Assembly: GCA_963835625.1 (NCBI GenBank)
Contig: CAWIGO010000012.1
Location: 28,895-92,894, forward strand
Length of the DNA stretch: 64,000 nucleotides
Direction of reading: 5' to 3'
DNA from: an uncultured Verrucomicrobiae bacterium
Lineage (GTDB): Bacteria; Verrucomicrobiota; Verrucomicrobiia; Limisphaerales; UBA11358
Within the stretch, counting starts at the first letter, position 1. The number at the start of each line of letters is the position of its first letter. The notes under the pieces were generated by a model. That model was not told the origin of the DNA and did no database searches. It was given only the letters and a program-made list of their open reading frames with translations. Made by a program: the position numbers and the translations under genes. Shown here one piece after another: positions 1 to 64,000 of this stretch.

Positions 1-77
1 AGGCTGCTTCACCCCGCGATTAGGAATAAATAATATGGCCAGCGCCTGTGGCCAGCACAAGAAGTTTCGGCTCCTAT

Positions 78-665
78 TCAGAACGGACATACTCCATAGC
101 AAATCCAGTAGCCAAGCAGTTTCGCGTATTCCAGACGGACGCGATTGCCGATGCGATTGTGCGCCCAATCGGCATGGGCAGAGGCAAAATAAGATGGACG
201 CGAGTAAAATTGGATGTCCGGCGCATAATGGCGGAAACACGCCAGCGCCCGCCGCGAATGATACCATGAAGTAACAATAATGACGCGCTTCGCATGAAGT
301 AAATTCGGTTTGCGGAGTAATTGGATCGTAAACTGTGCGTTTTCTTTTGTCGTGCGGGACTGGTTCTCCATTTCAATCACGCCCGATGGCACACCGGCTT
401 CAATCAATAGCCGGCGGTTTATTTCGTAATCGCCCAGCCCGCTGATGATGATGCGCGGCGCGGCGTGTTCCTTGAAAAGTTCCGCCGCGCGCCCGGGCCG
501 TTCGTGCGAACCGCCACCCAAAATGACAATGACATCGGCCTTCACCGGCCCGCTATCCACGCACAAAAACCATTGCGGAAAAAGAATTGCGGTGGCGGCG
601 AGCAATAAAAAAAACGCGGAAAACGCGAGCCCCATTTTCAAAAACCGTTTTCGCGCCCGAGTCAT
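78..665 (-). CDS. DUF218/YdcF-family (ElyC/SanA-like) membrane-anchored protein
   Basis: Long ORF 78..1169 trimmed to the internal ATG at 665 (MTRARKRF...). It has a hydrophobic N-terminal anchor, then the VIVILGGG...IISG...TTKENA pattern typical of DUF218. The upstream part of the ORF is antisense to mlaE. Confidence 0.7.
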   Translation of the reverse strand: MTRARKRFLKMGLAFSAFFLLLAATAILFPQWFLCVDSGPVKADVIVILGGGSHERPGRAAELFKEHAAPRIIISGLGDYEINRRLLIEAGVPSGVIEMENQSRTTKENAQFTIQLLRKPNLLHAKRVIIVTSWYHSRRALACFRHYAPDIQFYSRPSYFASAHADWAHNRIGNRVRLEYAKLLGYWICYGVCPF

Positions 666-761
666 GACTGGTGAACATGGCAGTTTTGCCGCCCTATCGC
701 AACCGGCAGCGAGCGTTAATCCCGCGCTGGCCAAACCCCACGCTGGTTTGATACTCTGCGC

Positions 762-1547
762 GTGATGATGTTTTCTTCCGCCAACAAACGCGTGACCGAA
801 TCTCTCGCGGGGCTGGGGCAAATCACTTTGCTGGCCAAGGAGGCTGTGACTTCGCTGTTCACGTTCAAAATCGCCTGGCGCGATTTGCTTTATCAAATTT
901 ATTTCGTGGGCGTCAAATCGCAGGCAGTTGTGCTCATTACCGGCGCGTTCACCGGAATGGTGCTGGGGGCGCAAACTTATTTCCAATTCCACAAGGTCAA
1001 AATGGACACAGCCACTCTTGCAGTCGTCGGTGTTTCCATGTGCAGTGAACTCGGCCCCGTGCTGACAGCGCTCATGGTCGCAGGCCGGGTCGGTGCGGCC
1101 ATCGCCGCCGAAATCGGCACGATGCGTGTGACGGAACAAATTGACGCGCTCCGCACGCTGGCGACGCATCCGGTGGATTACCTCGTGGTTCCGCGGATTT
1201 TAGCCGGATTCATTGCGCTGCCGCTGTTAACAGCGGAATCCATTTCCATCGGCATCGCAGCGGGTTATTTTGTTGGCGTCAAATTGCTGGATATTGACCC
1301 GACCTATTCCTGGGCGCACCTGCTCAAATACACAGGCGACACGGACGTGGTGATTGGGTTGATCAAGGCTTTCATTTACGGCGGCATTTTGACGCTGATC
1401 GGCTGTTACAAAGGCATGACGTGCGGGTTGGGCGCTGAAGGCGTCGGACGGGCAACCACCGAAGCGGTTGTCTATTCTTCCATTGCCATTCTCATTTCCA
1501 ATTTCTTTTTGACGATGTTGTTGGAAAGGGTGTTGAACGCAGTATGA
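762..1547 (+). CDS. mlaE: MlaE-family ABC transporter permease
   Basis: 261 aa multi-TM protein with the EIGTMRVTEQIDAL motif characteristic of MlaE/YrbE permeases. It is followed by ATPase and MCE genes. Confidence 0.85.
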   Translation: MMMFSSANKRVTESLAGLGQITLLAKEAVTSLFTFKIAWRDLLYQIYFVGVKSQAVVLITGAFTGMVLGAQTYFQFHKVKMDTATLAVVGVSMCSELGPVLTALMVAGRVGAAIAAEIGTMRVTEQIDALRTLATHPVDYLVVPRILAGFIALPLLTAESISIGIAAGYFVGVKLLDIDPTYSWAHLLKYTGDTDVVIGLIKAFIYGGILTLIGCYKGMTCGLGAEGVGRATTEAVVYSSIAILISNFFLTMLLERVLNAV

Positions 1548-2287
1548 TTGAAGTGCGTCATTTGGAAAAACGTTTTGGCGAACAGACCGTTTTGGATGAT
1601 GTAAGCTTTCAGATTGAAAACGGCGAATCGGTCGCCATCATCGGGCGCAGCGGCATCGGCAAAAGCGTTCTGCTCAAGCACCTCATCGGCCTGCTGAAGC
1701 CGGATGAGGGTGAGGTGCTGATTGACGGCGAAAACATCGTGCCGATGGACGAACGCCAGTTGCTGCACGTGCGTCGAAAATTCGGCATGCTGTTTCAAGG
1801 CGCGGCGTTGTTTGATTCGATGACCGTCGCGGAAAATGTGGCGTTCGCGCTCCGGCACCACAATGTCCATTGGACCGAAGCGGAAATCACCCGGCGTGTT
1901 GCCGATGCTCTGGCCGTTGTGGATTTGTCGGGCACGGAAAACAGAAACCCGGCTGAATTGTCCGGTGGCATGAGAAAACGCGTCGGTTTGGCGCGCGCGA
2001 TTATTTATGAACCACAAATCGTGCTTTACGACGAGCCGACGACCGGCCTCGACCCGATTGTGGCCGACAGCATTGATAAATTGATTATGCACGTGCGTGA
2101 CCAGTTAAAAGTGACTACGGTTGTTGTCACACACGATATGCGCACGGCGCGGCGTGTCGGCCAACGCGTGTTGATGATGCATGATAATAAAATTTACACG
2201 AGCGGCACGCCGGATGAGTTTTTTGCGTCGCAGGACCCGATTGTGCGCCAATTCATTGATGGCGTTGCGGACGCCAGAAAAAATTAG
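1544..2287 (+). CDS. mlaF: MlaF-type ABC transporter ATP-binding protein
   Basis: Walker A GRSGIGKS, ABC signature LSGGMRKR and Walker B VLYDEPT. Overlaps the mlaE stop by 4 nt. Confidence 0.9.
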   Translation: MIEVRHLEKRFGEQTVLDDVSFQIENGESVAIIGRSGIGKSVLLKHLIGLLKPDEGEVLIDGENIVPMDERQLLHVRRKFGMLFQGAALFDSMTVAENVAFALRHHNVHWTEAEITRRVADALAVVDLSGTENRNPAELSGGMRKRVGLARAIIYEPQIVLYDEPTTGLDPIVADSIDKLIMHVRDQLKVTTVVVTHDMRTARRVGQRVLMMHDNKIYTSGTPDEFFASQDPIVRQFIDGVADARKN

Positions 2288-2290
2288 GCC

Positions 2291-3151
2291 ATGGAAAAGT
2301 CGCATTTTGAAACCAAAGTTGGCTTGTTCGTGCTCGTCGGGATCGCACTGCTGGCCGTGCTGCTGATTCAATTCAGCAAGGGCACGAGCTTGTTTCGCGG
2401 CACTTACGAATTGCGCCTGCATGCCGATAATGTCGGCGGCCTCAAGCCGCGCTCGGCTGTCCTGCTCGCCGGAGTGCAAGTCGGCAGCGTTTCGGACATC
2501 AAACTTGCCGAAAACGGCAAAAGCGTCACCATTTTTCTGCGCATTTACCAAAACTACAAAATTTACCACGACGTGCGGTTTGTCATTGAACAATCCGGTT
2601 TCCTCGGCGACCAATATGTCTCCATCATCCCGACGGCCAATCAATTACCCCTGCTCCAAAACGGAGCAGACGTGCCGTGTGAACAGCCGTTCAACCTGCA
2701 GGAAGTCGCGCGCTCGGCATCCGGCTTTATTCTGCGTATTGACGAAACGGCAAAGAAACTCGATACCGCCGTCAGCGATCTCAACGCGTTCGTCGCGACA
2801 AACGGTTCGCAGATTGACCTCGCCGTCAGCAACGCGGTTTTCTTTTCACAAGAGCTTACCAGACTGGCCGGCAGCGCCCGTAGCGTCATTTCGACGAACA
2901 GCGAGGGAATTTCTGCTTCTGTAAAAAACATCGAATCTTCGACCGAAGTTCTAAAAAAATTGATGAACGATTTGCAATCCGGTAAAGGGCTGGCTGGAAC
3001 CATGCTGAAAAACGAACAATTGGCGACTAACGTGCAGGAAATTGCAGACAACCTCGCGATCGCGACAAGCAATCTGAACCGGCTCGGTCTGTGGCATTTT
3101 CTCTGGCATCGCGAGCCGCCGCATACAAACGAGATGACACAAAAACCATGA
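2291..3151 (+). CDS. mlaD: MlaD/MCE-domain protein
   Basis: N-terminal TM helix followed by an MCE-like domain (GLKPRSAVLLAGVQVGSV). Third gene of the mlaEFD arrangement. Confidence 0.8.
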   Translation: MEKSHFETKVGLFVLVGIALLAVLLIQFSKGTSLFRGTYELRLHADNVGGLKPRSAVLLAGVQVGSVSDIKLAENGKSVTIFLRIYQNYKIYHDVRFVIEQSGFLGDQYVSIIPTANQLPLLQNGADVPCEQPFNLQEVARSASGFILRIDETAKKLDTAVSDLNAFVATNGSQIDLAVSNAVFFSQELTRLAGSARSVISTNSEGISASVKNIESSTEVLKKLMNDLQSGKGLAGTMLKNEQLATNVQEIADNLAIATSNLNRLGLWHFLWHREPPHTNEMTQKP

Positions 3152-4170
3152 CTCCGCTTTGGATTATTCGCGTTTTATTTTTGAGCCTGTGCACGACGGC
3201 GGGTTATGCCGTCAGCCAGGTGAACCCCGAATTCACCGGTGTGAATTACAGCGGCGTGTTCGGCATGCTCCTCGGTTTTGGTTTTGGTGGATTGATGATT
3301 GCCGTGGATGAAATGCTCAAGGGGTTTTCACTGCGCGCATTCTCGGCCATTACGTTCGGCCTGTTGCTCGGCACGGTTGTCGCGCTTCTCATTGACCGCG
3401 GTTCGGGCCTGTTTGAAAATGCCGAGGAAAAAGTCCGCTGGCTCATCCGGCTCGGACTCTTTCTGGGTTTTAGTTATATCGGCATTGTTCTTGCCATGCG
3501 CAGCAACAAGGAAGATTTCTCGCTTATCATCCCCTATGTCCGGTTTAGACAACAAAGTCAGCAGGATAATTTACTTTTGCTCGACACCAGCGTCATCATT
3601 GACGGTCGAATCGCGGATTTGATTGAAGCCCGTATTTTTGAAGGCCTGATTGTCGTGCCGCGATTCGTGCTCAATGAAATTCAGCAAATTGCCGATTCGA
3701 GTGATCCCATCAAGCGCGAGCGTGGCCGGCGCGGACTCGAAATGCTCAACCGCATCCAACGCAATACCAACATCGAAGTCCGCATTCACGAAAGCGATTT
3801 CCCCGACGAAAAGGAGGTGGACGCCAAGCTCGTCCGCCTGGCGCACAGCCTCAACGCCCGGCTTTTCACCAACGACTACAACCTCGCCAAAGTCGCTGAG
3901 CTTCTAAAGGTCAACTGTGTGAACCTCCATGAAGTCGCCAAACACCTCAAAACCATTTTGATCCCCGGCGAAATTTTGCGCTTGAAGATTGTTCGCGAGG
4001 GCAAGGACAAAGGCCAGGGCGTTGGCTACATGCCAGACGGCACGATGGTCGTCATCAACAATGGCCAAGCGCACATCGGCCAGCAGGTCGAAGTGGAAGT
4101 CAAGAGCCTGCTCCAAACCGGCGCTGGTGTCATCATCTTCGCCGACATAAAAACGCCGGTGGCTGCTTGA
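3148..4170 (+). CDS. PIN/TRAM-domain membrane protein (YacL-like)
   Basis: ORF 3091..4170 trimmed to the ATG at 3148, which makes an ATGA overlap with the mlaD stop. It has N-terminal TM helices, a PIN-like LLLLDTSVIIDGRI segment and a C-terminal TRAM-like GQQVEVEVKSLLQTGAGVIIFA. Confidence 0.7.
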   Translation: MTPLWIIRVLFLSLCTTAGYAVSQVNPEFTGVNYSGVFGMLLGFGFGGLMIAVDEMLKGFSLRAFSAITFGLLLGTVVALLIDRGSGLFENAEEKVRWLIRLGLFLGFSYIGIVLAMRSNKEDFSLIIPYVRFRQQSQQDNLLLLDTSVIIDGRIADLIEARIFEGLIVVPRFVLNEIQQIADSSDPIKRERGRRGLEMLNRIQRNTNIEVRIHESDFPDEKEVDAKLVRLAHSLNARLFTNDYNLAKVAELLKVNCVNLHEVAKHLKTILIPGEILRLKIVREGKDKGQGVGYMPDGTMVVINNGQAHIGQQVEVEVKSLLQTGAGVIIFADIKTPVAA

Positions 4171-4199
4171 AATCACGCGGCTCCGGGCGACTTTGAATC

Positions 4200-4412
4200 A
4201 TGCAACTCGTTACTATTTCCAGCGAACTGAACGCAACCGAAGCGCAGATGAAGCGCGCCCGGCTCGAAGCGGCTGGATTCCACGCCGTCGTCATGAACGA
4301 AGCTTCTTCCTTTTGGATGGGCACCGCCATCGCCACCGGCGGCATCCTCGTTCAAGTGCCTGAATCCGAAGCCGCCGATGCCAGGGAATTTCTCAGCGCG
4401 CCCGTCGAATGA
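4200..4412 (+). CDS. Small DUF2007-like protein
   Basis: 70 aa ORF. Its stop overlaps the start of the next gene (ATGA). The sequence resembles the putative signal-transducing DUF2007 fold; this family call was made by eye only. Confidence 0.45.
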   Translation: MQLVTISSELNATEAQMKRARLEAAGFHAVVMNEASSFWMGTAIATGGILVQVPESEAADAREFLSAPVE

Positions 4413-5788
4413 CTCCTGAAAAATTAAAATCGCTCCGCCGGCTCAAAAAGATTCTGCCCTCTGGCGAAATCATCTTCGATCCGCGAACGCTTGAAAAATA
4501 TGCCGGGGACAAATGGTTTGCTTCGCATCAGCCGGACGCCGTCGCCCTGCCCCGCTCCACCCAATCCGTCTCTGCTCTGCTCCGCTTTGCCAATCGCCAC
4601 GGTATTCCCGTGACACCGCGCGGCGCGGGCCATGGCTACGTTGGCGGCTGCGTGCCCGTGCGCGGGGGCATCGTGCTCTCGCTGGAACGCATGAATCGCA
4701 TCAAGGAAATCAACGCCGCCGATTTCATTGCCGTCGTCCAGCCGGGCGTCAACACGCAAACGCTTCAGAAAATCGTTGAAAGGCGCGGCCTCTTTTACCC
4801 GCCCGACCCTGCCAGCCGCGCGGATAACTTCATCGGCGGCAACATTGCCACCAACGCCGGCGGCCCGCGCTGTTTGAAATATGGCGTCACCCGCGATTAT
4901 GTCCTCGGCCTTGAAGTCGTCCTCGCCGATGGAACTGTCGTCCGGCTCGGCGGTCGCACGCACAAAAACAAAACCGGTTTTGAGTTGCACCGGTTGTTCA
5001 TCGGCTCGGAAGGTTTGCTCGGCGTCGTCACTGAAGCCACAATCAAACTGATTCCGCTGCCGCCATTTCGCGCAACGCTTGCCGCCGGTTTCCATTCGAT
5101 GAAAGATGCGGTGCGCGCGCTTCAAGGAATTTTGGCCGCTGGATTTCTGCCCAGCGCGCTCGAATTGGCCGACGAATTCACGCTCGCTGCCGCCGCCGAA
5201 TACACAAAAAACAATCGTCTTGGAATTTGCCGCGCGCATCTGATTGTTGAACTCGACGGCCAGAAAAATTCCGTGCGCAGCGAATTGCCCGCCGTCGAGC
5301 GCGTGATTCGCAGGCATCAACCGCGATTCGTCGAACGTGGATGGGGCGATATCGAGTGCGAAAAAATCTGGCAAATCCGCCGCGAATTTTCCGCCGCGCT
5401 CAAAGACACTGGCCTTACAAAACTCAACGAGGACATCGTCGTGCCACGCGGAAAACTTGAAGCGCTTTTCAAATTCACGGCGAAGTTGCAAAAGAAACAC
5501 GATCTGCCGATTGCCTGTTTCGGTCATGCCGGCGACGGCAATATCCACACCAATGTAATGGTGGATTATACACAGCCCGGTGCCAAACACCGCGCCGAAG
5601 CCGCGCTGGATGAACTCTTTGCTCAAATTATCGCCTGGGGTGGTGCCATCAGTGGCGAACACGGCGTCGGCCTTGCCAAAAAACGCTGGTGGCCGCTGGC
5701 GGTTTCAAAGGAAGTTCGCGAACTCCATCGTGCTGTAAAGCACGCGCTCGACCCGAAAGGCATTTTGAATCCGGGCAAGTTTGTTTGA
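4409..5788 (+). CDS. FAD-binding oxidoreductase, GlcD / D-lactate dehydrogenase family
   Basis: 459 aa with an FAD_binding_4-type N-terminus (PRGAGHGYVGG) and a C-terminal GGAISGEHGVGLAK motif typical of FAD-linked oxidases. Confidence 0.85.
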   Translation: MTPEKLKSLRRLKKILPSGEIIFDPRTLEKYAGDKWFASHQPDAVALPRSTQSVSALLRFANRHGIPVTPRGAGHGYVGGCVPVRGGIVLSLERMNRIKEINAADFIAVVQPGVNTQTLQKIVERRGLFYPPDPASRADNFIGGNIATNAGGPRCLKYGVTRDYVLGLEVVLADGTVVRLGGRTHKNKTGFELHRLFIGSEGLLGVVTEATIKLIPLPPFRATLAAGFHSMKDAVRALQGILAAGFLPSALELADEFTLAAAAEYTKNNRLGICRAHLIVELDGQKNSVRSELPAVERVIRRHQPRFVERGWGDIECEKIWQIRREFSAALKDTGLTKLNEDIVVPRGKLEALFKFTAKLQKKHDLPIACFGHAGDGNIHTNVMVDYTQPGAKHRAEAALDELFAQIIAWGGAISGEHGVGLAKKRWWPLAVSKEVRELHRAVKHALDPKGILNPGKFV

Positions 5789-5855
5789 CCCTGCCACGTC
5801 CACCTTTCCATTTTGGGGGCGAATCACGCTTCCCCAACCACTGCAAATTTAATGC

Positions 5856-5884
5856 TTGGAATTCCGGAAACAAACTTTTACAAT
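5856..5884 (+). promoter_or_regulatory. Putative sigma70-type promoter (TTGGAA-17 nt-TACAAT)
   Basis: The -35 TTGGAA is at 5856-5861 and the -10 TACAAT at 5879-5884, with a 17-nt spacer. The -10 ends 9 nt before the ATG at 5894, which implies a leaderless or near-leaderless transcript. Confidence 0.4.
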
Positions 5885-5893
5885 GGCCTCACA

Positions 5894-6130
5894 ATGAACA
5901 TGAAAGGACTCCTTAATCTTTCGGTCGCCAAGCTGAAACGCATGGCGGTTTTGAAAGCACGAATCGAACGCATGCAATCACGGCTGGAAGCCTTGGCAGC
6001 AAGCGCTTCGCCGTCCCCAACTGGAAAAGCAGTTCGCAAGCGGCGGAAAATGAGCGCCGCCGCCCGCCGGAAAATTTCCCGGGCCGCCAAGGCGCGCTGG
6101 GCAAAAGTCCGGGCCGCAAAATCGAAATAA
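5894..6130 (+). CDS. Hypothetical small coiled-coil / Arg-Lys-rich protein
   Basis: ORF 5813..6130 trimmed to the ATG at 5894 (MNMKGLL...). The C-terminus, KMSAAARRKISRAAKARWAKVRAAK, is strongly basic. No family was recognised. Confidence 0.4.
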   Translation: MNMKGLLNLSVAKLKRMAVLKARIERMQSRLEALAASASPSPTGKAVRKRRKMSAAARRKISRAAKARWAKVRAAKSK

Positions 6131-6200
6131 TCCAATTCCAACCGGAATGGTGGCGGTGAGGAGGCTTTAATCCGCCGGAGTGCCGGGAAAAAGTTTGGCC

Positions 6201-6227
6201 GGCGCGCTCGGAGAGCGCGCCCTACCC
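6201..6227. repeat. REP-like hairpin of the GGTAGGG family
   Basis: GGCGCGCTC-GGA-GAGCGCGCC forms a 9-bp stem followed by CTACCC. On the minus strand this reads GGGTAG + hairpin and overlaps the rsmI stop codon. Confidence 0.5.
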
Positions 6228-6920
6228 GACCGCTTCAACCATCACAACAAACTCGCCTTTCAAACTCCGCTTCTTCGCAATCTCCAGCAGTTCCGCCGGT
6301 TTGCCGCGCAGAAATTCCTCGAACTTCTTCGTCAACTCACGCGCCAGCACAACTTCGCGTTCGGGAAAAACCTCGTTGAGTTCGCCCAGCAATTTCCCGA
6401 TTCGAAACGGTGATTCATAAAATACCAGCGTGCCAGCAATTGTTTTGAGCGATTCCAATTTATTCCGTCGCTGACCGGATTTGTGCGGCAGAAAACCGAC
6501 GAAATGGAATTCGCTTGTCGGCAGACCGCTAGCGGTGAGCGCGGCTACCAACGCGCACGCGCCGGGAACGGACTCAACACGGAAACCGGCGGCGATGGCA
6601 GCTTTGACCACGCGTTCACCGGGATCGCTGATGCCGGGACTGCCCGCATCCGTGACCAGCGCGACTTTTTCGCCGCGCCGGAGGCGTTCGATGATTTCCT
6701 CGCTGCGCTTGGCTTCGTTGAACTGGAAATAGCTCAAGAGCGGTTTGGAGATTCCGAAATGCTTCAGCAGTTGCCCGGAATGCCGCGTGTCCTCGGCGGC
6801 GACGACGTCGCACTCGCGCAACACGCGTAGCGCGCGCAGCGTGATGTCTTCGAGATTGCCAATGGGCGTGGCCACGAGATAAAGCGTACCCGGAATCAAC
6901 GGCGGCAATGCGGCGTCCAT
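6222..6920 (-). CDS. rsmI: 16S rRNA (cytidine1402-2'-O)-methyltransferase
   Basis: LYLVATPIGNLEDITLRALRVL...AAEDTRHSGQLL is the typical RsmI N-terminus. The start is set at the internal ATG at 6920. Confidence 0.9.
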   Translation of the reverse strand: MDAALPPLIPGTLYLVATPIGNLEDITLRALRVLRECDVVAAEDTRHSGQLLKHFGISKPLLSYFQFNEAKRSEEIIERLRRGEKVALVTDAGSPGISDPGERVVKAAIAAGFRVESVPGACALVAALTASGLPTSEFHFVGFLPHKSGQRRNKLESLKTIAGTLVFYESPFRIGKLLGELNEVFPEREVVLARELTKKFEEFLRGKPAELLEIAKKRSLKGEFVVMVEAVG

Positions 6921-7128
6921 GCCTTGACTAAAGCAGAAATTGGGCGTCAAATAAACCGGATTCAGCAAATGAAAATCATTGGAACAACTTGCAGCCTTTG
7001 TCCGACAATAAAATTTAGCAATTCACAGGCGAACTATTTGTGGGTGAAAGGCTTTTGCAGAATCGAAATCAAAACGATGAAAAAGGATAGGCTGCAAACA
7101 ACGCCCCCTACTCACTGTTAGGTCATTT

Positions 7129-7638
7129 ATGTTCTACGACGACGAACCAGAATCATATCACGACGTTGCCTTGATTTGTTTGAACGGGCATGTGGTTAAC
7201 GATAGTTCTCGCACAAGCCCACAATTCAACGCGAAGCATTGCGATAAGTGTGGAGAGCCTACCATTGACACATGCCCAGCTTGTAAGAAGCCCATCAAGG
7301 GGGATTACAAGTCTCCGGGTGTTTTGGTGCTTGGCATGGGACAATCGCCCGCACCGAGTTTTTGTCAGGAGTGTGGCAAGTCGTTTCCTTGGACTGAGCG
7401 GCGGCTCGCCGCTGCCAAAGAGTTGGCAGACGAGTTAGATGGTTTGACGGATGATGACAAATTGAAGTTGCGGGGAGCCCTCGACGACCTAGTTAAGGAG
7501 GGGCCGAAAGTTGAGCCTGCAAAGTTGCGATTCAAGCAGATTATGAAAAAGGTTAGTCGAGAAGGCTACGATATGATGAAGTCGGTAGTCACTGATCTTG
7601 TCAGTGAGTCCGTTCGTAAGGCAATTTATGGTTCGTGA
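7129..7638 (+). CDS. Cassette ORF: double zinc-ribbon protein (possibly DUF2321-like)
   Basis: 169 aa with C..H, CDKC, CPAC and CQEC pairs, then a charged helical C-terminus. The ATG lies 5 nt after GTTAGGT. Confidence 0.6.
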   Translation: MFYDDEPESYHDVALICLNGHVVNDSSRTSPQFNAKHCDKCGEPTIDTCPACKKPIKGDYKSPGVLVLGMGQSPAPSFCQECGKSFPWTERRLAAAKELADELDGLTDDDKLKLRGALDDLVKEGPKVEPAKLRFKQIMKKVSREGYDMMKSVVTDLVSESVRKAIYGS

Positions 7639-7644
7639 GCAATG

Positions 7645-7774
7645 GCCTAACAAATCGCTGCAGGCAACTCCGATAAATCGCGAGCAGGCGCGGGCTGGCG
7701 TACAGTCAGCCTGCCCCGAAAGCTTTCGCGGTTGACATCACACATCAGGCGTGGCTCAGTTCTCGTCGCTAGGC
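7645..7774 (+). repeat. attC-like site 1A
   Basis: R'' GCCTAAC at 7645-7651 and L'' TCGCTGCAGGCAAC. L' is GCGTGGCTCAGTTCTCGTC. R' is the degenerate GCTAGGC at 7768-7774. The internal core is homologous to the element at 53889. Confidence 0.6.
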
Positions 7775-7786
7775 AGCATTACATTT

Positions 7787-8041
7787 ATGACCACACCAAC
7801 ACCAGTATCACCCACACCTAAGTCCAAACTCCTGCCGATTGGCATTTTATTTATCGTAGTTGGTTTACTTGGACGACAACCACTCGCCAAAGTAGTCGTG
7901 GCTATGCAGCCCAGCCTACTGCGGGGGATTTTATATGTGATCGCCACCGATGGTCTCACGTTATTATTTTTTGCAGGCGTGACCTGTGCTTTGCTTGGAT
8001 GGTTGAGAAACAGGAAGGCAAAACGACCTCCGAAAAGCTGA
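7787..8041 (+). CDS. Cassette ORF: small 2-TM membrane protein
   Basis: ORF 7751..8041 trimmed to the ATG at 7787, which is outside the attC. It has two hydrophobic helices and a basic tail. Confidence 0.5.
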   Translation: MTTPTPVSPTPKSKLLPIGILFIVVGLLGRQPLAKVVVAMQPSLLRGILYVIATDGLTLLFFAGVTCALLGWLRNRKAKRPPKS

Positions 8042-8063
8042 TATGGATGGCACACGCCTGCTG

Positions 8064-8197
8064 CTTAACAAGTCGCCGGAGCTAATCACCGTTGGCACGG
8101 TCAGTTCCGCTTTCGCGGTTCGCGTCGCGAGTCGGCGGTGGCTCTCATCTTCGCTCTTGGCGAGCTACGCTGAGGCAGTCAGCTTTCCACGTTAGGC
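8064..8197 (+). repeat. attC-like site 1B
   Basis: R'' GCTTAAC at 8064-8070 followed by AAGTCGCCGGAGCTAAT. R' GTTAGGC at 8191-8197. It lies between two ORFs. Confidence 0.55.
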
Positions 8198-8210
8198 CAC
8201 GGAGCGCGCT

Positions 8211-8504
8211 ATGAGATATTCGTTGCCCATATCACCAAGTTATCGCAGCCCGATTTTTGAGGCGGTTGCCCTTCAGGTGATTCTCGGCATTCTGAGTCTG
8301 CTGATTCTCGACGGTGGCACGACAGCACGCATTTGCGGCATCGCGTTGGTTGCTTTTTGGGGCGGAGCGACAGTTCTGATTTGGCGGCGACCACAATCAC
8401 CAACCAAGATAGACATAGAGTTGATTCGGTTCGGTTACTTGCCACTTGCCGTGCTGGCGTTCTTTTTGGTTCACTTCATTTGGACTTTGAGAGGTGTTGA
8501 GTGA
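8211..8504 (+). CDS. Cassette ORF: small 3-TM membrane protein
   Basis: 97 aa with a GGAG Shine-Dalgarno sequence (the ribosome-binding GGAG-type motif) 8 nt upstream of the ATG, immediately after R'. Confidence 0.55.
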   Translation: MRYSLPISPSYRSPIFEAVALQVILGILSLLILDGGTTARICGIALVAFWGGATVLIWRRPQSPTKIDIELIRFGYLPLAVLAFFLVHFIWTLRGVE

Positions 8505-8511
8505 AGACGTG

Positions 8512-8610
8512 GTCTAACAAATCGCTGCAGGCAACGCGGGGTGGCGTCTCCAGTTCCGCTATCGCGGAGGTCATCATCCGCTCCGCGTGCCTGAGCTCTG
8601 GACGTTAGGC
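8512..8610 (+). repeat. attC-like site 1C (best preserved)
   Basis: R'' GTCTAAC at 8512-8518 and R' GTTAGGC at 8604-8610. The arms pair, leaving unpaired bases in the L box. Confidence 0.7.
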
Positions 8611-8613
8611 GGC

Positions 8614-9057
8614 ATGACACCACGCTGGATACATATAGCTTTCGGGCTTGTTTGGCTTTTCACGGCATTGAGTTTTGGATTTCTCGCCCAAGACGCATAC
8701 AAAGCTGAATCAACCAGTCTGCTAAAGATTGGTGGACAGGTTCCAGAACATTTAATCGCATTCAACGATTTAGATATTGGAAAGGCGTTCAACATCATTT
8801 TAATGGTAAACAACAAGAATGTGAGATTGTTGGAAGCTTCCATACGGCAGTCAGCGACTCTTAATTTCCGACTTAATTTGCTTTCGTTTTTCATGGCCAT
8901 TATTGGACTTGCGGCGCAGACAGGTCAGTATTTGCACGAGCAGCGCAAGCACACCAGGCGGAAGAGCTATGCAGCCCACCATAAGAGCAGCAGTGGGGTG
9001 CTTGATACGAAGCTCCAAGAGGGAGATACAAAGCATGACAATCCCAATGCCGCCTAA
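8614..9057 (+). CDS. Cassette ORF: hypothetical membrane protein (C-terminal part doubtful)
   Basis: ORF 8587..9057 trimmed to the ATG at 8614, 3 nt after R'. It has a TM helix at the N-terminus. The tail overlaps a plausible convergent minus-strand ORF (8851..9036). Confidence 0.4.
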   Translation: MTPRWIHIAFGLVWLFTALSFGFLAQDAYKAESTSLLKIGGQVPEHLIAFNDLDIGKAFNIILMVNNKNVRLLEASIRQSATLNFRLNLLSFFMAIIGLAAQTGQYLHEQRKHTRRKSYAAHHKSSSGVLDTKLQEGDTKHDNPNAA

Positions 9058-9094
9058 CACCTAGACAGGCCGCAAATTTCTCATCCCCGACAAA

Positions 9095-9415
9095 ATGAAA
9101 CCCGCCACAACATTCGCCGTTGTTCTGGTCACCGCGCCTGATTTGAAAATTGCCCGGGCGCTCGCGCGTGCGGCGCTGCAAGCGCGCCTGATTGCGTGTG
9201 CGAATCTGGTTACCAAAATCGAGTCGCATTATTGGTGGCATGGAAAAATTGAATCCAGCAGGGAGATTTTACTGGTTTTGAAAACGCAGAAATCAAAACT
9301 CGCTGCATTGGAGAAGCTGATTCTCGCCAAACATCCCTACGACACGCCGGAGTTTATCGTGTTGCCGTTGAGTTCCGGCAACAAAAAATATCTCGATTGG
9401 CTGGCGCAAATTTAG
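9095..9415 (+). CDS. cutA: Divalent-cation tolerance protein CutA
   Basis: 106 aa. VVLVTAPD...ACANL...SHYWWHGKIE...HPYDTPE is the classic CutA1 pattern. Confidence 0.9.
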   Translation: MKPATTFAVVLVTAPDLKIARALARAALQARLIACANLVTKIESHYWWHGKIESSREILLVLKTQKSKLAALEKLILAKHPYDTPEFIVLPLSSGNKKYLDWLAQI

Positions 9416-9437
9416 GTGGGGTCGTCTCAAAAGTATC

Positions 9438-9512
9438 GGAGGGGCGAGTTACACGAGCCCCTGACTCAATCGAATACCTTTTAAAATGGGGGCTCGTGTA
9501 ACTCGCCCCTCC
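9438..9512. repeat. Long perfect inverted repeat (24-bp stem)
   Basis: GGAGGGGCGAGTTACACGAGCCCC (9438-9461) is the exact reverse complement of 9489-9512, with a 27-nt loop. It lies between the convergent cutA and rplQ genes. Confidence 0.7.
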
Positions 9513-9534
9513 GACGAGAAATTGTTTTGAAACA

Positions 9535-9559
9535 AAAAGCCCGCTCTCATCGAGCGGGC
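9535..9559 (-). terminator. Rho-independent terminator after rplQ
   Basis: Minus strand reads GCCCGCTC-GATGA-GAGCGGGC followed by TTTTT, about 20 nt downstream of the rplQ stop. Confidence 0.7.
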
Positions 9560-9579
9560 TGTGCAAAATTTCAGCCAAT

Positions 9580-10098
9580 TTACTTCTTCCCGGCTTTGGC
9601 TTCTGCGGGCTTTTTCTCCGCCGGTTTGGCTTCTGCGGGTTTCGTTTCTTCGGCGGGTTCGGCTTCGGTTGGAGCCGGAACCTCGAACGCGTAATCCACC
9701 CACTCCAAAATGGCGCGTTGCGCGGCGTCGCCCTGGCGCTGTTCCATCCTGATGATGCGCGTGTAACCGCCGTTGCGTTCCTTGAACGCGGGCGCGATTT
9801 CCGCAAAAAGAATGCGCACAACGTCTTCCTCATCGCGCCACTTGCGGCGCTCGTCCTTGGTAAGCTGGACCGTTGAGCCGCGCGTGCGCAAACGCGCGGC
9901 GACGAGGCGGCGCGCCTGAATCGTATTACGCTTGCCGAGCGTGACCATTTTTTCCGCAACGGGACGCACGGCTTTCGCCTTCGCGAGCGTCGTGGTCACG
10001 CGCTTGTGTTTGATGAGGCTGCAAACGAGATTCGCCAGCATCGCATTGCGATGCTCGGATGTCCGGCCCAGTTTGGCCGTTCGCTTCAAATGTCGCAT
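9580..10098 (-). CDS. rplQ: 50S ribosomal protein L17 with Ala/Lys/Pro/Glu-rich C-terminal tail
   Basis: MRHLKRTAKLGRTSEHRNAML is the canonical L17 start. It carries a roughly 45 aa AEAKPAEKK-type extension. Confidence 0.95.
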   Translation of the reverse strand: MRHLKRTAKLGRTSEHRNAMLANLVCSLIKHKRVTTTLAKAKAVRPVAEKMVTLGKRNTIQARRLVAARLRTRGSTVQLTKDERRKWRDEEDVVRILFAEIAPAFKERNGGYTRIIRMEQRQGDAAQRAILEWVDYAFEVPAPTEAEPAEETKPAEAKPAEKKPAEAKAGKK

Positions 10099-10106
10099 AA
10101 ACCGCC

Positions 10107-11144
10107 TTAATTATTCTCCGGATTTTCAACCGGCGCCGGCGCTTCCAGCAGACCCGGTTCGAAGTTCATGCCCAAATGCATCTCGACTTCGTTTTGTTTG
10201 CCAAGCTGATCAAGCTTGTCCTTGATTTCGTTGAGCGACTTTTTGCCGAAGTTGCGATACTTGAGCATTTCCTGCTCGGTCTTCATCGCAAGCTGGCCGA
10301 CGGTGGTAATGTTCGCATTGTTCAGGCAGTTTGCCGCGCGGACACTCAACTCGATTTCGTTGACGCTCATATTGAGGAGCTTCTTGATCTTCGATTTCTC
10401 CTCGTCCTGCTTGTCGGCTGCCTCCTCGAATTCAATCGCGTTCTTGTCGTAACCAACGAACACATCGAGGTGATGCTGCAAAATCGCCGAAGCCTGCGTG
10501 AGCGCGTCATCGGGGGAAAGGCGTCCATCCGTCCAGATTTCCAAAATCAGGCGGTCGTAATCCGTGCGGTTGCCGACGCGCGCGGCTTCGACGGAATAAC
10601 GCACACGCGTGACCGGCGAAAACAACGAGTCAATCGCAATGACGCCAATGGGCTGGCCCGGCTTTTTGTTTTCGTCGCCCGGACAAAAACCGCGGCCAAT
10701 CTTGAGTTCCAACTCCATCTCGAATTTTTTCTTTTTGTCGAGCGTGCAAATGATCTGGTCGGGATTGACCAATTCAACATTTTGATTGAGCTGGATGTCG
10801 GCAGCGGTCACCGGACCTTCCTTGTTCACCGACAGCAAAAGCATTTGCGGATCGCGTGTGTGCGCTTTGAATTTGATTTTTTTCAAATTCAATACGATGT
10901 CGGTCACGTCCTCGACCACCCCGTCAATGGTGGTGAACTCGTGCATCGCACCATCCACCTTCACCGAAGTGATGGCCGCGCCTTCCAGCGACGACAACAA
11001 CACGCGGCGCAGCGAGTTGCCGATGGTGTGACTGTAACCGGTTTCAAACGGGTCGGCGATGAATTTCGCGTAGGTGGCGGTGGCGGTTGCTTCGTCTTTT
11101 TGCAACCGTTTGGGCATTTCGAAACGTCCAAGTCTGACTGGCAT
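10107..11144 (-). CDS. rpoA: DNA-directed RNA polymerase subunit alpha
   Basis: 345 aa with GNSLRRVLLSS, a dimerisation domain and a C-terminal alpha-CTD (VRAANCLNNANITTVGQL). Confidence 0.97.
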   Translation of the reverse strand: MPVRLGRFEMPKRLQKDEATATATYAKFIADPFETGYSHTIGNSLRRVLLSSLEGAAITSVKVDGAMHEFTTIDGVVEDVTDIVLNLKKIKFKAHTRDPQMLLLSVNKEGPVTAADIQLNQNVELVNPDQIICTLDKKKKFEMELELKIGRGFCPGDENKKPGQPIGVIAIDSLFSPVTRVRYSVEAARVGNRTDYDRLILEIWTDGRLSPDDALTQASAILQHHLDVFVGYDKNAIEFEEAADKQDEEKSKIKKLLNMSVNEIELSVRAANCLNNANITTVGQLAMKTEQEMLKYRNFGKKSLNEIKDKLDQLGKQNEVEMHLGMNFEPGLLEAPAPVENPENN

Positions 11145-11235
11145 ATTTTCCTTTCAACAATTTTAATCTGGCTTTCCCGGCGGTTTATTCCCGCAGGCCG
11201 GTCAAGCCCGTATAATTGTTTTTGTTTTTACTTTT

Positions 11236-11844
11236 TTAACGGGAATAAAATTCCACAACGGCCTGTTCGTTGGCAATCGGCTGAATTTCGTCACGCGTCG
11301 GAATCCGCATGACCGTGCCTTTGAATCCCTCTTTGTTCAGCGACAGCCAATCCGGCACAGCGCGGCTCATGGCGATTTCCAGATTCTTCGTGGCCAATTG
11401 ACGCGACACGTTTGAATTTTTCACTTCAATCACGTCGTTCACCTTGAGGCTGTATGACGGAATGTTCACCTTGCGACCATTGACCACGATATGGCCGTGC
11501 GAGGTCATCTGACGCGCGGCAGCCCGGGTGTTCGCAAACCCGAGGTGATAAACCACATTGTCGAGGCGCGTCTCCAAAATTTGCAGCATCTGTTCGCCAG
11601 TAACGCCACGGCGCTTGAGCGCCTTTTCATAAACACCGCGAAATTGGCGTTCCATCAGGCCGTAGTAGTAACGGAGCTTTTGCTTTTCAATCAGGCCGAG
11701 GCCGTAATCGGTGTGCTTGTGGCGCGACTTCGGGCCGTGAACGCCCGGACCGTAGTTGCGGCGCTCAAGGTATTTCGTCGGGCCGAAAATCGGAATGCCG
11801 AACCGGCGACTGATGCGAACGCGAGGACCTGTGTAACGAGCCAT
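11236..11844 (-). CDS. rpsD: 30S ribosomal protein S4
   Basis: MARYTGPRVRISRRFG... is the canonical S4 sequence. Confidence 0.95.
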   Translation of the reverse strand: MARYTGPRVRISRRFGIPIFGPTKYLERRNYGPGVHGPKSRHKHTDYGLGLIEKQKLRYYYGLMERQFRGVYEKALKRRGVTGEQMLQILETRLDNVVYHLGFANTRAAARQMTSHGHIVVNGRKVNIPSYSLKVNDVIEVKNSNVSRQLATKNLEIAMSRAVPDWLSLNKEGFKGTVMRIPTRDEIQPIANEQAVVEFYSR

Positions 11845-11880
11845 TGCTAAAGTTGATGGTTGAGGGTTGAGGGTTGAAAG

Positions 11881-12510
11881 TTATACGCGTCGTTTCTTGC
11901 GCGGACGGCAGCCATTGTGCGGAACAGGTGTCACGTCCTTGATGGTCGTGATTTCCAAACCGATGGCCTGGAGCGCGCGAATGGCGGATTCACGACCGGA
12001 GCCGGGGCCTTTGACGCGAATTTCCACTTCCTTCATGCCGTGAGACATTGCCTGGCGTGCGGCATCCTGTGCAACCTGCTGCGCGGCGTAAGCCGTGCTC
12101 TTGCGCGAGCCTTTGAACCCGACACGACCGGCACTCGACCAACCGATGATGTTGCCGTGCATATCTGTGATGCTGACCAGGGTGTTGTTGAACGTCGCCA
12201 GAATGTTTGCAAGGCCGGACACAATGTTCTTGGCGTGCTTGGCCTTAATGATCTTTTTTGCGCCGGCGTCCTCGCCCAAAAGCTCGGCCGCAGTCGGCGC
12301 CACCGGAATGACTTGCGCATCCGCCGGCTTGGGCGCCTCGATGGCAGGAGCTTCCGCAGCAGGCATGGTCTTCTTCGCGGGCTTTTTTTCAGCGGACTTG
12401 GGCGCGGCTTTTTCGGCCGGTTTGGACGCAGCCTTTTCGACCGGCCCGGCGGCGGCTTCCGGTTTGGTTTCCTTCTTCTTGGGAGCGGGTTTCTTTTTTT
12501 CTTCAGCCAT
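11881..12510 (-). CDS. rpsK: 30S ribosomal protein S11 with about 85 aa Lys/Ala/Pro-rich N-terminal extension
   Basis: The S11 core ([18 protein letters not shown]...[13 protein letters not shown]) is preceded by a low-complexity [13 protein letters not shown]... region. Confidence 0.9.
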
Positions 12511-12518
12511 ACAAAATC

Positions 12519-12914
12519 TTAGTGGATGCCGGTCTTGGCATTGGGATTACGCTGCACGCCGACGGTCTTGCGCGGACCTTTGCGTGTGCGGGCGTTGGTC
12601 TGCGTGCGCTGGCCGCGCACGGGCAATCCGCGCATGTGCCGGATGCCGCGATAGCATTTGATGCCTTGCAGGCGTTTGAGGTTCATGCCGATTTCACGGC
12701 GCAAATCGCCTTCGATGATGTATTTGCCTTCCTGAATCGCGTGGACGATTTTGGAAAGCTGCTGCTCGGTCAAATCCTTCGCGCGAATGCCGGGTTCAAT
12801 GTTTGCGCGCTCCAAAATCTCCTTCGAGTTGGATGGACCAATGCCGTAAATGTAGCGCAGCGCAATGTCTATGCGTTTGTTCGGCGGAACTTCCACTCCA
12901 ATGATGCGTGCCAT
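12519..12914 (-). CDS. rpsM: 30S ribosomal protein S13
   Basis: [26 protein letters not shown] is canonical S13. Confidence 0.95.
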
Positions 12915-12922
12915 AAATCAAA

Positions 12923-13036
12923 TCAACCCTGCCGTTGCTTGTGTCGTTTGTTCGTGCAAATCACACGAATGACGCCACGACGGCGCACAATCTTGCAGTG
13001 CTCACACAATTTTTTCACTGATGCGCGAACTTTCAT
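12923..13036 (-). CDS. rpmJ: 50S ribosomal protein L36
   Basis: Not in the ORF track because it is below 60 aa. Manual minus-strand translation gives [37 protein letters not shown] followed by a stop. Confidence 0.9.
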
Positions 13037-13038
13037 GT

Positions 13039-13263
13039 TTAAATCGTTTTTGTTTCAACCAAAATCCGCCCCACAGACAAATCGTAAGGTGTCAATTGTA
13101 ATTTCACTTTGTCGCCCGGCGTGAAGCCGGCAAAGCGCTGTTTCGCCCTGCCCGCCACAAACGCCAGAAGCCGGTGTCCGTTGGCCAATTCCACGCGATA
13201 CGTGTGGTTTGGCCGCGCCTCAATCACGACACCTTCAACGGTGAAGGCATCTTTTCCGGCCAT
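13039..13263 (-). CDS. infA: Translation initiation factor IF-1
   Basis: 74 aa S1-like fold. ...YRVELANGH...[18 protein letters not shown] aligns with IF-1. Confidence 0.93.
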
Positions 13264-14000
13264 GTCAAAATCTCCGGTTCGCTTTCGGTGACCAGCACCG
13301 TCTGCTCAAAATGAGCGGACAGTGAACCATCTTGCGTGACGACTGTCCAGCCGTCTTTCAAAATTTTTACGCCCGGTTGACCCGCGTTGACCATCGGCTC
13401 AATCGCCAGGGTCATGCCCGGCTGGAGCTTCTGATTGCTCTTCGGATCAACAAAATTCGGCACCTGCGGCTCTTCGTGCATTGAACGACCGACGCCGTGC
13501 CCGACAAATTCCCGCACGACGCTGAACCCGTTGCCTTCGACGTAATTTTGAACCGCGCGCGAAATGTCCGTCACGCGATTTCCCGGCAACGCCGCCGCGA
13601 TGCCTTCATAAAGCGCGCGCTCCGTCACGTCCATCAACCGTTGCGCCAGCACGCCGCAACCGCCGACGGCCACCGTCCGCGCCGTGTCGCCCACAAAGCC
13701 CTTGTAAATCACGCCCACGTCCAGGCTCACAATATCGCCAAAGCACAATTCGCGGTTGCCGGCCAATCCGTGAACGACTTCCTCGTTCACCGAGATGCAC
13801 GTGTGGCACGGATATTTGCGATAGCCCAAAAACGCGCTCTTCGCACCGTGCGATTTTATGCGCGCCGCGGCGAACTCATCCACCTGCCGCGTCGTCACGC
13901 CGGGCTTGATGAACGCAGCGATTTCATCCAGCACCCTGCCCGCCACCGCACACGCCGGACGCATCAGTGCCAGATCGTGTTCGCTTTTCAAAATAATCAT
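13224..14000 (-). CDS. map: Type I methionine aminopeptidase
   Basis: 258 aa with metal-ligand context (GDIVSLDVG, HGVGRSMHE, MTLAIEP). Its 3' end overlaps infA by 40 nt. Confidence 0.93.
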   Translation of the reverse strand: MIILKSEHDLALMRPACAVAGRVLDEIAAFIKPGVTTRQVDEFAAARIKSHGAKSAFLGYRKYPCHTCISVNEEVVHGLAGNRELCFGDIVSLDVGVIYKGFVGDTARTVAVGGCGVLAQRLMDVTERALYEGIAAALPGNRVTDISRAVQNYVEGNGFSVVREFVGHGVGRSMHEEPQVPNFVDPKSNQKLQPGMTLAIEPMVNAGQPGVKILKDGWTVVTQDGSLSAHFEQTVLVTESEPEILTWPEKMPSPLKVS

Positions 14001-14072
14001 TTTCCAAATCTTGATCGCAATCTCAATCCCGCTCTTAATCTCTCTGGACTACGATTAAGACTAGGAATGGGA

Positions 14073-15470
14073 TTAAAACCGTCCGTGCAACCGGCCTTTC
14101 TTCAGGAAGCCGTCGTAGTGGCGCATCATCAAATGCGATTCGACCTGGCGCATCGTATCGAGCAAAACGCCAACGGTGATCAAAAGGCTTGTGCCGCCGA
14201 AGAAATTGGACACAGCGGGCGGGATGCTCATTTCCTTGGACAAAATAATCGGGATTGTCGCAATGATCATAAGAAAAATCGCCCCCGCCAATGTGATGCG
14301 GCTCATGGACTTGTGCAGATAGTCGCTCGTGCCCTGCCCCGGACGCACGCCGGGAATGTAACCGCCGTTCTTTTTCAAATCGTCGGCGATTTGCAATTCA
14401 TTGAACTGCGTCGCCACCCAAAAATAAGCGAAGAACAAAATCATCAGCGCATAAATCGTTATGTAAAGCGTCGAACCGTAGCCGAGCATTTGCATCAGCC
14501 CCTGGAAAAAATCCTGCAAAAACGGCACCTTCATATAATCCGCCATATCCCTTAGCTTGGAACAAATGGGCTGCGGAAACATCAGAATGGATTGGGCAAA
14601 AATAATCGGCATGACGCCGGAGTAATTGACACGCAACGGCATGAACGACGTGCCGCCGGAATAAAGCTTGCGCCCCACGGCGCGCTGCGCGTATTGGACG
14701 GGAATTTTCCGCTGCGCCTGCGTCACGGCAATGACGCCGCCAATCACCAAAGCCAGCAGGAGCACCAGCATCACCCCCGTGCCCATGAAGTGATAATTCG
14801 ATTCAACCCCCTTGGCAGGGAAAAACATGTCATGCAACGCCGTAAAAGCATTTGGCAGCCGCGCCACAATGCCGATGGTAATGATCAGCGAGACACCGTT
14901 GCCGATGCCACGCTCCGTGATTTGCTCGCCCAACCACACCAGCAACATCGCGCCAGTGGTCATAATGAGCACCGTTTGAATGCGATACCAAATGTGATTG
15001 TTAGTCAGCACGAGTTTGCCCTGGAATCCGTGGAAAACAGTCTCGGGATTTTCCCAGTTGCCGGCAAAATACAATCCCTGCCCGAGACACAACAGCACTG
15101 TCAGATACCGGCCGTATTTAATGATCTGCGCCCGGCCACCCTCTTCACGCGCCAGTTTGCTCAACCGGGGGATGACTGCCGTCATCAATTGAATGATGAT
15201 CGTCGCACTGATGTAAGGCATGATGCCCAGCGCGCCAATGGCGCAATTCCCATACGCGCCACCGGCGAACGTGTTATACATGCCCAGCAACCCGCCGCCC
15301 TGGGAATTTTCGTTGAAAAACTTGCTCAGCGCCGCTCCGTCCAAACCCGGAATGACGATGAAAGCCATCAAACGGCAAACCGCCAGCATGAACAGCGTGA
15401 ACAGAATCCGGGACTTCAGCTCCGGTATTTTGAAGCAATTGGTAAAGGTGTTGGCGATGGAGCGGAACAT
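14073..15470 (-). CDS. secY: Preprotein translocase subunit SecY
   Basis: 465 aa, 10-TM pattern, conserved GIMPYISA and SLIITIGIV segments, at the spc-operon position. Confidence 0.95.
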   Translation of the reverse strand: MFRSIANTFTNCFKIPELKSRILFTLFMLAVCRLMAFIVIPGLDGAALSKFFNENSQGGGLLGMYNTFAGGAYGNCAIGALGIMPYISATIIIQLMTAVIPRLSKLAREEGGRAQIIKYGRYLTVLLCLGQGLYFAGNWENPETVFHGFQGKLVLTNNHIWYRIQTVLIMTTGAMLLVWLGEQITERGIGNGVSLIITIGIVARLPNAFTALHDMFFPAKGVESNYHFMGTGVMLVLLLALVIGGVIAVTQAQRKIPVQYAQRAVGRKLYSGGTSFMPLRVNYSGVMPIIFAQSILMFPQPICSKLRDMADYMKVPFLQDFFQGLMQMLGYGSTLYITIYALMILFFAYFWVATQFNELQIADDLKKNGGYIPGVRPGQGTSDYLHKSMSRITLAGAIFLMIIATIPIILSKEMSIPPAVSNFFGGTSLLITVGVLLDTMRQVESHLMMRHYDGFLKKGRLHGRF

Positions 15471-15486
15471 GTGTCAAACGAGGCGC

Positions 15487-15960
15487 TCAGGCCTTGGCCG
15501 GTGCGGCGGGCTTGCGGCCGACAACTTCGCACACGCCGCCTTTGGCCTCAATCTTCGTGCGGGCCGACGCACTGAACGCGTGCGCGCTCACCGTGAGTTT
15601 TTTGGACAACTCGCCGTCGCCGAGAATTTTGATTCCGTCAGCGCGGCCATTGGCCAGACCCACGGCGCGCAATGCCGTTTCGTCCACGCGCGCACCGTTG
15701 TCGAATTGATCCAACTCGCCGACATTCACCGCGACGAACCGCGTTGCAAACCGCGCGTTGTTGAAACCGCGCTTGGGAATGCGGCGGATGAGCGGCATCT
15801 GGCCGCCTTCAAAACCGATGCGAATCGAACTGCCGGAACGCGCTGTCTGGCCTTTGCCGCCGCGACCGCTCGTTTTGCCGTGACCGCTGGATTCGCCCTG
15901 GCCGAGCCGCTTGGTGCGATGTTTCGCACCCGGACGAGGTTTAAGATTGTGCAGTCGCAT
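15487..15960 (-). CDS. rplO: 50S ribosomal protein L15
   Basis: ORF trimmed to the ATG at 15960 (MRLHNLKP...GHGKTSGRGGKGQ). The track's start at 15969 is a TTG. Confidence 0.9.
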   Translation of the reverse strand: MRLHNLKPRPGAKHRTKRLGQGESSGHGKTSGRGGKGQTARSGSSIRIGFEGGQMPLIRRIPKRGFNNARFATRFVAVNVGELDQFDNGARVDETALRAVGLANGRADGIKILGDGELSKKLTVSAHAFSASARTKIEAKGGVCEVVGRKPAAPAKA

Positions 15961-15965
15961 AAAAA

Positions 15966-16592
15966 TCAAGCCGTTGCCGGAGCCGCTTCAGGCGCTTTTG
16001 GCGTTTCCACTTTTCTGATTTCCAAACCGCGGCCCTTGTAAATGTCTTCCCGCAATCGGAGGCTCAACAGCGCCTTGAGCGTGGCTTTGACGACGTTGGC
16101 CGCGTTTTTCGAGCCGAGTGATTTGCTCAAAACATCCTTGATACCGGCGGCTTCCAAAACTGCGCGAACCGCCCGGCCCGCGATAATTCCAGTTCCCGGC
16201 GAGGCGGGACGCAATAAAACCCTCCCGCCGCCATATGCGGAGAAAACCTCGTGAGGAATCGTTACGTCTTTGAGCGCGACGGAAACCATTTGATTGCGGG
16301 CGAGTTCGCCACCGCGACGAATCGCATCAGCCACTTCGCCGGCCTTGCCGAGCCCAACACCGACGCGGCCCCGCTTGTCGCCGACGACGATGAGCGCGCT
16401 GAAATTGAAACGGCGTCCGCCTTTGACAACCTTTGAGGAGCGATTGATGAACACGACCTTCTCGGTCAGTTCATGGGAATCCTGCCCATCGAATCCGAGT
16501 TCGGGTATTTCGGAAATAGGTTTGTTGCGACGCCCGCGTCCGCCGCGCGGCATTCGCTGCCCTCCGCCTTCAGTTTTGGTGATGTCTGCCAC
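15966..16592 (-). CDS. rpsE: 30S ribosomal protein S5
   Basis: Core sequence [18 protein letters not shown]...GTGIIAG with an N-terminal Gly/Arg-rich extension and a GTG start. No rpmD (L30) follows. Confidence 0.92.
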
Positions 16593-16613
16593 AGTTTCTA
16601 TCTCCGTTATGTG

Positions 16614-17024
16614 TTAGAATTTCAAACCCGCCTCGCGCGCAGCCCCGGCCAGCGCCGCCAGCTTGCCGAGCACCGTCACCGGCTTGCCATCCTTGCCCTT
16701 GCCGACGCTCCGGTGATAGCGGGCGCCGCCGCGATCAAAAACCACAGCCTTGATGCCCTTGGCGAGCGCGGCTTCCGCCGCCAGCTTGCCGATAATTCTG
16801 GCACTGGCCACATTGGCCGCGAGCTTGTCGCGATCCGGCGCGTTTTTGCTTAGCGACGATGCCGCGGCAAGCGTCCTGCCCGCCGTGTCATCAATGAACT
16901 GAACGTGGATGTTTTTGTTCGTAAAGCAAACGCTCATCCGCGGCCGGTCTTTCGTGCCGCAGACCTTGCTGCGCACGCGCCAGTGGCGGAGCTGCTTCTG
17001 CCGGTGTTTTTTTTCCGTTCTCAT
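16614..17024 (-). CDS. rplR: 50S ribosomal protein L18
   Basis: RHWRVRSKV.GT..RPRMSV..TNKNIHVQFIDD pattern, at the spc-operon position. Confidence 0.92.
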   Translation of the reverse strand: MRTEKKHRQKQLRHWRVRSKVCGTKDRPRMSVCFTNKNIHVQFIDDTAGRTLAAASSLSKNAPDRDKLAANVASARIIGKLAAEAALAKGIKAVVFDRGGARYHRSVGKGKDGKPVTVLGKLAALAGAAREAGLKF

Positions 17025-17073
17025 CTCAATGCGTCACCCCGACATCGGATGTCGGGATGAACTAAAATTCACT

Positions 17074-17610
17074 TTACTGGACGGTCTTGCCTTCCTTGCG
17101 CTGGACATGTTCGCCCACATAGCGCACGCCCTTGCCCTTGTATGGTTCAGGCGGATAGAAGCTGCGAATCTCGGCGGCGACTTCGCCCACCACCTGTTTG
17201 TCCGGGCCTTCGATGGTCAGCTTGGTGTTTTCCTCGACGGTCACTTTGATTTGCTCGGGAATCTGGTAATTGATCGGATGTGAATAGCCGAGGTTCAGGT
17301 TCACGCTCTTGCCCTGAACGGCGGCTTTGAAGCCGACGCCCTGGATCTCGAGCTTTTTGACAAAACCTTCGGCCACACCCTTGACCATGTTGTTGACGAG
17401 CGCGCGGCTCAGGCCATGCAACGCCTTGGCCTGCGCGTCATCGCCCTCGCGGCTCACGACAATTTTGCCGTCCTGCACCTTGAGGCTGGTGCGGCGCGGC
17501 AATTCCCAGTCGAGCTTGCCCTTCGGGCCTTCGACAAAAACTTTCTGCCCCTTCACTTCCACCTTCACTGTTGGAGGAATGGCAATCGGTTGTTTTCCAA
17601 TTCGCGACAT
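17074..17610 (-). CDS. rplF: 50S ribosomal protein L6
   Basis: Start set at the ATG at 17610 (MSRIGKQPIAIP...). The track's start at 17622 is a TTG. Confidence 0.93.
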   Translation of the reverse strand: MSRIGKQPIAIPPTVKVEVKGQKVFVEGPKGKLDWELPRRTSLKVQDGKIVVSREGDDAQAKALHGLSRALVNNMVKGVAEGFVKKLEIQGVGFKAAVQGKSVNLNLGYSHPINYQIPEQIKVTVEENTKLTIEGPDKQVVGEVAAEIRSFYPPEPYKGKGVRYVGEHVQRKEGKTVQ

Positions 17611-17633
17611 GATTGTGTTCAATTGTTAAATCG

Positions 17634-18020
17634 TCACCAAATATAGCAAAGCAATTCGCCGCCCAGGTTTTTCTTGCGCGCCTGCGTGCCGGTCATCACG
17701 CCTTCCGGCGTGGAAATCACCGACACACCCATACCGCCGAGCACGCGCGGGATTTCCGTCGCGCCGACATAGTGGCGCAGACCCGGCTTGCTGATGCGGC
17801 GCAATCCTTCGATCACGCTCTTTTTGCCCTGATACTTGAGTTGAATTTTCAGCTTTTTAATCGTTTTACCATCAACGGACACATCCGCGACGTAGCCTTC
17901 CTTCTTCAAGATGTTCGCAAGACTTTCCTTCATCCGCGAGTGCGGCATTTCCACCGTCGGCAGCAACGCGCGACCGGCGTTGCGGATGCGGGTCAACATG
18001 TCAGAAATTGGATCGGTCAT
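17634..18020 (-). CDS. rpsH: 30S ribosomal protein S8
   Basis: MTDPISDMLTRIRNA is canonical S8. Confidence 0.95.
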   Translation of the reverse strand: MTDPISDMLTRIRNAGRALLPTVEMPHSRMKESLANILKKEGYVADVSVDGKTIKKLKIQLKYQGKKSVIEGLRRISKPGLRHYVGATEIPRVLGGMGVSVISTPEGVMTGTQARKKNLGGELLCYIW

Positions 18021-18056
18021 ATCAAAATCGTAATCGTAATCGTAATCTTAATCCGC

Positions 18057-18327
18057 TTACCAACTGGCCTTTACAACACCCGGAATCAAACCGTTCAACG
18101 CGGCCTCACGAAACGTGAGACGCGAAACGCCAAACTTGCGGAGGTAACCATGACGGCGCCCGCTGGCCGAGCAACGGTTCACCAGACGCACGGGGCTGGC
18201 GTCGCGCGGCAACTTCGCAAGCCCGGCGTAGTCGCGCCTGGCCTTCAATTCCGCGCGAATCGCGGCGTATTTTTTTACCGTTTCAGCTCTTGCGCTTGTT
18301 GCGCTCAATCCATGCTTTCTTGGCCAT
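18057..18327 (-). CDS. rpsN: 30S ribosomal protein S14 (long form) with apparent +1 frameshift near codon 14
   Basis: The canonical N-terminus [14 protein letters not shown] runs from the ATG at 18327 and hits TGA at 18285-18283. The rest ([14 protein letters not shown]...GVVKASW) continues in the +1 frame, 18284..18057. Confidence 0.7.
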
Positions 18328-18967
18328 AATTTCTTTTTGTTCTCGTCCTGCGATCACGAGACCGACTAAATTTTTGCATTTGCGCTTCCAGTTTTGCCTC
18401 AGTGGCTTTTGCCGGCGTTTCCTTCGCTTCCGCCAGTGGAAAACCCATCAGCTTCAACAAATCCAGCGCCTCCGCATCGTTGCGCGCGCTGGTCACAACC
18501 GTGATGTCCATACCCTGCTGGCGTTTGATTTTGTCCAGTTCAATTTCCGGGAAAATCGTCTGGTCCGCGACCCCGAACGTGTAATTGCCGCGCCCATCAA
18601 ACTTGCGCGGTGACAATCCGCGAAAGTCGCGAATGCGCGGCAACGCAGTGGCGATGAGCCGGTCAAAAAATTCATACATCGCGTCTCGACGCAGCGTGAC
18701 CCGGCAGCCGATGGGCTGGCCTTCGCGCAACTTGAAATTCGCGATGCTGTGGCGCGACTTGCTGATGACCGCTTTGCGGCCGGTGATCAACGCGAGTTCC
18801 CTGGCGGCGTCTTCAATCGCGTTCTTTTCCAGCGACGCGCTCACGCCCATGTTCACCACGATTTTCTCCAGGCGCGGAATCTGGTGCACGTTCCCGTATT
18901 TATGCTTGGCCTTGAGGGCGGGCACCACGTCGCTGACATATTTGTTGTAAAGTCTGGCTTTCATCAC
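18305..18967 (-). CDS. rplE: 50S ribosomal protein L5 with about 40 aa C-terminal extension
   Basis: [18 protein letters not shown]... is the L5 core and ends near ...MGFPL. The ORF then continues ([18 protein letters not shown]...) and overlaps the rpsN ATG. Confidence 0.9.
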
Positions 18968-19007
18968 TCTGCGTCACAATTTCATCTTCTTCATCTTAAT
19001 TGTAATC

Positions 19008-19283
19008 TCAAGCTGGTGCTGGCGCCGCCGTACCGCGTTTGGCCACGCGCGCATCGAACAAATCGGCCTTCATCAAGTTTGAGAGGTGAATCGTGCCTTC
19101 ACGTTCCACAATCGCGCCTTGCGGGTGGTCCTGGCTCTTGCGTGTATGGCGCTTGATCATTTTCAGGCCCTCGACAATCGCCCGGTTTTTTTTCGGACTG
19201 ACGGCAATGATCTTGCCGCGCTTGCCTTTTTCCGCGCCGGCCAGCACGACCACTACCTCGCCTTTTTTCACATGACACTTCAT
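19008..19283 (-). CDS. rplX: 50S ribosomal protein L24
   Basis: KKGEVVVVLAGAEKGKRGKI KOW motif, at the spc-operon position. Confidence 0.93.
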   Translation of the reverse strand: MKCHVKKGEVVVVLAGAEKGKRGKIIAVSPKKNRAIVEGLKMIKRHTRKSQDHPQGAIVEREGTIHLSNLMKADLFDARVAKRGTAAPAPA

Positions 19284-19375
19284 ATTTTGAAATCCGTTAC
19301 ATCGTTACATCGTTAAATTGTCAAATCGGCTCAAACGATTCACGATTCAACGATTTAACACTTCAACGCTCTGCT

Positions 19376-19741
19376 TCATATCACTTCCGGTGCGAGCGAA
19401 ATAATTTTCATGAATTTTTTGTCGCGCAACTCGCGCGCCACCGGCCCGAAAATGCGCGTGCCCTTCGGGTTCTGTTCCTCGTCAATGATGACGCAGGCGT
19501 TGCTGTCAAAGCGCAGATACGAACCGTCGCTGCGGCGGATCGCCTGGCGCGTGCGGACGATCACCGCGTTGTGCACTTCGCCCTTTTTGACCTGCCCATC
19601 CGGCGCGGCGACCTTGATATGCACCTTGATAAGATCGCCGATCCGCGCATAACGCTGGTTGCGGCCCAACACGCCGATCGCCCAGGCGACTTTCGCGCCT
19701 GTGTTGTCCGCCACATCCAAATGGGAACGAATTTGCAACAT
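19376..19741 (-). CDS. rplN: 50S ribosomal protein L14
   Basis: [17 protein letters not shown]... is canonical L14. Confidence 0.95.
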
Positions 19742-19750
19742 AAAATCCGC

Positions 19751-20053
19751 TCAAGCCTCCGCGGACGTTTCCGCCGTATTCCGCTCGACTATTTCAATCA
19801 GCCGCCAGCATTTGGTTTTCGACAATGGCCGCGTTTCTTCAATGCGCACGCGGTCGCCCGGCTTCGCCTCGCCTTTTTCATCATGGGCGTAAAATTTTTT
19901 GTAAGCGGTCACCACTTTATGATACCGCAGATGCGGAAAACGGCGCTCGACGCGCACGACAATGGTCTTGGCCATCTTGTTCGAGATAACCTCGCCGACG
20001 CGCTGTTTGCGATATCCGCGCGCCATTTCCGTTGAATTCACAGTGCCAGCCAT
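19751..20053 (-). CDS. rpsQ: 30S ribosomal protein S17
   Basis: Core sequence [21 protein letters not shown]. The start is set at the ATG at 20053; the track's start at 20065 is a TTG that overlaps the rpmC stop. Confidence 0.88.
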
Positions 20054-20061
20054 ACTCAATT

Positions 20062-20280
20062 TCAAGCCGTTTTGTTTGGCAGCTCCGCTCCGCGCGAGCG
20101 GAGTTGCGAGACGCGCGTTTCCAGCCGCGCGATGTCCCGGCGCAGCGTCCGCAGGCGCGCCGACTTTTCCAGTTGGGCGCTCGCCTGCTGTAAACGCAGG
20201 TTGAACATTTCATGGCGCAGGTCCCGGCTCTTGGCCGACAACTCCACCAGCGTCATGTCTTTCATTTCCGAAAATTTCAT
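20062..20280 (-). CDS. rpmC: 50S ribosomal protein L29
   Basis: 72 aa. [26 protein letters not shown] is typical of L29. Confidence 0.9.
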
Positions 20281-20291
20281 AAGATTCCCGC

Positions 20292-20714
20292 CTACCTCGC
20301 GCGATAATGCCGCGAGACGAATTTGGTCCGGATCGGCAACTTCGTGGCCGCCAGACGCAACGACTCGCGTGCTTCCGCCTCCGTCACGCCATCCACTTCA
20401 AACAGCACGTTCGCCGGGCGGATCACCGCCACCCACGATTCCAGCGGGCCTTTGCCCTTGCCCATGCGCGTCTCCAGCGGTTTTTTTGTGAACGATTTTT
20501 GCGGGAAAATGCGAATCCACATTTTCCCGTGCCGCTTCATATTGCGGGCAACTGCCACGCGCGCCGCCTCGATTTGCTTCGTGTCGAGCCAGCAACGCTC
20601 CAGCGACATCAATCCATACTCGCCAAACGCCACCGTGTTTCCCCTGTAAGCCATGCCGGCGCGACTGCCGCGGTGCATCTTGCGGTATTTCACTCTTTCA
20701 GGCATCAACGGCAT
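20292..20714 (-). CDS. rplP: 50S ribosomal protein L16
   Basis: [16 protein letters not shown]... is canonical L16. Confidence 0.95.
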
Positions 20715-20738
20715 AATAAAAAAATCCTTTCAAAAAAA

Positions 20739-21416
20739 TCAGTTCGCGGGGGCCTCAACCGGCGCCGACATGGCGGCTTTCTCCTTCTCCGGCTTGTTTT
20801 CGCCTTTGCAAATCCAGCATTTGATGCCGAGCTTGCCGTAAAGCGTGTGCGCCTCGGCAAATCCATAATCAATGTTCGCGCGCAGCGTGTGCAACGGCAC
20901 GCGGCCCCAGTGATACATTTCCACGCGCGCGAGTTCCGCGCCGCCCAGACGGCCCGCGCAACGTAACTTGATTCCCTCCGCGCCAAAATCCTTCGCTGTT
21001 TGCAAAGCCTTTTTCATCGCGCGACGGAACGACACGCGGCGTTCGAGTTGCAACGCGATGTTTTCCGCGACCAGTTGAGCTTCAATCTCGGGGGATTTCA
21101 CCTCGATGATGTCCACATAAACTTCCTTGCCGGTCATGTGGCTCAACTCTTCCTTGAGCTTGTCAATTTCCGAGCCTTTGCGGCCGATGACCACGCCCGG
21201 ACGGGCCGTCAAAATCGTCACGCGGCAACGGTTCGCCGCACGCTCAATCAAAACTCTCGGCACGGCGGCCGCTTCGAGTTTTTTCTTCAGCAACTTGCGG
21301 ATTTCGCGGTCCTCGCTCAACAGCTTGCCGAATTCCTTCTTCTCGGCATACCACTTCGAGCGCCAGTCCTTGTTGACGGCGAGACGCAGACCGATTGGAT
21401 TTGTTTTTTGTCCCAT
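20739..21416 (-). CDS. rpsC: 30S ribosomal protein S3
   Basis: ORF 20739..21845 trimmed to the ATG at 21416 ([12 protein letters not shown]...). The upstream part of the ORF overlaps rplV. Confidence 0.93.
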
Positions 21417-21421
21417 ACCAA

Positions 21422-21754
21422 TTATTCGTCCGACAAAGTGATTTTGATGTGGCACCGGCGCTTGAGAATCGGTCCCGCTGAACCGCGCGCTTTGGGAGTG
21501 AAACGTTTGATGATCATGGCCGAGCCGGCCACGGCTTCCTTCACGCGCAACGATTCCGGCTTGAGGCTTTTGTTGTTTTCCGCGTTGGCGATGGCGGATT
21601 TCAAGGTCTTGGCCACGAGACGCGCGCCTTTGCGCGGGACGAATTGCAGCACTGCCTGCGCCCGCAGCGCCGGCAAACCCTGAATCTGCCGCACGACCTC
21701 GCGCATTTTTTGCGGGGACATCGGCACGTTTTTCAAAATCGCGTGAACTTCCAT
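21422..21754 (-). CDS. rplV: 50S ribosomal protein L22
   Basis: Trimmed to the ATG at 21754 ([20 protein letters not shown]...). Confidence 0.92.
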
Positions 21755-21756
21755 GT

Positions 21757-22044
21757 TTATTTCCCCTTCGCCTCCACCTTGGCCGTGTGTGCGCCGTGTT
21801 TCCTGAATATGCGCGTCGGCGAAAACTCGCCAAGCTTGTGGCCAACCATGTTTTCCGTCACAAACACCGGATTGAAAACCTTGCCGTTGTGCACGGTGAA
21901 CGTCAGTCCGACGAAATCCGGCGTGATGGTCGAACGCCGCGACCACGTCTTGATCGGCGTCTTGGACTTCGTGTCCTTCGCCTCCTGGATTTTATCCAGC
22001 AGTTGAAAATCAACAAACGGACCTTTTTTAATCGAACGTCCCAT
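21757..22044 (-). CDS. rpsS: 30S ribosomal protein S19
   Basis: [12 protein letters not shown]... is canonical S19. Confidence 0.95.
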
Positions 22045-22048
22045 AAAA

Positions 22049-22903
22049 TTACCTGATCTTCATCGGCAAACCATTCCGGCGAACAACGATAAACCGGTTC
22101 GAAGCCTTGTATTTTGGGCGCGTCTTGCCGCCCTTGGCAATCTTGCCCCACGGCGACATCAATTGCTGCCAGCCGCCGCCGGATTTCGACTTGCCCGCGC
22201 CACCACCGTTCGGGTGGTCAACCGGGTTGCGCGCCACACCGCGGCTGATGCCGCGAATGCCGCGATGCCGCGAACGACCCGCCTTGCCGAGAATCACATT
22301 TTCGTGCTCCGCGTTGCCGACCTGGCCGATGGTCGCATAGCAATCTCCATTCACCTTGCGGATTTCGCCCGAAGGCAGACGAATTTGTGCGTAACTTTCG
22401 TCGCGCGACATCAACGTCGCCGCGCCGCCCGCCGAGCGCACCACCTGGCCGCCACGACCCGGCGTCAGTTCGATGTTATGGATTGCGATGCCGACCGGAA
22501 TGGACTTGAGCGGAAGTGCGTTGCCGATTTCAGGAGGAGCCGTCGGACCGCTGGAAATAGTTCCACCCACCTTGATGCCCGCCGGCGCAATGATGTAACG
22601 CTTCTCGCCGTCCTTGTATTGCAGCAACGCCAGACGCGCCGAACGCATCGGATCATATTCAATCGCCGCGACCGTCGCCTCCACGCCGTGCTTGTTGCGC
22701 TTGAAATCCACAAGGCGGATTTTCTGCTTGTGCCCGCCGCCGAGGCCGCGCACGGTCACGCGACCGTAGTGGTTGCGTCCGCCGGTCTTCTTTCGCGTGA
22801 CGACCAGCCCCTTTTCCGGACGCATCTTCGTAATGTCTCCGAAATCTGCGAACGTGATGTAGCGCAGAGACGGCGTTAGCGGTCTAAATGTCTTGACTGG
22901 CAT
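22049..22903 (-). CDS. rplB: 50S ribosomal protein L2
   Basis: 284 aa with [11 protein letters not shown] and the HPNGGG motif. Confidence 0.96.
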
Positions 22904-23027
22904 AAAAACAAAAGTTTCAGCAACAACTCAGGGAGTCGGCAGGCCATTATTCCTGTCCCTGCTGGGAATCAGTTATCGGCCCGCAACCGTGCTGACCATT
23001 AAGCTTTTCAGGCGAAACGGAGTGGGG

Positions 23028-23055
23028 AAAATATCAAATACACGCCCTGTTGCAA
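23028..23055 (-). promoter_or_regulatory. Putative promoter for the rplB-distal part of the split S10 operon
   Basis: Minus strand reads TTGCAA (23055-23050), a 16-nt spacer, then TATTTT (23033-23028). It lies in the 232-bp gap between the dinB stop and the rplB start. Confidence 0.3.
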
Positions 23056-23135
23056 GGGGTTTTTTGAAGAATTTTGGGACTCGCTATCGCAAAAAAATGA
23101 GCTTGTGCACTTGATTCTCTTGGAAATCGAAGGTT

Positions 23136-24530
23136 TCAATGCTGAAACTGTAGCTGTTTGCTGACTTTGGACAGACGTTTTTCCCATTCGCCCTTGTGCG
23201 CCAACGGGCCTTCGTCGCGCAGGAGCAACTTCGTCCCCGCAAGTGGATCAGCGTCCGTGCCCCAAAGTTTTTTGACCATCTCCCGTTGCGGCACAAATGG
23301 GCATTTCGCCTTCGGATTTTTGAAAGCGTCCTCCATCTCGCGCAACGCCAGTTGCGCGCCGGTCATTATTGCCGTTGGACCGAACCGCCTGTTGAGCGCA
23401 TGCGCCGCGTCGTCGAGCGCACCCCAGCGTTCGGCGTCGGTGCGCCCCCAAAGCGTTGGTTGCGTGTCCAATCGCGCGAGGTTCCAGAATGCGATGCGGA
23501 TTTGCCGCACGGGTTTGGCTTGATCGCTCATGATGTCACGGAAAATTTGTTCAAGCACGGCATTAATGACGGAATTTTGAAACTGCGACTCGCGGAAACG
23601 ATGTGTACCACCGACCTCGCTAAAATCGTTGAACCGAACCGTCAACGCCAGTTCACGCGCCTGCAATTGCTCGCGGCGCAACTGGCCGACCAGCCGCGTC
23701 GCTTCACTGAAAATGAAAGTGAGGGCTGCTTCGTAGTCCGGCTCGTCGTAAGGCAGCGTTGTGTTGCTGGAAATCGTCGTACGATCCTTGACTTCGAGCA
23801 GCAGCGGCTCGCTCCAAAGGCCGTTGGCGAACAGCCAGAGTTGCTGCCCCCAAATGCCGAACTTTTGCCGGAGCAGGGTCGAAGGCAATTTTGCAACTTC
23901 GCCAAATTTTTGCGCGCCGAGCGCCGCCAGTGCGCGTTGCCGGTTTTTGCCAATGCCGGAAAGCTCGCGCACGGAACGGTCCTTCAAAAATTCCTTTTCC
24001 GAACCGATGGGAATTTCGATGAATCCAGGCTTGGCCGCGTCGGTCGCCAGCTTGGCCAGCCGCGATGAGTTGGCCAGGCCGGCGGACACGGGCAACCGCA
24101 CTTCGCGCAGAATCCGCTGGCAGATTTCCTTCGCGTATTTTTCCGGCGAAGTGTTCCGCCAGACATGGCGGTTCATCGTCGTGAAATCGAGAAAGCCCTC
24201 ATCAATCGAGATGGGCACAAGTGTGGGCGAGTATTCTTCGAGAATGTGGAACATGCGCCGCGAGAGCTCCCGATAATCGTCGTAGTGCGGCTTGCAAAGC
24301 ACACCACGTGGACACAGTGATTTCGCCTTGAAGCACGCCATACCGGTTTTGACACCGAATTTTTTGGCCGCGCGATTGGCGGCGATGACGATGCCGTCCC
24401 CTCGCCTGCCGCCACCCACCCACACCGGACGGCCCTGCAACTTGGGATTCAAGGCAATCTCGCAACTGGCGAAGAAGCTGTCACCGTCCACGTGCAGGAT
24501 GCGGATGGGTGTTTTTGTATTCACGGGCAA
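23136..24530 (-). CDS. dinB: Y-family DNA polymerase (Pol IV / DinB-like)
   Basis: ILHVDGDSFFASCE and SIDEGFLD are the catalytic motifs of Y-family polymerases. It has a TTG/GTG start and a C-terminal ...KQLQFQH that resembles a clamp-binding motif. Confidence 0.85.
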   Translation of the reverse strand: MPVNTKTPIRILHVDGDSFFASCEIALNPKLQGRPVWVGGGRRGDGIVIAANRAAKKFGVKTGMACFKAKSLCPRGVLCKPHYDDYRELSRRMFHILEEYSPTLVPISIDEGFLDFTTMNRHVWRNTSPEKYAKEICQRILREVRLPVSAGLANSSRLAKLATDAAKPGFIEIPIGSEKEFLKDRSVRELSGIGKNRQRALAALGAQKFGEVAKLPSTLLRQKFGIWGQQLWLFANGLWSEPLLLEVKDRTTISSNTTLPYDEPDYEAALTFIFSEATRLVGQLRREQLQARELALTVRFNDFSEVGGTHRFRESQFQNSVINAVLEQIFRDIMSDQAKPVRQIRIAFWNLARLDTQPTLWGRTDAERWGALDDAAHALNRRFGPTAIMTGAQLALREMEDAFKNPKAKCPFVPQREMVKKLWGTDADPLAGTKLLLRDEGPLAHKGEWEKRLSKVSKQLQFQH

Positions 24531-24600
24531 ACTTTAATTGAACCCAAAATCATGTCGTGTCAAATCCTCGCATAGCAGGATGGACAAAAACAGTCCAACC

Positions 24601-24642
24601 CCAAAAGCAAAAGGCGCGGAGTGAATTTCCACTCCGCGCCTT
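24601..24642 (-). terminator. Rho-independent terminator after rplW
   Basis: Minus strand reads AAGGCGCGGAGTG-GAAATT-CACTCCGCGCCTT followed by TTGCTTTTGG, about 20 nt downstream of the rplW stop. Confidence 0.65.
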
Positions 24643-24660
24643 GCTAAATTTAAAAGATTT

Positions 24661-24942
24661 TCAGGCCAAAACAATCTTGTCGCCTTTCTTCAGCGTCACG
24701 ATGGCCTTCTTCCAATCGGGCGCTTTGCCGGCCTGCGTCGTGCGCTGGCGTCGGGACTTGCCGCGAACGTTCAGCGTGTTGACCTTCGTGACTTTGACCT
24801 TGAACAGTTCCTGCACGGCCTGGCGGATTTCCGCCTTGTTCGCACGGCGGTCGGCAACGACGGTGTATTGGTTATACTTCTCGCCCTGGCGCGTGCCCTT
24901 CTCCGTCAAGCGGACGGTCTTGATGACTTCAAAAGTGTTCAT
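24661..24942 (-). CDS. rplW: 50S ribosomal protein L23
   Basis: 93 aa. IKTVRLTEKGT...YTVVADRRANKAEIRQAVQELF is typical of L23. Confidence 0.93.
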   Translation of the reverse strand: MNTFEVIKTVRLTEKGTRQGEKYNQYTVVADRRANKAEIRQAVQELFKVKVTKVNTLNVRGKSRRQRTTQAGKAPDWKKAIVTLKKGDKIVLA

Positions 24943-24943
24943 G

Positions 24944-25567
24944 TTATTCCTTCGTCAAACGGGCTTCGACTTTCTCAAACGCGCTCTTGGTAAAGAGTAA
25001 TTTGTCAGGCCGCAAAATGTCGTAGGTGTTCAGCGAATCGCTCGTGGCCAGCATGATGTTTTCAATGTTGCGTGAGGCGAGCGTGAGGTTTTTGTCCGTT
25101 GGTGCAACGATCAACGTCGTGCCTTTCAACTCCAGCGTGGACATCAGGCCGATGAAATCCTTTGTCTTCGGCGAAGCAAGTTTCAAATCGTCCACCAACA
25201 TCACGTCGCCTGCCTTGAGCCGTTCACTCAACGCCTTGCGCAATGCGAGGGCGCGGGTCTTCTTGGAAACTTTTTTGCCGAAATCGCGTGGCTTCGGACC
25301 GAAGACCACACCGCCGCCAACCCACAATGGCGATTGATTGGAACCGGCGCGCGCGCGGCCCGTGCCTTTTTGTCTCCACGGCTTTTTGTTCGAGCCGGAG
25401 ACTTCGCCGACGTTTTTGGTGCAGGCCGTGCCCATGCGTTGCGCCGCCTGGTGCGCCACGACGACATCATGCACCGCTTGCGTGCCTTTTCCGTCTTCAA
25501 TCAGTGGAAACTTCACTTCGAGTTCGCCCTGCTGTTTCCCTTCGATATTTTTGATGGCAATCTTCAT
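24944..25567 (-). CDS. rplD: 50S ribosomal protein L4
   Basis: Start set at the ATG at 25567 (the track's start is a TTG). The KPWRQKGTGRARAGS motif is present. Confidence 0.93.
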   Translation of the reverse strand: MKIAIKNIEGKQQGELEVKFPLIEDGKGTQAVHDVVVAHQAAQRMGTACTKNVGEVSGSNKKPWRQKGTGRARAGSNQSPLWVGGGVVFGPKPRDFGKKVSKKTRALALRKALSERLKAGDVMLVDDLKLASPKTKDFIGLMSTLELKGTTLIVAPTDKNLTLASRNIENIMLATSDSLNTYDILRPDKLLFTKSAFEKVEARLTKE

Positions 25568-25624
25568 CTGTGCCTTTGTCCGATTCAACGGTTCAACGAT
25601 TTAACGATTCAACGCTTGATTAAA

Positions 25625-26479
25625 TTACTTTTTGGCTGGCGCTGCAGCAGCAGCGGCAGGCTTGGGTTCGGCCTTCGCAGCAGCGGCAGGCTTGGGTTCG
25701 GCCTTCGCAGCAGCGGCAGGCTTGGGTTCGGCCTTCGCGGCAGCGCCGCCCTTCCTCTTCATCGGCGCGGTGCTGACCGGCGGTTTCCAGCCCTTGGGCC
25801 GTTTCTTGGATTCGCGGATGATGACATAATCGCCTTCCGCGCCGGGAATCGCGCCTTTGATGAGCAAAAGATTATCGGCCTCGCGCACTTGAATGACTTC
25901 AAGATTCTGCGTCGTGCGCTGAACCTGCCCCATGTGGCCGGGCATTTTCAGACCGCGCATGACCGTGCCGGGAAACAAACGCTGGCCAATGGCGCCGATG
26001 CGCCGATGCCAGCCTTTCGCGCCGTGCGTTGAATCGCCGCCGCGAAAACTGTGACGGGCAACCACACCTTCAAATCCGCGCCCTTTCGTGACACCAATCG
26101 CATCCACAAAATCGCCGGGCGCGAAAAGGGTCGGGCCGACAATGTCGCCGGGTTTTACTTCCTTGGAAAAATTGCGAAATTCCTTGATCTTCGCCACCCC
26201 CGCCAGCGCGGTCTTGTCGCCCTTCTCACGCGCCTTTTCCGCCGCCGCCTTGTCGAGCGCGCCGTGCTTGACGAGGTGTCCCAGCGCGGGCTTCGCAATG
26301 CGCTGCGGCTTCTGACTGCCAAAGCCGAGCTGCACGGCATTGTAGCCATCCTTCCCGGCCTGGGTTTTGACCTGAAGCACGCGATTGGGACCCGCGAGCA
26401 CGACCGTGACCGGGACGACGCCGCGTGAATCATACACGCGCGTGCTTCCGAGTTTTTTCCCTAAAAGTCCGAGGGGCAT
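25625..26479 (-). CDS. rplC: 50S ribosomal protein L3 with repeat-containing C-terminal extension
   Basis: MPLGLLGKKLGSTRVYD... is the L3 core. The C-terminal tail is AAAKAEPKPA x3 followed by AAAAPAKK. Confidence 0.93.
   Translation of the reverse strand: MPLGLLGKKLGSTRVYDSRGVVPVTVVLAGPNRVLQVKTQAGKDGYNAVQLGFGSQKPQRIAKPALGHLVKHGALDKAAAEKAREKGDKTALAGVAKIKEFRNFSKEVKPGDIVGPTLFAPGDFVDAIGVTKGRGFEGVVARHSFRGGDSTHGAKGWHRRIGAIGQRLFPGTVMRGLKMPGHMGQVQRTTQNLEVIQVREADNLLLIKGAIPGAEGDYVIIRESKKRPKGWKPPVSTAPMKRKGGAAAKAEPKPAAAAKAEPKPAAAAKAEPKPAAAAAAPAKK
25647..25736. repeat. Perfect 3 x 30-bp tandem repeat inside the rplC 3' end
   Basis: GCAGCAGCGGCAGGCTTGGGTTCGGCCTTC occurs three times head-to-tail. It is in-frame and encodes (K)AEPKPAAAA(K) units. 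Confidence 0.95.
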
Positions 26480-26519
26480 AAATTCGTCGAATCGTTAAAT
26501 CGTTAAATCGTTACAGCGA

Positions 26520-26828
26520 TTAAATTTTGATGGTGATGTCCACGCCGGCGGGCAAATTGAGCTTTTTCAATTCGTCCACGGTCTTGGCGGTCGGGTCGAG
26601 AATGTCAATCAGCCGCTTGTGGGTGCGTTGCTCGAAAGTTTCCTGCGACTTTTTGTCCGCGTGCGGCGAGCGTTGCACGGTAAACCGCTCAATGCGGGTG
26701 GGAAGCGGGATTGGCCCGGCGACGCGCGCGCCGGTGCGTTTGACGGTGTCCGCAATTTCACGCGCGGACTGGTCTATGACGCGATGGTCATAGGCCTTGA
26801 GACGGATTCGAATGTTTTGTCCAGCCAT
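26520..26828 (-). CDS. rpsJ: 30S ribosomal protein S10
   Basis: [21 protein letters not shown]... is canonical S10. Confidence 0.96.
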
Positions 26829-26895
26829 ACAAAGAACAATTGTCTGTTAATGGTTTAATTACATTGGCCGCTTCACTTCTTGAAAGCGGACGGGG

Positions 26896-26934
26896 AGTGT
26901 AACAATTGAACGCCGCCGTGCAATATTTTTTTTT
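26896..26934 (-). promoter_or_regulatory. Putative S10-operon promoter with upstream A-tract
   Basis: Minus strand has an A9 tract, TTGCAC (26923-26918), a 16-nt spacer, then TACACT (26901-26896), about 70 nt upstream of rpsJ. Confidence 0.35.
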
Positions 26935-27050
26935 AGGAAATTTGGTTGTCACCCGATGGCCGCCCTCTGCTTATACCCTCAACGTCCCACAGCCGATGAC
27001 ACGGAGACAGGCAGGAAATTGCCTGTCACTGCTTGACCTGCAGAAAACTG

Positions 27051-28442
27051 TTATTCGTATCGCAATGCTTCAATGGGGTCCAGCCGTGAGGCTTTCCAAG
27101 CCGGATAAAAGCCAAAAACGATTCCGACGGTTACCGACACCGCAACGGCGGTGATGACGGCGGGCAGTGATGGCAAAGTCGGCCAGTGTAGGAGCGCTGT
27201 GACAGCTATTGATACCCCGCGACCCAGCAAAATCCCGGCAATGCCGCCGGCCAGACAAAGCACCACCGCCTCCACCAGAAACTGCCGCAGAATGTCTCCC
27301 GGTCGCGCGCCCACCGCCATTCGCAGCCCGATTTCCCGCGTTCGTTCGGTCACGGACACCAGCATGATGTTCATGATTCCGACGCCGCCGACGACCAGCG
27401 AAATCAGCGCAACGATGAGAAGGAGCTTGGTCATCACGCCGCTGGTGGAGGCGAGCGCCTGCGAGATTTCGGTCAGATTGTGAACGCGGAAATCGTCCAG
27501 CGTGCCGGGTTGATTGTCCAGCTCACTGGCTTGAATATGATGTCGTTCGCGCATCAGGACGGTGATCTGGCGGACGGCCTTCGGGATGTTCTGCGGTGAG
27601 TCGGCGGACATCCAGATGTCGTCAATATCCGAGAACCGTGTCACCTGCGGCGTGTCGGCGGCCTGGGTGGCGGATAGCTGCGGATAAAGCTGCACGGATT
27701 GATTTGGATAAAGCTGGTTGAGGGAATTGACCCCGCTGGAAGCAGTCGTGGCCGCGCCCGCTGACTGGGCAGTTTGCCGGACGCCGGTCACGCGGAACTT
27801 GATGGTGGTCCAAGGCGCTGCGAGAAAGTCGTCCTGATCCTGCCCCATCATGTTCGGCCCTTTCCGGCTTAAGACGCCGACGATTTTCATCCCGACGTCC
27901 TTGACGCGGATTTCCTTGCCGAGTGGGGATTCGCCTCCGAACAACTGTTTGGTGATGGTCTGCCCGATGATGCAGACGGCCGCCGCGCTTCGCACATTTT
28001 CTTCCGTGAAACATTCTCCTTCGGACAGCGGCCAATTCCGAACCACCAGGTAATCCGGCGTTGTGCCGAGGATGCGGCCCGGATTCCAGTTGCGATTGCC
28101 ATAAATGATCTGGGCGCGGCAATCCACGCTGGGGGCGACGCAACTGATGGCGCTGCAATTCTGGCGGATGGCATCAGCGTCCATGGGCGTGAGGGTCGGC
28201 CGCCCGCCGGCGCCGGAATTGATACCGGCAATGGTCATGTGTGCAGGGTCTATCTGGATGACATTAGCGCCCAGGCTGGCGATGGTCTTCTCAATGGAAT
28301 AGGAAGAGCCGCGACCTATTTCCATCATGGCGATGACGGCGGCGATGCCGATGATGATACCCAGGCAAGTCAGCAGCGAACGCATGACATTACGGCGCAA
28401 GGCACGCAAAGCCATCCGCAGAGTTCCATGAAAAGTATTCAC
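27051..28442 (-). CDS. MacB-type ABC transporter permease (periplasmic core domain + FtsX, no ATPase domain)
   Basis: 463 aa with an N-terminal TM helix, a large periplasmic domain and three C-terminal TM helices containing [15 protein letters not shown], the FtsX/MacB signature. Confidence 0.85.
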
Positions 28443-28448
28443 GTTCGT

Positions 28449-29723
28449 TTAGTGCCTGATAAAGTGGGGCACGAACGGGTTTTGGGTTCCACCCTGCTCC
28501 GGTCCCGTGGTTTCACCCGTGACGACTTCTTCACCCTCTTTCAAGTTATCGGCTGTAACCGCGGTGACCACGCCGTCCGAAGTTCCAATCTTCACCGTCA
28601 TCGGCCGGACATGTTCACCGTCCTTCAACCAGATGAGGCCCTGCTTTCCTTTTGCGCCTTTGGCGCCGGACGGATTGTTGCCTGCCGATGGATCAATTAA
28701 ATTTTGCGAACGCGCGTCGGCCGCTATTTCGCTGGGTGACGATGGCGACCAGCGCAATGCCGCGTTGGGGACCAGCAGGGCATTGGATTGTTTGGCCACG
28801 GTGAAATCCACGTTGGCGGTCAGGTAAGGCAGCAAAACATTGTCCGGATTTTCCGTGTTCACCACCACCGTGTACATCACCACGTTTTGCGTCATCGTGG
28901 CATTCAGGCGCACCTTGCCGACCGTGCCCTCGAACTGCCGGCCGGGAAAGGCGTCGCAGGTGAAAGTGACGGGCGCGCCGGGCTTGATCCGCGCGACGTC
29001 CGCCTCGTTCATCGCCACCCAGATTTGCATCTTCGTTAAATCCTCGGCGATGAGGAACAGGCTCGGCGCGTTGAGGCTGGACACCACGGTCTGGCCGATG
29101 TTCACCCGCCGGTCAATGATGACGCCCATGACCGGCGAGGTGATGATGCAGAAATCCAAGTTCCGCTGCGCCTTGTCCAAATCGGCTTGCGCCTGTGCGA
29201 TACCCGACCTGGCGACGGAGACATTGGCCTTGGCGACTTCATAATTCGCCTTGGCGGTGTCATAATCCACCTGCGCCAGCAGCTTGGAACCGTATAACGC
29301 CTGCGCCCGTTTCCACTCTGCGGTGGTCTGGTCGAGCTTTGCGTTCATCTGTTCGAGATTCGCGGCTGCGGTCAATACACCCGCCTTGGCGACCAAGAGG
29401 TCGGCGGCATAAACCGAGTCGTCAATCTTTGCCAGCACGGCCCCCTTCTCTACCACCGAGTTATAGTCAATCGTCTGGCCGTTGATGTCCGTGCCGAAAG
29501 TCGTGATGCGCCCGGCAACTTGTGCGCCTACGTCCACCGTTTCACTCGGTTCAATGGTGCCGCTGGCGCTGATGGTGGCGGCAACGTCACCGCGCTTCAC
29601 GGCGGCTATACGGAATGATAATTGTGAGTGATTCCGAGCGTGCCACCACCAGACTCCGACTCCGCCAACCAAGGCCAGGATTGCAATTGCTATGATTGGT
29701 TTTTTTAGAAAGCGTTGCATCAT
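28449..29723 (-). CDS. HlyD/MacA-family periplasmic adaptor
   Basis: 424 aa with an N-terminal anchor, a coiled-coil hairpin (AQADLDKAQRNLD) and barrel domains. It lies immediately upstream of the permease. Confidence 0.85.
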   Translation of the reverse strand: MMQRFLKKPIIAIAILALVGGVGVWWWHARNHSQLSFRIAAVKRGDVAATISASGTIEPSETVDVGAQVAGRITTFGTDINGQTIDYNSVVEKGAVLAKIDDSVYAADLLVAKAGVLTAAANLEQMNAKLDQTTAEWKRAQALYGSKLLAQVDYDTAKANYEVAKANVSVARSGIAQAQADLDKAQRNLDFCIITSPVMGVIIDRRVNIGQTVVSSLNAPSLFLIAEDLTKMQIWVAMNEADVARIKPGAPVTFTCDAFPGRQFEGTVGKVRLNATMTQNVVMYTVVVNTENPDNVLLPYLTANVDFTVAKQSNALLVPNAALRWSPSSPSEIAADARSQNLIDPSAGNNPSGAKGAKGKQGLIWLKDGEHVRPMTVKIGTSDGVVTAVTADNLKEGEEVVTGETTGPEQGGTQNPFVPHFIRH

Positions 29724-29811
29724 TCAATAGAGTTTTGTTGCCAAAATTCTGCGATTGTTTTCAAACCCGGAACTTCGACTTTTGTCTGACGGGAATGTCG
29801 GAATGCTCATT

Positions 29812-30003
29812 TCATGATTTTGGTTTGTCCTCGTCCTTATTGTCCTTGCCCTTTTCTCCCTTCTTATCATCGTTGTCATCCCACTTGTTAATCGCACAGT
29901 CGGGGAGCCAAGATGCGCATGGGTCCGAGACTGACAGACGCGGGCACCCTGTCGCAACCTGAATGGACATAAATGGCCGCGTTCTGGTTGGAGATAGCAA
30001 CAT
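29812..30003 (-). CDS. Candidate small Cys-containing peptide with Asp/Lys-rich tail (speculative)
   Basis: 63 aa ORF (52 aa from the second ATG at 29970). It starts 9 nt after the DUF2127 stop and lies upstream of the macA-like gene. No homology was recognised. Confidence 0.25.
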   Translation of the reverse strand: MLLSPTRTRPFMSIQVATGCPRLSVSDPCASWLPDCAINKWDDNDDKKGEKGKDNKDEDKPKS

Positions 30004-30012
30004 TTAGCGGAT

Positions 30013-30543
30013 TCACACATAACCACGACGCGCTTTCAGATATTTGTAATCCCGCCATATCAGGACAAGTGTGATGAGATCGAGAAGGCTGATCAATCCC
30101 AGCCCAAGCGAATGATTGTGACTGAATTGATATGCTTGGTAACACAGGAAAAGGCCGAGGACGGCCAATGCTGCGGGATAAGCCCATAATTTCCCGAGCA
30201 AAAGACCGGTCACCAGCCCCACCTTGGCAATCCCGTAGGTCAAAAGATAAATGGAAGCAAAATGTTTTGTGCTGACGGAAAGATCGTGAAAAAAATTGAC
30301 GAGATGGTTGGCGACAAAATCAGTCGGTTCTTCCTGCAGTTCCCCTTGGGTCAGCCAGTCAACCACATTGCGGAGTGATGCCGGCGTGGTGAAAGAAAGA
30401 GTAAAGCCAGCCATCGCCTCCAAAACGCCATTAATACCCTTGATCACGACCACAATTTTGAAAAGGAGATGGATCTGTTCTTCTTTCAGTTTCAATTTCA
30501 TATTGGACGATACCCCAGCACAAGCAATGAGCGCGTCTGCCAT
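30013..30543 (-). CDS. DUF2127-like membrane protein
   Basis: 176 aa with four hydrophobic helices and the KIVVVIKGINGVLE pattern typical of DUF2127. The start is uncertain; an alternative ATG is at 30501. Confidence 0.6.
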   Translation of the reverse strand: MADALIACAGVSSNMKLKLKEEQIHLLFKIVVVIKGINGVLEAMAGFTLSFTTPASLRNVVDWLTQGELQEEPTDFVANHLVNFFHDLSVSTKHFASIYLLTYGIAKVGLVTGLLLGKLWAYPAALAVLGLFLCYQAYQFSHNHSLGLGLISLLDLITLVLIWRDYKYLKARRGYV

Positions 30544-30586
30544 GTGCGGCGACGCTGGAAAACTGAAATGGGATTTATGTTGGTCT

Positions 30587-31687
30587 TCATAATGAAGCTT
30601 TGTTTTCCTGCGCTAGTGGCAGGCGAATGGTGACCGTGGTCATTTGGGACGGTACGGATTCAATTTTTATGGTTCCGTGGTGTGCGGAAACAATCCATTG
30701 CACAATGCTCAAGCCGAGACCGCAGCCATCCACAACATTGCTGTGCGCCGCATCACCGCGATAGAACCGGTCGAAAACCCGCGGCAAAACTTCCGGCGGA
30801 ATCCCCGGCCCGGTGTTCGCAATGGTGAATTCGGCCGTGTCGCCAGTGCGACGCAAACTTATCATCACCTGGCCACTCGGCTGATTGTATTTGACGGCGT
30901 TGTCGGCGAGGTTCAGCAACAATTGACGCAAACGATGCCGGTCGCCCCGCACGGTGACTTCTTCGCAGCCAGCCAATTCCACCTGAATGCCCTGCGGCCC
31001 GGCGAGAATCTGCGCGTCGCCAAAATTGTCACGCACGAGTTCGTCGAATTGCACCAGCTCCGACGTCAGCGTGACTTGTCCCGCGTCGGCTTTGGCCAGT
31101 AGTGTGAGGCCGTCCACGATGCGCGCGAGGCGGCGCAACTCATCGTGCAGGCTGGCGGCGCGTTCGCGCTCGGCGGCAGAAAGCGATTCGTCGCGTAGGG
31201 CGGTCTCCGCCTCACCGCACAAGACCGTCAGCGGCGTTTTGAGTTCATGCGAGGCGTGCAGGGTAAATTCGCGGGTGCGATTAAACGAATCGTCGAGCCG
31301 CGCCAGCATCCCGTTGAACACTTCCGTGAGCCGGTCCAGTTCATCGCCGCTGCCGGTGCGGGGCAACCGTTTATTTAAGTTACAAGCGCTGATTTTTTCC
31401 GCGGCTAGGGTAAGGCTGGCCACCGGCGCGAGGGATTTTTTCATAAGCCACCAGCCGCCGGCTACTACTAACAAAGCCGCCGGCACGCCGCACCACATCA
31501 TGATGCTGGTCACGTCTTCAAACGTGTCTTGTTCGGTGGCCTGTTCCGTGTGGTGACGTTCGGGATGTCTCCGCGCGTGTTGACGGGGTTCGATGACAAG
31601 TTGGTAATACAGCAGGACGCCCATGACCGTTAGGGAGACGAACATAACCGCCGCATACCACAAACTGAGCCGCGTGCGGATGGTCAT
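30587..31687 (-). CDS. Sensor histidine kinase (CusS/OmpR-partner type)
   Basis: Two TM helices flank a short His-rich loop. It has a HAMP domain, the H-box HASHELKTPL and the N/G boxes of HATPase_c. Confidence 0.88.
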   Translation of the reverse strand: MTIRTRLSLWYAAVMFVSLTVMGVLLYYQLVIEPRQHARRHPERHHTEQATEQDTFEDVTSIMMWCGVPAALLVVAGGWWLMKKSLAPVASLTLAAEKISACNLNKRLPRTGSGDELDRLTEVFNGMLARLDDSFNRTREFTLHASHELKTPLTVLCGEAETALRDESLSAAERERAASLHDELRRLARIVDGLTLLAKADAGQVTLTSELVQFDELVRDNFGDAQILAGPQGIQVELAGCEEVTVRGDRHRLRQLLLNLADNAVKYNQPSGQVMISLRRTGDTAEFTIANTGPGIPPEVLPRVFDRFYRGDAAHSNVVDGCGLGLSIVQWIVSAHHGTIKIESVPSQMTTVTIRLPLAQENKASL

Positions 31688-32358
31688 GGCGATTCCTTTA
31701 GCACGTAGCCCGCGCCGCGGACGGTGTGGAGCAGCTTGGGCTCAAAATTGGCGTCAATTTTTTCACGCAGCCGGCGGATGTAAACATCCACGAGATTCGT
31801 GCCGGGATCGAAATCGTAGTCCCAGACTTTTTCGAGAATCATCATGCGCCCGCACAATCGGCCGACCGATTGCATGAGAAATTCCAGCAGCCGGTATTCG
31901 CGCGCGGTCAGTTCAATCTCCGTGCCGCCGCGTTGCGCCAAGTGCATGACCGTGTCCAGCGTGAGGTCGGCCACGCGCAGGACGGTGGATTTGTTTTCCC
32001 CACTGCGCCGGCATAGCGCGCGGACCCGCGCGACCAGCTCCGCCAGTTCAAACGGCTTGGGCAGATAATCGTCCGCGCCGGCATCCAAGCCTTCGATGCG
32101 TTCGTTGACCTCGCCGCGTGCGGAAAGGAGCAGGACCGGCGTGGCATTTTTGCTCTCGCGCAACTGACGCAGCACACTCAGGCCGTCGCGGCCCGGCAGC
32201 ATGATGTCGAGCACGATGCCGTCGAAGGGCGTGGCCCGTGCCGCGGCCAGGGCGTCATCGCCGTTGTGACAGACATCCACGGCAAAGCCTTCGGCCTGGA
32301 GCGCCTTGCGGACAAACGACGCCGTCTTTTTTTCGTCTTCAACGACCAGCACGCGCAT
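31684..32358 (-). CDS. OmpR-family response regulator
   Basis: Receiver domain (MRVLVVEDE...DIMLPGRDG) plus a winged-helix C-terminus (TVRGAGYVL). Overlaps the kinase gene by 4 nt. Confidence 0.92.
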   Translation of the reverse strand: MRVLVVEDEKKTASFVRKALQAEGFAVDVCHNGDDALAAARATPFDGIVLDIMLPGRDGLSVLRQLRESKNATPVLLLSARGEVNERIEGLDAGADDYLPKPFELAELVARVRALCRRSGENKSTVLRVADLTLDTVMHLAQRGGTEIELTAREYRLLEFLMQSVGRLCGRMMILEKVWDYDFDPGTNLVDVYIRRLREKIDANFEPKLLHTVRGAGYVLKESP

Positions 32359-32423
32359 GCGCCGACTTTGCGAAAGTGTTACCGAACCGTCAAGGACCGC
32401 GGTCAGGTGAACGGTTGATCAGG

Positions 32424-33434
32424 TTATTTCTCCATCCCATACACTAGGATCTTGAAACTGTCCGGGACCATCTTCCCGCGCCGCTGGCCTTCCGCAGGCG
32501 CCTCGAATTTGGCCGCGGCCAGATAAATTTTGTGCGTTTTCGGATCAAGCGCCATTGTCCGTGAGCCGCGCTGGGTTTCCAGCGTCTGCACCACCGTCAA
32601 CTTGTCCGGCGATTCTTCCTTCGCAATCGTTGTGGTTCCATCACCGCACGAGGCAAAGGCGAATCCAGTTCCCGGATCAAACGCATTAGCATCCACACCC
32701 TGCCCGATGGGCACCGAGGCAAGCACTTTCCCCTTCGCGCTGTCCATCATCACCATTGTCTTGCTGCCGCCGCAACCAAGGAACAGTCGGTGGTTTTTCA
32801 AATCAATCGCCATCCCGGAAGCTCCCTCGCCCGGCGCGATCGGCCAGTTGGTGACGACTTGGTGTGCCTTTGTGTCAATCACGGCAACTTCATTTTTGTC
32901 TTCGATGTTGTTGTAAACGCGCCCCGCCGCTGGATCGGCCTCCGCGAATTCCGGTTTGCCACCGAGCGGAATGGTGACCACAACCTTGCCGGCCTTCACG
33001 TCAATCACCGTCGCCGACTGGCCGCGACCATTGAACAGGTAGGCTTCCTTCCGCCCCGGTTCGTAAAGCATCGCGTCGGGATTTGTGCCGGTGTCCACTT
33101 TCGAAAGCGTTTGCAGCGTCTTCAGATCCACAATCCCGGCCTTGTCCTCGCGGCCGTTGCTGGTGACGCCCAGCCCGAGGTCATGGGCAATGGCGATGCC
33201 GTGGACGCCCGGCGTGTTCGTGATTTCGCCGGTGACTTGGTCCTTGGCGAGATTAATGACCACGACCTTGGTTCCATGCGAGACGTAGAGGCGTTGCGCC
33301 GCCGAATCTACCGTCAGGTAATCCCAGCCACCTTCGCCGCCAATGGGGATTCCCTTGATGAAATGATAAGGCCCGTCGGCGCGGCAGACTGCGACGGCGA
33401 TGCTAAACAAGACTGGCAACAGAATTTTTTTCAT
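32424..33434 (-). CDS. Secreted YncE-like / YVTN beta-propeller protein
   Basis: Signal peptide MKKILLPVLFSIAVAVC, then repeated ...RLYV.. / V.VID... blades. Confidence 0.7.
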   Translation of the reverse strand: MKKILLPVLFSIAVAVCRADGPYHFIKGIPIGGEGGWDYLTVDSAAQRLYVSHGTKVVVINLAKDQVTGEITNTPGVHGIAIAHDLGLGVTSNGREDKAGIVDLKTLQTLSKVDTGTNPDAMLYEPGRKEAYLFNGRGQSATVIDVKAGKVVVTIPLGGKPEFAEADPAAGRVYNNIEDKNEVAVIDTKAHQVVTNWPIAPGEGASGMAIDLKNHRLFLGCGGSKTMVMMDSAKGKVLASVPIGQGVDANAFDPGTGFAFASCGDGTTTIAKEESPDKLTVVQTLETQRGSRTMALDPKTHKIYLAAAKFEAPAEGQRRGKMVPDSFKILVYGMEK

Positions 33435-33565
33435 AATGTGACTTCTTTTGGTTGGATTTATTACAACAACTTTTGCTCATCGGCGTTTCCGGCGTCAACA
33501 TCCAAAGGCCGGGGTGTTGACATCTGTCTTTGGCCGTTGGTTGATGTCAACAGATTGCCAACCTC

Positions 33566-34330
33566 CTACTGGGCGGGCTGGCCGGCGGGATCGAACGTCG
33601 CCTCGACGGTCTTTCCGTTCTTCAGGCCTCCGATCTCATAGGTTGTCTCGCCGTATTCCACGCCTTTCATGGCTTGCAGACCGGAGGCGGTGTCAAAGAA
33701 TTTCTCCGCCGCCGTGCGAACAGCCTCCGGCAATTCTTCATACGCGATGGGAACTTCCGTGCCCAACACCGCTCCATCCGTGTCGGCAATCAGGAATTCC
33801 AAATGTTTGCCGTCCATTTCGGCCTCAATGTCATAAACGGTCTTTCCTTTTTCGATTTCTTTTGTCATCTGCTCAATTTTCCCGCCAGCGGTCACTTTCT
33901 CCACCGTGGCCCGCGCGGGTTCCGACAACTGCGCCAGCGATACAGTTACTTCTTTGTCCTTGCCTTCTTCCCCGGCCGCTTCCCTGGCTTTGCTTTTCGC
34001 CGCTTCCTTCTCCACGGAAACCACGTCGCCGGTGATGGCGTCCACGTTCACTTCGGTGATGTCCTTGGTGTCCGGCGTGGTAACATCAAACGACCAGATT
34101 AACTTGCCCTTTTCCTTTTCCAATTCACCTTCCTTGATTGCGCCGCTGGGGACTTTTGCCAGCGCGGTCTTCTCGGCGTCGGCACGGGTGATCTTGGCTT
34201 CGGCCATGAGCTTGGCTTGTTTGGCTTCCTTGTTGTGGCACGCCTGTTTTTCGCATTTTTCTGAAACGCAGCCAGTCAGCGCGCAGGCGGCGAGGATGGA
34301 GATTAGAGAATGGAGGATGTTTTTTTTCAT
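33566..34330 (-). CDS. PepSY-domain lipoprotein
   Basis: Trimmed to the ATG at 34330 (MKKNILHSLISILAACALTGC lipobox). ITRADAEKTALAKVPSGAIKEGELEKE is PepSY-like, and there are repeated domains. Confidence 0.7.
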   Translation of the reverse strand: MKKNILHSLISILAACALTGCVSEKCEKQACHNKEAKQAKLMAEAKITRADAEKTALAKVPSGAIKEGELEKEKGKLIWSFDVTTPDTKDITEVNVDAITGDVVSVEKEAAKSKAREAAGEEGKDKEVTVSLAQLSEPARATVEKVTAGGKIEQMTKEIEKGKTVYDIEAEMDGKHLEFLIADTDGAVLGTEVPIAYEELPEAVRTAAEKFFDTASGLQAMKGVEYGETTYEIGGLKNGKTVEATFDPAGQPAQ

Positions 34331-34460
34331 GACTTGGTTTTGATTTGATTCTTGTGGTTTGAAAAATCCAGACGTCGCCATGAAACCTCATAAAAATGAA
34401 CGCCCGCTGAACGGTGTATGACAATTTTGTCACCTCAGACCTTCGTTGAAACGGCGCGGC

Positions 34461-36686
34461 TTACGTTCTTGCCGCCGGTTTCTTGGCAGACGCGTCCAAA
34501 ATCTTGTTCAAGACACTGCTCGGAACCTGCTCGAAGGTTAATGGCTCCATGGAATACGACGCGCGGCCTTTCGAGAGTGAACGAATCGCCGTGGCATAAC
34601 CGAACATTTCGGCCAGCGGCACCTGCGCGTTGAGAAGCATCTGGCCGCTCTTGGCCTCGATATTGAGGATGTGACCGCGACGGCGGTTGATGTCGCCGAG
34701 CAAATCGCCCTGATATTCGTCGGGCGTGGCGACTTCGACCTTCATGATCGGCTCGAGTAAAATCGGATGCGCTTTTTTGAAGGCGTCCTTGAGCGCGAAA
34801 ATGCCGGCCATCTTGAACGCCAATTCGCTGGAGTCCACTTCGTGGAACGTGCCGTCCACAATCTGCACCTTTACATCAATGACCTGATAACCGGCATAAA
34901 CGCCGCCTTTGATGGCTTCTTCAATGCCGTCAACGACCGCCGGGATGTATTCCTTGGGAATCGCGCCGCCGACAATCTTATTTTCAATTTCGATGCCCTT
35001 GCCCTTTCCGTTCGGCTGAACCTTGACGCAGGCGTGGCCGTATTGACCGCGACCGCCGGATTGGCGGATGAATTTGCCTTCGCCATCGGCGGACTTGGTG
35101 ATGGTTTCGCGGTAGGCGATTTGCGGCTCGCCGGTGTTGGCATCCACTTTGAATTCGCGTTTCAGGCGGTCGCAAATGATTTCCAGATGCAACTCGCCCA
35201 TGCCTGCAATGATGAGCTGGCTGGTTTCCTCGTTTGTAAAACAACGGAACGTCGGGTCTTCCTCGGCCAGCCGCTGCAGGCCTTCGGACATTTTGTCGCG
35301 GTCGGCCTTCGTCTTCGGTTCGACAGCCATGCTGATGACGGGTTCGGGGAATGTCGGCGGTTCGAGCGCCACGTCGTAATCTTCGTCACATAACGTGTCG
35401 CCGGTGGTGATGTTCCGCAAGCCGACCAGCGCGGCGATATCGCCGGCGTAAGCCCGCTCAATATCCTTGCGCTCGCTGCCTTGAATGATCATCAGGCGGC
35501 TGACGCGATCGCGTTTGCGCGTGCGCGGATTGTAAATCATGTCGCCTTTCTTGACCGTGCCGGAATAGACGCGGAAAAAGACCAGCTTGCCCGCGTAAAC
35601 GTCAGTCCAGAGCTTGAACGCCAACGAACAGAATTTGTTGCTGTCGCTCGTTTCGATCTGTACGACATCCTCCGTGCCGGGCACCAGGCCCTGCGCGCCG
35701 GGAACATCCAGCGGACCCGGCAAATAATCCACGATGGCGTCAATCAACGGCTGCACGCCCTTCTTTTTGAAAGCCGAACCGCACAGGACGGGAATCAATT
35801 CGATTTTGCACGTCAACCGGCGGATGGCCGCCTTGAGCACGAGAGGCTCAATTGGCTTGTCCTTGATCACCAGCTCGGCAATCGCATCGTCCTTGTTGGA
35901 AACGGCGTCAATCAATTCCGCAAGCGCAGCCCTGGCTTTTTTCCTGAGGCGCTCGGGAATTTCCTTCACCTCGTATTTCAAACCTTCGTTGACAACTTCG
36001 CCGACGCCCCAAGTGATTGCCTTCTGGCTGACCACGTCAATGACGCCTTCGAACTTGTCCTCCGCGCCAATCGGCAGATAAATCGGATACGCATACGCGC
36101 CGAGTTTTTTCCGCATGTCTTTCAGCGCGTTCTCAAAATTCGCGCCGGTGCGGTCCATTTTGTTCACGAACGCGATGCGCGGCACCTTGTATTTCGTCGC
36201 CTGACGCCAGACCGTCTCGGATTGCGGCTGAACGCCCGCCACGCCGCAGAACACCGCGACTGCGCCGTCCAAAACGCGCATGGAGCGCTCAACTTCGGCG
36301 GTGAAATCCACATGGCCGGGTGTGTCAATGATGTTGACGCGATGCGGCACGCCCATAAAGGACTTGATCAGGCCCTCTTCTTTTTTCTGCGTCCAAAAGC
36401 ACGTCACCGCGGCGGACGTGATGGTGATGCCGCGTTCGCGTTCCTGCTCCATCCAGTCGGTGACGGTGTTGCCGTCGTCCACATCGCCGATTTTGTGGAT
36501 GAGACCGGCGTAAAAGAGGATGCGCTCGGTCGTGGTCGTTTTGCCCGCGTCAATGTGCGCGGCGATGCCAATGTTGCGCGTGCGCTCCAGCGTGTATTCA
36601 CGCTTGGGCGAATTGACCGGTTTCGTTTTTTCCACGGTTTTATGCACTGGATTCTGAGAATAAAAAAAGCCCCGGTATTTCACCAT
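34461..36686 (-). CDS. fusA: Elongation factor G
   Basis: RNIGIAAHIDAGKTTTTERIL with all EF-G domains present. The start is uncertain because the ATG at 36686 sits in a hairpin loop; alternative GTGs are at 36647 and 36635. Confidence 0.95.
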   Translation of the reverse strand: MVKYRGFFYSQNPVHKTVEKTKPVNSPKREYTLERTRNIGIAAHIDAGKTTTTERILFYAGLIHKIGDVDDGNTVTDWMEQERERGITITSAAVTCFWTQKKEEGLIKSFMGVPHRVNIIDTPGHVDFTAEVERSMRVLDGAVAVFCGVAGVQPQSETVWRQATKYKVPRIAFVNKMDRTGANFENALKDMRKKLGAYAYPIYLPIGAEDKFEGVIDVVSQKAITWGVGEVVNEGLKYEVKEIPERLRKKARAALAELIDAVSNKDDAIAELVIKDKPIEPLVLKAAIRRLTCKIELIPVLCGSAFKKKGVQPLIDAIVDYLPGPLDVPGAQGLVPGTEDVVQIETSDSNKFCSLAFKLWTDVYAGKLVFFRVYSGTVKKGDMIYNPRTRKRDRVSRLMIIQGSERKDIERAYAGDIAALVGLRNITTGDTLCDEDYDVALEPPTFPEPVISMAVEPKTKADRDKMSEGLQRLAEEDPTFRCFTNEETSQLIIAGMGELHLEIICDRLKREFKVDANTGEPQIAYRETITKSADGEGKFIRQSGGRGQYGHACVKVQPNGKGKGIEIENKIVGGAIPKEYIPAVVDGIEEAIKGGVYAGYQVIDVKVQIVDGTFHEVDSSELAFKMAGIFALKDAFKKAHPILLEPIMKVEVATPDEYQGDLLGDINRRRGHILNIEAKSGQMLLNAQVPLAEMFGYATAIRSLSKGRASYSMEPLTFEQVPSSVLNKILDASAKKPAART

Positions 36687-36692
36687 CGGGGC
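36663..36692 (-). terminator. Terminator-like hairpin between rpsG and fusA
   Basis: Minus strand reads GCCCCG-AUGGUGAAAUAC-CGGGGC followed by U7. It begins 18 nt after the rpsG stop. Confidence 0.4.
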
Positions 36693-36709
36693 ATGTCAAA
36701 ATTGTTGTA

Positions 36710-37183
36710 TTACCAGCGGAAATGGGCAAAAGCCTTGTTCGCTTGCGCCATCTTGTGGACGTCGTCGCGTTTGCGAATGGCGTTGCCTTGTCCCTGATAC
36801 GCTTCCAGAATTTCCGCCGCGAGCGCGTCGCGCATGGGCATGCCCTTGCGCGCGTCCGCAAAATCCACGATCCACCGCAAGGCCAGCGAAGCCTGCCGGT
36901 CGGACGGCACCTCCAGCGGCACCTGATACGTGGCGCCGCCGACGCGGCGCGGCTTGGTCTCGATGCGCGGCTTGGCGTTGTCCACCGCGCGCTGCAAAAT
37001 TTCCACCGGATTGCTCGCCGGGTTTTTTTGCGAAATGCTGTCGAACGCGCCATAGACAATCCGCTGCGCCGTGCTTTTCTTGCCGCACGTCATCACGGTG
37101 TTGACCAGCCGCGAAACCAAAGCGCTTTGAAACTTTCCGTCTTTGGCAATCTTCCGTCTGGTGGCTTGTCGTCTGCGGGACAT
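36710..37183 (-). CDS. rpsG: 30S ribosomal protein S7
   Basis: 157 aa. ...GKKSTAQRIVYGAF... is canonical S7. Confidence 0.95.
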   Translation of the reverse strand: MSRRRQATRRKIAKDGKFQSALVSRLVNTVMTCGKKSTAQRIVYGAFDSISQKNPASNPVEILQRAVDNAKPRIETKPRRVGGATYQVPLEVPSDRQASLALRWIVDFADARKGMPMRDALAAEILEAYQGQGNAIRKRDDVHKMAQANKAFAHFRW

Positions 37184-37199
37184 GGGATTCGTTAAATCG

Positions 37200-37658
37200 T
37201 TAAATCGTTGAACCGTGAATTGGGTTAGGCGGCGGGTGCTTCCGCCGGAGCCGCGCTGCGGCCGCGGGGGCGGCGGGTTTGGAACCCGGTTTCGGACGTT
37301 TCACGCCGTATTTCGAGCGGCTGACCCTGCGTTTTTCCACACCGGCGGCGTCGAGCCGGCCGCGAACGATGTGATAACGCACACCGGGCAAATCCTTCAC
37401 GCGTCCGCCGCGCACCATCACAATCGAGTGTTCCTGCAAATTATGGCCTTCGTCCGGGATATAGGCGATGACCTCGTAGCCGTTCGTCAGGCGAACCTTG
37501 GCAACCTTGCGCATGGCCGAGTTCGGCTTCTTGGGCGTGCGCGTCATGACCTGGATGCACACACCGCGGCGAAACGGCGAACCTCCCAAGGCTGGCGACT
37601 TGGACTTGTATTTTACTTTACGCCGGCCCTTGTGGACCAATTGATTGATAGTCGGCAT
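37200..37658 (-). CDS. rpsL: 30S ribosomal protein S12 with about 25 aa C-terminal extension
   Basis: [13 protein letters not shown]...[11 protein letters not shown] is canonical S12. It extends past the usual ...YGVKRPK end. Confidence 0.95.
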
Positions 37659-38025
37659 TGCGTCTTAAAAATGGAACGCGGAATATAGCAAATAAGCCTT
37701 CGGTTGCAACAACAATTTCGGCCATTTTGGGATGAAACCGCGAAATACGCGGAACACACAAAATTTATTGGCCGCAAGAGAACACAGAGAATGCAAAGCG
37801 CTTTCGGAGAGCGGAAAAAACGCTTTGACACGAATTAACACGAATTCCGTTTGCCGCAAAAAGGCGCATAAGACGCGAAAATTTGTGCTTCTTGTGCCTC
37901 TTTGTGGCTATTTCATCAGCCCAACACTGACTGAATCCGCCGAATCAGCCGCGCCTGATTCTTTCGCACGAGTTCATGCTCCCAAATCCGCAATACTCTC
38001 CAGCCTCGCTTGCGAAGCTCTTCGC

Positions 38026-41000
38026 TTATGCCAGCAGCGGATTCTCCGCTTCCGCCGGCTCCGGTTTATCCTCAATTTCGACCAACGGCTTGAGACGCGC
38101 CCTGCGATGCAGATCAAAACCGGTGCCCGCCGGAATGAGGTGTCCCATGATGACGTTTTCCTTGAAACCGCGCAGGCTATCCACCTTGGAACGCGTGGCG
38201 GCTTCGGTAAGCACGCGCGTCGTGTCTTGAAATGACGCAGCGCTTAAGAAGCTGTCGGTTTCGAGCGACGCCTTCGTGATGCCGAGCAACACGGGCGAGG
38301 CTTCGGCGGGTTTGCCGCCCTTTTTTTCGACACGTTCATTTTCTTCCTCAAACTCCAGCTTGTCAATTTGTTCGCCCCAAAGGAACTGTGTGTCACCCGG
38401 TTCGGTGATACGAACCTTGCGGAGCATCTGGCGCACAATGATTTCGACATGCTTGTCGTTGATGGTAACACCTTGAAGGCGATAGACTTCCTGCACTTCG
38501 CTGACGAGGTGTTCCTGCAATTCCTGCGGCCCGCACACTTCGAGAATTTCGTGCGGGTCCATCGGACCTTCGGTCAACTGCTGTCCTTTCTTCACGTAGT
38601 CGCCCTTGAAAACGATGACGTGCTTGCCAATCGGAATAAGATGTTCCTCTTCCGAAGCGGTCTGAGCGTCTTTGATGAGAATGCAGCGTTTGCCACGCAC
38701 GCTCGGACCGAAATCCACCATGCCGTCAATTTTGGAAATTTCCGACGCGTCCTTCGGCCGGCGCGCTTCAAACAATTCAGCCACGCGCGGCAGACCGCCG
38801 GTGATGTCTTTGGTCTTCGAAGTTTTGCGCGGCGTTTTGGCCATCAGGGTTCCAGCAATAATCTTTTCACCTTCGTTCACGACAATGTGCGCGCCGGACG
38901 GAATCGGATAATTGGCCACGACTTCGCCCTTGTCATCGCTGATGATGACTTGCGGGTGCAAATCTTCCTTGTGCTCGATGACGACCATGGCTTCCTGGCT
39001 GGTCGTCTCGTCCGTTTCCTGCTTCATCGTCACGCCTTCAATGATGTCGTGGAACTTCACCTTGCCGGCCTTTTCAGAAAGAATCGGCACGTTATATGGA
39101 TCCCATTGCACGAAGGTCTCGCCCTTCTTCACCTTGGAGCCGTCCTTGAATGAAATAACCGCGCCGATGACGATGTTATGGTTTTCCAATTCGCGGCCGT
39201 CGTCGGCAAGAATGGAAACGGAACCGTTTTTGTTCAGCACGATGTTGTTGCCATCCTCCAGTTGAACGACGCGGAGTTCGTTGTAACGGATTGTGCCGTC
39301 GTGCTTGGACTTGATTTGCGGAATCTTGAACACCTGCGCCGCCGTGCCGCCGATGTGGAACGTCCGCATCGTCAACTGTGTGCCCGGCTCGCCGATGGAC
39401 TGCGCAGCGATAATGCCCACGGCTTCGCCGAGTTTCACGAGACTGCCGGTCGCGAGATTGCGCCCGTAACAATTGACGCAAACGCCCTGTTTGCTTTCGC
39501 ATGTAAGCACCGAGCGGATGCGCACGCGTTCAACACCCGCAGCTTCAATGTGTCTGGCTTTTTCCTCGTCAATTTCCTCGTTAACGTGAATGAGCAACTC
39601 CTTCGGGTTGGTCGGATTCGCAATATCATCACACGCGAAACGGCCCACAAGACGATCGCCGAGTTTAACGACTTCGTCTTCACCCTCATAAACCGTCGAG
39701 ACCCAAATGCCGTTCGTCGTGCCGCAATCCGCTTCCCGGGTGATCACGTCCTGCGCCACGTCCACAAGCTTGCGGGTCATGTAACCGGAGTCGGCGGTCT
39801 TGAGCGCCGTGTCGGCCAGACCTTTGCGCGCGCCGTGCGTGGAAATGAAGTATTCGAGCACGGTGAGACCTTCGCGAAAGTTCGCGAGAATCGGTTTCTC
39901 GATGATGTCGCCGCTGGGCTTGGCCATGAGGCCGCGCACGCCGGCGAGCTGGCGCACCTGCTGGCGGTTGCCGCGCGCGCCGGAATCCACCATGAGATAA
40001 ACGGGGTTGAATTCCTCCTTGCCATTATTCGCTTCGAGCGTGCGGAACATGACGTTGGAAATCTGGTCGGTGCAATGCGTCCAGATGTCCACGATTTTGT
40101 TGTAACGTTCGCCGGGCGTGATGACGCCTTTGCGATATTGTTTCTCGACTTCCTTGATCTGCTTTTGCGCGGCGTCAATTTCCTGACCCTTCTCCTTTGG
40201 AATAATCATGTCGTCAATGCCGATGGAGCAGCCGGACTTCGTCGCCTCGCGGAAACCAAGTTCCTTGAGTTTGTCGAGCATCGCGACGGTTTTGTCGTGG
40301 CCGGCAGATTTGTAACACTTCCAAATCAAATCACCGAGCTGGCTTTTGCCGGCGGCTTTGTTGTAAAAGCCGAGTTCCGACGGCCAAATTTCGCTGAAGA
40401 TGACGCGGCCGACGGTTGTTTCGATGATTTTCTTGTTCGCATCGCCGAAAACAGTTTGCCTGCCAAAATCGGGATTCGCCAGGCGAACACGGTCATGCGT
40501 CTTCAACGCGCCATCGTCATAGGCAAACAACACTTCTTCCTTTGAACCAAACAACGGCAGCTTGCGCGAATCGGCCAGCACAGGTGTGCGCGGTTCGGCG
40601 GTGAGATAATAACAGCCGAGCGTGATGTCCTGCGTCGGCGTGATGATGGGCCTGCCGGACGACGGGCTGAAGATGTTGTTCGACGCCATCATCAACAAAC
40701 GCGCCTCCATTTGCGCCTCGACCGACAATGGCACGTGCACGGCCATTTGGTCGCCATCGAAGTCCGCGTTGTAAGCCGTGCAAACCAGCGGATGAATGCG
40801 AATGGCTTCGCCTTCGATCAATAGCGGCTCGAACGCCTGCACGGACAAACGGTGCAACGTCGGCGCGCGATTGAGCAGCACCGGATGGCCTTTCGTGACT
40901 TCTTCCAAAACGTCCCAGACTTCCTTTGTCTGGCGCTCGATCATTTTCTTCGCGCTGCGAACGGTGTGGACGTAGCCGAGTTCCTTCAAGCGGCGGATGA

Positions 41001-42153
41001 TGAACGGCTCGAATAAAACCAGCGCCATTTTCTTCGGCAGACCGCACTGGTGCAATTTCAGTTCCGGCCCGATGACGATGACTGAGCGGCCTGAATAATC
41101 CACGCGTTTGCCGAGCAGGTTTTGGCGGAAGCGGCCGCTCTTGCCTTTGAGCATGTCGGAGAGCGATTTCAACGGGCGATTGCCAGCGCTGGTCACGGGA
41201 CGGCCATGGCGACCGTTATCGAACAGCGCGTCCACGGCTTCCTGCAACATCCGCTTTTCGTTGCGGATGATGACTTCGGGCGTCTTGAGCTGGAGCAGCG
41301 TCTTGAGACGGTTGTTCCGGTTGATGACGCGGCGGTAAAGGTCGTTGAGGTCGGACGTGGCAAATCGTCCGCCTTCGAGCGGCACCAGCGGACGCAAGTC
41401 CGGCGGAATCACCGGCAGCACCGTCAAAATCATCCATTCCGGCCGGCTTTTGGAAACCATGAGTCCCTGCAACAACTTGATCCGCTTTGCGAGTTTCTTG
41501 CGGATTTGTTTGCTCTTGGTTTCGGTCATGGCCTCTTGCAATAGATCCGTCTGCTTGGCCAGATCCACTTTCGCCAGCGCGTCGCGCACGGCTTCCGCGC
41601 CTACTTTGGCGACGAATGCGTCGGCACCGTAGGTCTCGCGCGCCTCGCGATATTCGTGCTCGGTGAGCAATGAATTTTGCTTCAACGGCGTGTTGCCCGG
41701 ATCAATCACGAGATAATCCTCGTAATAAATCACGCGTTCCAGATTGCGCGCCGTCATGTCGAGCACGAGGCCGATGCGCGACGGCATGCACTTGAAAAAC
41801 CAGATGTGGCAGACCGGCACGGCCAGTTCGATATGCCCCATGCGCTCGCGGCGGACGCGCGCCAGTGTCACCTCGACGCCGCAACGATCGCAGACAACAC
41901 CGCGATGCTTGATGCGCTTGTATTTGCCGCAGGAACATTCCCAGTCCTTGACCGGACCGAAAATACGCTCGCAGAACAAGCCGCCCTTTTCCGGCTTGAA
42001 CGTGCGGTAGTTGATGGTTTCGGGATTCTTGACCTCGCCCTTGCTCCACGACCGGATGGCGTCAGGCGACGCGACAGCAATCGCGACGTAATCCACCTGG
42101 TTGACCTTTTCGAGGCCGAGCAATTCGCGGGCGCTTTCCTTGGTGCTAATCAT
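38026..42153 (-). CDS. rpoC: DNA-directed RNA polymerase subunit beta'
   Basis: 1375 aa with a zinc-binding CSCGKY..C..C and the catalytic NADFDGD motif. Confidence 0.98.
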
Positions 42154-42192
42154 ACGCTGGTTTGTTTCACCAATAATTTTAGATTAAATTTT

Positions 42193-45100
42193 TCAACCAA
42201 TCCTTGTCAGTTCCGCAACGTTTTCCGCGGGCTGATCGACCGGATTCGAGTAACCGACCTTCACGTCGAGGCAGAGCGACTGCATTTCCTTCACGAGCAC
42301 GTTGAAGGATTCGGGAATACCCGCTTCGAGCGAGTTGTCACCCTTGACAATGCTTTCGTAAATGTGCGTGCGGCCCTGAACATCGTCGGACTTGACCGTA
42401 AGCAATTCCTGCAACGTGTAAGCCGCGCCGTAGGCTTCCATCGCCCACACTTCCATTTCGCCAAAGCGCTGGCCGCCGTATTGCGCCTTGCCGCCAAGCG
42501 GCTGTTGCGTGACGAGTGAATACGGCCCGACCGCGCGGGCGTGGATTTTGTCCGCGACGAGGTGGCCGAGTTTCATCATGTAAATGTAGCCAACGACGAT
42601 TTCCTGGTCGAACGGCTCGCCGGTGCGACCGTCGTAAAGAATCGTTTTGCCGTGCTCCGGTAATTTCGCCTCTTTCAAATAATTACGAATGTCCTTTTCC
42701 TTGATGCCGTCGAACACCGGCGTGGCGATTCTCAAGCCGAGAATCTTTGCCGACCAACCCAGGTGCGTTTCGAGCACCTGTCCGACATTCATGCGTGACG
42801 GCACGCCCAGCGGATTCAACACGATGTCCACCGGCGTTCCGTCTGCAAGGAACGGCATGTCCTCTTCCTTGACGATGCGCGCGACGACGCCCTTGTTGCC
42901 GTGACGTCCGGCCATTTTGTCACCGACGGAAAGTTTGCGCTTCGAGGCGACATAAACCTTTACCGATTTCACGATGCCGGCCTCAACGCCTTCACCCGCC
43001 TCGGCGCGCTCCATTTCCTCGTCGTATTGCATCTGCAAATCGTCGAACCTCTTTTTGAAACTGCCGATGATTTCGTTGATCTTGTTGCGAATCGGCGACG
43101 GATCAATTTCGATGCGGTCGTAGACCGTCGCGAGTTTGCGCAGCAGCGTTTTTGTGATCTTGCGGTTCGCCGGAATGATGATCTCGCCGGTTTCAGAATT
43201 GACCACGTCGAGCGGGATTTTTTCGCCGAGCAGAATGTTGCTCAACGCCTCGGTCAATTGATCGCGCAATTCGTCGGTCTTTTTCCTGTGATCCTCTTCA
43301 ATCTGCTTCGCATGGCGCTTTTCCTCGCCGGCGGAAGGTTTGCTGCTCTTCTCGCTGTCCTTTTTGGACGACACTTTCACGTCCATCACAATGCCGTAGG
43401 TGCCGGAAGGAACTTTGAGCGAAGTATCCTTCACATCGGCGGCTTTCTCACCGAAAATGGCGCGGAGCAATCGCTCCTCCGGTGCAAGCTCGGTCTCGGA
43501 TTTCGGCGTGATTTTGCCGACCAAAATGTCGCCGGGCTTCACTTCTGCGCCGATGCGAATGACGCCGTCGGGGCTGAGATTTTTGAGCGCCTCGTCGCCG
43601 AGGTTCGGAATGTCGCGAGTGATTTCCTCGGGGCCGAGCTTTGTGTCGCGCGCGCTGACTTCAAATTCGTCAATGTGAATGCTCGTGAAAACGTCGTCCT
43701 TCACAATGCGCTCACTGATGAGAATCGCATCCTCGAAGTTATAGCCATTCCACGGCATGAATGAGACGAGCACGTTGCGGCCGAGCGCGAGTTCGCCGTT
43801 GCGCGTGCACGGGCCGTCGGCGATGACCTGCCCTTTTTTCACATGGTCGCCTTTGTTGACCAAAATTTTCTGATTGATACACGTTGCCGCGTTCGAACGC
43901 ATGAATTTGCGGATTGGATAAACCCAAATACCTTTTCCCGGATCATGCTTGATCTTCTTTTTGCCTTCGGGCAATTCGCCATCGTCAGTGACGATGACCT
44001 GATTGCCATTGACAGACGCGATCTTGCCACTCTCCTCCGCAACCACAACAGCGCGCGAGTCACGAGCGACCTGGTATTCGAGGCCGGTTGCCACGAGTGG
44101 CGCTTCGGTCACGAGCAGCGGCACGGCCTGGCGTTGCATGTTTGAACCCATCAACGCGCGGTTTGCATCGTCGTGCTCCAAAAATGGAATCAGCGACGCG
44201 GCGACCGAGACAAGCTGCTTCGGCGACACGTCCATGTAATTCACGCGCGACGGCTCGGCGTCAATAAAGTCCGTCCGGGCGCGGCAAACGACACGGTCGG
44301 TTATGAAGTTGCCCTTGTTGTCCATCAGCGAGTTTGCCTGCGCGATGATGTATTGTTCCTCGCGATCGGCGGTCAGATAATCAATGTGATTGGTGACGCG
44401 TCCGTTTTCGACCTTGCGATAAGGCGTTTCGAGGAAACCAAAATCATTGATGCGCGCGAACGTCGCCAGCGAAGCGATCAAACCAATGTTGGGACCTTCC
44501 GGCGTTTCAATCGGGCAAATGCGGCCATAATGTGACGGATGCACGTCGCGAACTTCAAAGCCCGCACGGTCGCGACTCAAGCCGCCCGGCCCAAGCGCGC
44601 TGAGGCGCCGCTTGTGTGTCAACTCAGCCAGCGGGTTGATTTGATCCATGAACTGGCTTAATTGCGAACGACCGAAGAAATCCCGAATAACCGCCGACAG
44701 CGCTTTCGGATTGATGAGCTTTTGCGGCGTCATTTGCTCGACGGTCTGGTCAAAGATTGTCATGCGTTCCTTGACGAGACGTTCCGTGCGCGCAAGACCG
44801 ACGCGGCACTGGTTGGAGAGTAATTCGCCGACCGTGCGAATGCGGCGGCTGCCGAGATGGTCAATGTCGTCCAGCGAGCCTTCGCCTTGTTTGAGGCGGA
44901 GCAAATACTTTGTCGCGGCGACCAAATCTTCCTTGGCCAAAATGCGTGATTCTTCCTTGTCCTTGAGACCGAGCTTTTGATTGATTTTGTAACGGCCCAC
45001 GCGGCCCAAATCGTAACGTTTCGGGTCGAAGAACAATCGTCTGAGCAACGACTCCGCATTTTGGGCGGTCGGCGGATCACCCGGGCGCAAACGACGGTAA

Positions 45101-46080
45101 ATGTCCTTGAGCGCTTCTTCTTCGTTTTTGGCCGGATCTTTCTTCAGACATTTAATTATGATACCTTCGTCAACAGAGGTATCCACGACCTTGATTTTGG
45201 TCACACCAAGCTCGGCAACTTGTTTCACGACTGCTTTTGAAAGCGGCTCAAAGGCGCGCGCAACAACGAGGCCTTTTTCCTCGTCCACTACATCCTGAAT
45301 CAAAACGTGATTCGGCAAAGCTTCAAGTTTCTCGGCTTCCTTGACCGTGAGTTCTTCGATTTCGTAAAACAGCTTGAGAATTTCTTCGTCCTTGCCAGTG
45401 GTGAGCCTGACATTTTCCTTTGGCTTGGGAACTGTTTTGTCTTTTGGCCGATCGAGAAAACTCAACGCGCGGAAAAATGTCGTCGTCAAAAACTTCCGGC
45501 GGCGTTTCTTGCGGTCGAGATAAATGTAAAGCAAATCGCTCGTGTCGAATTGTGCTTCATACCACGAACCGCGGTCGGGAATGACGCGGAAGCTGTGCAG
45601 CATTTTCCCGTTAGGATGCTGCGTGGCCTCGAACGCGATGCCGGGCGAGCGATGGAGCTGGCTGACAACAACGCGCTCGGCGCCGTTGATGACGAACGTG
45701 CCCTGAGGCGTCATCAGCGGCAGTTCGCCCATGAAAACTTTTTCTTCCTTGGCGCCTTTGCCTTCCTCCATCAGTTTGAAAGTGACATAAAGCGGCGCGC
45801 CATAGGTCAGTCCTTCGCGCAGACATTCGAGCCAGTCCAGTCTCGGTTCACCGACCTCATAGGAATCGTAAGTAAGCTTGCATTTGCCATCGTAGCTCTC
45901 GATGGGAAATACCTCTTGAAAAACTGCCTCAAGGCCGGCGTTTTTGTCGCGCCTTTTGGGCGCCGCATCCACTTGCAGAAATTCCTTGTAGGAATTGGTC
46001 TGCAATTCGATCATGTTCGGCGGCACGACAATCTCTTTAATCTTGCCGAAGTTGATTCGTTCTGTAACTCGCAATGGCAT
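42193..46080 (-). CDS. rpoB: DNA-directed RNA polymerase subunit beta
   Basis: 1295 aa with conserved RpoB blocks (GRHGNKGVV, the rif-cluster region SQLSQFMDQ). Confidence 0.98.
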
Positions 46081-46243
46081 TTGAACTTTCTGGTTTGGCC
46101 GACAATGACGCCAGCCGGTAATTTTTAATCAACGACACAAGGCAAGCACGCTGCGTTTAACAGTGAACTTGCCTGAACTCAGACCGCTACCGGCGGCTGT
46201 TTGTTGCTGCTGTTTGTAACTAATAAAAATTCTGTTCCACATT

Positions 46244-46286
46244 GCGAAAATGGGGTGACGGTCCCGGCTCGCGGGACCGCCGCCCC
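46244..46286 (-). terminator. Attenuator/terminator hairpin between rplL and rpoB
   Basis: Minus strand reads GGGGCGGCGGTCCCG-CGAGC-CGGGACCGTCACCCC followed by ATTTTCG, about 15 nt after the rplL stop. This matches the known position of the rplL-rpoB attenuator. Confidence 0.5.
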
Positions 46287-46299
46287 AAAAGTTCGCCAG

Positions 46300-46683
46300 T
46301 TACTTGACCTCCACTTTGGCGCCCGCTTCTTCGAGCTTCTTCTTGGCCGCGTCGGCATCGGCTTTCGGTGCACCTTCCAGCACCGGTTTGGGCGCGCCTT
46401 CGACCAGCGCCTTGGCTTCCGCCAGACCAAGGCCGGCTTTCACTTCGCGAACAGCCTTGATGGCGGCAATTTTCTTCTCTGCCGGGACTGACACGAGAAT
46501 CACGTCGAACATGGTCTTTGCTTCAGCGGCAGGCGCAGCAGCACCCGCAGCCGGAGCAGCCGCGACCGCGACCGGCGCAGCGGCAGTCACGCCCCATTTG
46601 GTTTCCAATTGTTTCACCAAGTCAGCGGCTTCGAGAACCGTCAATTTGCTCAATTCCTCTACAATGTTTGCGATGTTAGCCAT
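46300..46683 (-). CDS. rplL: 50S ribosomal protein L7/L12
   Basis: Trimmed to the ATG at 46683 ([27 protein letters not shown]...), preceded by AGGAAAGG. Confidence 0.95.
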
Positions 46684-46845
46684 GTTACCTTTCCTGTCGT
46701 CTCGTCGTCTGCCGCGGTCCGCCTTCTCCCGCATTGCGGGATTCGGCGCGACACGCCACGGCTTTTTTAAGTTCGTTCGTGAACCGACGATTTACGTTGT
46801 TGTTGTTTGTTTGTCCGACCCGCTGTCCAGCGGACGGAAATCGTT

Positions 46846-47355
46846 CTAACTTTTCTCGGCCTTCGCTTTGACCACACGCGCGAGTTGCGTCGCGGGTGTG
46901 TTAATCAAAACGACCAGCTTCGTCGCCGGCGCGTTTAACAAGCCCAGCAGTGTGGCGCGCAATACGTCCAGACTCGGCAGATCGGCCAAGGCCACAATCG
47001 CCGCCTGTTCAAGGCGCTGATTGTTCAGATAACCAAACTGCACTTTTAGCCTGTCAAACTCCGCGCCGAAATTCTTGACCGTCTTGGCAGCGGCGGAAAT
47101 GTCCTTTTGCCCGGTGACAACGGCGAGCTGGCCGCCGAGCGAGCCGTTCAATTCGCCGACGCCGGCTTCCTTGGCCGCGATTTGGAACAGGGAGTTCTTG
47201 ACTATATGAATCTCCGCGCCGGCCTTTTGCAGGCGTTTCCGCAGCTCGGTCATATGGGACACCTTGAGTCCCTTGTAATTCACCACGATGAAGAACGGCG
47301 AGGCATTCAGCCGCGCAGCATATTCTTTTGTCAAAATTTGTTTTTCAGCACGCAT
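46846..47355 (-). CDS. rplJ: 50S ribosomal protein L10
   Basis: 169 aa at the L10 position and with the L10 pattern (FFIVVNYKGLKVSHMTELRKRL). Confidence 0.93.
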   Translation of the reverse strand: MRAEKQILTKEYAARLNASPFFIVVNYKGLKVSHMTELRKRLQKAGAEIHIVKNSLFQIAAKEAGVGELNGSLGGQLAVVTGQKDISAAAKTVKNFGAEFDRLKVQFGYLNNQRLEQAAIVALADLPSLDVLRATLLGLLNAPATKLVVLINTPATQLARVVKAKAEKS

Positions 47356-47375
47356 GAATCAAAAATGGTTTCTGG

Positions 47376-48071
47376 TTAATGGATCGTGAATTCGCGCAAA
47401 TCCAGGCGCACCGGCGGACTCATCGTCGCCGAAATCGTGCAGGAATGAATGTAGGTGCCTTTGACGCTGTTCGGGCGCGCCTTCGCCACCGCTTCAATCA
47501 CCGCACGCACGTTTTCCTCAATTTGATTCGCCGCAAACGACGCTTTGCCAACAGCCACATGAACGTTGCCCGCCTTGTCCACCTTGAACTCGACGCGACC
47601 CGCTTTTACTTCCTTGATCGCCTTGGCTGTGTCGTCTGTCACGGTGCCGGTCTTTGGGTTCGGCATCAGGCCGCGTGGTCCGAGCACCTTGCCGAGCTTG
47701 CGCACTTCGACCATCGCTTCCGGCGTGGCAACGGCGACATCAAAATCAGCCCAGCCGCTTTGACATTTTGCAATCATGTCCTCAAATCCGATGTATTCCG
47801 CACCGGCGGCTTTGGCCGCATCCGCCGCCGCGCCGCTTTTGGCGAAAACGAGCACGCGCACGGTCTTGCCGCTGCCATGCGGAAGCGGGACCGTGCCGCG
47901 AACCATCTGGTCGGATTGCTTCGGGTCCACGCCGAGGCGGAATGCGAGATCAATCGTCTCGTTGAATTTCGCTTTCGGAAATTTTGCCAGGACGCCAACG
48001 GCATCCTTAAGTGGGTACATTTTCTTGGCGTCCACCACTTCCAGTGCTTTTTTGTATCGTTTACTGGGCAT
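47376..48071 (-). CDS. rplA: 50S ribosomal protein L1
   Basis: 231 aa. ...[24 protein letters not shown]... is canonical L1. Confidence 0.95.
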
Positions 48072-48131
48072 TTGTTTGGTTACGGTGCAAGCGAATGCCG
48101 CAATGCGGCATTCTCCCGCAATTGATTTTGT

Positions 48132-48557
48132 TTATCCGACGACTTCAATTCCCATGCTGCGCGCCGTGCCAGCGATGACACGGAATGCAGCCTCCTCCGA
48201 AGTCGCATTTAAATCCTTCGACTTCATTTTCACGATATCCAAGACCTGTTTGCGCGTCACCTTGCCGACTTTTTCCTTGTTCGGCTCTTTGGACCCGGCG
48301 GTGACCCCGGCGGCCTTCTTCAGCAGCACGGACGCGGGCGGCGATTTGGTGATGAACGTGAATGACTTGTCCTGGTAAACCGTGATGACCACGGGAATCA
48401 CCATGCCAGCCTGGTCTTTGGTCTTGGTGTTAAACTCCTTGCAAAAGCCCATGATATTGACGCCGTGCTGACCGAGTGCCGGACCGACCGGCGGCGCGGG
48501 ATTCGCCTGGCCCGCCGGAATCTGCAACTTAATCTGTGCTGTGACTTTCTTCGCCAT
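48132..48557 (-). CDS. rplK: 50S ribosomal protein L11
   Basis: [36 protein letters not shown] is canonical L11. Confidence 0.96.
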
Positions 48558-48672
48558 GTTATTTGTTGAATTTGTTAAACAAGTGATTGGTTAAACGGGT
48601 TAAACAAGCGCCACACCGGGCGACTCATTTGACTGATTTAACTCATTCAACTATTTTAACCATTCACTTTCA

Positions 48673-49221
48673 TTACGCTTTTTCCACCTGCCAATATTCA
48701 AGTTCCACCGGCGTGTTGCGTCCGAAAATATTGACGGTGACCTTTAATTTACCGCGTTCAGGATCAATTTCCTCAATCACGCCGCTGAAATTGAGGAACG
48801 GCCCGTTGTTGATCTTGATCGTTTCGCCGACTTCAAAATTGACTTTTGGTTTCTCCGTCTCTTCTGACGCGGAAATCTGCGCTTTGATTTGCTCAACTTC
48901 CTCGGTCGGCGTTGGCACCGGCGGTTCGCCACCAACAAAACCAATCACGCCCTGTGTTTCTTTTATAAAATACCACGGCTTTTCGATGATGCGGTTGTTT
49001 TCATCCAGCAACACCATGTCCACAAAAACGTAGCCCGGCCACAATTTGCGGCTGGACACGGTTTTCTTCTGATTGCGCACCTCGACAACTTTCTCCATCG
49101 GGACGAGGACTTCACGGACACAGTCTTGCATCTCGTCGGTCTTGATGCGTTTCTCAATGCTTTCCTTGACCTTCTGTTCCTGGCCTGAAAGTGTATGGAT
49201 GACAAACCATTGGCTGCGCAT
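48673..49221 (-). CDS. nusG: Transcription termination/antitermination factor NusG
   Basis: WFVIHTLSGQEQKV NGN domain and a C-terminal KOW domain (VGETIKINNGPF). Confidence 0.94.
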   Translation of the reverse strand: MRSQWFVIHTLSGQEQKVKESIEKRIKTDEMQDCVREVLVPMEKVVEVRNQKKTVSSRKLWPGYVFVDMVLLDENNRIIEKPWYFIKETQGVIGFVGGEPPVPTPTEEVEQIKAQISASEETEKPKVNFEVGETIKINNGPFLNFSGVIEEIDPERGKLKVTVNIFGRNTPVELEYWQVEKA

Positions 49222-49226
49222 GGCAC

Positions 49227-49481
49227 TTAAAGCTTAAAGAAAATATAATTGAACACCAAATCCACCACGATGGTGAACCCGCCGAGCAAAGCAATTGTAA
49301 TCACGATGACCACCGTCGAGCCTTTTAATTCATCCCACGTCGGCCATGAACATTTCTTCAATTCCTCGCGCGTTTCCTGCACATAAGCAGCCAGCCGCTT
49401 AATCTGTCCCTGCCACCACAAATAGGCAAAGACCGCACCCACGACGACCGCCCAAATCAAAATTTTACCCCAATCACTCAC
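49227..49481 (-). CDS. secE: Preprotein translocase subunit SecE
   Basis: ORF 49227..49619 trimmed to the in-frame GTG at 49481 (AAGGA lies upstream), because the upstream part covers two tRNA genes. It has the TM + VQETREELKKCSWPT pattern. The start is uncertain. Confidence 0.7.
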   Translation of the reverse strand: MSDWGKILIWAVVVGAVFAYLWWQGQIKRLAAYVQETREELKKCSWPTWDELKGSTVVIVITIALLGGFTIVVDLVFNYIFFKL

Positions 49482-49489
49482 AATTCCTT

Positions 49490-49579
49490 TGGCGGAGAGG
49501 GAGGGATTCGAACCCCCGTCGGGTGTTAACCCGAAGCGGTTTTCAAGACCGCCGCGATAGACCGCTCTGCCACCTCTCC
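49490..49579 (-). tRNA. tRNA-Ser(UGA)
   Basis: GGAGAGG acceptor stem, anticodon arm CGGUCUUGAAAACCG (identical in pattern to E. coli tRNA-Ser UGA), a long variable arm, GGTTCGAAT T-loop and encoded CCA. Confidence 0.88.
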
Positions 49580-49585
49580 ACAAAC

Positions 49586-49661
49586 TGGCAGGGCGTGAGG
49601 GACTCGAACCCCCAACCAACGGTTTTGGAGACCGCTACTCTACCAATTGAGCTAACGCCCT
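49586..49661 (-). tRNA. tRNA-Trp(CCA)
   Basis: AGGGCGT acceptor stem, anticodon loop CUCCAAA, GGTTCGAGT T-loop and encoded CCA. It sits at the classic tuf-tRNA-Trp-secE position. Confidence 0.9.
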
Positions 49662-49742
49662 AAGCCGTCGAGTCATGTTCATTTATTCAGACAGGAAAGG
49701 AGCCGGGGAATTCATCCCCGTGCTCCAATTTTGAAAACCGCC

Positions 49743-50933
49743 TTAGGCAATGACTTCCGTCACGCGGCCCGCGCCAATCGTGCGGCCACCTTCGCGGATC
49801 GCAAAACGCTGGCCCTTTTCCATGGCCACCGGCGCGATAACCTTTACCTCCACCGAAACGTTGTCACCCGGCATGACCATTTCCACCCCCTGCGGGAGTG
49901 TCACCGTGCCGGTTACGTCGGTGGTACGAAAATAAAATTGCGGACGATAGTTCGTAAAGAACGGCGTATGCCGGCCGCCTTCCTCCTTGGACAACACATA
50001 AACCTCCGACTTGAAGTGCGTATGCGGCGTGATCGTTCCCGGCTTGGCCAGCACCATGCCGCGTTCGACTTCTTCCTTCTTGATGCCGCGTAACAGCACG
50101 CCGACATTGTCGCCGCACTGCGCCGAGTCCAGCAGCTTGCGGAACATCTCGATGTCGGTCGCCACAGTCTTGCGCGTTTCGCCCAAACCAACGATTGCCA
50201 CTTCCTCCATGCGCTTGAGCTGCCCGCGCTCCACACGTCCGGTGACAACCGTGCCACGACCTTCAATGTTGAACACGTCCTCGATGCACATCAGGAACGG
50301 CTTGTCAATCTCGCGCGTCGGCAGCGGAATGAACGCATCAATGGCTTCCATCAATTTCTGAATGGAGTCCGCGTGCTCCTTTTCGCCCGCCAACGCCAGT
50401 TTGGCGCTGCCGCGAATAATCGGTGTCTTGTCGCCCGGGAATTCATATTTGGTCAGCAGATCGCGGACTTCCATTTCCACCAAGTCGAGCAGTTCCTTGT
50501 CGTCCACGAGGTCAACCTTGTTCAGGTAAACTACGATGGCGGGCACCCCAACCTGGCGTGCCAGCAGCACGTGCTCCTTGGTTTGAGGCATCGGACCTTC
50601 CGAAGCATCCACAACGAGGATGGCGCCGTCCATCTGGGCCGCCCCGGTAATCATGTTCTTGATGAAGTCGGCATGACCCGGACAGTCAATGTGGGCGTAA
50701 TGACGCTTGTCGCTCTGGTACTCCGTGTGGGACACGGCAATGGTCAGGGTCTTGGTCTCGTCGCGAATCGTGCCGCCCTTCGTAATCTCCGCGTAAGACT
50801 TGATCTGTGCCAGGCCCTTTCCAGCCTGCACCTTGACAATTGCAGCCGTCAAAGTGGATTTGCCATGGTCAATGTGCCCGATGGTGCCGACGTTGACGTG
50901 CGGCTTCGTTCGTTGAAATTGTTCTTTAGCCAT
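49743..50933 (-). CDS. tuf: Elongation factor Tu
   Basis: Trimmed to the ATG at 50933 ([29 protein letters not shown]...). The upstream part of the ORF covers tRNA-Thr. Confidence 0.98.
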
Positions 50934-50968
50934 TGTTGTCTCCTGCGTTTGGTTTTCGTTCGTTAAAC

Positions 50969-51044
<76 letters not shown>

Positions 51045-51168
51045 GCATTCAAATCATTAGTCCGACCCGACATGCAAAACGACAAAAAACCATTTCCCCT
51101 CGTTCTTTTCTTTCGAAAACCCGAGGGGCTAAACGGCTTTTTGACTTTTTACGGCTCTGACGGACTGC

Positions 51169-51197
51169 AAACTATGCAATACACCCAACCCTGTCAA
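51169..51197 (-). promoter_or_regulatory. Putative sigma70 promoter for tRNA-Thr/tuf
   Basis: Minus strand reads TTGACA (51197-51192), a 17-nt spacer, then TAGTTT (51174-51169), about 125 nt upstream of tRNA-Thr. Confidence 0.4.
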
Positions 51198-51215
51198 CAG
51201 CTTTTTTAGCCCATT

Positions 51216-51983
51216 TTACTTGCTGATTCCCCGTTCACTTGCCCGCACAAATTGAATCAAATATCGAATCTCGGGCAACGGCGGCAATTTCTTTTCAACC
51301 TTCACCACCGCGTTGGAAACGGCAAGTCCTTCGCGAAACAGAATCTTGTAAGCCTGCCGCAATGCAATCTGCGCCTTTTCAGAAATACCGTTCCGTTCCA
51401 TGCCGATTTTGTTGATGGTTCGTGTTTCCGCAGGGTTGCCATCAGCCATCATGAATGGCGGCACGTCCTGCACGACTTTTGAGCAACCGCCTATCATCGC
51501 CATTTTGCCGATGCGACAAAACTGATGAATTGCCGCCAATCCACCAATCACCGCGTAATCCTCCACCACGACATGCCCCGCAAGTGTGGCGACATTTGAC
51601 ATGATAACGTGGTCGCCGAGCGTCACATTGTGAGCGATGTGGCAATAAGCAAGGATGTGATTGTGCGATCCAACGCGCGTGACCTCGCCATCACCGGTCG
51701 CGCTGTGAATGGTGACGTATTCGCGGAATGTGTTGTGGTCGCCGATTTCCGTGCGCGTGACACCACCGTTCCATTTCAAGTCCTGCGTCTTCAGCCCGAT
51801 GCTCGCGAACGGGAAAATTTCATTCTCCTTTCCCAATTTCGTGTGTCCGTCAATGACAACGTGCGAATACAGTTTGCAACCGCTCCCGAGCACGACGTAT
51901 TCGCCAATGACACAGTAAGGACCGATTCCGCAGCCGGAACCGATTTTGGCTTTTGAATGAATGATGGCCGTGGGATGAATCAT
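51216..51983 (-). CDS. lpxA: Acyl-ACP--UDP-N-acetylglucosamine O-acyltransferase
   Basis: 255 aa with left-handed beta-helix hexapeptide repeats (MIHPTAIIHSKAKIG...) and an LpxA C-terminal helical domain. Confidence 0.92.
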   Translation of the reverse strand: MIHPTAIIHSKAKIGSGCGIGPYCVIGEYVVLGSGCKLYSHVVIDGHTKLGKENEIFPFASIGLKTQDLKWNGGVTRTEIGDHNTFREYVTIHSATGDGEVTRVGSHNHILAYCHIAHNVTLGDHVIMSNVATLAGHVVVEDYAVIGGLAAIHQFCRIGKMAMIGGCSKVVQDVPPFMMADGNPAETRTINKIGMERNGISEKAQIALRQAYKILFREGLAVSNAVVKVEKKLPPLPEIRYLIQFVRASERGISK

Positions 51984-52007
51984 GGGAATTTCGCAATTTG
52001 AAATTCG

Positions 52008-53414
52008 TCATTCGCCACGCAACATGAAAGTGACTTCCGCTTCGCTCACCATTTCGCCGCCGACCTTGCAAATTCCTTTGGCCTTGCAGATTTTGCCGCG
52101 CGTTTTCATGAGCTCAACTTCAATGACCAGTATGTCACCGGGCACAACCAGTTTGCGCCATTTGACATTTTCAGCGGACATGAAGTAAGCGAGCTGCCGT
52201 CCGGTTTCGGCGTGTTTCATCATCAAAAGGCCGGCAACCTGCGCGATGGCTTCGAGTTGCAAAACGCCCGGCATGATCGGATGCCCCGGGAAATGTCCCT
52301 GAAAATACCATTCGTTCATCGTGACGTTTTTGACGCCGATGATTTTGTTGCCGTCCATTTTCAGAATCCGGTCCACCATCAAAAACGGCGGGCGATGCGG
52401 CAGCAGTTTCATGATTTGCTCAATGTCCATCGCGACGTCTTCGGAAATCATCGATTCAGGCGCGGCAACTTTCGCCGGCGGCGGCGCGAACGTTTGCGCG
52501 GCGCGCAATGGCTTTTGCATCTGTGCGATGATTTGCCGGACAAATTCGCAATTGGCCGCGTGACTCGGTTTCACTGCAACCAGGTGCCCGCGAATCGGCC
52601 GTCCGAGCAGCGACAAATCGCCGACGATGTCGAGCATCTTGTGCCGCACGAACTCCTCGGGATACCGCATCGGCTCGGTCGTCAGCACCGCGTCGTCGCG
52701 AATGACAATGGCGTTCTCCAAACTGCCGCCCTTGATCAAATTATTTTTGATGAGGTGCTCGATTTCCTCGTAAAAACAAAACGTCCGCGCGTGCGCCAAT
52801 TCTTTTTCCCAGGTCTTCGGCGTGATTTCCGTGCTGTAAAATTGGGTGAACCGGCCTTTTTTGTCGGCACTCGTGCAGGTGATTCTGAAACCGTCGCCGG
52901 GAAACAGCGTCATTACCGTTTCGCCCGCTTCCAGTTCAATCGGCTCGGTGGGCGTGAAGGACTCGCGCTTTTCGGCCTGCGGCGCGATGCCCGCGGCCTG
53001 AATGATTTTGCAAAACTCGCGCGAACTGCCGTCGGCAATCGGGGGCTCGCTCCCGTCCAATTCAATGATGGCATTATCAATTCCATAACCCGCCAGCGTC
53101 GCGAGCACGTGCTCGACGGTGTGGATTTTCACGTTGCCCTTGACGAGCGTCGTTGAACGGTTTGTCTCGACGACATTTTCCACGCGCGCCTCGATTTCGG
53201 GTTTGCCGTCGAGGTCAACGCGGCGGAAACGAACGCCGCTGTTGGCGGGCGCGGGCAGAATCGTCATGTTCACCCGGTTGCCGCTGTGCAGGCCGACGCC
53301 GGAAAAACTCGCGGCGCGATTGAGAGTTTGCTGATTCAGCACGGACGGATTAAACAAAACGCAGGCGCGGTTGGCAAGGTTGCACTTGCTGCTCCAGCAG
53401 TGCTCTTTGAACAC
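52008..53414 (-). CDS. lpxC: Bifunctional UDP-3-O-acyl-GlcNAc deacetylase / 3-hydroxyacyl-ACP dehydratase
   Basis: LpxC N-terminal part (QQTLNRAASFSGVGLHSGNRV..., HTVEHVLA) fused to a FabZ hot-dog domain (LPHRPPFLMVD...GHFPGHPIMPGV). The GTG start is uncertain. Confidence 0.9.
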   Translation of the reverse strand: MFKEHCWSSKCNLANRACVLFNPSVLNQQTLNRAASFSGVGLHSGNRVNMTILPAPANSGVRFRRVDLDGKPEIEARVENVVETNRSTTLVKGNVKIHTVEHVLATLAGYGIDNAIIELDGSEPPIADGSSREFCKIIQAAGIAPQAEKRESFTPTEPIELEAGETVMTLFPGDGFRITCTSADKKGRFTQFYSTEITPKTWEKELAHARTFCFYEEIEHLIKNNLIKGGSLENAIVIRDDAVLTTEPMRYPEEFVRHKMLDIVGDLSLLGRPIRGHLVAVKPSHAANCEFVRQIIAQMQKPLRAAQTFAPPPAKVAAPESMISEDVAMDIEQIMKLLPHRPPFLMVDRILKMDGNKIIGVKNVTMNEWYFQGHFPGHPIMPGVLQLEAIAQVAGLLMMKHAETGRQLAYFMSAENVKWRKLVVPGDILVIEVELMKTRGKICKAKGICKVGGEMVSEAEVTFMLRGE

Positions 53415-53554
53415 CGTTTCGGTGGGTCACAGACCGCAGAAACAACCAAAATTCCCATTGAAAATAATTCTTACAGGAATAAAGTCCCAACCATGAAACT
53501 AAAGAGGCTGCATACAGCGCGCTGCCTGCTCACTGTTAGGCCATAAGACGCATT

Positions 53555-53881
53555 ATGAAAACCGCGCACACATTGATATTGATTTCGATCATGATTCTTG
53601 CTGGCTGCACAACCGCTCCAAAAACCAATCGTTTAAGCCTTGGCATCACCAAGCAGCAGGTTATTGCCGTCATGGGGGCACCAAACAGCACGGCAGCGCA
53701 TATTGCAGGCGTTGAGATACTCCGTTACCGACTCTCGGCCACGAGCCACGATGTTTTTCACCACCGCACTGAAGAATATTTTGTGAGGTTGGTTGGCGGC
53801 AAAGTGGATAGTTACGGAAAGATGGGAGATTTTGATTCCGAGAAAGATTTGACCAAAAAATTAAACAGCGGAAACAGATGA
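53555..53881 (+). CDS. Cassette ORF: small lipoprotein (BamE/SmpA-OmlA-like by eye)
   Basis: 108 aa with the lipobox ILAGC. LSLGITKQQVIAVMGAPNS resembles the SmpA/OmlA fold opening. Confidence 0.6.
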   Translation: MKTAHTLILISIMILAGCTTAPKTNRLSLGITKQQVIAVMGAPNSTAAHIAGVEILRYRLSATSHDVFHHRTEEYFVRLVGGKVDSYGKMGDFDSEKDLTKKLNSGNR

Positions 53882-53888
53882 CACAGTG

Positions 53889-54032
53889 GCCTAACAAGTC
53901 GCCGGAGCCAACTCCGATAAATCGCGAGCGGGCGCGGGATGGCGCAAGCAGCCTGCCCCGAAAGCTTTCGGGGTTCCGGAAGTCGCGGTTCACGTCATTT
54001 GATCCCGCGTGCCTGAGCTCTGGACGTTCGGG
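53889..54032 (+). repeat. attC-like site 2A
   Basis: R'' GCCTAAC at 53889-53895. L' is GCGTGCCTGAGCTCTGGAC. R' is the degenerate GTTCGGG at 54026-54032. The internal core shares 21- and 22-nt identical blocks with site 1A. Confidence 0.6.
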
Positions 54033-54044
54033 CGGAGGTGAAAG

Positions 54045-55544
54045 ATGAGCAATGCACCAGATCCAAGACCGTTAAGCCCTATTTCTGCGTTCGCCTGGCT
54101 CGCGCTGCAGAATGACACTGCCTTTCTTGCATCGCTTGCCATCATTCCGCTGGCGATTGACCTTGCCACGCGCTTCATCTGGAGGATTAACCCGCCCCAC
54201 GGTTGGTTCCTTGTTGGTGCCACATTGGTTCTCCTCAGCGTGATGTCGGTAATTGTCGTGGGGAAACGCGTCCCGTTGCTGTTTGGTCTCGCCGCCCTTT
54301 ACCTGGGGGCGATGCTCCTGTTCGAGTCATGGCAGGAGGTTAGGATCGTTTCAGCCCTCGCAGAATTTGCATTTCCCTCAAACGAGAGTATGAACGCGTT
54401 CAGGATTCTCCTACCATTAACAATGCTCTTATCTTTCTCCGTCGCGGTTAGCGCCGTCGTGGCCATCGTCCGTTGGGATACGGGATGCGTCCTTCTCCTA
54501 TGGACACTTCCGCCGCTCGTGTTCCTTCGCTACGCGCTCTGGTTTGCCATGCGCGACGCACCAATTACCGTCATCGGCGAGTATGCTCTCGGCACATCGC
54601 TCTTCCTTTCTCTTTACAACACCCTTTTCTTGGCAGACTACGACAAGAACACAGACCCGGCCTATGTCCCCGGAACTTCATACATGCGCTCTTCACGTCG
54701 CTTGTGCCGATGTTGGCGTGGCCTTATTCTCGTTCTCTATCTCTGGTTTGCGCTACTCGCCGTCTTCGCCGCAAACACATACGTGGGGGACATCTTCTGC
54801 CAAAGCAGCGCCCGCCGAGTGCCTCAGTTCTTCTACGCTGTCACGCGCCTTCTTTCTCCTTTGCTCAGAGCATCTGTGAATCTCGTACCGATCGTTTTTG
54901 TTCTGTGTCTACTTGTCGGCATTTTGAGGATGATTCAGAGAGGGGCTGAAGCAGCCCGAACCAGAAGCTCCAGACTACCTCGCGTTCGGCCAAGAAAGGA
55001 GTATCAAATGTGGAACATCTTTCGATCAAAGATCAGTGATGCAGACCGGGATGCCGCGACGCGCTACCTACGCGCACTCTGCAAACTCGTCGCCGTTTTA
55101 GATAAGGACGCCGAAGCCTTCAATGACGTGTTTAATCGTTTCGACAGCAGTGATTCGTCAAACGAGGTCAATGGCTACCAAGTCAAGGCCGCCGCCGAAA
55201 AGTCGCTACAAGTAGCTTCTGAATTATCCTTACGTCATACAACCATAGGGAACGTCCCCGCTGTAGCCAACAAGACTTTTCAAGCATGGACGGAAGCATT
55301 CGAAGAGTACTCGATGTTCACCGGGCACCGCATGCTCAACGCGGGTTTCCTTGCACGGCACGGACGCGCTCCATTGGATCAGACACTGCACATACAACAT
55401 TACCATAAGTTCGGAATTGCTCTTTCAAAGGCTCAACGACAATTGAAAAGACTCGCATCTCATTTGGGTGTAAGCGACCAGCAGATGGCCGAATGGTTGT
55501 TCGGGGAAGGAGCGACGGAAACACAACCGCACAATCAAAGTTGA
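54045..55544 (+). CDS. Cassette ORF: large polytopic membrane protein with soluble C-terminal domain (hypothetical)
   Basis: 499 aa with a GGAGG Shine-Dalgarno sequence 6 nt upstream. About 8 TM helices are followed by a roughly 180 aa helical domain. An internal AAGGAG + ATG lies at 55008. Confidence 0.6.
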   Translation: MSNAPDPRPLSPISAFAWLALQNDTAFLASLAIIPLAIDLATRFIWRINPPHGWFLVGATLVLLSVMSVIVVGKRVPLLFGLAALYLGAMLLFESWQEVRIVSALAEFAFPSNESMNAFRILLPLTMLLSFSVAVSAVVAIVRWDTGCVLLLWTLPPLVFLRYALWFAMRDAPITVIGEYALGTSLFLSLYNTLFLADYDKNTDPAYVPGTSYMRSSRRLCRCWRGLILVLYLWFALLAVFAANTYVGDIFCQSSARRVPQFFYAVTRLLSPLLRASVNLVPIVFVLCLLVGILRMIQRGAEAARTRSSRLPRVRPRKEYQMWNIFRSKISDADRDAATRYLRALCKLVAVLDKDAEAFNDVFNRFDSSDSSNEVNGYQVKAAAEKSLQVASELSLRHTTIGNVPAVANKTFQAWTEAFEEYSMFTGHRMLNAGFLARHGRAPLDQTLHIQHYHKFGIALSKAQRQLKRLASHLGVSDQQMAEWLFGEGATETQPHNQS

Positions 55545-55550
55545 GACATG

Positions 55551-55671
55551 GTCGAAGGCGCTGCAGGCAACAGCCGCCGCGCCGGGCAGTTGACCGGTTT
55601 ATGAAACTCGAACATCATCATTGAAGGCCATGTCCCGCTCAGCGGCTGTGCCTGAGCTTTGGACGTTAGGC
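55551..55671 (+). repeat. attC-like site 2B
   Basis: Degenerate R'' GTCGAAG followed by the exact L'' GCGCTGCAGGCAAC. L' is GTGCCTGAGCTTTGGAC. R' GTTAGGC at 55665-55671. Confidence 0.55.
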
Positions 55672-55770
55672 ATCGCGAGCGGGCTTGCCACCGCCCCTTC
55701 CGCCTCCATCGGATTTCGGCGCGACAGGCTACGGTTCAATTTCACTTCTAATACCAATTCCCAGTGTAAA

Positions 55771-55835
55771 GGTAGGGACGTTTCGCCGAAACGTCCGCAC
55801 AAATGAACGGACGCATGAGGCCATGCGTCCCTACC
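55771..55835. repeat. REP-like element GGTAGGG-hairpin-spacer-hairpin-CCCTACC
   Basis: GGTAGGGACGTTTC-GCC-GAAACGTCC ... GGACGCATG-AGGC-CATGCGTCCCTACC forms two 9-bp hairpins framed by inverted GGTAGGG/CCCTACC. Confidence 0.7.
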
Positions 55836-55880
55836 CAATATTTTAAACCGTTGCACACCCGAATAATCCAACTGAAACCG

Positions 55881-55901
55881 ATAGGGTCGCGCGTCCCTAC
55901 C
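55881..55901. repeat. Short REP-like palindrome (ATAGGGTCGCGCGTCCCTACC)
   Basis: Imperfect palindrome of the same GGTAGGG family, about 45 bp from the previous element. Confidence 0.5.
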
Positions 55902-55924
55902 AACAAATTGGATGAATTGCCGTG

Positions 55925-57145
55925 CTAAATTATATCCGCCGCCAGCACGCGAAGCATTTCCTCCAATGAGGTTTCTCCGGCAACAACGCGTTGAAGTCCG
56001 TTTTGCAAGAGTGTTCTCATGCCTTGCTGGATGGCAATTTCCTCCAGCGCGGACGTGGGCATTTTTTTCAAGATCGCCTCGCGGAAGGGTTCATCCACGA
56101 CCAGCAATTCCGTCACGGGCATGCGACCGGAGAAACCGGTGTTGTGGCACCCGTCGCAACCTCTGCTGCGACAGAATTGCGCCTCTGGCAGCAATGCTTC
56201 AGGAACAATTTTGAGCTGGCTTGGTTCCGGATCATACGATCGTAAACAATCCTGACAATTGCGCCGTATCAGCCGCATTCCCATCACGCCAAGAACGCTC
56301 GACGCCAGCATGAACGGCTCGATCTCCATGTTGATCAACCGTGTGAACGCGCCCGCCGAAACGCCGGAGTGAATTGTGCTGAGGACCAAATGTCCCGTCA
56401 GGCCGGCCTGCACCGCGATGGCGGCGGTCTCCGGGTCGCGAATCTCGCCCACCATGACCACCTGCGGGTCCTGCCGCAGGATGCTCCGAAGGGCGACGGC
56501 GTAAGTGAACTCCTGCGCAGGATTGATCTGTGTCTGGCTGACCATCGGCAGATTGAATTCCACCGGGTCCTCCACCGTGCTAATGCTGATGCTCGTGCCA
56601 TCGCGCTGCATGATGTGGCAAAGCGACGAATACATCGTGCTCGTCTTGCCGGAACCAACCGGTCCGGTGAACAGCATCAGACCGCTCGGCCGTTTGAGCA
56701 GGCGCAACAGCCCTTGCTGCGTCGAATCGTCAAAACCGAGCGTGTTCAAATCAAACCGCCGGTCACGCGGGTCAAAAAGCCGCACAACAATTTTTTCGCC
56801 GCGCGTCGTGGGAAAAATCGAGATGCGCAATTGCACGTCGTCCAATTCCGGCCCGCCCATCGCCGTGCCATCCTGCGGTATTCCTGACTGGTAGGTCACC
56901 AGGTTGGACATGACTTTGAAGCGCGCGGAAATCTTGTCCAACAACTCCAGCTGCAGGTTCGCCACTTCGAGCAGCACGCCGTTGACGCGCGCGCGCACCG
57001 CGATGGCGTCTTCCCACGGCTCAATGTGCAGATCGCTCGCGCTGAGTTTGATGGCGTCCTGCACCATGCAGTTGACCAGCACGATGACCTCAGGCCCTTG
57101 TGAGGCGACGCTTTCGGATTGGAGATAATCAACAGTGTAACCCAT
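55925..57145 (-). CDS. GspE/PilB-family secretion ATPase (short form, orphan)
   Basis: Trimmed to the ATG at 57145. It has Walker A GPVGSGKT, Asp/His boxes and a tetracysteine CQDC...CDGC. No other T2SS or T4P genes are nearby. Confidence 0.85.
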   Translation of the reverse strand: MGYTVDYLQSESVASQGPEVIVLVNCMVQDAIKLSASDLHIEPWEDAIAVRARVNGVLLEVANLQLELLDKISARFKVMSNLVTYQSGIPQDGTAMGGPELDDVQLRISIFPTTRGEKIVVRLFDPRDRRFDLNTLGFDDSTQQGLLRLLKRPSGLMLFTGPVGSGKTSTMYSSLCHIMQRDGTSISISTVEDPVEFNLPMVSQTQINPAQEFTYAVALRSILRQDPQVVMVGEIRDPETAAIAVQAGLTGHLVLSTIHSGVSAGAFTRLINMEIEPFMLASSVLGVMGMRLIRRNCQDCLRSYDPEPSQLKIVPEALLPEAQFCRSRGCDGCHNTGFSGRMPVTELLVVDEPFREAILKKMPTSALEEIAIQQGMRTLLQNGLQRVVAGETSLEEMLRVLAADII

Positions 57146-57257
57146 GTCGCATGATGCGTGTTTGCCAGAGAATAAAAGTGCTGCCTTTGAATTACAAGGA
57201 CTGGATTCAGTTTTACTTGCCGCTTGCACCGTCTGTTTTCGCATTTAACCTGTCAAA

Positions 57258-58121
57258 GTGACTTGGTTCACTGACCGGCATTTCTTTTTGATCGCCGTCG
57301 CCATTTACGGCTTGAGCACGGTGTATTCGGTTTTCCTCTGGCGAATGGGCTTTCGCAAGGATGACCGCGTGAATTATTTGCTGCTGCTCGCTGCATTCGC
57401 ACTGCACACGATCGCCATGCTCCAGCGCGGCTTTTCCATCGCCCACTGCCCCGTCAACAATCTTTACGAAGCCACCACGTTCATCGCGTGGACTATTGTC
57501 GCCGCCTACCTCGTCATCGGATTGCTGTCGCGACTGCGATTTCTCGGCGCGTTTGCGTCGCCAGTTCTGTTCGCCATCGGCGTTTTTGCGCTCATGCCCG
57601 CGCTCGATCCGCCGCACGAATTTAAACCGCAATTTTCCAGCGTGCTGACGAGTTTGCATGCCGCCTTGATTCTCCTGGCATACGGCGCGTTCGGATTGAG
57701 CGCCGTCGCCGCCTTGATGTTTTTAACCGAAGAACACGATTTGAAATTTCACAAACTACGCGCGTTTTTTTCACTGCTCCCGCCGATTCAACGGCTCGAA
57801 CGCGTGATGAGCGGGCTTGTGATCGGCGGCCTTTTTTTGCTCGCGACCGGGCTCGCAATCGGTTTGAAGCTGATTGAAATTAAACAAAAAAATGGCGCAT
57901 ATGCGCCGTTCAATTTCAAAAATGATCCGTTCTATTTTCACAGGGAACCGCTTGTGACTTATCTGATTTTTATTTGGGCATTTTACTTCGGCCTGCTGAT
58001 GGCGCGTTGGCGGTTTGGTCAAGGCGGCCGGCGATTCGCATGGGGCACGGTCGCCGGTTTTGTTTTCGTTCTGCTCACGTTTTGGGGATTTCTGCTGCTC
58101 TCACCCATTCACCAGCCATGA
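57258..58121 (+). CDS. Cytochrome c assembly protein family (CcsA/HemX-like)
   Basis: 287 aa polytopic membrane protein with a GTG start. It lies directly upstream of hemA and overlaps it, as B. subtilis hemX does. Confidence 0.75.
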   Translation: MTWFTDRHFFLIAVAIYGLSTVYSVFLWRMGFRKDDRVNYLLLLAAFALHTIAMLQRGFSIAHCPVNNLYEATTFIAWTIVAAYLVIGLLSRLRFLGAFASPVLFAIGVFALMPALDPPHEFKPQFSSVLTSLHAALILLAYGAFGLSAVAALMFLTEEHDLKFHKLRAFFSLLPPIQRLERVMSGLVIGGLFLLATGLAIGLKLIEIKQKNGAYAPFNFKNDPFYFHREPLVTYLIFIWAFYFGLLMARWRFGQGGRRFAWGTVAGFVFVLLTFWGFLLLSPIHQP

Positions 58122-59242
58122 ACATCGTCATCATCGGCTTGAGCCACCGTTCGTCGCCTGTCAAATTGCGGGAGCGGTTCGCCTTTGCCGAGGCGAAAAT
58201 TCCCGACGCACTCAAGTCGCTGCGCGAATCCGGCGTCGCTGGTGAAGCAGTCATTCTTTCAACGTGCAATCGCGTGGAAATTTACGCCGCGACCTCGCTT
58301 GAACCCGCCAAAGCGTTCGCCAAATTAAAACAACTTTTCTTAAGATGGGGCGAGACTGCCGGCGAGCCGCTTGGAACGCAAAATCCCGGCTTGCGAGGAC
58401 GCTCGCCCCACCAAGATGAAATCGGAGATGAAATTTACACGCTCGCCGAACCGCAAAGCCTGCAGCACCTGTTCAAAGTCGCGTGCGGCCTCGACTCGAT
58501 GGTGCTCGGTGAAACGGAAATCCTCGGCCAGCTCAAGCAGGCTTACGCGCTCGCGCATCGCCACGGCCACACCGGCGCGTGGTTGAACAGGGCATTTCAA
58601 TGCGCGTTTCACGTCGCCAAGCTCATTCGCAGTCAGACGAACATCCAGCGCGGCAGTGTTTCCGTGGCGTCCGTCGCGGTTGAACTCGCGGAGAAAATTT
58701 TTGGTTTGCTGCATGATCGTGAAGTGCTCGTTGTCGGCGCCGGCGACACGAGCGAAAAAACCGCCCGCGCCCTGCTCTCCCGCGGTGCGCGCAGCATTAT
58801 CGTGGCAAATCGTTCACACGACCGCGCGGTGGCATTGGCGAACGAACTCGGCGGACGCGCCGTGCAGTTCGATGATTGGGCGGCGGAATTTGAAAAAATT
58901 GACATCGCCATCAGCAGCACATCCGCGCCGCATCACATTCTCAACCGCGCAAAACTCGAACCGTTGATGAAGGCGCGCAAGCATCGTCCGCTGCTGCTCA
59001 TTGATATCGCCGTGCCGCGTGACATTGATCCCGAAGTGAATTTCCTGGAGAACGTTTACCTTTACAATATTGACGATCTCCAAGCCATCGCCGCCGGCTA
59101 TTTGAAACAGCGCAAGGAGGAAATCGCGCGGTGTGAACAAATCATCGCTGAAAAGGTGAATGCTTTGCTTGAAACGAAAAACATTCAGCCACAGACAAGC
59201 ACAGATGGGCGTGGATTGAAAACGACGCCCGCAAAACTCTGA
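58118..59242 (+). CDS. hemA: Glutamyl-tRNA reductase
   Basis: Trimmed to the ATG at 58118 (MNIVIIGLSHRSSPVKLRERFAF...). STCNRVEIY and GLDSMVLGE motifs and a Rossmann VVGAGDT are present. Confidence 0.93.
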   Translation: MNIVIIGLSHRSSPVKLRERFAFAEAKIPDALKSLRESGVAGEAVILSTCNRVEIYAATSLEPAKAFAKLKQLFLRWGETAGEPLGTQNPGLRGRSPHQDEIGDEIYTLAEPQSLQHLFKVACGLDSMVLGETEILGQLKQAYALAHRHGHTGAWLNRAFQCAFHVAKLIRSQTNIQRGSVSVASVAVELAEKIFGLLHDREVLVVGAGDTSEKTARALLSRGARSIIVANRSHDRAVALANELGGRAVQFDDWAAEFEKIDIAISSTSAPHHILNRAKLEPLMKARKHRPLLLIDIAVPRDIDPEVNFLENVYLYNIDDLQAIAAGYLKQRKEEIARCEQIIAEKVNALLETKNIQPQTSTDGRGLKTTPAKL

Positions 59243-59274
59243 CAGAATTTGGTGGTCGTACATTTTGCAGCTTC

Positions 59275-59324
59275 GGTGGGGCGAGCATCCTCGCGAGCCG
59301 GCTCGTCAGTAGCCTCGCCCCACC
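59275..59324. repeat. REP-like nested palindrome GGTGGGGCGAG...CTCGCCCCACC
   Basis: The 11-bp outer arms (59275-59285 and 59314-59324) enclose an inner CGAGCCGGCTCG palindrome. It lies between hemA and hemC. Confidence 0.7.
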
Positions 59325-59395
59325 AAACCATACCACTACCCAGAATTGTTATTCTTCTCATTTGTGTTTATCTGTGTTTATCTGTGGCTGAAAAA

Positions 59396-60424
59396 ATGCC
59401 AGCGGAACGCCCTATCATGATCGCCACGCGCGGCAGCGCGCTGGCGCTTGCGCAGGCGAATTTGATCGCGTCAAACGGCCGCTTCATGTTTCCAAAACTG
59501 CGGTTTGAACTAAAAATCATTCAAACCACCGGAGACAAGATGCAGGCCTCGCTGCTGGCTAAAAAATCCGGCGTAAGCCTGCCGAAAGGCCTGTTCACGA
59601 AAGAACTCGAAGTCGCCCTGCTCAAAAACCAGGCCGACCTCGCGGTGCATAGTTTGAAGGATTTGCCGACCGATCTGCCCGCCGGACTGAAACTCGTCGC
59701 GACGCCGAAACGCGCCGATGTCCGTGACGTACTGATTTACCGCGACGCCAAATATTTCTCTCAACTTTCAACCCTCAACCCTCAACCAGCCGAATGGACT
59801 CCGGGCCAATCGGCGTTGCGCGGCCTTAAACCGCACATGACGCTGAAAGATTTGCCGGCAAAAGCGACCGTCGCCACGAACAGCACGCGGCGCAAAGCGC
59901 AACTGCTGGCGGCACGGCCCGATTTAAACGTGGTCGAGATTCACGGCAACCTGCCGACGCGCCTGCGGAAAATCGCCGAGCGCGGCGAGCTGGACGCAAC
60001 GGTGCTTGCGCTGGCCGGTCTGATACGGCTGAATTTCTGTGTCACGCCCGAAGGCAAACTCGAAGGCGACGCGGTTCCGGACGGTTTGCTGGCAACAGTT
60101 TTGGATTTGGACATGATGCTGCCGTGCGTTGGCCAGGGCGCGATTGGCATCGAGATTCGCGCGGACGACGAACGCGTAGGCGCGATTTGCGAGCGGCTGA
60201 ATCATTTCAACACGTTCCAGTGTGTGACGGCGGAGCGCGCGTTTCTGCGCGCAATGGGCGGTGGCTGCCAGAGTCCCGTGGCCGCCTACGCCGAAATTGA
60301 CGGTAGCCGGATGGAAATGCGCGCGGTGTCATTCCGCGACGGGTCGGCTAGGCGCAGCAAAGGGAAACGTCCGATTGCTGAAGCGGCGGCGTTGGGCGAG
60401 GAATTGGCAGAGCAGTTGAAATAA
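59396..60424 (+). CDS. hemC: Porphobilinogen deaminase (hydroxymethylbilane synthase)
   Basis: Trimmed to the ATG at 59396 (MPAERPIMIATRGSALALAQ...). GGCQSPVAAYA carries the cofactor cysteine. It contains a lineage-specific loop insertion of about 28 aa. Confidence 0.93.
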   Translation: MPAERPIMIATRGSALALAQANLIASNGRFMFPKLRFELKIIQTTGDKMQASLLAKKSGVSLPKGLFTKELEVALLKNQADLAVHSLKDLPTDLPAGLKLVATPKRADVRDVLIYRDAKYFSQLSTLNPQPAEWTPGQSALRGLKPHMTLKDLPAKATVATNSTRRKAQLLAARPDLNVVEIHGNLPTRLRKIAERGELDATVLALAGLIRLNFCVTPEGKLEGDAVPDGLLATVLDLDMMLPCVGQGAIGIEIRADDERVGAICERLNHFNTFQCVTAERAFLRAMGGGCQSPVAAYAEIDGSRMEMRAVSFRDGSARRSKGKRPIAEAAALGEELAEQLK

Positions 60425-60427
60425 ATT

Positions 60428-60503
60428 GGTAGGGACGCGCGGCCCGCGCGTCCGACGGAAGTTCCGCCTCGTACTCCGGTCGCCTCGGCGAGGCGACCCT
60501 ACC
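60428..60503. repeat. REP-like element GGTAGGG-hairpin-spacer-hairpin-CCCTACC
   Basis: GGTAGGGACGCGCGGCCCGCGCGTCC ... GGTCGCCTC-GGC-GAGGCGACCCTACC. It begins 3 nt after the hemC stop. Confidence 0.7.
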
Positions 60504-60651
60504 TTTGCATTGATTATCACTTGGAATTGGCCAAATCGTTCTCGACAAAAGAGAAAGTCGGAAATACAACGGCCTTATGACAATCAAGCTTAACCGCAAA
60601 CTGCGCCCTAATATCTGTTAGCCAAAGAAACGAACATTACCCTAGGAAAAT

Positions 60652-61041
60652 ATGAACACACAAAACATGAAACTCACCGCAGAGGAACAATTGATGGTTG
60701 CCCGCCTCCGCAAATCGGTACTTTGGTGGCGTAGTTGGGGAAGATGGGTGACATTGATTGCTTGGATTCTGATCACGATTGCAAGTATTGTTAACCTTTG
60801 TAGGCTTAGCTTTATTGCTGGCCGGCTGGGAGAGCTGGGAGAGTCCGACAGGTCGTTTCGCGTGCTAAGGCCAATCCTTATAGGTCTTACAAGTTTCGAC
60901 GTTGGAATAATTCTAATTGCCGCTGCGATGATTGTGGTTGTCATTCAGTATTGGCATGGCAACCCAACTCGGACTCTTTTGCTCAAGCTGATAGACCATT
61001 GCAATCAAGAAAAGGTTTCAGAGGCGCAGCCGCATTCTTAA
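60652..61041 (+). CDS. Hypothetical 3-TM membrane protein
   Basis: 129 aa in an AT-rich region, with AGGAAAA upstream of the ATG. No family was recognised. Confidence 0.55.
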   Translation: MNTQNMKLTAEEQLMVARLRKSVLWWRSWGRWVTLIAWILITIASIVNLCRLSFIAGRLGELGESDRSFRVLRPILIGLTSFDVGIILIAAAMIVVVIQYWHGNPTRTLLLKLIDHCNQEKVSEAQPHS

Positions 61042-61084
61042 CTTCTAAATCCGGCGCGGTTCTGCTTTGAATCGTTGGACAGAG

Positions 61085-61600
61085 ATGAAGCACATCCACA
61101 TATACAGTGTGGCGATCACGCTGACGGTAGTCGCCCTTGTCCTAGTAATTGTTCGTTGGGACTTGTTTTTTCAGTATATCGGCAATACCACAGGAGTCTT
61201 GCTTGGTTTTGTGCTTTACACGTGGTGGCAAGAAGAAGAGAAAAAGCGATCCCAGAAAGAGAAGGTTGAACTGTTTTGGAAGGAGTTCAAAGCTTTTCTA
61301 CCAGTTCTCGAAGTCAAGGTTCGTCTCCAAAAGGAAACCTCGGCTCATCATGTTTTTGAAAATATATTCGAGTATCGCCTGCCACTTCCCGAAGTGGTCC
61401 ACTTTTGCAAGCAGGCGAACGAACTTGGGCTCGATTCCGAGTTTCGCCGCAAGCTTTCGGAGATAGTCAGCCACACGACGGTTCTCGAAGAATATGTGGA
61501 TCTTGGAGCCGATAAAATTATGAAGTGGCACACTAATTTTCAGTCGTGGCAAGGGTTTCTTTACCAGCTAGTGCTTGATGTGAAGAAGCAGTACGCCTAA
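61085..61600 (+). CDS. Hypothetical membrane-anchored protein
   Basis: ORF 61067..61600 (TTG start) trimmed to the ATG at 61085. It has two N-terminal TM helices, then a charged helical domain. Confidence 0.55.
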   Translation: MKHIHIYSVAITLTVVALVLVIVRWDLFFQYIGNTTGVLLGFVLYTWWQEEEKKRSQKEKVELFWKEFKAFLPVLEVKVRLQKETSAHHVFENIFEYRLPLPEVVHFCKQANELGLDSEFRRKLSEIVSHTTVLEEYVDLGADKIMKWHTNFQSWQGFLYQLVLDVKKQYA

Positions 61601-61743
61601 AACCATTTGGTCGCAGGCAGTCTAACCCAAGCATCCGAGTGGGATGCTGCTAAAGGGTTGGGCGGTTTTCCATTCACTGCGGCACAACGATCCACGGCTG
61701 ACATCACAGGCCCGGCGTGGCTTGAGCTCTGTCGTCGACAGGC
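61595..61743 (+). repeat. Degenerate attC-like site 3A
   Basis: GCCTAAA overlaps the stop codon and TCGCAGGCAG is L''-like. The 3' part, TGACATCACAGG..GCGTGGCTTGAGCTCTGTCGTCGACAGGC, closely parallels the 3' arm of site 1A. Confidence 0.4.
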
Positions 61744-61786
61744 TAAAAATTTTCTTCGCGCCCTTCGCGCGACCATTTCCTGAAAT

Positions 61787-61817
61787 AAAAACGGCGCGGG
61801 TTTTCGCCCGCGCCGTT
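61787..61817 (-). terminator. Rho-independent terminator after glnA
   Basis: Minus strand reads AACGGCGCGGG-CGAAAA-CCCGCGCCGTT followed by TTTT, about 25 nt downstream of the glnA stop. Confidence 0.75.
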
Positions 61818-61842
61818 GCTCCCCATTCCTCCGGAGCGTGTT

Positions 61843-63255
61843 TTACACGTCGTAATACATGAAGAATTCGTAAGGATGCGGACGCAGCCGGATGGCGTCA
61901 TGTTCCTTGCGCTTGGCGCTGATCCACATCTCAATGAAGTCTTCGGTGAAGACGTCGCCCTTGAGCAGGAATTGATGATCCTTTTCGAGAGCGTCAATGG
62001 CTGCATTAAGACTGCCGAGTATCTGCGGAATCTTGGCGTGTTCCTCCGGCGGCAATTCATACATGTTTTTGTCAATGGGTTCGCCGGGATCAATCTTGTT
62101 CAGAACGCCGTCCAGACCGGCCATGAGCAGCGCGGCAAAGCAGAGATACGGATTCGCCGCCGGGTCCGGCGGACGATATTCCAATCGCTTGGCTTTGGGA
62201 TTGTCGCTGTAGGTCGGAATGCGGATGGCCGCCGAGCGGTTGCGTGAGCTGTAAGCCAGGTTCACGGGCGCTTCGAAACCCGGCACCAGCCGCTTGTAAC
62301 TGTTGGTGGTGGGACTGCAAAAGGCGCACAGGGCATGAGCGTGCTTGAGGAGGCCGCCGGCATAGTAGAGGGCCATTTTGCTCAGGCCGGCGTATTCGTT
62401 GCCGGCAAACAGCGGCTTGCCCTTCTTCCACAAGCTCTGGTGCGTGTGCATACCGGAGCCGTTGTCGCCGAACAGAGGCTTGGGCATCAGGGTCACCGTC
62501 TTGCCATGTTTCTTGGCCACGTTCTTCAACACATACTTATACACCATCATGTGGTCGGCCATTTTTAAGAGCGTGTCGAAACGAATGTCAATTTCCGCCT
62601 GGCCCGCCGTGGCCACCTCGTGATGTTGCTTCTCAATCTGAAGCCCCAATTCCTCCATCGTCAGCACCATCTCGGTGCGGATGTCCTGCTGCGTGTCCAG
62701 CGGAGCCACAGGGAAATAACCTTCCTTGTGACGGATTTTGTTGCCGAGGTTTGGCATCTCGTCGCGGCCGGTGTTCCAAATGCCTTCCTCGCTGTCAATG
62801 GAGTAGAACGTGCCGTTGCACTTGGAATCGAATTGCACGTTGTCAAAGATAAAAAATTCGGCTTCGGGGCCGAAGAAGGCCTGATCGCCAATGCCGGTGG
62901 AGATGAGGTATTTTTCAGCCTTCTGCGCAATGCCGCGCGGGTCGCGGCTGTAAGGCTCCAACGTGCCGGTTTCGGCAATGGTGCAGGTGAGTGAAAGTGT
63001 CGGCACGGCCATGAACGGATCTATGAACGCCGTCTCCGGGTCGGGCATGGCCAGCATGTCGCTGGCTTCAATGCTCTTCCAGCCGCGAATGGAAGAACCA
63101 TCGAAACCGATGCCTTCGGTGAAGGTTTCCTCGGCCAGTTCCGCGATGGAACAACTGAAGTGCTGCCAGGTACCGAAGGTGTCCACGAACTTGATGTCCA
63201 CCATTTTCGCCCCCGCCTTTTTTGCCATTTCAATAACGCTATTGGGTGTTGCCAT
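61843..63255 (-). CDS. glnA: Glutamine synthetase type I
   Basis: 470 aa with the GS beta-grasp and catalytic domains ([27 protein letters not shown]). Confidence 0.96.
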
Positions 63256-63388
63256 ATTTTAGGATGCGAAGTTGTTGATTGTTAAGATTGTTGATTTTGT
63301 TCGTTTGTTTGTTAGTGCAGCCGAAACCAAAAGCTGCGCCGGCCATGACTTTGGCCAAGAACCGGCACAGCGTCGAGTATTTTTTAAG

Positions 63389-64000
63389 TTAACTATGATA
63401 GCCCTCCTCGCCGTGTTCGCTGATGTCAAGACCGGAGATTTCAACTTCCTCGGTCGGACGGAGACCTACCAGCGCCTTGGTGATATACGCGATGACGATG
63501 GTGCCCACGATGGTCAACACCAACGTGATGCCAATCGCTTTGAGCTGCTCCCAGACCAGCGGTTGGAACCAACTGTCCGTAACATAGGTTTTAAGATTGG
63601 TCGCGAGGTTCGGATTGACGGCATTGCGCGCGAGCATGCCGGTCATCAATGCCCCGGTCAATCCACCGATGCCGTGAACGCCGAATGTGTCCAAGGCATC
63701 GTCATAGCCAAACCAACTCTTGACCTTGTAGCAGAAGAACCACGGGATGGAGCCGGCGGCAATGCCGATCCAGATCGAGCCCTGCGGAGTGACGAAACCG
63801 CATGCAGGAGTAATGACCACCAGACCCGCAACGGCGCCGGAACAGAAACCCAGCACGCTCGGCCTGCCTTTGACAATCCACTCCCACATCGGCCAGACGA
63901 ATGAAGCCACCGCTGTGGCAATCGTCGTGGTAGTGAAAGCATTGGCCGCCACCACGTCAGCCGCAAGCGCACTGCCGGAGTTGAACCCGTACCAGCCCAC
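63389..64000 (-). CDS. amtB: Ammonium transporter (C-terminal part; the 5' end lies beyond the window)
   Basis: The ORF runs off the window edge. VHGIGGLTGALMTG and GWYGFN are typical of the Amt family. Confidence 0.9.
   Translation of the reverse strand: MGWYGFNSGSALAADVVAANAFTTTTIATAVASFVWPMWEWIVKGRPSVLGFCSGAVAGLVVITPACGFVTPQGSIWIGIAAGSIPWFFCYKVKSWFGYDDALDTFGVHGIGGLTGALMTGMLARNAVNPNLATNLKTYVTDSWFQPLVWEQLKAIGITLVLTIVGTIVIAYITKALVGLRPTEEVEISGLDISEHGEEGYHS

Follow-up and report, generated by a model that had tools for sequence, protein, structure and literature searches.

Gene content of the three arrays

Between the core genes rsmI and cutA of the window, by which we mean the whole 64-kb stretch of DNA that has been analysed, four ORFs are arranged on the plus strand and are separated by three elements with recognisable core motifs. 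An initial annotation had placed these ORFs at 7129-7638, 7787-8041, 8211-8504 and 8614-9057 on one strand, which has been borne out, and a covariance search has shown the three elements between them to be real, the middle one starting at 8063 and not at 8064. Likewise, the inverse cores GCCTAAC, GCTTAAC and GTCTAAC, the cores GCTAGGC, GTTAGGC and GTTAGGC, the additional GTTAGGT at 7117-7123 and the described distances from cores to neighbouring stops and starts are all present in the sequence, with the ORFs of this array starting 3-13 nt 3' of the cores. The features of this array, array 1, and of its flanks are as follows:

6222..6923 (-) rsmI, left flanking core gene; Pfam TP_methylase, 131 bits
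7077..7123 (+) attI-type site, head of array 1; nhmmer with HMMs lacking window sequences
7129..7638 (+) cassette 1 ORF, 169 aa, DUF2321 / double zinc ribbon; PF10083 186.5 bits, DZR 26.6 bits
7645..7774 (+) attC E1, 130 nt, long type; model R1 30.1 bits, E 3.4e-6
7787..8041 (+) cassette 2 ORF, 84 aa, hydrophobic, no family
8063..8197 (+) attC E2, 135 nt, type A with a 38-nt insertion; R1 57.8 bits, E 2.2e-14
8211..8504 (+) cassette 3 ORF, 97 aa, hydrophobic, no family
8512..8610 (+) attC E3, 99 nt, canonical type B; R1 87.3 bits, E 4e-23
8614..9057 (+) cassette 4 ORF, 147 aa, no family
9052..9082 (+) terminal box of array 1: R'' GCCTAAC at 9052-9058, ACCTA, GACAGGCCGCAAA at 9064-9076, TTTCTC
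9095..9415 (+) cutA, right flanking core gene; Pfam CutA1, 119 bits

The DNA upstream of rsmI is native, being conserved with relatives up to ~6975, and on the right side an upstream comparison has placed the start of homology with relatives at the cutA ATG. The segment had been described as visibly AT-richer than its flanks; the direction of this difference is correct (GC 0.49-0.54 across array 1 against 0.55-0.59), but its size is modest. The double zinc-ribbon protein predicted among the cargo has been recognised by Pfam with both DZR and DUF2321, whereas scans of the cassette cargo with NCBIfam and PADLOC have yielded no match, and a tblastn comparison of the cargo with 198 loci has returned one weak match (the query sequence of array 3 ORF 2 being faulty). 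The cargo, in which several small membrane proteins accompany a single DUF2321 protein, is uncharacterised.

Two further arrays in the same 64 kb, at 53.5-55.7 kb and 60.5-61.8 kb, had been overlooked by the initial annotation:

53458-53485 (+) promoter-like site of array 2, TTGAAA-16-TAAAGT, from a promoter scan
53493-53541 (+) attI-type site of array 2, R core GTTAGGC at 53535-53541; the head spans 53458..53541
53555..55671 (+) body of array 2, two ORFs and two attC; no Pfam above thresholds
53555-53881 (+) array 2 ORF 1, 108 aa, lipoprotein-like
53889-54033 (+) attC E4; R1 24.6 bits, E 1.4e-4
54045-55544 (+) array 2 ORF 2, 499 aa, membrane
55551-55671 (+) attC E5, degenerate R'' GTCGAAG; R1 38.2 bits, E 1.4e-8
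60533-60575 (+) leader of array 3, aligning to the leaders of L117 and L018 with z about 20
60577-60623 (+) attI-type site of array 3, 14-codon ORF from ATG 60577 to TAG 60619-60621, core GTTAGCC
60652-61041 and 61085-61600 (+) array 3 ORFs, 129 aa and 171 aa; body 60652..61757
61595-61743 (+) distal attC of array 3, degenerate and long; pairwise alignment only
61737-61757 (+) terminal box of array 3, GACAGGCTAAAAATTTTCTTC, in the R' position of the distal attC

An IntI motif scan and a tblastn search that used 14 IntI sequences as queries have found neither an intI gene nor an intI remnant in the 64 kb, in agreement with the earlier statement that no integrase is present. The array heads follow rsmI, lpxC-fabZ and hemC, respectively, the three loci being rsmI-cutA, lpxC-T2SSE and hemC-glnA, and the arrays do not qualify as complete integrons. 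Under the usual definition, a CALIN is a cluster of two or more attC (<4 kb apart) that lacks an integron integrase in its vicinity; array 1 contains three attC and a terminal R'', and array 2 contains two attC. The loci are CALIN-type integrase-less integron platforms, as had been suggested, as one of two possibilities, for the rsmI-cutA segment, and array 1 is one of three such platforms within 64 kb, situated in a variable spot between rsmI and cutA. This kind of element is already known, and what is unusual is the bacterial phylum in which it is seen.

attC sites and cassette boundaries

The elements between the ORFs have been searched for with a covariance model (R1) trained only on attC sites that adjoin integron-integrase genes in related Verrucomicrobiota genomes, with no window sequence included, an attC being taken as RYYYAAC (R'') at the 5' side and GTTRRRY (R') at the 3' side, 57-141 nt apart. 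Exactly five matches have been obtained in the 64-kb window, all on the plus strand and all at ORF 3' ends (E 4e-23 to 1.4e-4), of which three lie in array 1 (E1-E3) and two in array 2 (E4, E5); the best match outside the arrays has reached E = 0.26 in a search space of 128 kb. These matches support the original proposal that the elements are attC and the ORFs integron cassettes, the lineage model being significant for each of the three elements first described (E 4e-23, 2.2e-14 and 3.4e-6), and their placement behind cassette ORFs on one strand is not that of a generic, scattered REP, a possibility raised at the outset. A 16-mer, CTGAGCTCTGGACGTT, occurs three times against 0.28 expected, and the 5'-arm motif of the attC family has been found in more than 118 loci, nearly all of them in MAGs of Verrucomicrobiota, and reaches a density of 13 copies in 8 kb. 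To our knowledge, attC is not an Rfam family, and a scan of the window at Rfam gathering thresholds has given three tRNAs only.

An attC is characterised by an imperfect palindrome with an R stem, an unpaired spacer and an L stem carrying extrahelical bases on its R''-L'' arm, arranged around a variable centre and better conserved in structure than in sequence. The window attC are 99-145 nt long. E2 and E3 are fully canonical in their cores, and one degenerate core each is present in E1 (R' GCTAGGC), E4 (R' GTTCGGG) and E5 (R'' GTCGAAG). RNAalifold applied to the five window elements alone has given a poor consensus, because the long and chimeric elements misalign, and a structure set by hand on the intI-linked attC has been used instead. 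In 19 of these, the two-helix structure comprises 22 pairs, is 95.5% paired and includes eight pairs with compensatory changes, a result that none of 500 shuffles has reached. The fold of E3 consists of a 7-bp R''/R' stem, an unpaired spacer of 5/7 nt and an L stem with G16 and A23 bulged in the 5' arm, and its DNA fold has a z of -2.6 for the bottom strand and -2.9 for the top strand. E1 is chimeric, combining a type B 5' arm with a type A 3' arm, its L stem is mispaired in addition to the degenerate R' core, and no stable hairpin has been obtained for it in the fold test (z = +1.3); E4 shows the reverse combination, a 5' arm of type A with a 3' arm of type B, again with a mispaired L stem. 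E2 and E3 still look recombination-competent, and since E1, E4 and E5 are chimeric or degenerate, the activity of the array is probably low at present. The mismatched L arms of E1 and E4, together with the degenerate R'' of E5, are also what a decaying and possibly inert array could look like.

An integron cassette is understood as one (rarely two) promoterless ORF with its own attC, in which the bases following G|TT share their attC origin with R''. Comparing the 12 nt after G|TT with the R'' region of the downstream site of the same cassette has given 9, 8, 9, 11, 8 and 5 complementary positions of 12 (mean 8.3), against 5, 7, 7, 6 and 5 of 12 (mean 6.0) with the R'' within the same physical element. 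The pairing follows the cassette boundaries, and the window arrays are composed of cassettes in this sense.

Array heads, array ends and related loci

The left end of array 1 is homologous to the intI-adjacent attI of L076, L066, L072 and L026. With an HMM built from four such intI-adjacent sites, nhmmer has assigned 28.6 bits (E 6e-8) to the array 1 head, and with an HMM of 13 sites from outside the window it has assigned 31.1 bits (E 9e-9), compared with 13.3 bits for the best hit in 3.2 Mb of shuffled sequence. The site comprises a 14-codon ORF from the ATG at 7077 to the TAG at 7119-7121, a DR box GATAGGCTGCAAA at 7086-7098, an L-like CCTACT and the R core GTTAGGT at 7117-7123 with the crossover G|TT; the TAG stop of this leader ORF sits within GTTAGG, an ORF-11-like arrangement. 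In an alignment of 16 sites, homology stops at GTTAGG(Y) and cassette-specific DNA lies beyond, as is expected at an attI crossover. By this homology (E about 1e-8), 7077-7123 can be regarded as an attI-type insertion site, and the earlier denial of any attI/Pc platform in the 64 kb was wrong. The sigma-70 scan upstream of array 1 has revealed no promoter-like site, and its leader has no significant similarity to intI 5' regions; an intI 5' remnant suspected there by eye from comparison with L117 and L018 has been dropped, as its z remained below 1.5.

The heads of arrays 2 and 3 score lower, and taken alone their 10.7-16.3 bits are marginal, the best shuffle having reached 13.3 bits. For array 2, the HMM of intI-adjacent sites has given 16.3 bits (E 5e-4) and the broader HMM 10.7 bits, which amounts to moderate support, and its leader ORF has 17 codons, a 2-nt insertion putting the TAG out of frame. 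The attI-type core of array 3 has reached a marginal 11-12 bits in the HMM search. The distal attC of this array has not been detected by model R1, but its 3' arm aligns to that of E1 (z = 9, 0/300 shuffles) and its terminal box to L100 (z = 4.6). Array 3, at 60.5-61.8 kb, thus appears as an attI-headed array weaker than array 1.

Three of the four array 1 cassettes are closed by an attC, and the fourth ends at the terminal box, which in general form consists of R'', 5 nt and GAYAGGCYGCAAA and can be written as the degenerate pattern CYWAAY-N5-GAYAGGCYRCA. The distal site of cassette 4 had been overlooked by the initial annotation, and the sequence at 9052-9082 is a conserved box and not a broken attC: the readings as an incomplete attC and as a 5' half from a different attC type have been rejected because R''-N5-GAYAGGCYGCA ends arrays in 10 other loci, complete integrons (L076, L072) included. 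The array 1 box has a blastn match to L100, and 11/12 positions of its R'' flank can pair with the first bases of cassette 4. A literature search has retrieved no description of such an array-terminal element.

IntI-type recombinases are encoded in 14 of the loci that carry the attC motif, one of which (L076, 3009-4043) has been identified as a TIGR02249 integron integrase with 419 bits against a cutoff of 265. The order attI, attC, terminal box is found both in L076 and L072, which are complete integrons, and in L059, L064 and L057, which are intI-less. In the relatives L035, L033 and L064, intI is reduced to its 5' end of at most 27 codons, and one MAG, MFD09286.bin.2.125, combines an intI-linked array (L072) with two intI-less, attI-headed arrays (L033, L064). 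The rsmI-cutA junction has been compared across 23 metagenome loci of relatives (RsmI identity 67-91%), in which neither attC nor attI is present at the junction; array 1, and with it its ORF order, is absent from all of them, the alternative outcome having been anticipated by the initial annotation as an argument against a cassette array. Four visible junctions carry other accessory DNA, including toxin-antitoxin genes. Array 1 is therefore not ancient where it now sits, RsmI of the relatives lacking it being up to 91% identical.

Proposed origin and competing readings

We consider it likely that the segment between rsmI and cutA represents an integron cassette array that is complete except for its integrase, with an attI head, four promoterless cassettes and a terminal box. 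Following the integron model, the attC bottom strand would be folded by an integron integrase, whose gene would lie elsewhere in the genome or would once have lain beside the array, and would recombine at G|TT with attI in double-stranded form. By this recombination, new cassettes would be taken up beside attI, and exchange between two attC or between attI and an attC would release cassettes. Expression would proceed from a promoter upstream of attI, and the 14-codon ORF ending in the TAG of GTTAGG may couple translation to cassette 1, as ORF-11 does in class 1 integrons. Based on the truncated intI in relatives, the most likely ancestor of the platform is a complete integron from which intI was lost, and for array 1 this descent stays a proposal because its leader lacks significant likeness to intI 5' regions. 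The platforms are probably either serviced in trans or fossil.

The most serious competitor, on the unlikely side in our estimate, is that the arrays are inert fossils whose integrase was deleted long ago, that nothing moves any more, and that the ORFs are fixed accessory genes read from neighbouring promoters. The chimeric E1 and E4 with their mispaired L stems, the degenerate R'' of E5, the array 3 attC unseen by R1, the truncated intI in relatives and the lack of intI within 64 kb all fit this reading; E3 (87 bits) and E2 (58 bits) are intact, however, array 1 is missing from the 23 relatives, and at least one related MAG retains intI beside intI-less arrays. It is very unlikely that free cassettes have been inserted in the attG manner at an arbitrary GTT/GWT site between rsmI and cutA without any platform, which the initial annotation had offered as insertion at a secondary GTT site. 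Insertion of cassettes at GWT sites has been documented and proposed as a source of small CALINs (bioRxiv 10.1101/2022.09.11.507474), and the junction varies among relatives, but homology with the intI-abutting attI of L076, L066 and L072 (E about 1e-8) extends over ~47 nt, of which the GTTAGGT at 7117 forms the R core, and the other arrays are headed likewise. Moreover, the distal end is a family-specific terminal box and not a hybrid attC followed by native DNA, and the relatives lack the 7077-7123 sequence at the junction, where native DNA sharing only GWT would be expected. That the elements are generic REP-like palindromes or terminators carrying GTT cores by chance has next to no probability and is already refuted. 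They are indeed GC-rich imperfect palindromes between ORFs, and a separate REP-like family of GGTAGGGAC hairpins is present in the window, yet there are just five matches in 64 kb, on a single strand and each right behind a short ORF, the same element family occurs in arrays adjoining integron integrases, and the attC fold is kept by compensatory changes.

A further, improbable reading concerns movement of the array as a whole, in which an excised circle with attI and all cassettes could insert at new sites; such circles would explain the presence of three platforms in 64 kb. The array ends share the 13-nt repeat GAYAGGCYGCAAA, and when joined (R''-N5-DR...L-N5-R') they would yield an attC-like hairpin of ~50 nt, with ATGAAA..GAYAGGCYGCAAATTTCT as the expected form of an empty site without cassettes. 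Direct repeats flank the arrays in six loci, the joined ends fold as a two-helix R/L hairpin in 6/6 cases (z -1.0 to -5.0, four with <=2/200 shuffles as good), although joining the ends itself brings about part of the R''/R' pairing, and the array 3 leader has near-identical counterparts at two loci in another MAG. Against this, IntI crossover at L/DR boxes is not known, the homology of the ends reaches past the repeat (ATGAAA on the left, TTTCTTC on the right), and neither an empty target site nor a circle junction has been observed. Somewhat less doubtful, but still unlikely, is a distributed integron, in which one integrase would serve many small satellite platforms between core genes, each with attI, leader ORF and terminal box, and in which platforms may spread as whole-array circles via the hairpin of the joined ends.

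The integrase-less array as preferred here shares with other CALINs (PMC4889954) that it is chromosomal, away from any integrase, and of unknown cargo. It differs in that its head is identifiable as an attI homologue and its tail as a conserved terminal box, in that 64 kb of core-genome DNA contain three platforms, and in that the host belongs to the Verrucomicrobiota. Integrase loss, rearrangement and off-site insertion are candidate origins of CALINs, between which it is hard to decide because attI is rarely recognisable outside classes 1-3; in CALINs attI is generally undetectable, as IntegronFinder matches only class 1-3 attI, and exactly. Since both ends are recognisable here (the attI head with its ORF-11-like leader and the terminal box), an integrase-less array can be read as a whole platform and not as a fragment, and intI-linked and orphan platforms can be counted per genome. 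Service in trans, origin by intI deletion and whole-array movement thereby become testable in a little-studied phylum.

In Xanthomonas, the ilvD-linked integrons and additional CALINs are sedentary chromosomal integrons with lost or inactivated intI (bioRxiv 10.1101/2025.06.18.660453), and lineage-specific similar attC, fixed chromosomal loci, integrase decay and further CALINs in the genome are common to both systems; in the window, by contrast, intI is traceless and not pseudogenised, the arrays are tiny with 2-4 cassettes, and the array is not conserved at its locus among 23 relatives. With attG/SALIN insertions (Loot et al., bioRxiv 10.1101/2022.09.11.507474), the window shares cassettes outside a complete integron, an intergenic position and a G|TT junction, but this junction is a conserved ~47-nt attI-type site and not a bare GWT, several cassettes are present, and the terminus is family-specific. 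The closest parallel to the array 1 head is attI1 of class 1 (PMC8876359), where the short ORF-11 runs across the site and its TAG stop falls within the first cassette's GTTRRRY core, at positions 3-5; common to both are repeated integrase-box-like motifs (DR, L, R), the G|TT crossover, the ORF-11 arrangement and a predicted double-stranded site. Unlike attI1, with which it has no sequence similarity, the array 1 head is not beside intI, its 14-codon ORF has no obvious Shine-Dalgarno, and it resembles three quarters of an attC because its DR and L are inverted repeats of each other.

Cassette array between rsmI and cutA

Array 1, which lies between rsmI and cutA, is a real integrase-less cassette array of the already known CALIN kind (clustered attC sites, at least two, without a nearby integron integrase), and the window contains two further platforms like it. 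The interval contains four plus-strand ORFs and three GC-rich elements (E1, E2 and E3) between them. The coordinates of all four ORFs in the initial annotation have been reproduced exactly, and its three elements have been found to start with GCCTAAC, GCTTAAC and GTCTAAC and to end with GCTAGGC, GTTAGGC and GTTAGGC, respectively; a 25-nt 5' arm is common to E1 and E3 (repeat family D1).

Genes flanking array 1
6222-6923, minus strand, rsmI (Pfam TP_methylase)
9095-9415, plus strand, cutA (Pfam CutA1)

A scan for the 5'-arm motif with one genome per species has returned more than 118 loci, which among the matches listed are almost all from Verrucomicrobiota MAGs (Verrucomicrobiae, Limisphaerales, Pedosphaera); a stretch of 8 kb can carry as many as 13 copies. 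Of these loci, 14 code for tyrosine recombinases whose box II and Tyr motifs are of the IntI type, and the single one scored (related locus L076, 3009-4043) matches the TIGR02249 integron integrase with 419 bits vs a cutoff of 265. The attC training set comprises 19 distinct sequences, all taken from intI-carrying loci outside the window. The fold imposed on them pairs R'' with R' over 7 bp and, beyond an unpaired spacer, continues in an L stem whose 5' arm has two bulged bases. This canonical fold leaves 95.5% of cells paired, with compensatory changes in 8 of the 22 pairs, and a swap between GGAGCC/GGCTC and GCAGGC/GCCTG distinguishes the two main attC subtypes; neither shuffles nor register shifts of the alignment have approached the observed pairing. 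The covariance model built from it, run unfiltered across the full window, has matched five elements and nothing else notable (next match E = 0.26).

attC sites matched by the covariance model
7645-7774, plus strand, E1, 30 bits
8063-8197, plus strand, E2, 58 bits
8512-8610, plus strand, E3, 87 bits
53889-54033, plus strand, E4, 25 bits
55551-55671, plus strand, E5, 38 bits

The attC identity proposed initially is thus borne out by a model of the lineage's own sites. As all five matches lie on the plus strand, each immediately 3' of a short ORF, the alternative of a generic REP element has been ruled out. The bases after each G|TT pair better with the R'' flank of the site that closes their own cassette, the next one downstream, than with the R'' of the element containing that G|TT; the start of cassette 4 complements its downstream R'' flank at 11 of 12 positions (pair I1). 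Judged by this complementarity, the cassette boundaries behave as in the integron model.

The product of cassette 1 is a DUF2321/double-zinc-ribbon protein (Pfam, 186 bits). This is the single family match of the cargo, in keeping with its earlier description as uncharacterised: the remaining ORFs have given no Pfam match above threshold and none in NCBIfam or PADLOC, and they are essentially without homologues among the 198 fetched loci. The AT-richness ascribed to the segment is a real contrast of modest size, with a GC content of 0.49-0.54 vs 0.55-0.59 in the flanks. The surroundings of the arrays are core genome, including ribosomal protein genes, rpoA, lpxC-fabZ, glnA and hemC.

attI-type heads and terminal boxes

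Neither a motif scan nor tblastn with 14 IntI sequences (E up to 10) has found intI or an intI remnant within the 64 kb, which upholds the absence of the integrase noted initially; CALIN, one of the two options then offered, is the correct class. The accompanying claim that no attI platform occurs has proved wrong, as 7077-7123 is homologous to the attI of intI-linked arrays. This 47-nt stretch, whose last bases are the GTTAGGT core, aligns with the sequence from intI to the first cassette in four related loci (L076, L066, L072 and L026); an HMM of these four sites scores the window site with 28.6 bits (E 6e-8), and one of 13 non-window sites with 31.1 bits (E 9e-9), the top score of the latter in 3.2 Mb of shuffled window being 13.3 bits. 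Homology among the attI-type sites ends exactly at GTTAGG(Y), and the top three attI-HMM matches in the window are exactly the heads of arrays 1, 2 and 3. In array 1 the box GATAGGCTGCAAA resembles the R core, such a box being duplicated with 24 nt spacing in L076 and L066, and an inverted L-like box CCTACT is followed by the R core. The site also holds a short ORF (ATG at 7077, 14 codons) whose TAG occupies core positions 3-5, in likeness to attI1 of class 1 integrons, where ORF-11 has the same stop-in-core geometry and serves in translational coupling with the first cassette (PMC8876359). Conservation across the site may reflect either the peptide or DNA sites.

Between intI and attI, a palindrome GCTGGACAAC-N6-GTCCAGC is conserved in related loci (L076 4060-4100, L066, L035, L033), where it overlaps a promoter-like TGGACA-N17-TACANT and may serve as an operator of Pc/Pint. 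None of the three window heads has this palindrome.

Array 2 (53458-55671), likewise integrase-less, is flanked by lpxC-fabZ and a gene for a T2SSE ATPase. Its two cassettes encode a 108 aa lipoprotein-like and a 499 aa membrane protein, and of its two attC sites E4 is chimeric and E5 has a degenerate R''. Array 3 (60533-61757), between hemC and glnA, is also attI-headed; its leader is nearly identical to those of L117 and L018 from a Limisphaerales MAG (z ~20), its attI core scores marginally and is accompanied by a 14-codon ORF ending TGT TAG, and its body has two ORFs, then a degenerate attC and finally a terminal box.

Head of array 2 and right end of array 1
53458-53485, promoter-like site of array 2
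53493-53541, attI-type site of array 2 (16.3 bits with the intI-adjacent HMM, 10.7 bits with the broader HMM)
9052-9082, plus strand, terminal box of array 1: R'' GCCTAAC (9052-9058), 5 nt, then GACAGGCCGCAAATTTCTC

REP-like hairpins GGTAGGGAC...GTCCCTACC, a family separate from the attC elements, occur just outside array 2 on the distal side (55771-55901) and array 3 on the proximal side (60428-60503), and also at 9440-9510 (4 occurrences vs 0.07 expected).

A truncated attC at the end of array 1 has been dropped as a reading, as the same short element, CCTAAY-N5-GAYAGGCYGCA, closes arrays in 10 other loci (e.g., L100 1109 and L035 1677). Of these loci, two are integrons that begin at an intI-adjacent attI, namely L076 with four attC sites and the box at 6232, and L072 with thirteen and the box at 6739. 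All 11 short forms of the array end lack the interior of the last attC, and the box repeats the attI DR, so that a 13-nt direct repeat brackets the arrays. The terminal box would be the original right half of an empty attI, shifted distally as cassettes inserted, and the box of array 3, found at the R' position after a full but degenerate attC 3' arm, fits such a displacement. Joining the terminal R''-N5-DR to the attI DR...L...R' yields ~50 nt with a predicted small-attC-like fold in 6 of 6 arrays (z -1.0 to -5.0), which is suggestive, part of the pairing being built in by construction. A lone match to the box core, GACAGGCTAAAA, at 47055 on the minus strand inside a coding region is probably due to chance.

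Variable junction and origin of the arrays

An RsmI metagenome scan has yielded 23 loci of relatives with 67-91% identity, and the comparison proposed initially has found neither attC nor attI-type sites in any of them. In 4 of the 23, cutA is also present, separated from rsmI by 0.6 to 2.3 kb. Both junctions that were read lack attC; one (L119, 2988-5021) carries a PemK/MazF toxin gene and a 461-aa ORF, the other (L123, 1370-1818) HicA and HicB. Conservation with relatives is confined to ~50 nt upstream of rsmI and resumes at the cutA ATG, a pattern that makes the junction a general variable spot, and of the genomes sampled this one alone has array 1.

E1 and E4 are reciprocal chimeras: E1 joins a type-B 5' arm to a type-A 3' arm, E4 a type-A 5' arm to a type-B 3' arm, and they have a long central segment, CTCCGATAAATCGCGAGC...CCCCGAAAGCTTTCG, in common. 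Two attC sites seem to have swapped arms via recombination in this segment; with their L stems mispaired, E1 and E4 are probably poor recombination substrates. That three attC sites have partly decayed speaks for a low current activity.

For CALINs, integrase loss, rearrangement and secondary-site insertion have been published as origins (PMC4889954; bioRxiv 10.1101/2022.09.11.507474). Integrase deletion is directly shown in relatives, where the integrase-less heads of L035 (twice), L033 and L064 retain the Pc region and at most the first 27 intI codons. One MAG holds an intI-linked array (L072) together with two orphan heads (L033, L064), and another four orphan heads (L018, L035 twice, L117). 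The window arrays carry no intI trace and the leader of array 1 has no significant similarity to anything compared, so their history has to be inferred. Insertion at a bare attG, a secondary site of the kind offered initially as the second option, fits worst and has been rejected for array 1, given the attI head and the family-specific terminus, and integrase loss or platform duplication fits best. Array 1 has most likely been built through service in trans by a putative distant integrase.

In two MAGs a Rep-like gene (L035 3224-4222, minus strand; L076 1372-2313) adjoins the integron platform; it encodes WHIHVVV, a motif of the HUH type, and matches Pfam REP_ORF2-G2P weakly (26 bits, below cutoff). 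The 3' end of this gene takes the place of most of intI in L035, where the unit of Rep 3' end, truncated intI, Pc and attI is duplicated 1.8 kb apart. In L076, cassettes 1 and 3 (4141-4422 and 4916-5158) share the same 80-aa protein and the same attC, and thus a cassette has been duplicated within one array.

Follow-up and report, generated by a model that had tools for sequence, protein, structure and literature searches.

Known integron systems and the array studied here

Clusters of attC sites that lack an integron integrase are called CALINs, and origins for them have been proposed (Cury et al. 2016, PMC4889954). In Xanthomonas, ancestral integrons have progressively lost the integrase gene, intI (10.1101/2025.06.18.660453). 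The chromosomal integron of this genus lies at ilvD, with CALINs at conserved loci, according to Gillings 2005 as cited in 10.1101/2025.06.18.660453.

We analysed a 64-kb stretch of verrucomicrobial DNA (the window), in which a short cassette array lies between the core genes lpxC-fabZ and gspE. With a probability of roughly 0.85, this array belongs to a verrucomicrobial chromosomal integron whose integrase gene was lost and whose attI was kept. By the definition that we used, a CALIN comprises two or more attC sites and lacks a nearby intI (4-10 kb); here we found two full attC sites and one remnant in a window without intI. The array is thus a well-documented new example of a known element and not a new type of system.

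Compared with the CALINs of Cury et al. 2016 (PMC4889954), the window array differs in that it demonstrably retains attI, and in that orthologous loci reveal an old integrase-less state with content that still varies. Most CALINs could not be assessed in this respect, since for the majority of integrons the attI is not known. The resemblance to the Xanthomonas integron at ilvD, as that system is summarized in the preprint cited above, is considerable: the locus is a conserved core-gene locus in a clade, lineages differ in having an intact, a disrupted or a deleted intI, and arrays persist after the loss. However, in that summary the same intI lesion usually goes with identical arrays, whereas here each strain with the same intI-less junction differs. 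The two systems also differ in phylum, attC family and locus (here lpxC-fabZ/gspE). With sedentary chromosomal integrons, of which the Vibrio cholerae repeats are an example, our family shares homogeneous, lineage-specific attC sites (about 99 nt) and, in relatives, long arrays. By contrast, the arrays of the window are short, degenerate and without intI.

The locus therefore provides a base-resolved case in which a CALIN is an integron platform with attI but without intI, and in which, according to the population data, cassettes were exchanged after intI was lost. This bears on the open question of how CALINs originate and whether they keep a functional link to integrases at other places in the genome. 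In addition, it describes a large integron family, little studied so far, of soil, peat and freshwater Verrucomicrobiota.

Layout of the array

On the left, the position that intI would have in a complete integron, adjoining attI, is taken by a core gene, the lpxC-fabZ fusion (52008-53414, minus strand; Pfam LpxC 1.6e-96, FabA 3.8e-35). On the right lies another core gene, encoding a gspE-like T2SSE ATPase (55925-57244, minus strand; Pfam T2SSE 5.1e-106). The array between them begins with GTTAGGC (53535-53541), which is separated by 13 nt from an ORF at 53555-53881. After a further 7 nt there is a repeat element (53889-54032), followed by 12 nt that include GGAGG, an ORF at 54045-55544, 6 nt and a second repeat element (55551-55671). 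All of these coordinates had been proposed in an earlier reading of the sequence alone (the sequence-only reading), and all are correct to the base. The units have the makeup of gene cassettes, whose ORFs usually lack a promoter: one ORF is followed by its attC, in a single orientation, and the content varies among strains.

A sister array with the same architecture occupies 7076-9074 (plus strand) and consists of an attI at 7076-7122, attC sites at 7645-7774, 8063-8161 and 8512-8610, and a terminal site at 9052-9074. The earlier suggestion of a common grammar with the cluster at 7.1-9.1 kb is borne out. Within the window, CTCACTGTTAGG is confined to the starts of both clusters, and GCCTGAGCTYTGGACGTT and TAACAARTCGCYGSAGSYAA occur three and four times, respectively, where 0.11 occurrences are expected for each. 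The composition profile shows no GC anomaly. The sequence-only reading had also called dispersed integrase-less clusters unusual, which is overstated, since CALINs are common and there are often several per genome (PMC4889954; 10.1101/2025.06.18.660453).

The cassettes, each comprising one ORF and an attC hairpin site of ~99-150 nt, entered the array by attI x attC recombination, catalysed by an integron integrase, after the first G of GTTAGGC (53535-53541). They were probably transcribed from a promoter directly upstream of attI. A candidate is TTGAAA-16 nt-TAAAGT (53458-53485, plus strand), which is directed into the array and matches the consensus at 9/12 positions, although the consensus scan shows no enrichment of such sites over shuffled sequences. 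The stretch containing it is conserved at the orthologous loci L124, L130 and L164.

Cassette genes and a fused ORF

The first cassette ORF (53555-53881, plus strand) encodes a 108-aa lipoprotein with an ILAGC lipobox. It is weakly BamE-like, with a Pfam BamE E-value of 0.0026 that is under the curated cut-off. The protein has 43 homologues, and a copy at 94% identity is the last cassette of a separate array at a different locus (L204).

The ORF at 54045-55544 (plus strand) had been read as a single 499-aa membrane protein. The ORF coordinates hold, but the product is a read-through fusion of two cassette ORFs: cassette 2a, a membrane protein (residues about 1-315), and cassette 2b (177 aa). 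Between them, at 54966-54990 (plus strand), lies a remnant of an attC 3′ end (L′-R′) with the sequence AGCTCCAGACTACCTCGCGTTCGGC. The attC 3′-end pattern has no other match in the window except at three of the five attC sites, and shuffled sequences give an expectation of 0. The ORF of cassette 2b (55009-55544, plus strand) starts at an internal ATG after AAGGAG, and its homologues begin at that residue. The fusion thus results from the near-complete deletion of the attC that once separated the two.

In an exhaustive phmmer search, each half of the 499-aa protein has homologues of its own. A word-indexed homology search found nothing, the sole full-length database match being the protein itself, and an exact-protein look-up returned one 1.6-kb Logan contig only. 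Neither Pfam nor PADLOC matched the 499-aa protein, and the PADLOC defence-system search of all cassette proteins gave zero matches.

As for cassette 2b, its homologues stand alone as cassettes. In L213, one of them (P0165, 54% identity) has GTTAGGC on one side and an attC on the other, and another (P0166) has an attC directly upstream and belongs to the attC-bearing array L215-L217. For cassette 2a, none of the arrays yielded a homologue. Judged from these comparisons of sequence, cassettes 1 and 2b are mobile units.

Fused gene cassettes, whose two ORFs became joined when an attC was lost, have been reported (PMC4670013), and the 499-aa ORF resembles them in crossing its 25-nt attC remnant. 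The downstream cassette in our fusion, 2b, keeps its own Shine-Dalgarno sequence and ATG. In contrast to the fused cassettes of PMC4670013, the fusion described here belongs to a non-clinical bacterium and lies in a chromosomal array without integrase.

Decay of the recombination sites

In this strain, the recombination sites of the lpxC-side array are in decay. The attI is frameshifted by a 2-nt insertion and its GATAGG box is mutated. The attC of cassette 1 (53889-54032, plus strand) is a long variant whose L boxes are mismatched, the 5′ half being type-A and the 3′ half type-B, and whose R′ box (GTTCGGG) is off consensus. Of the attC that separated cassettes 2a and 2b, little is left. The last attC (55551-55671, plus strand), a long type-B variant with R′ = GTTAGGC, has a ruined R″ box (GTCGAAG, with a 3-nt deletion), and the terminal site expected after it is missing. 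Given this decay, all three cassette genes have probably become fixed as accessory genes and ceased to be mobile. They comprise a BamE-like lipoprotein, an orphan membrane protein and a small soluble protein, and are specific to this strain.

The strongest alternative holds that, in the window strain, the array still works as a fully active satellite platform, whose deviations are tolerated and into which a distant IntI still inserts cassettes and from which it excises them. Consistent with this idea, the cassette content is different in every close relative, none of which has intI at the locus, and the last attC keeps R′ and both L boxes. It is also established that IntI enzymes read the structure of attC sites more than their sequence (PMC4889954). 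However, the window attI is only about 82% identical to that of L124, while the flanks are 96.6% identical; the L boxes of the first attC are unpaired, one attC is down to 25 nt and the R″ box of the last is destroyed. We therefore regard full activity in this strain as unlikely. Regardless, because IntI tolerates much sequence variation, the degenerate sites may still be capable of recombination.

If the array is, as we favor, a CALIN that kept its attI, then after the loss of intI the platform was most probably served in trans by the IntI of another integron in the genome. The clade has no intI at this locus but different cassettes in every sampled strain, which suggests that the platform continued to be served there.

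The attI site and the orthologous loci

The attI-like site (53493-53541, plus strand) consists of ATGAAA, a degenerate GATAGGCTGCA box (here AAGAGGCTGCA), about 25 nt and the core GTTAGGC at 53535-53541. Related complete integrons (L066, L071 and L075) have an attI about 100 nt from intI with the pattern ATGAAA..GATAGGCTGCA..N25..GTTAGGC, and both 53493-53541 and 7076-7122 of the window align with it. Orthologues of the lpxC-side site occur at L120-L126, L130 and L164, and relatives whose LpxC-FabZ is 79-97% identical have kept the site at this locus. The homology to L066, L071 and L075, together with the crossover at GTTAGGC, identifies it, on sequence grounds, as an attI at the proximal end of the array.

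The end of GTTAGGC is the classical attI crossover. In L124, whose flanks are 96.6% identical to those of the window, homology ends exactly there, at 53541, and resumes at 55888. The interval contains one cassette, which is different from those of the window. The same junction between lpxC and attI is found in L130/L125, L120-122, L126 and L164, each time with another cassette. In all, at least six close relatives share the junction with lpxC-fabZ, different cassettes begin right after GTTAGGC, and the orthologous attI sites have six or more different cassette contents. The ORFs of the window array are thus not conserved at the lpxC-gspE junction of relatives. If homologous recombination in the flanking core genes replaced arrays between strains, the outcome could resemble such local turnover.

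The sequence-only reading proposed that cassettes are frequently inserted at non-attI sites in this lineage. In this scenario, an integrase placed cassettes into ordinary genomic sites (attG-type or secondary GWT sites) and thereby gave rise to dispersed clusters. IntI can indeed insert cassettes at GWT sites genome-wide (10.1101/2022.09.11.507474), and the window has two clusters within 64 kb and no intI. However, an attG is a short GWT site that resembles attI or attC neither in sequence nor in structure, whereas the insertion point here is inside a conserved homologue, roughly 49 nt long, of the attI of complete integrons, upstream box and upstream ORF (uORF) included. The same site is held at the locus among the relatives, and both clusters of the window start with an attI-like site. 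Given the attI homology, the L124 breakpoint and the presence of intI in distant relatives, the locus is best viewed as a platform that lost its integrase and not as an attG-type insertion. The proposal is largely refuted, and we consider it highly unlikely.

The attI sites of this family overlap a small uORF of 14-21 codons, whose usual stop is the TAG inside GTTAGG. The frame up to this TAG is intact in 13 of 15 distinct attI sites, and the uORF is also intact in the 7.1-kb attI of the window. At the lpxC-side attI, a frameshifted version occupies 53493-53546 (plus strand; MKLKRLHTARCLLTVRP followed by the stop), as the 2 additional nt shift the stop to 53544-53546. The uORF resembles ORF-11 of the class 1 attI1 (Hanau-Bercot 2002, as described in PMC8876359), a short uORF that spans the crossover. 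As with ORF-11 in that description, the stop comes from the core of the first cassette; in our family the TAG is formed by positions 3-5 of GTTRRRY. This holds for the family and for the 7.1-kb attI, but not for the site at 53493, where the frame is broken. Unlike ORF-11 as described there, the family uORF lacks an obvious Shine-Dalgarno sequence, and its sequence is unrelated. An ORF-11-like uORF in attI may be a new feature.

Integrase genes in relatives

As the sequence-only reading had stated, the 64-kb window contains no IntI homologue: a tblastn search with verrucomicrobial IntI gave a best E-value of 4.8. By contrast, intI was found in about 18 loci. Complete integrons lie beside gspE in L127, L138, L141 and L043, and in L183 an intI that is split by an inserted GIY-YIG ORF adjoins lpxC-fabZ. 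L123 and L203 retain the intI-proximal palindrome, with an AbiEii gene at the expected position of intI.

The IntI proteins found near lpxC or gspE in the more distant relatives are 50-65% identical to one another and are associated with different attI types. For the same reasons, we rejected the complete integrons of L127, L138, L141 and L043 as direct ancestors of the window array, and claim only that they occur in the same neighbourhood, not that one integron was vertically inherited. Integrons could instead have entered the lpxC/gspE neighbourhood repeatedly. In L127 and L043, the lpxC 5′ region seems to be duplicated upstream of gspE, but the two stretches have just a promoter-like motif in common.

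A chromosomal rearrangement might also have carried part of a larger, intI-linked array to this place, in which case the cluster would not be a platform in its own right. Such splitting is a proposed origin of CALINs (PMC4889954), and where gspE lies with respect to the array varies among relatives, so rearrangements did occur in the region. However, the cluster begins with an attI and not in the middle of an array, the identical lpxC-attI junction is present in at least six relatives with different cassettes, and we found no IS or transposase near the lpxC-side array. This explanation has very little probability.

The attC family

At gathering thresholds, Rfam matched only three tRNAs in the window and no attC family; therefore, we built our own covariance model, R1. 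It rests on 30 attC sites, all taken from other genomes, and sequence from the window was excluded. The consensus has 19 base pairs, 8 of which exhibit compensatory changes. R1 recovers both repeat elements of the lpxC-side array with exact ends on the plus strand: 55551-55671 with 42.0 bits (E 1.3e-10) and 53889-54032 with 32.3 bits (E 1.4e-7). In the alignment to R1, the latter has two non-canonical L-box pairs. Three additional matches, all on the plus strand, are those of the sister array (8512-8610, 8063-8161 and 7645-7774). R1 detects no other attC in the 64-kb window, the next-best match having an E-value of 0.079.

Folded as single sequences, the two elements give weak results. The attC of cassette 1 is no better than shuffled sequences (z about 0), and the bottom strand of the last attC folds with L-box pairing at a weak z of -1.7. 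The family alignment reveals that this is because the boxes of both elements are degenerate.

The ~99-nt attC family occurs in Verrucomicrobiota MAGs in arrays that reach 13 sites per 8 kb. Its members have R″/R′ boxes of the form RYYYAAC/GTTRRRY and are strictly co-oriented with the ORFs. In L095, L013 and L087, the same family adjoins integrases that score 418-465 bits against TIGR02249 (cut-off 265). An attC is an imperfect palindrome whose R″/R′ and L″/L′ boxes form a hairpin that includes an unpaired spacer and extrahelical bases. Having the R″/R′ and L″/L′ hairpin and a partner integrase, despite degenerate boxes, the elements at 53889-54032 and 55551-55671 are, according to the covariance model, genuine attC sites, as the sequence-only reading had supposed. 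The idea that they are REP/MITE-like or terminator repeats beside unrelated small genes could appeal to the folds of two of the elements, which are no better than those of shuffled sequence, and to the lack of an Rfam match, but it is refuted by the covariation in the structure, the family's adjacency to TIGR02249 integrases in many genomes, and the boxes and strict co-orientation, and its probability is negligible.

The right end of the array

Arrays of this family usually end in a conserved terminal site, GCCTAAC-N5-GATAGGCTGCA, which may be new. It stays constant while the preceding ORF differs between strains, and when it is joined to attI, an attC-like hairpin would be reconstituted, as if the array had been inserted into a split attC-like site. 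We attempted to derive the terminal site as a classical attI x attC product and as a common-core (attL/attR) integration, without success. Given that neither attI x attC nor attC x attC recombination explains a terminal site that is fixed while the ORF changes, a further recombination reaction at the array end would be implied.

We tentatively raise the possibility that the clade's integrase-less modules of attI plus array are working satellite platforms under one distant IntI. They would perhaps have an undescribed architecture, in which a compact, uORF-bearing attI starts the array and the terminal site ends every array. The attC model of the family, its attI consensus, the uORF and the terminal site can be used to annotate genomes and to explain assembly breaks at such loci.

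The region from the GATAGGCTGCA box to GTTAGGC is inherited with the locus and not with the cassettes, which excludes a recent integration of the whole array. We read the right flank of the window array (55672-55735, plus strand) by comparison with L124, L130, L125 and L164. Here, the terminal site is absent, and only the downstream GACAGGCTAC box (55723-55732) is kept, in common with L130.

Cluster layout and attC sites

The cluster opens with a GTTAGGC core (53535-53541), followed after 13 nt by a 108-aa ORF with the lipobox ILAGC (53555-53881) and, 7 nt later, by a repeat element of 144 nt (53889-54032). Twelve nucleotides containing GGAGG lead to a 499-aa ORF (54045-55544), and a second element of 121 nt (55551-55671) begins 6 nt after it. 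A sequence-only reading had described 53493-55671 as an integrase-less cassette cluster, and on re-checking every element and spacing in its description was exact. The 3′ motif of the elements has three copies in the window and the 5′ motif four, against 0.11 expected for each. The conserved element ends recur only in this cluster and at 7.6-8.6 kb, within the sister cluster (7076-9074), and CTCACTGTTAGG opens both clusters and occurs nowhere else. The flanking core genes are lpxA, an lpxC-fabZ fusion, a GspE-type ATPase gene, ccsA and hemA; rpoBC, ribosomal protein genes and tuf are nearby.

Rfam contains no family matching the elements. A scan for the 5′ motif in one genome per species gave more than 118 stretches, nearly all in MAGs of Verrucomicrobiota (Limisphaerales, "subdivision 3", Pedosphaera); there were as many as 13 copies per 8 kb. 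We extracted 140 distinct copies, the majority 99 nt in length, and aligned a non-redundant set of 30 that excluded window sequence. Their consensus folds as a textbook attC hairpin, with CCTAAC/GTTAGG as the R box, a spacer that stays unpaired, bulged bases in the L box and a variable loop. Compensatory changes occur at 8 of the 19 consensus pairs, GC and CG are swapped in the inner stem in 10-14 of the 30 sequences, and two L-box types covary (GAGCCA/TGGCTC and CAGGCA/TGCCTG).

A covariance model of the family (R1), likewise free of window sequence, was run unfiltered over the whole window. It gave five matches, all on the + strand: 8512-8610 (86.8 bits), 8063-8161 (49.2 bits), 55551-55671 (42.0 bits), 7645-7774 (33.9 bits) and 53889-54032 (32.3 bits); the next-best hit has an E-value of 0.079. 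Both elements of the cluster are among the matches, so the attC calls requested in the sequence-only reading are positive, at the positions it gave.

Some contigs matching the 5′ motif are binned to unrelated phyla: L004, L016, L020, L022, L062, L073, L081 (titled Bifidobacteriaceae), L059 (Sulfotelmatobacter), L070 (Saccharimonadales) and L054 (Dormiibacterota). Full arrays and an integrase were confirmed in L062 and L073. These contigs probably reflect mis-binning or mislabelling of co-assembled MAGs; cross-phylum cassette transfer is less likely.

A predicted attI site and its small ORF

Approximately 49 nt preceding the first cassette are alike in both window clusters and match sequence about 100 nt upstream of the integron integrase gene, intI, in the complete integrons L066, L071 and L075. 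The consensus is ATGAAA-N3-GATAGGC(T/C)(G/A)CA-N~25-(C)TGTTAGGC, and by this homology we predict that the left boundary of the cluster is an attI site. Complete integrons have, ahead of the consensus, a CTGGAC-N10-GTCCAG palindrome and a TACAAT-like box; the window attI is recognisable only from about the −10-like box onward. The position of the cluster on an attI contradicts the frequent cassette insertion at non-attI sites that the sequence-only reading had proposed. Insertion at genomic attG sites has been described (10.1101/2022.09.11.507474).

The attI contains a small upstream ORF (uORF), MK[K/R/P]DR[L/P][Q/H]...C*, of 14-21 codons, whose stop is the TAG of GTTAGG. Of 15 distinct attI sequences, 13 preserve this frame, including variants with 9-nt and 21-nt insertions. 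Sites carrying it occur in the window (7076-7120 and 53493-53546) and in L035, L059, L064, L066, L071, L075, L120-L126 and L130. The uORF is intact in the attI of the sister cluster (7076-7122); at 53493-53541, a 2-nt insertion breaks the frame and AAGAGG replaces GATAGG. Such uORFs in attI sites were already described, and this one has the same design as ORF-11, the uORF of attI1 in class 1 integrons (PMC8876359). A match to TTGAAA-16-TAAAGT at 53458-53485, conserved in orthologues, is a candidate promoter from which the cassettes could be transcribed by way of attI.

Upstream of lpxC-fabZ, a further conserved motif lies at 53301-53378 (− strand), reading CTTGCCAA..GTTTTGT(T/C)TAATCC..TGCTCAATCAGCAG on the gene strand. 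In relatives it also occurs upstream of gspE (L043 6440-6500, L123 about 10000-10060, L127 reverse complement 11014-11092), and it resembles a promoter or leader element common to these genes.

Probable integrase loss and cassette turnover

In the loci analysed, arrays of the same attC sites begin beside a divergently oriented tyrosine recombinase. Three of these recombinases score 418-465 bits with TIGR02249, "integron integrase" (cut-off 265), and tblastn located intI beside arrays in about 18 loci. The 64-kb window contains no IntI homologue (tblastn, best E 4.8). The cluster is formally a CALIN, i.e. an attC cluster lacking an integron integrase (PMC4889954). CALINs and their possible origin via intI loss are already described (PMC4889954), as are chromosomal integrons decaying at a conserved locus (10.1101/2025.06.18.660453). 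That the cluster is a new CALIN in Verrucomicrobiota, of a kind already known, is well supported. Three features go beyond an ordinary CALIN: cassettes that continued to turn over at an attI without an integrase, the uORF and an array-terminal site.

Other attI sites of this type, with no integrase in the available upstream sequence, occur in L019 (1428-1465), L035 (1253-1290 and 3035-3072), L064 (3427-3464) and L116 (1849-1886), so integrase-less attI platforms seem common in the clade.

Scanning metagenomes with LpxC-FabZ yielded 80 orthologous loci, to which exact-protein look-ups added L120-L123. The usual core order is lpxA, lpxC-fabZ, gspE | ccsA, hemA. Over window positions 51000-53541, identity to the closest relative (L124) is 96.6%. 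Identity ends at the final base of GTTAGGC and returns at 55888; between these breakpoints, L124 has 747 nt comprising one unrelated cassette and the terminal site. The lpxC-attI junction is common to L130/L125 (flanks with 92-96% nucleotide identity), L120-L122 and L126 (about 94%) and L164 (79% amino-acid identity in LpxC-FabZ), and the first cassette is different in each. This common junction with differing cassettes argues that the integrase-less junction had a single origin and that the cassettes changed later. The contigs of L120-L122 break off within the array, as is typical where populations are heterogeneous. Turnover after intI loss would require an integrase acting in trans. Alternatively, arrays could have been built elsewhere and imported via homologous recombination through the flanks.

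The attI, array and terminal site adjoin ccsA in L123 and L203, which retain the intI-proximal palindrome. Directly upstream of this intI-attI intergenic palindrome, an AbiEii-family gene occupies the intI position (L123 9383-9910; L203 reverse complement 11108-11630). Complete integrons are found 5′ of gspE in L127, L138, L141 and L043. In L183 (reverse complement, 3830-4860), an inserted GIY-YIG-type ORF splits intI, which directly adjoins lpxC-fabZ and is followed by attC sites. L183 also has duplicated intI C-terminal fragments, and L127 one extra such fragment. The integrases in the L127, L138, L141, L043 and L183 neighbourhoods share only 50-65% identity and their attI sites are of other types. 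We therefore limit our claim to lpxC/gspE being an apparently recurrent integron neighbourhood with integrase loss, and do not claim a single ancestral element as proven. In the window group, gspE (window 55925-57244) is on the right side of the array; in L127, L138, L141, L203 and L043 it is on the left, in the same orientation. One of the two, the array or gspE, has thus been transposed relative to the other.

Cassettes

Cassette 1 encodes the 108-aa lipoprotein, which has a weak match to BamE and 43 homologues. The L204 array, at an unrelated locus, has a 94% identical copy as its last cassette, with an attC before that copy and the terminal site after it. Cassette 1 is thus a mobile cassette.

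A word-indexed search with the 499-aa ORF returned only itself. In an exhaustive search it splits in two: residues 27-306 match one 849-aa protein, and residues from about 320 to 495 match stand-alone proteins of 150-185 aa. The latter begin at the residue equivalent to an internal start codon (ATG at 55009) with AAGGAG ahead of it. One homologue (P0165, 54% identity) is flanked in L213 by GTTAGGC and an attC, and another (P0166) has an attC upstream, within an attC-bearing array (L215-L217); these stand-alone proteins are themselves cassettes. Just upstream of 55009, AGCTCCAGACTACCTCGCGTTCGGC (54966-54990) is the window's sole match to the attC 3′-end pattern outside the five attC sites. The two-part homology and this remnant identify the ORF as a fused cassette pair, 2a and 2b, the same outcome of attC loss known for other fused cassettes (PMC4670013). 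Hence the original coordinates, 54045-55544, stand, while the single gene assumed there does not. Cassettes 2a and 2b each possess a separate Shine-Dalgarno sequence. No cassette protein has a Pfam match above the curated cut-off or a PADLOC assignment.

The array-terminal site and the state of the array

At least 14 arrays, both complete and integrase-less, share the distal end GCCTAA(C/T)-N5-GA(T/C)AGGC(T/C)GCA, among them the sister cluster (9052-9074), L124, L130, L125, L164, L123, L203, L057, L064, L071, L074, L075 and L204; the spacer is 8 nt in L130/L125. This terminal site carries the GATAGGCTGCA box of attI in direct orientation, and its other strand reads as the attI simple site in inverted form (GCNGCCTAYC-N5-GTTAGGC). 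When the R'' box and spacer of the terminal site are joined to attI, an attC-like hairpin results, with z from −1.7 to −4.95, in part by construction. The ORF ahead of the terminal site varies by strain; the site and its right flank are constant. Classical attI x attC and attC x attC exchanges do not predict this pattern. The terminal site could represent what was originally the right half of attI, or it could be functional.

The terminal site is absent from the studied array and present in L124, L130, L125 and L164. All recombination sites of the cluster are off the family consensus. Its attI, frameshifted and mutated, is about 82% identical to that of L124, versus 96.6% for the flanks. In attC1 (53889-54032), two L-box pairs fail because a type-A 5′ half is joined with a type-B 3′ half; the R' box is GTTCGGG, and the fold is no better than that of shuffles. 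Only 25 nt are left of the attC between 2a and 2b, and in the last attC (55551-55671) GTCGAAG replaces GYCTAAC and 3 nt are deleted. Most likely, the array is frozen in this strain.

REP-like inverted repeats (GGTAGGGACG ... CGTCCCTACC) are located at 55770-55900, in the interval separating the array from the stop codon of gspE; their number and sequence vary among the window, L124 and L130. Elsewhere in the window, an 8-nt unit (AATCGTTA / TCGTTAAA and its complement) forms short tandem arrays at 19284-19370, 25580-25624, 26474-26527 and 37179-37224, in or near several gaps separating larger ORFs of the core region.
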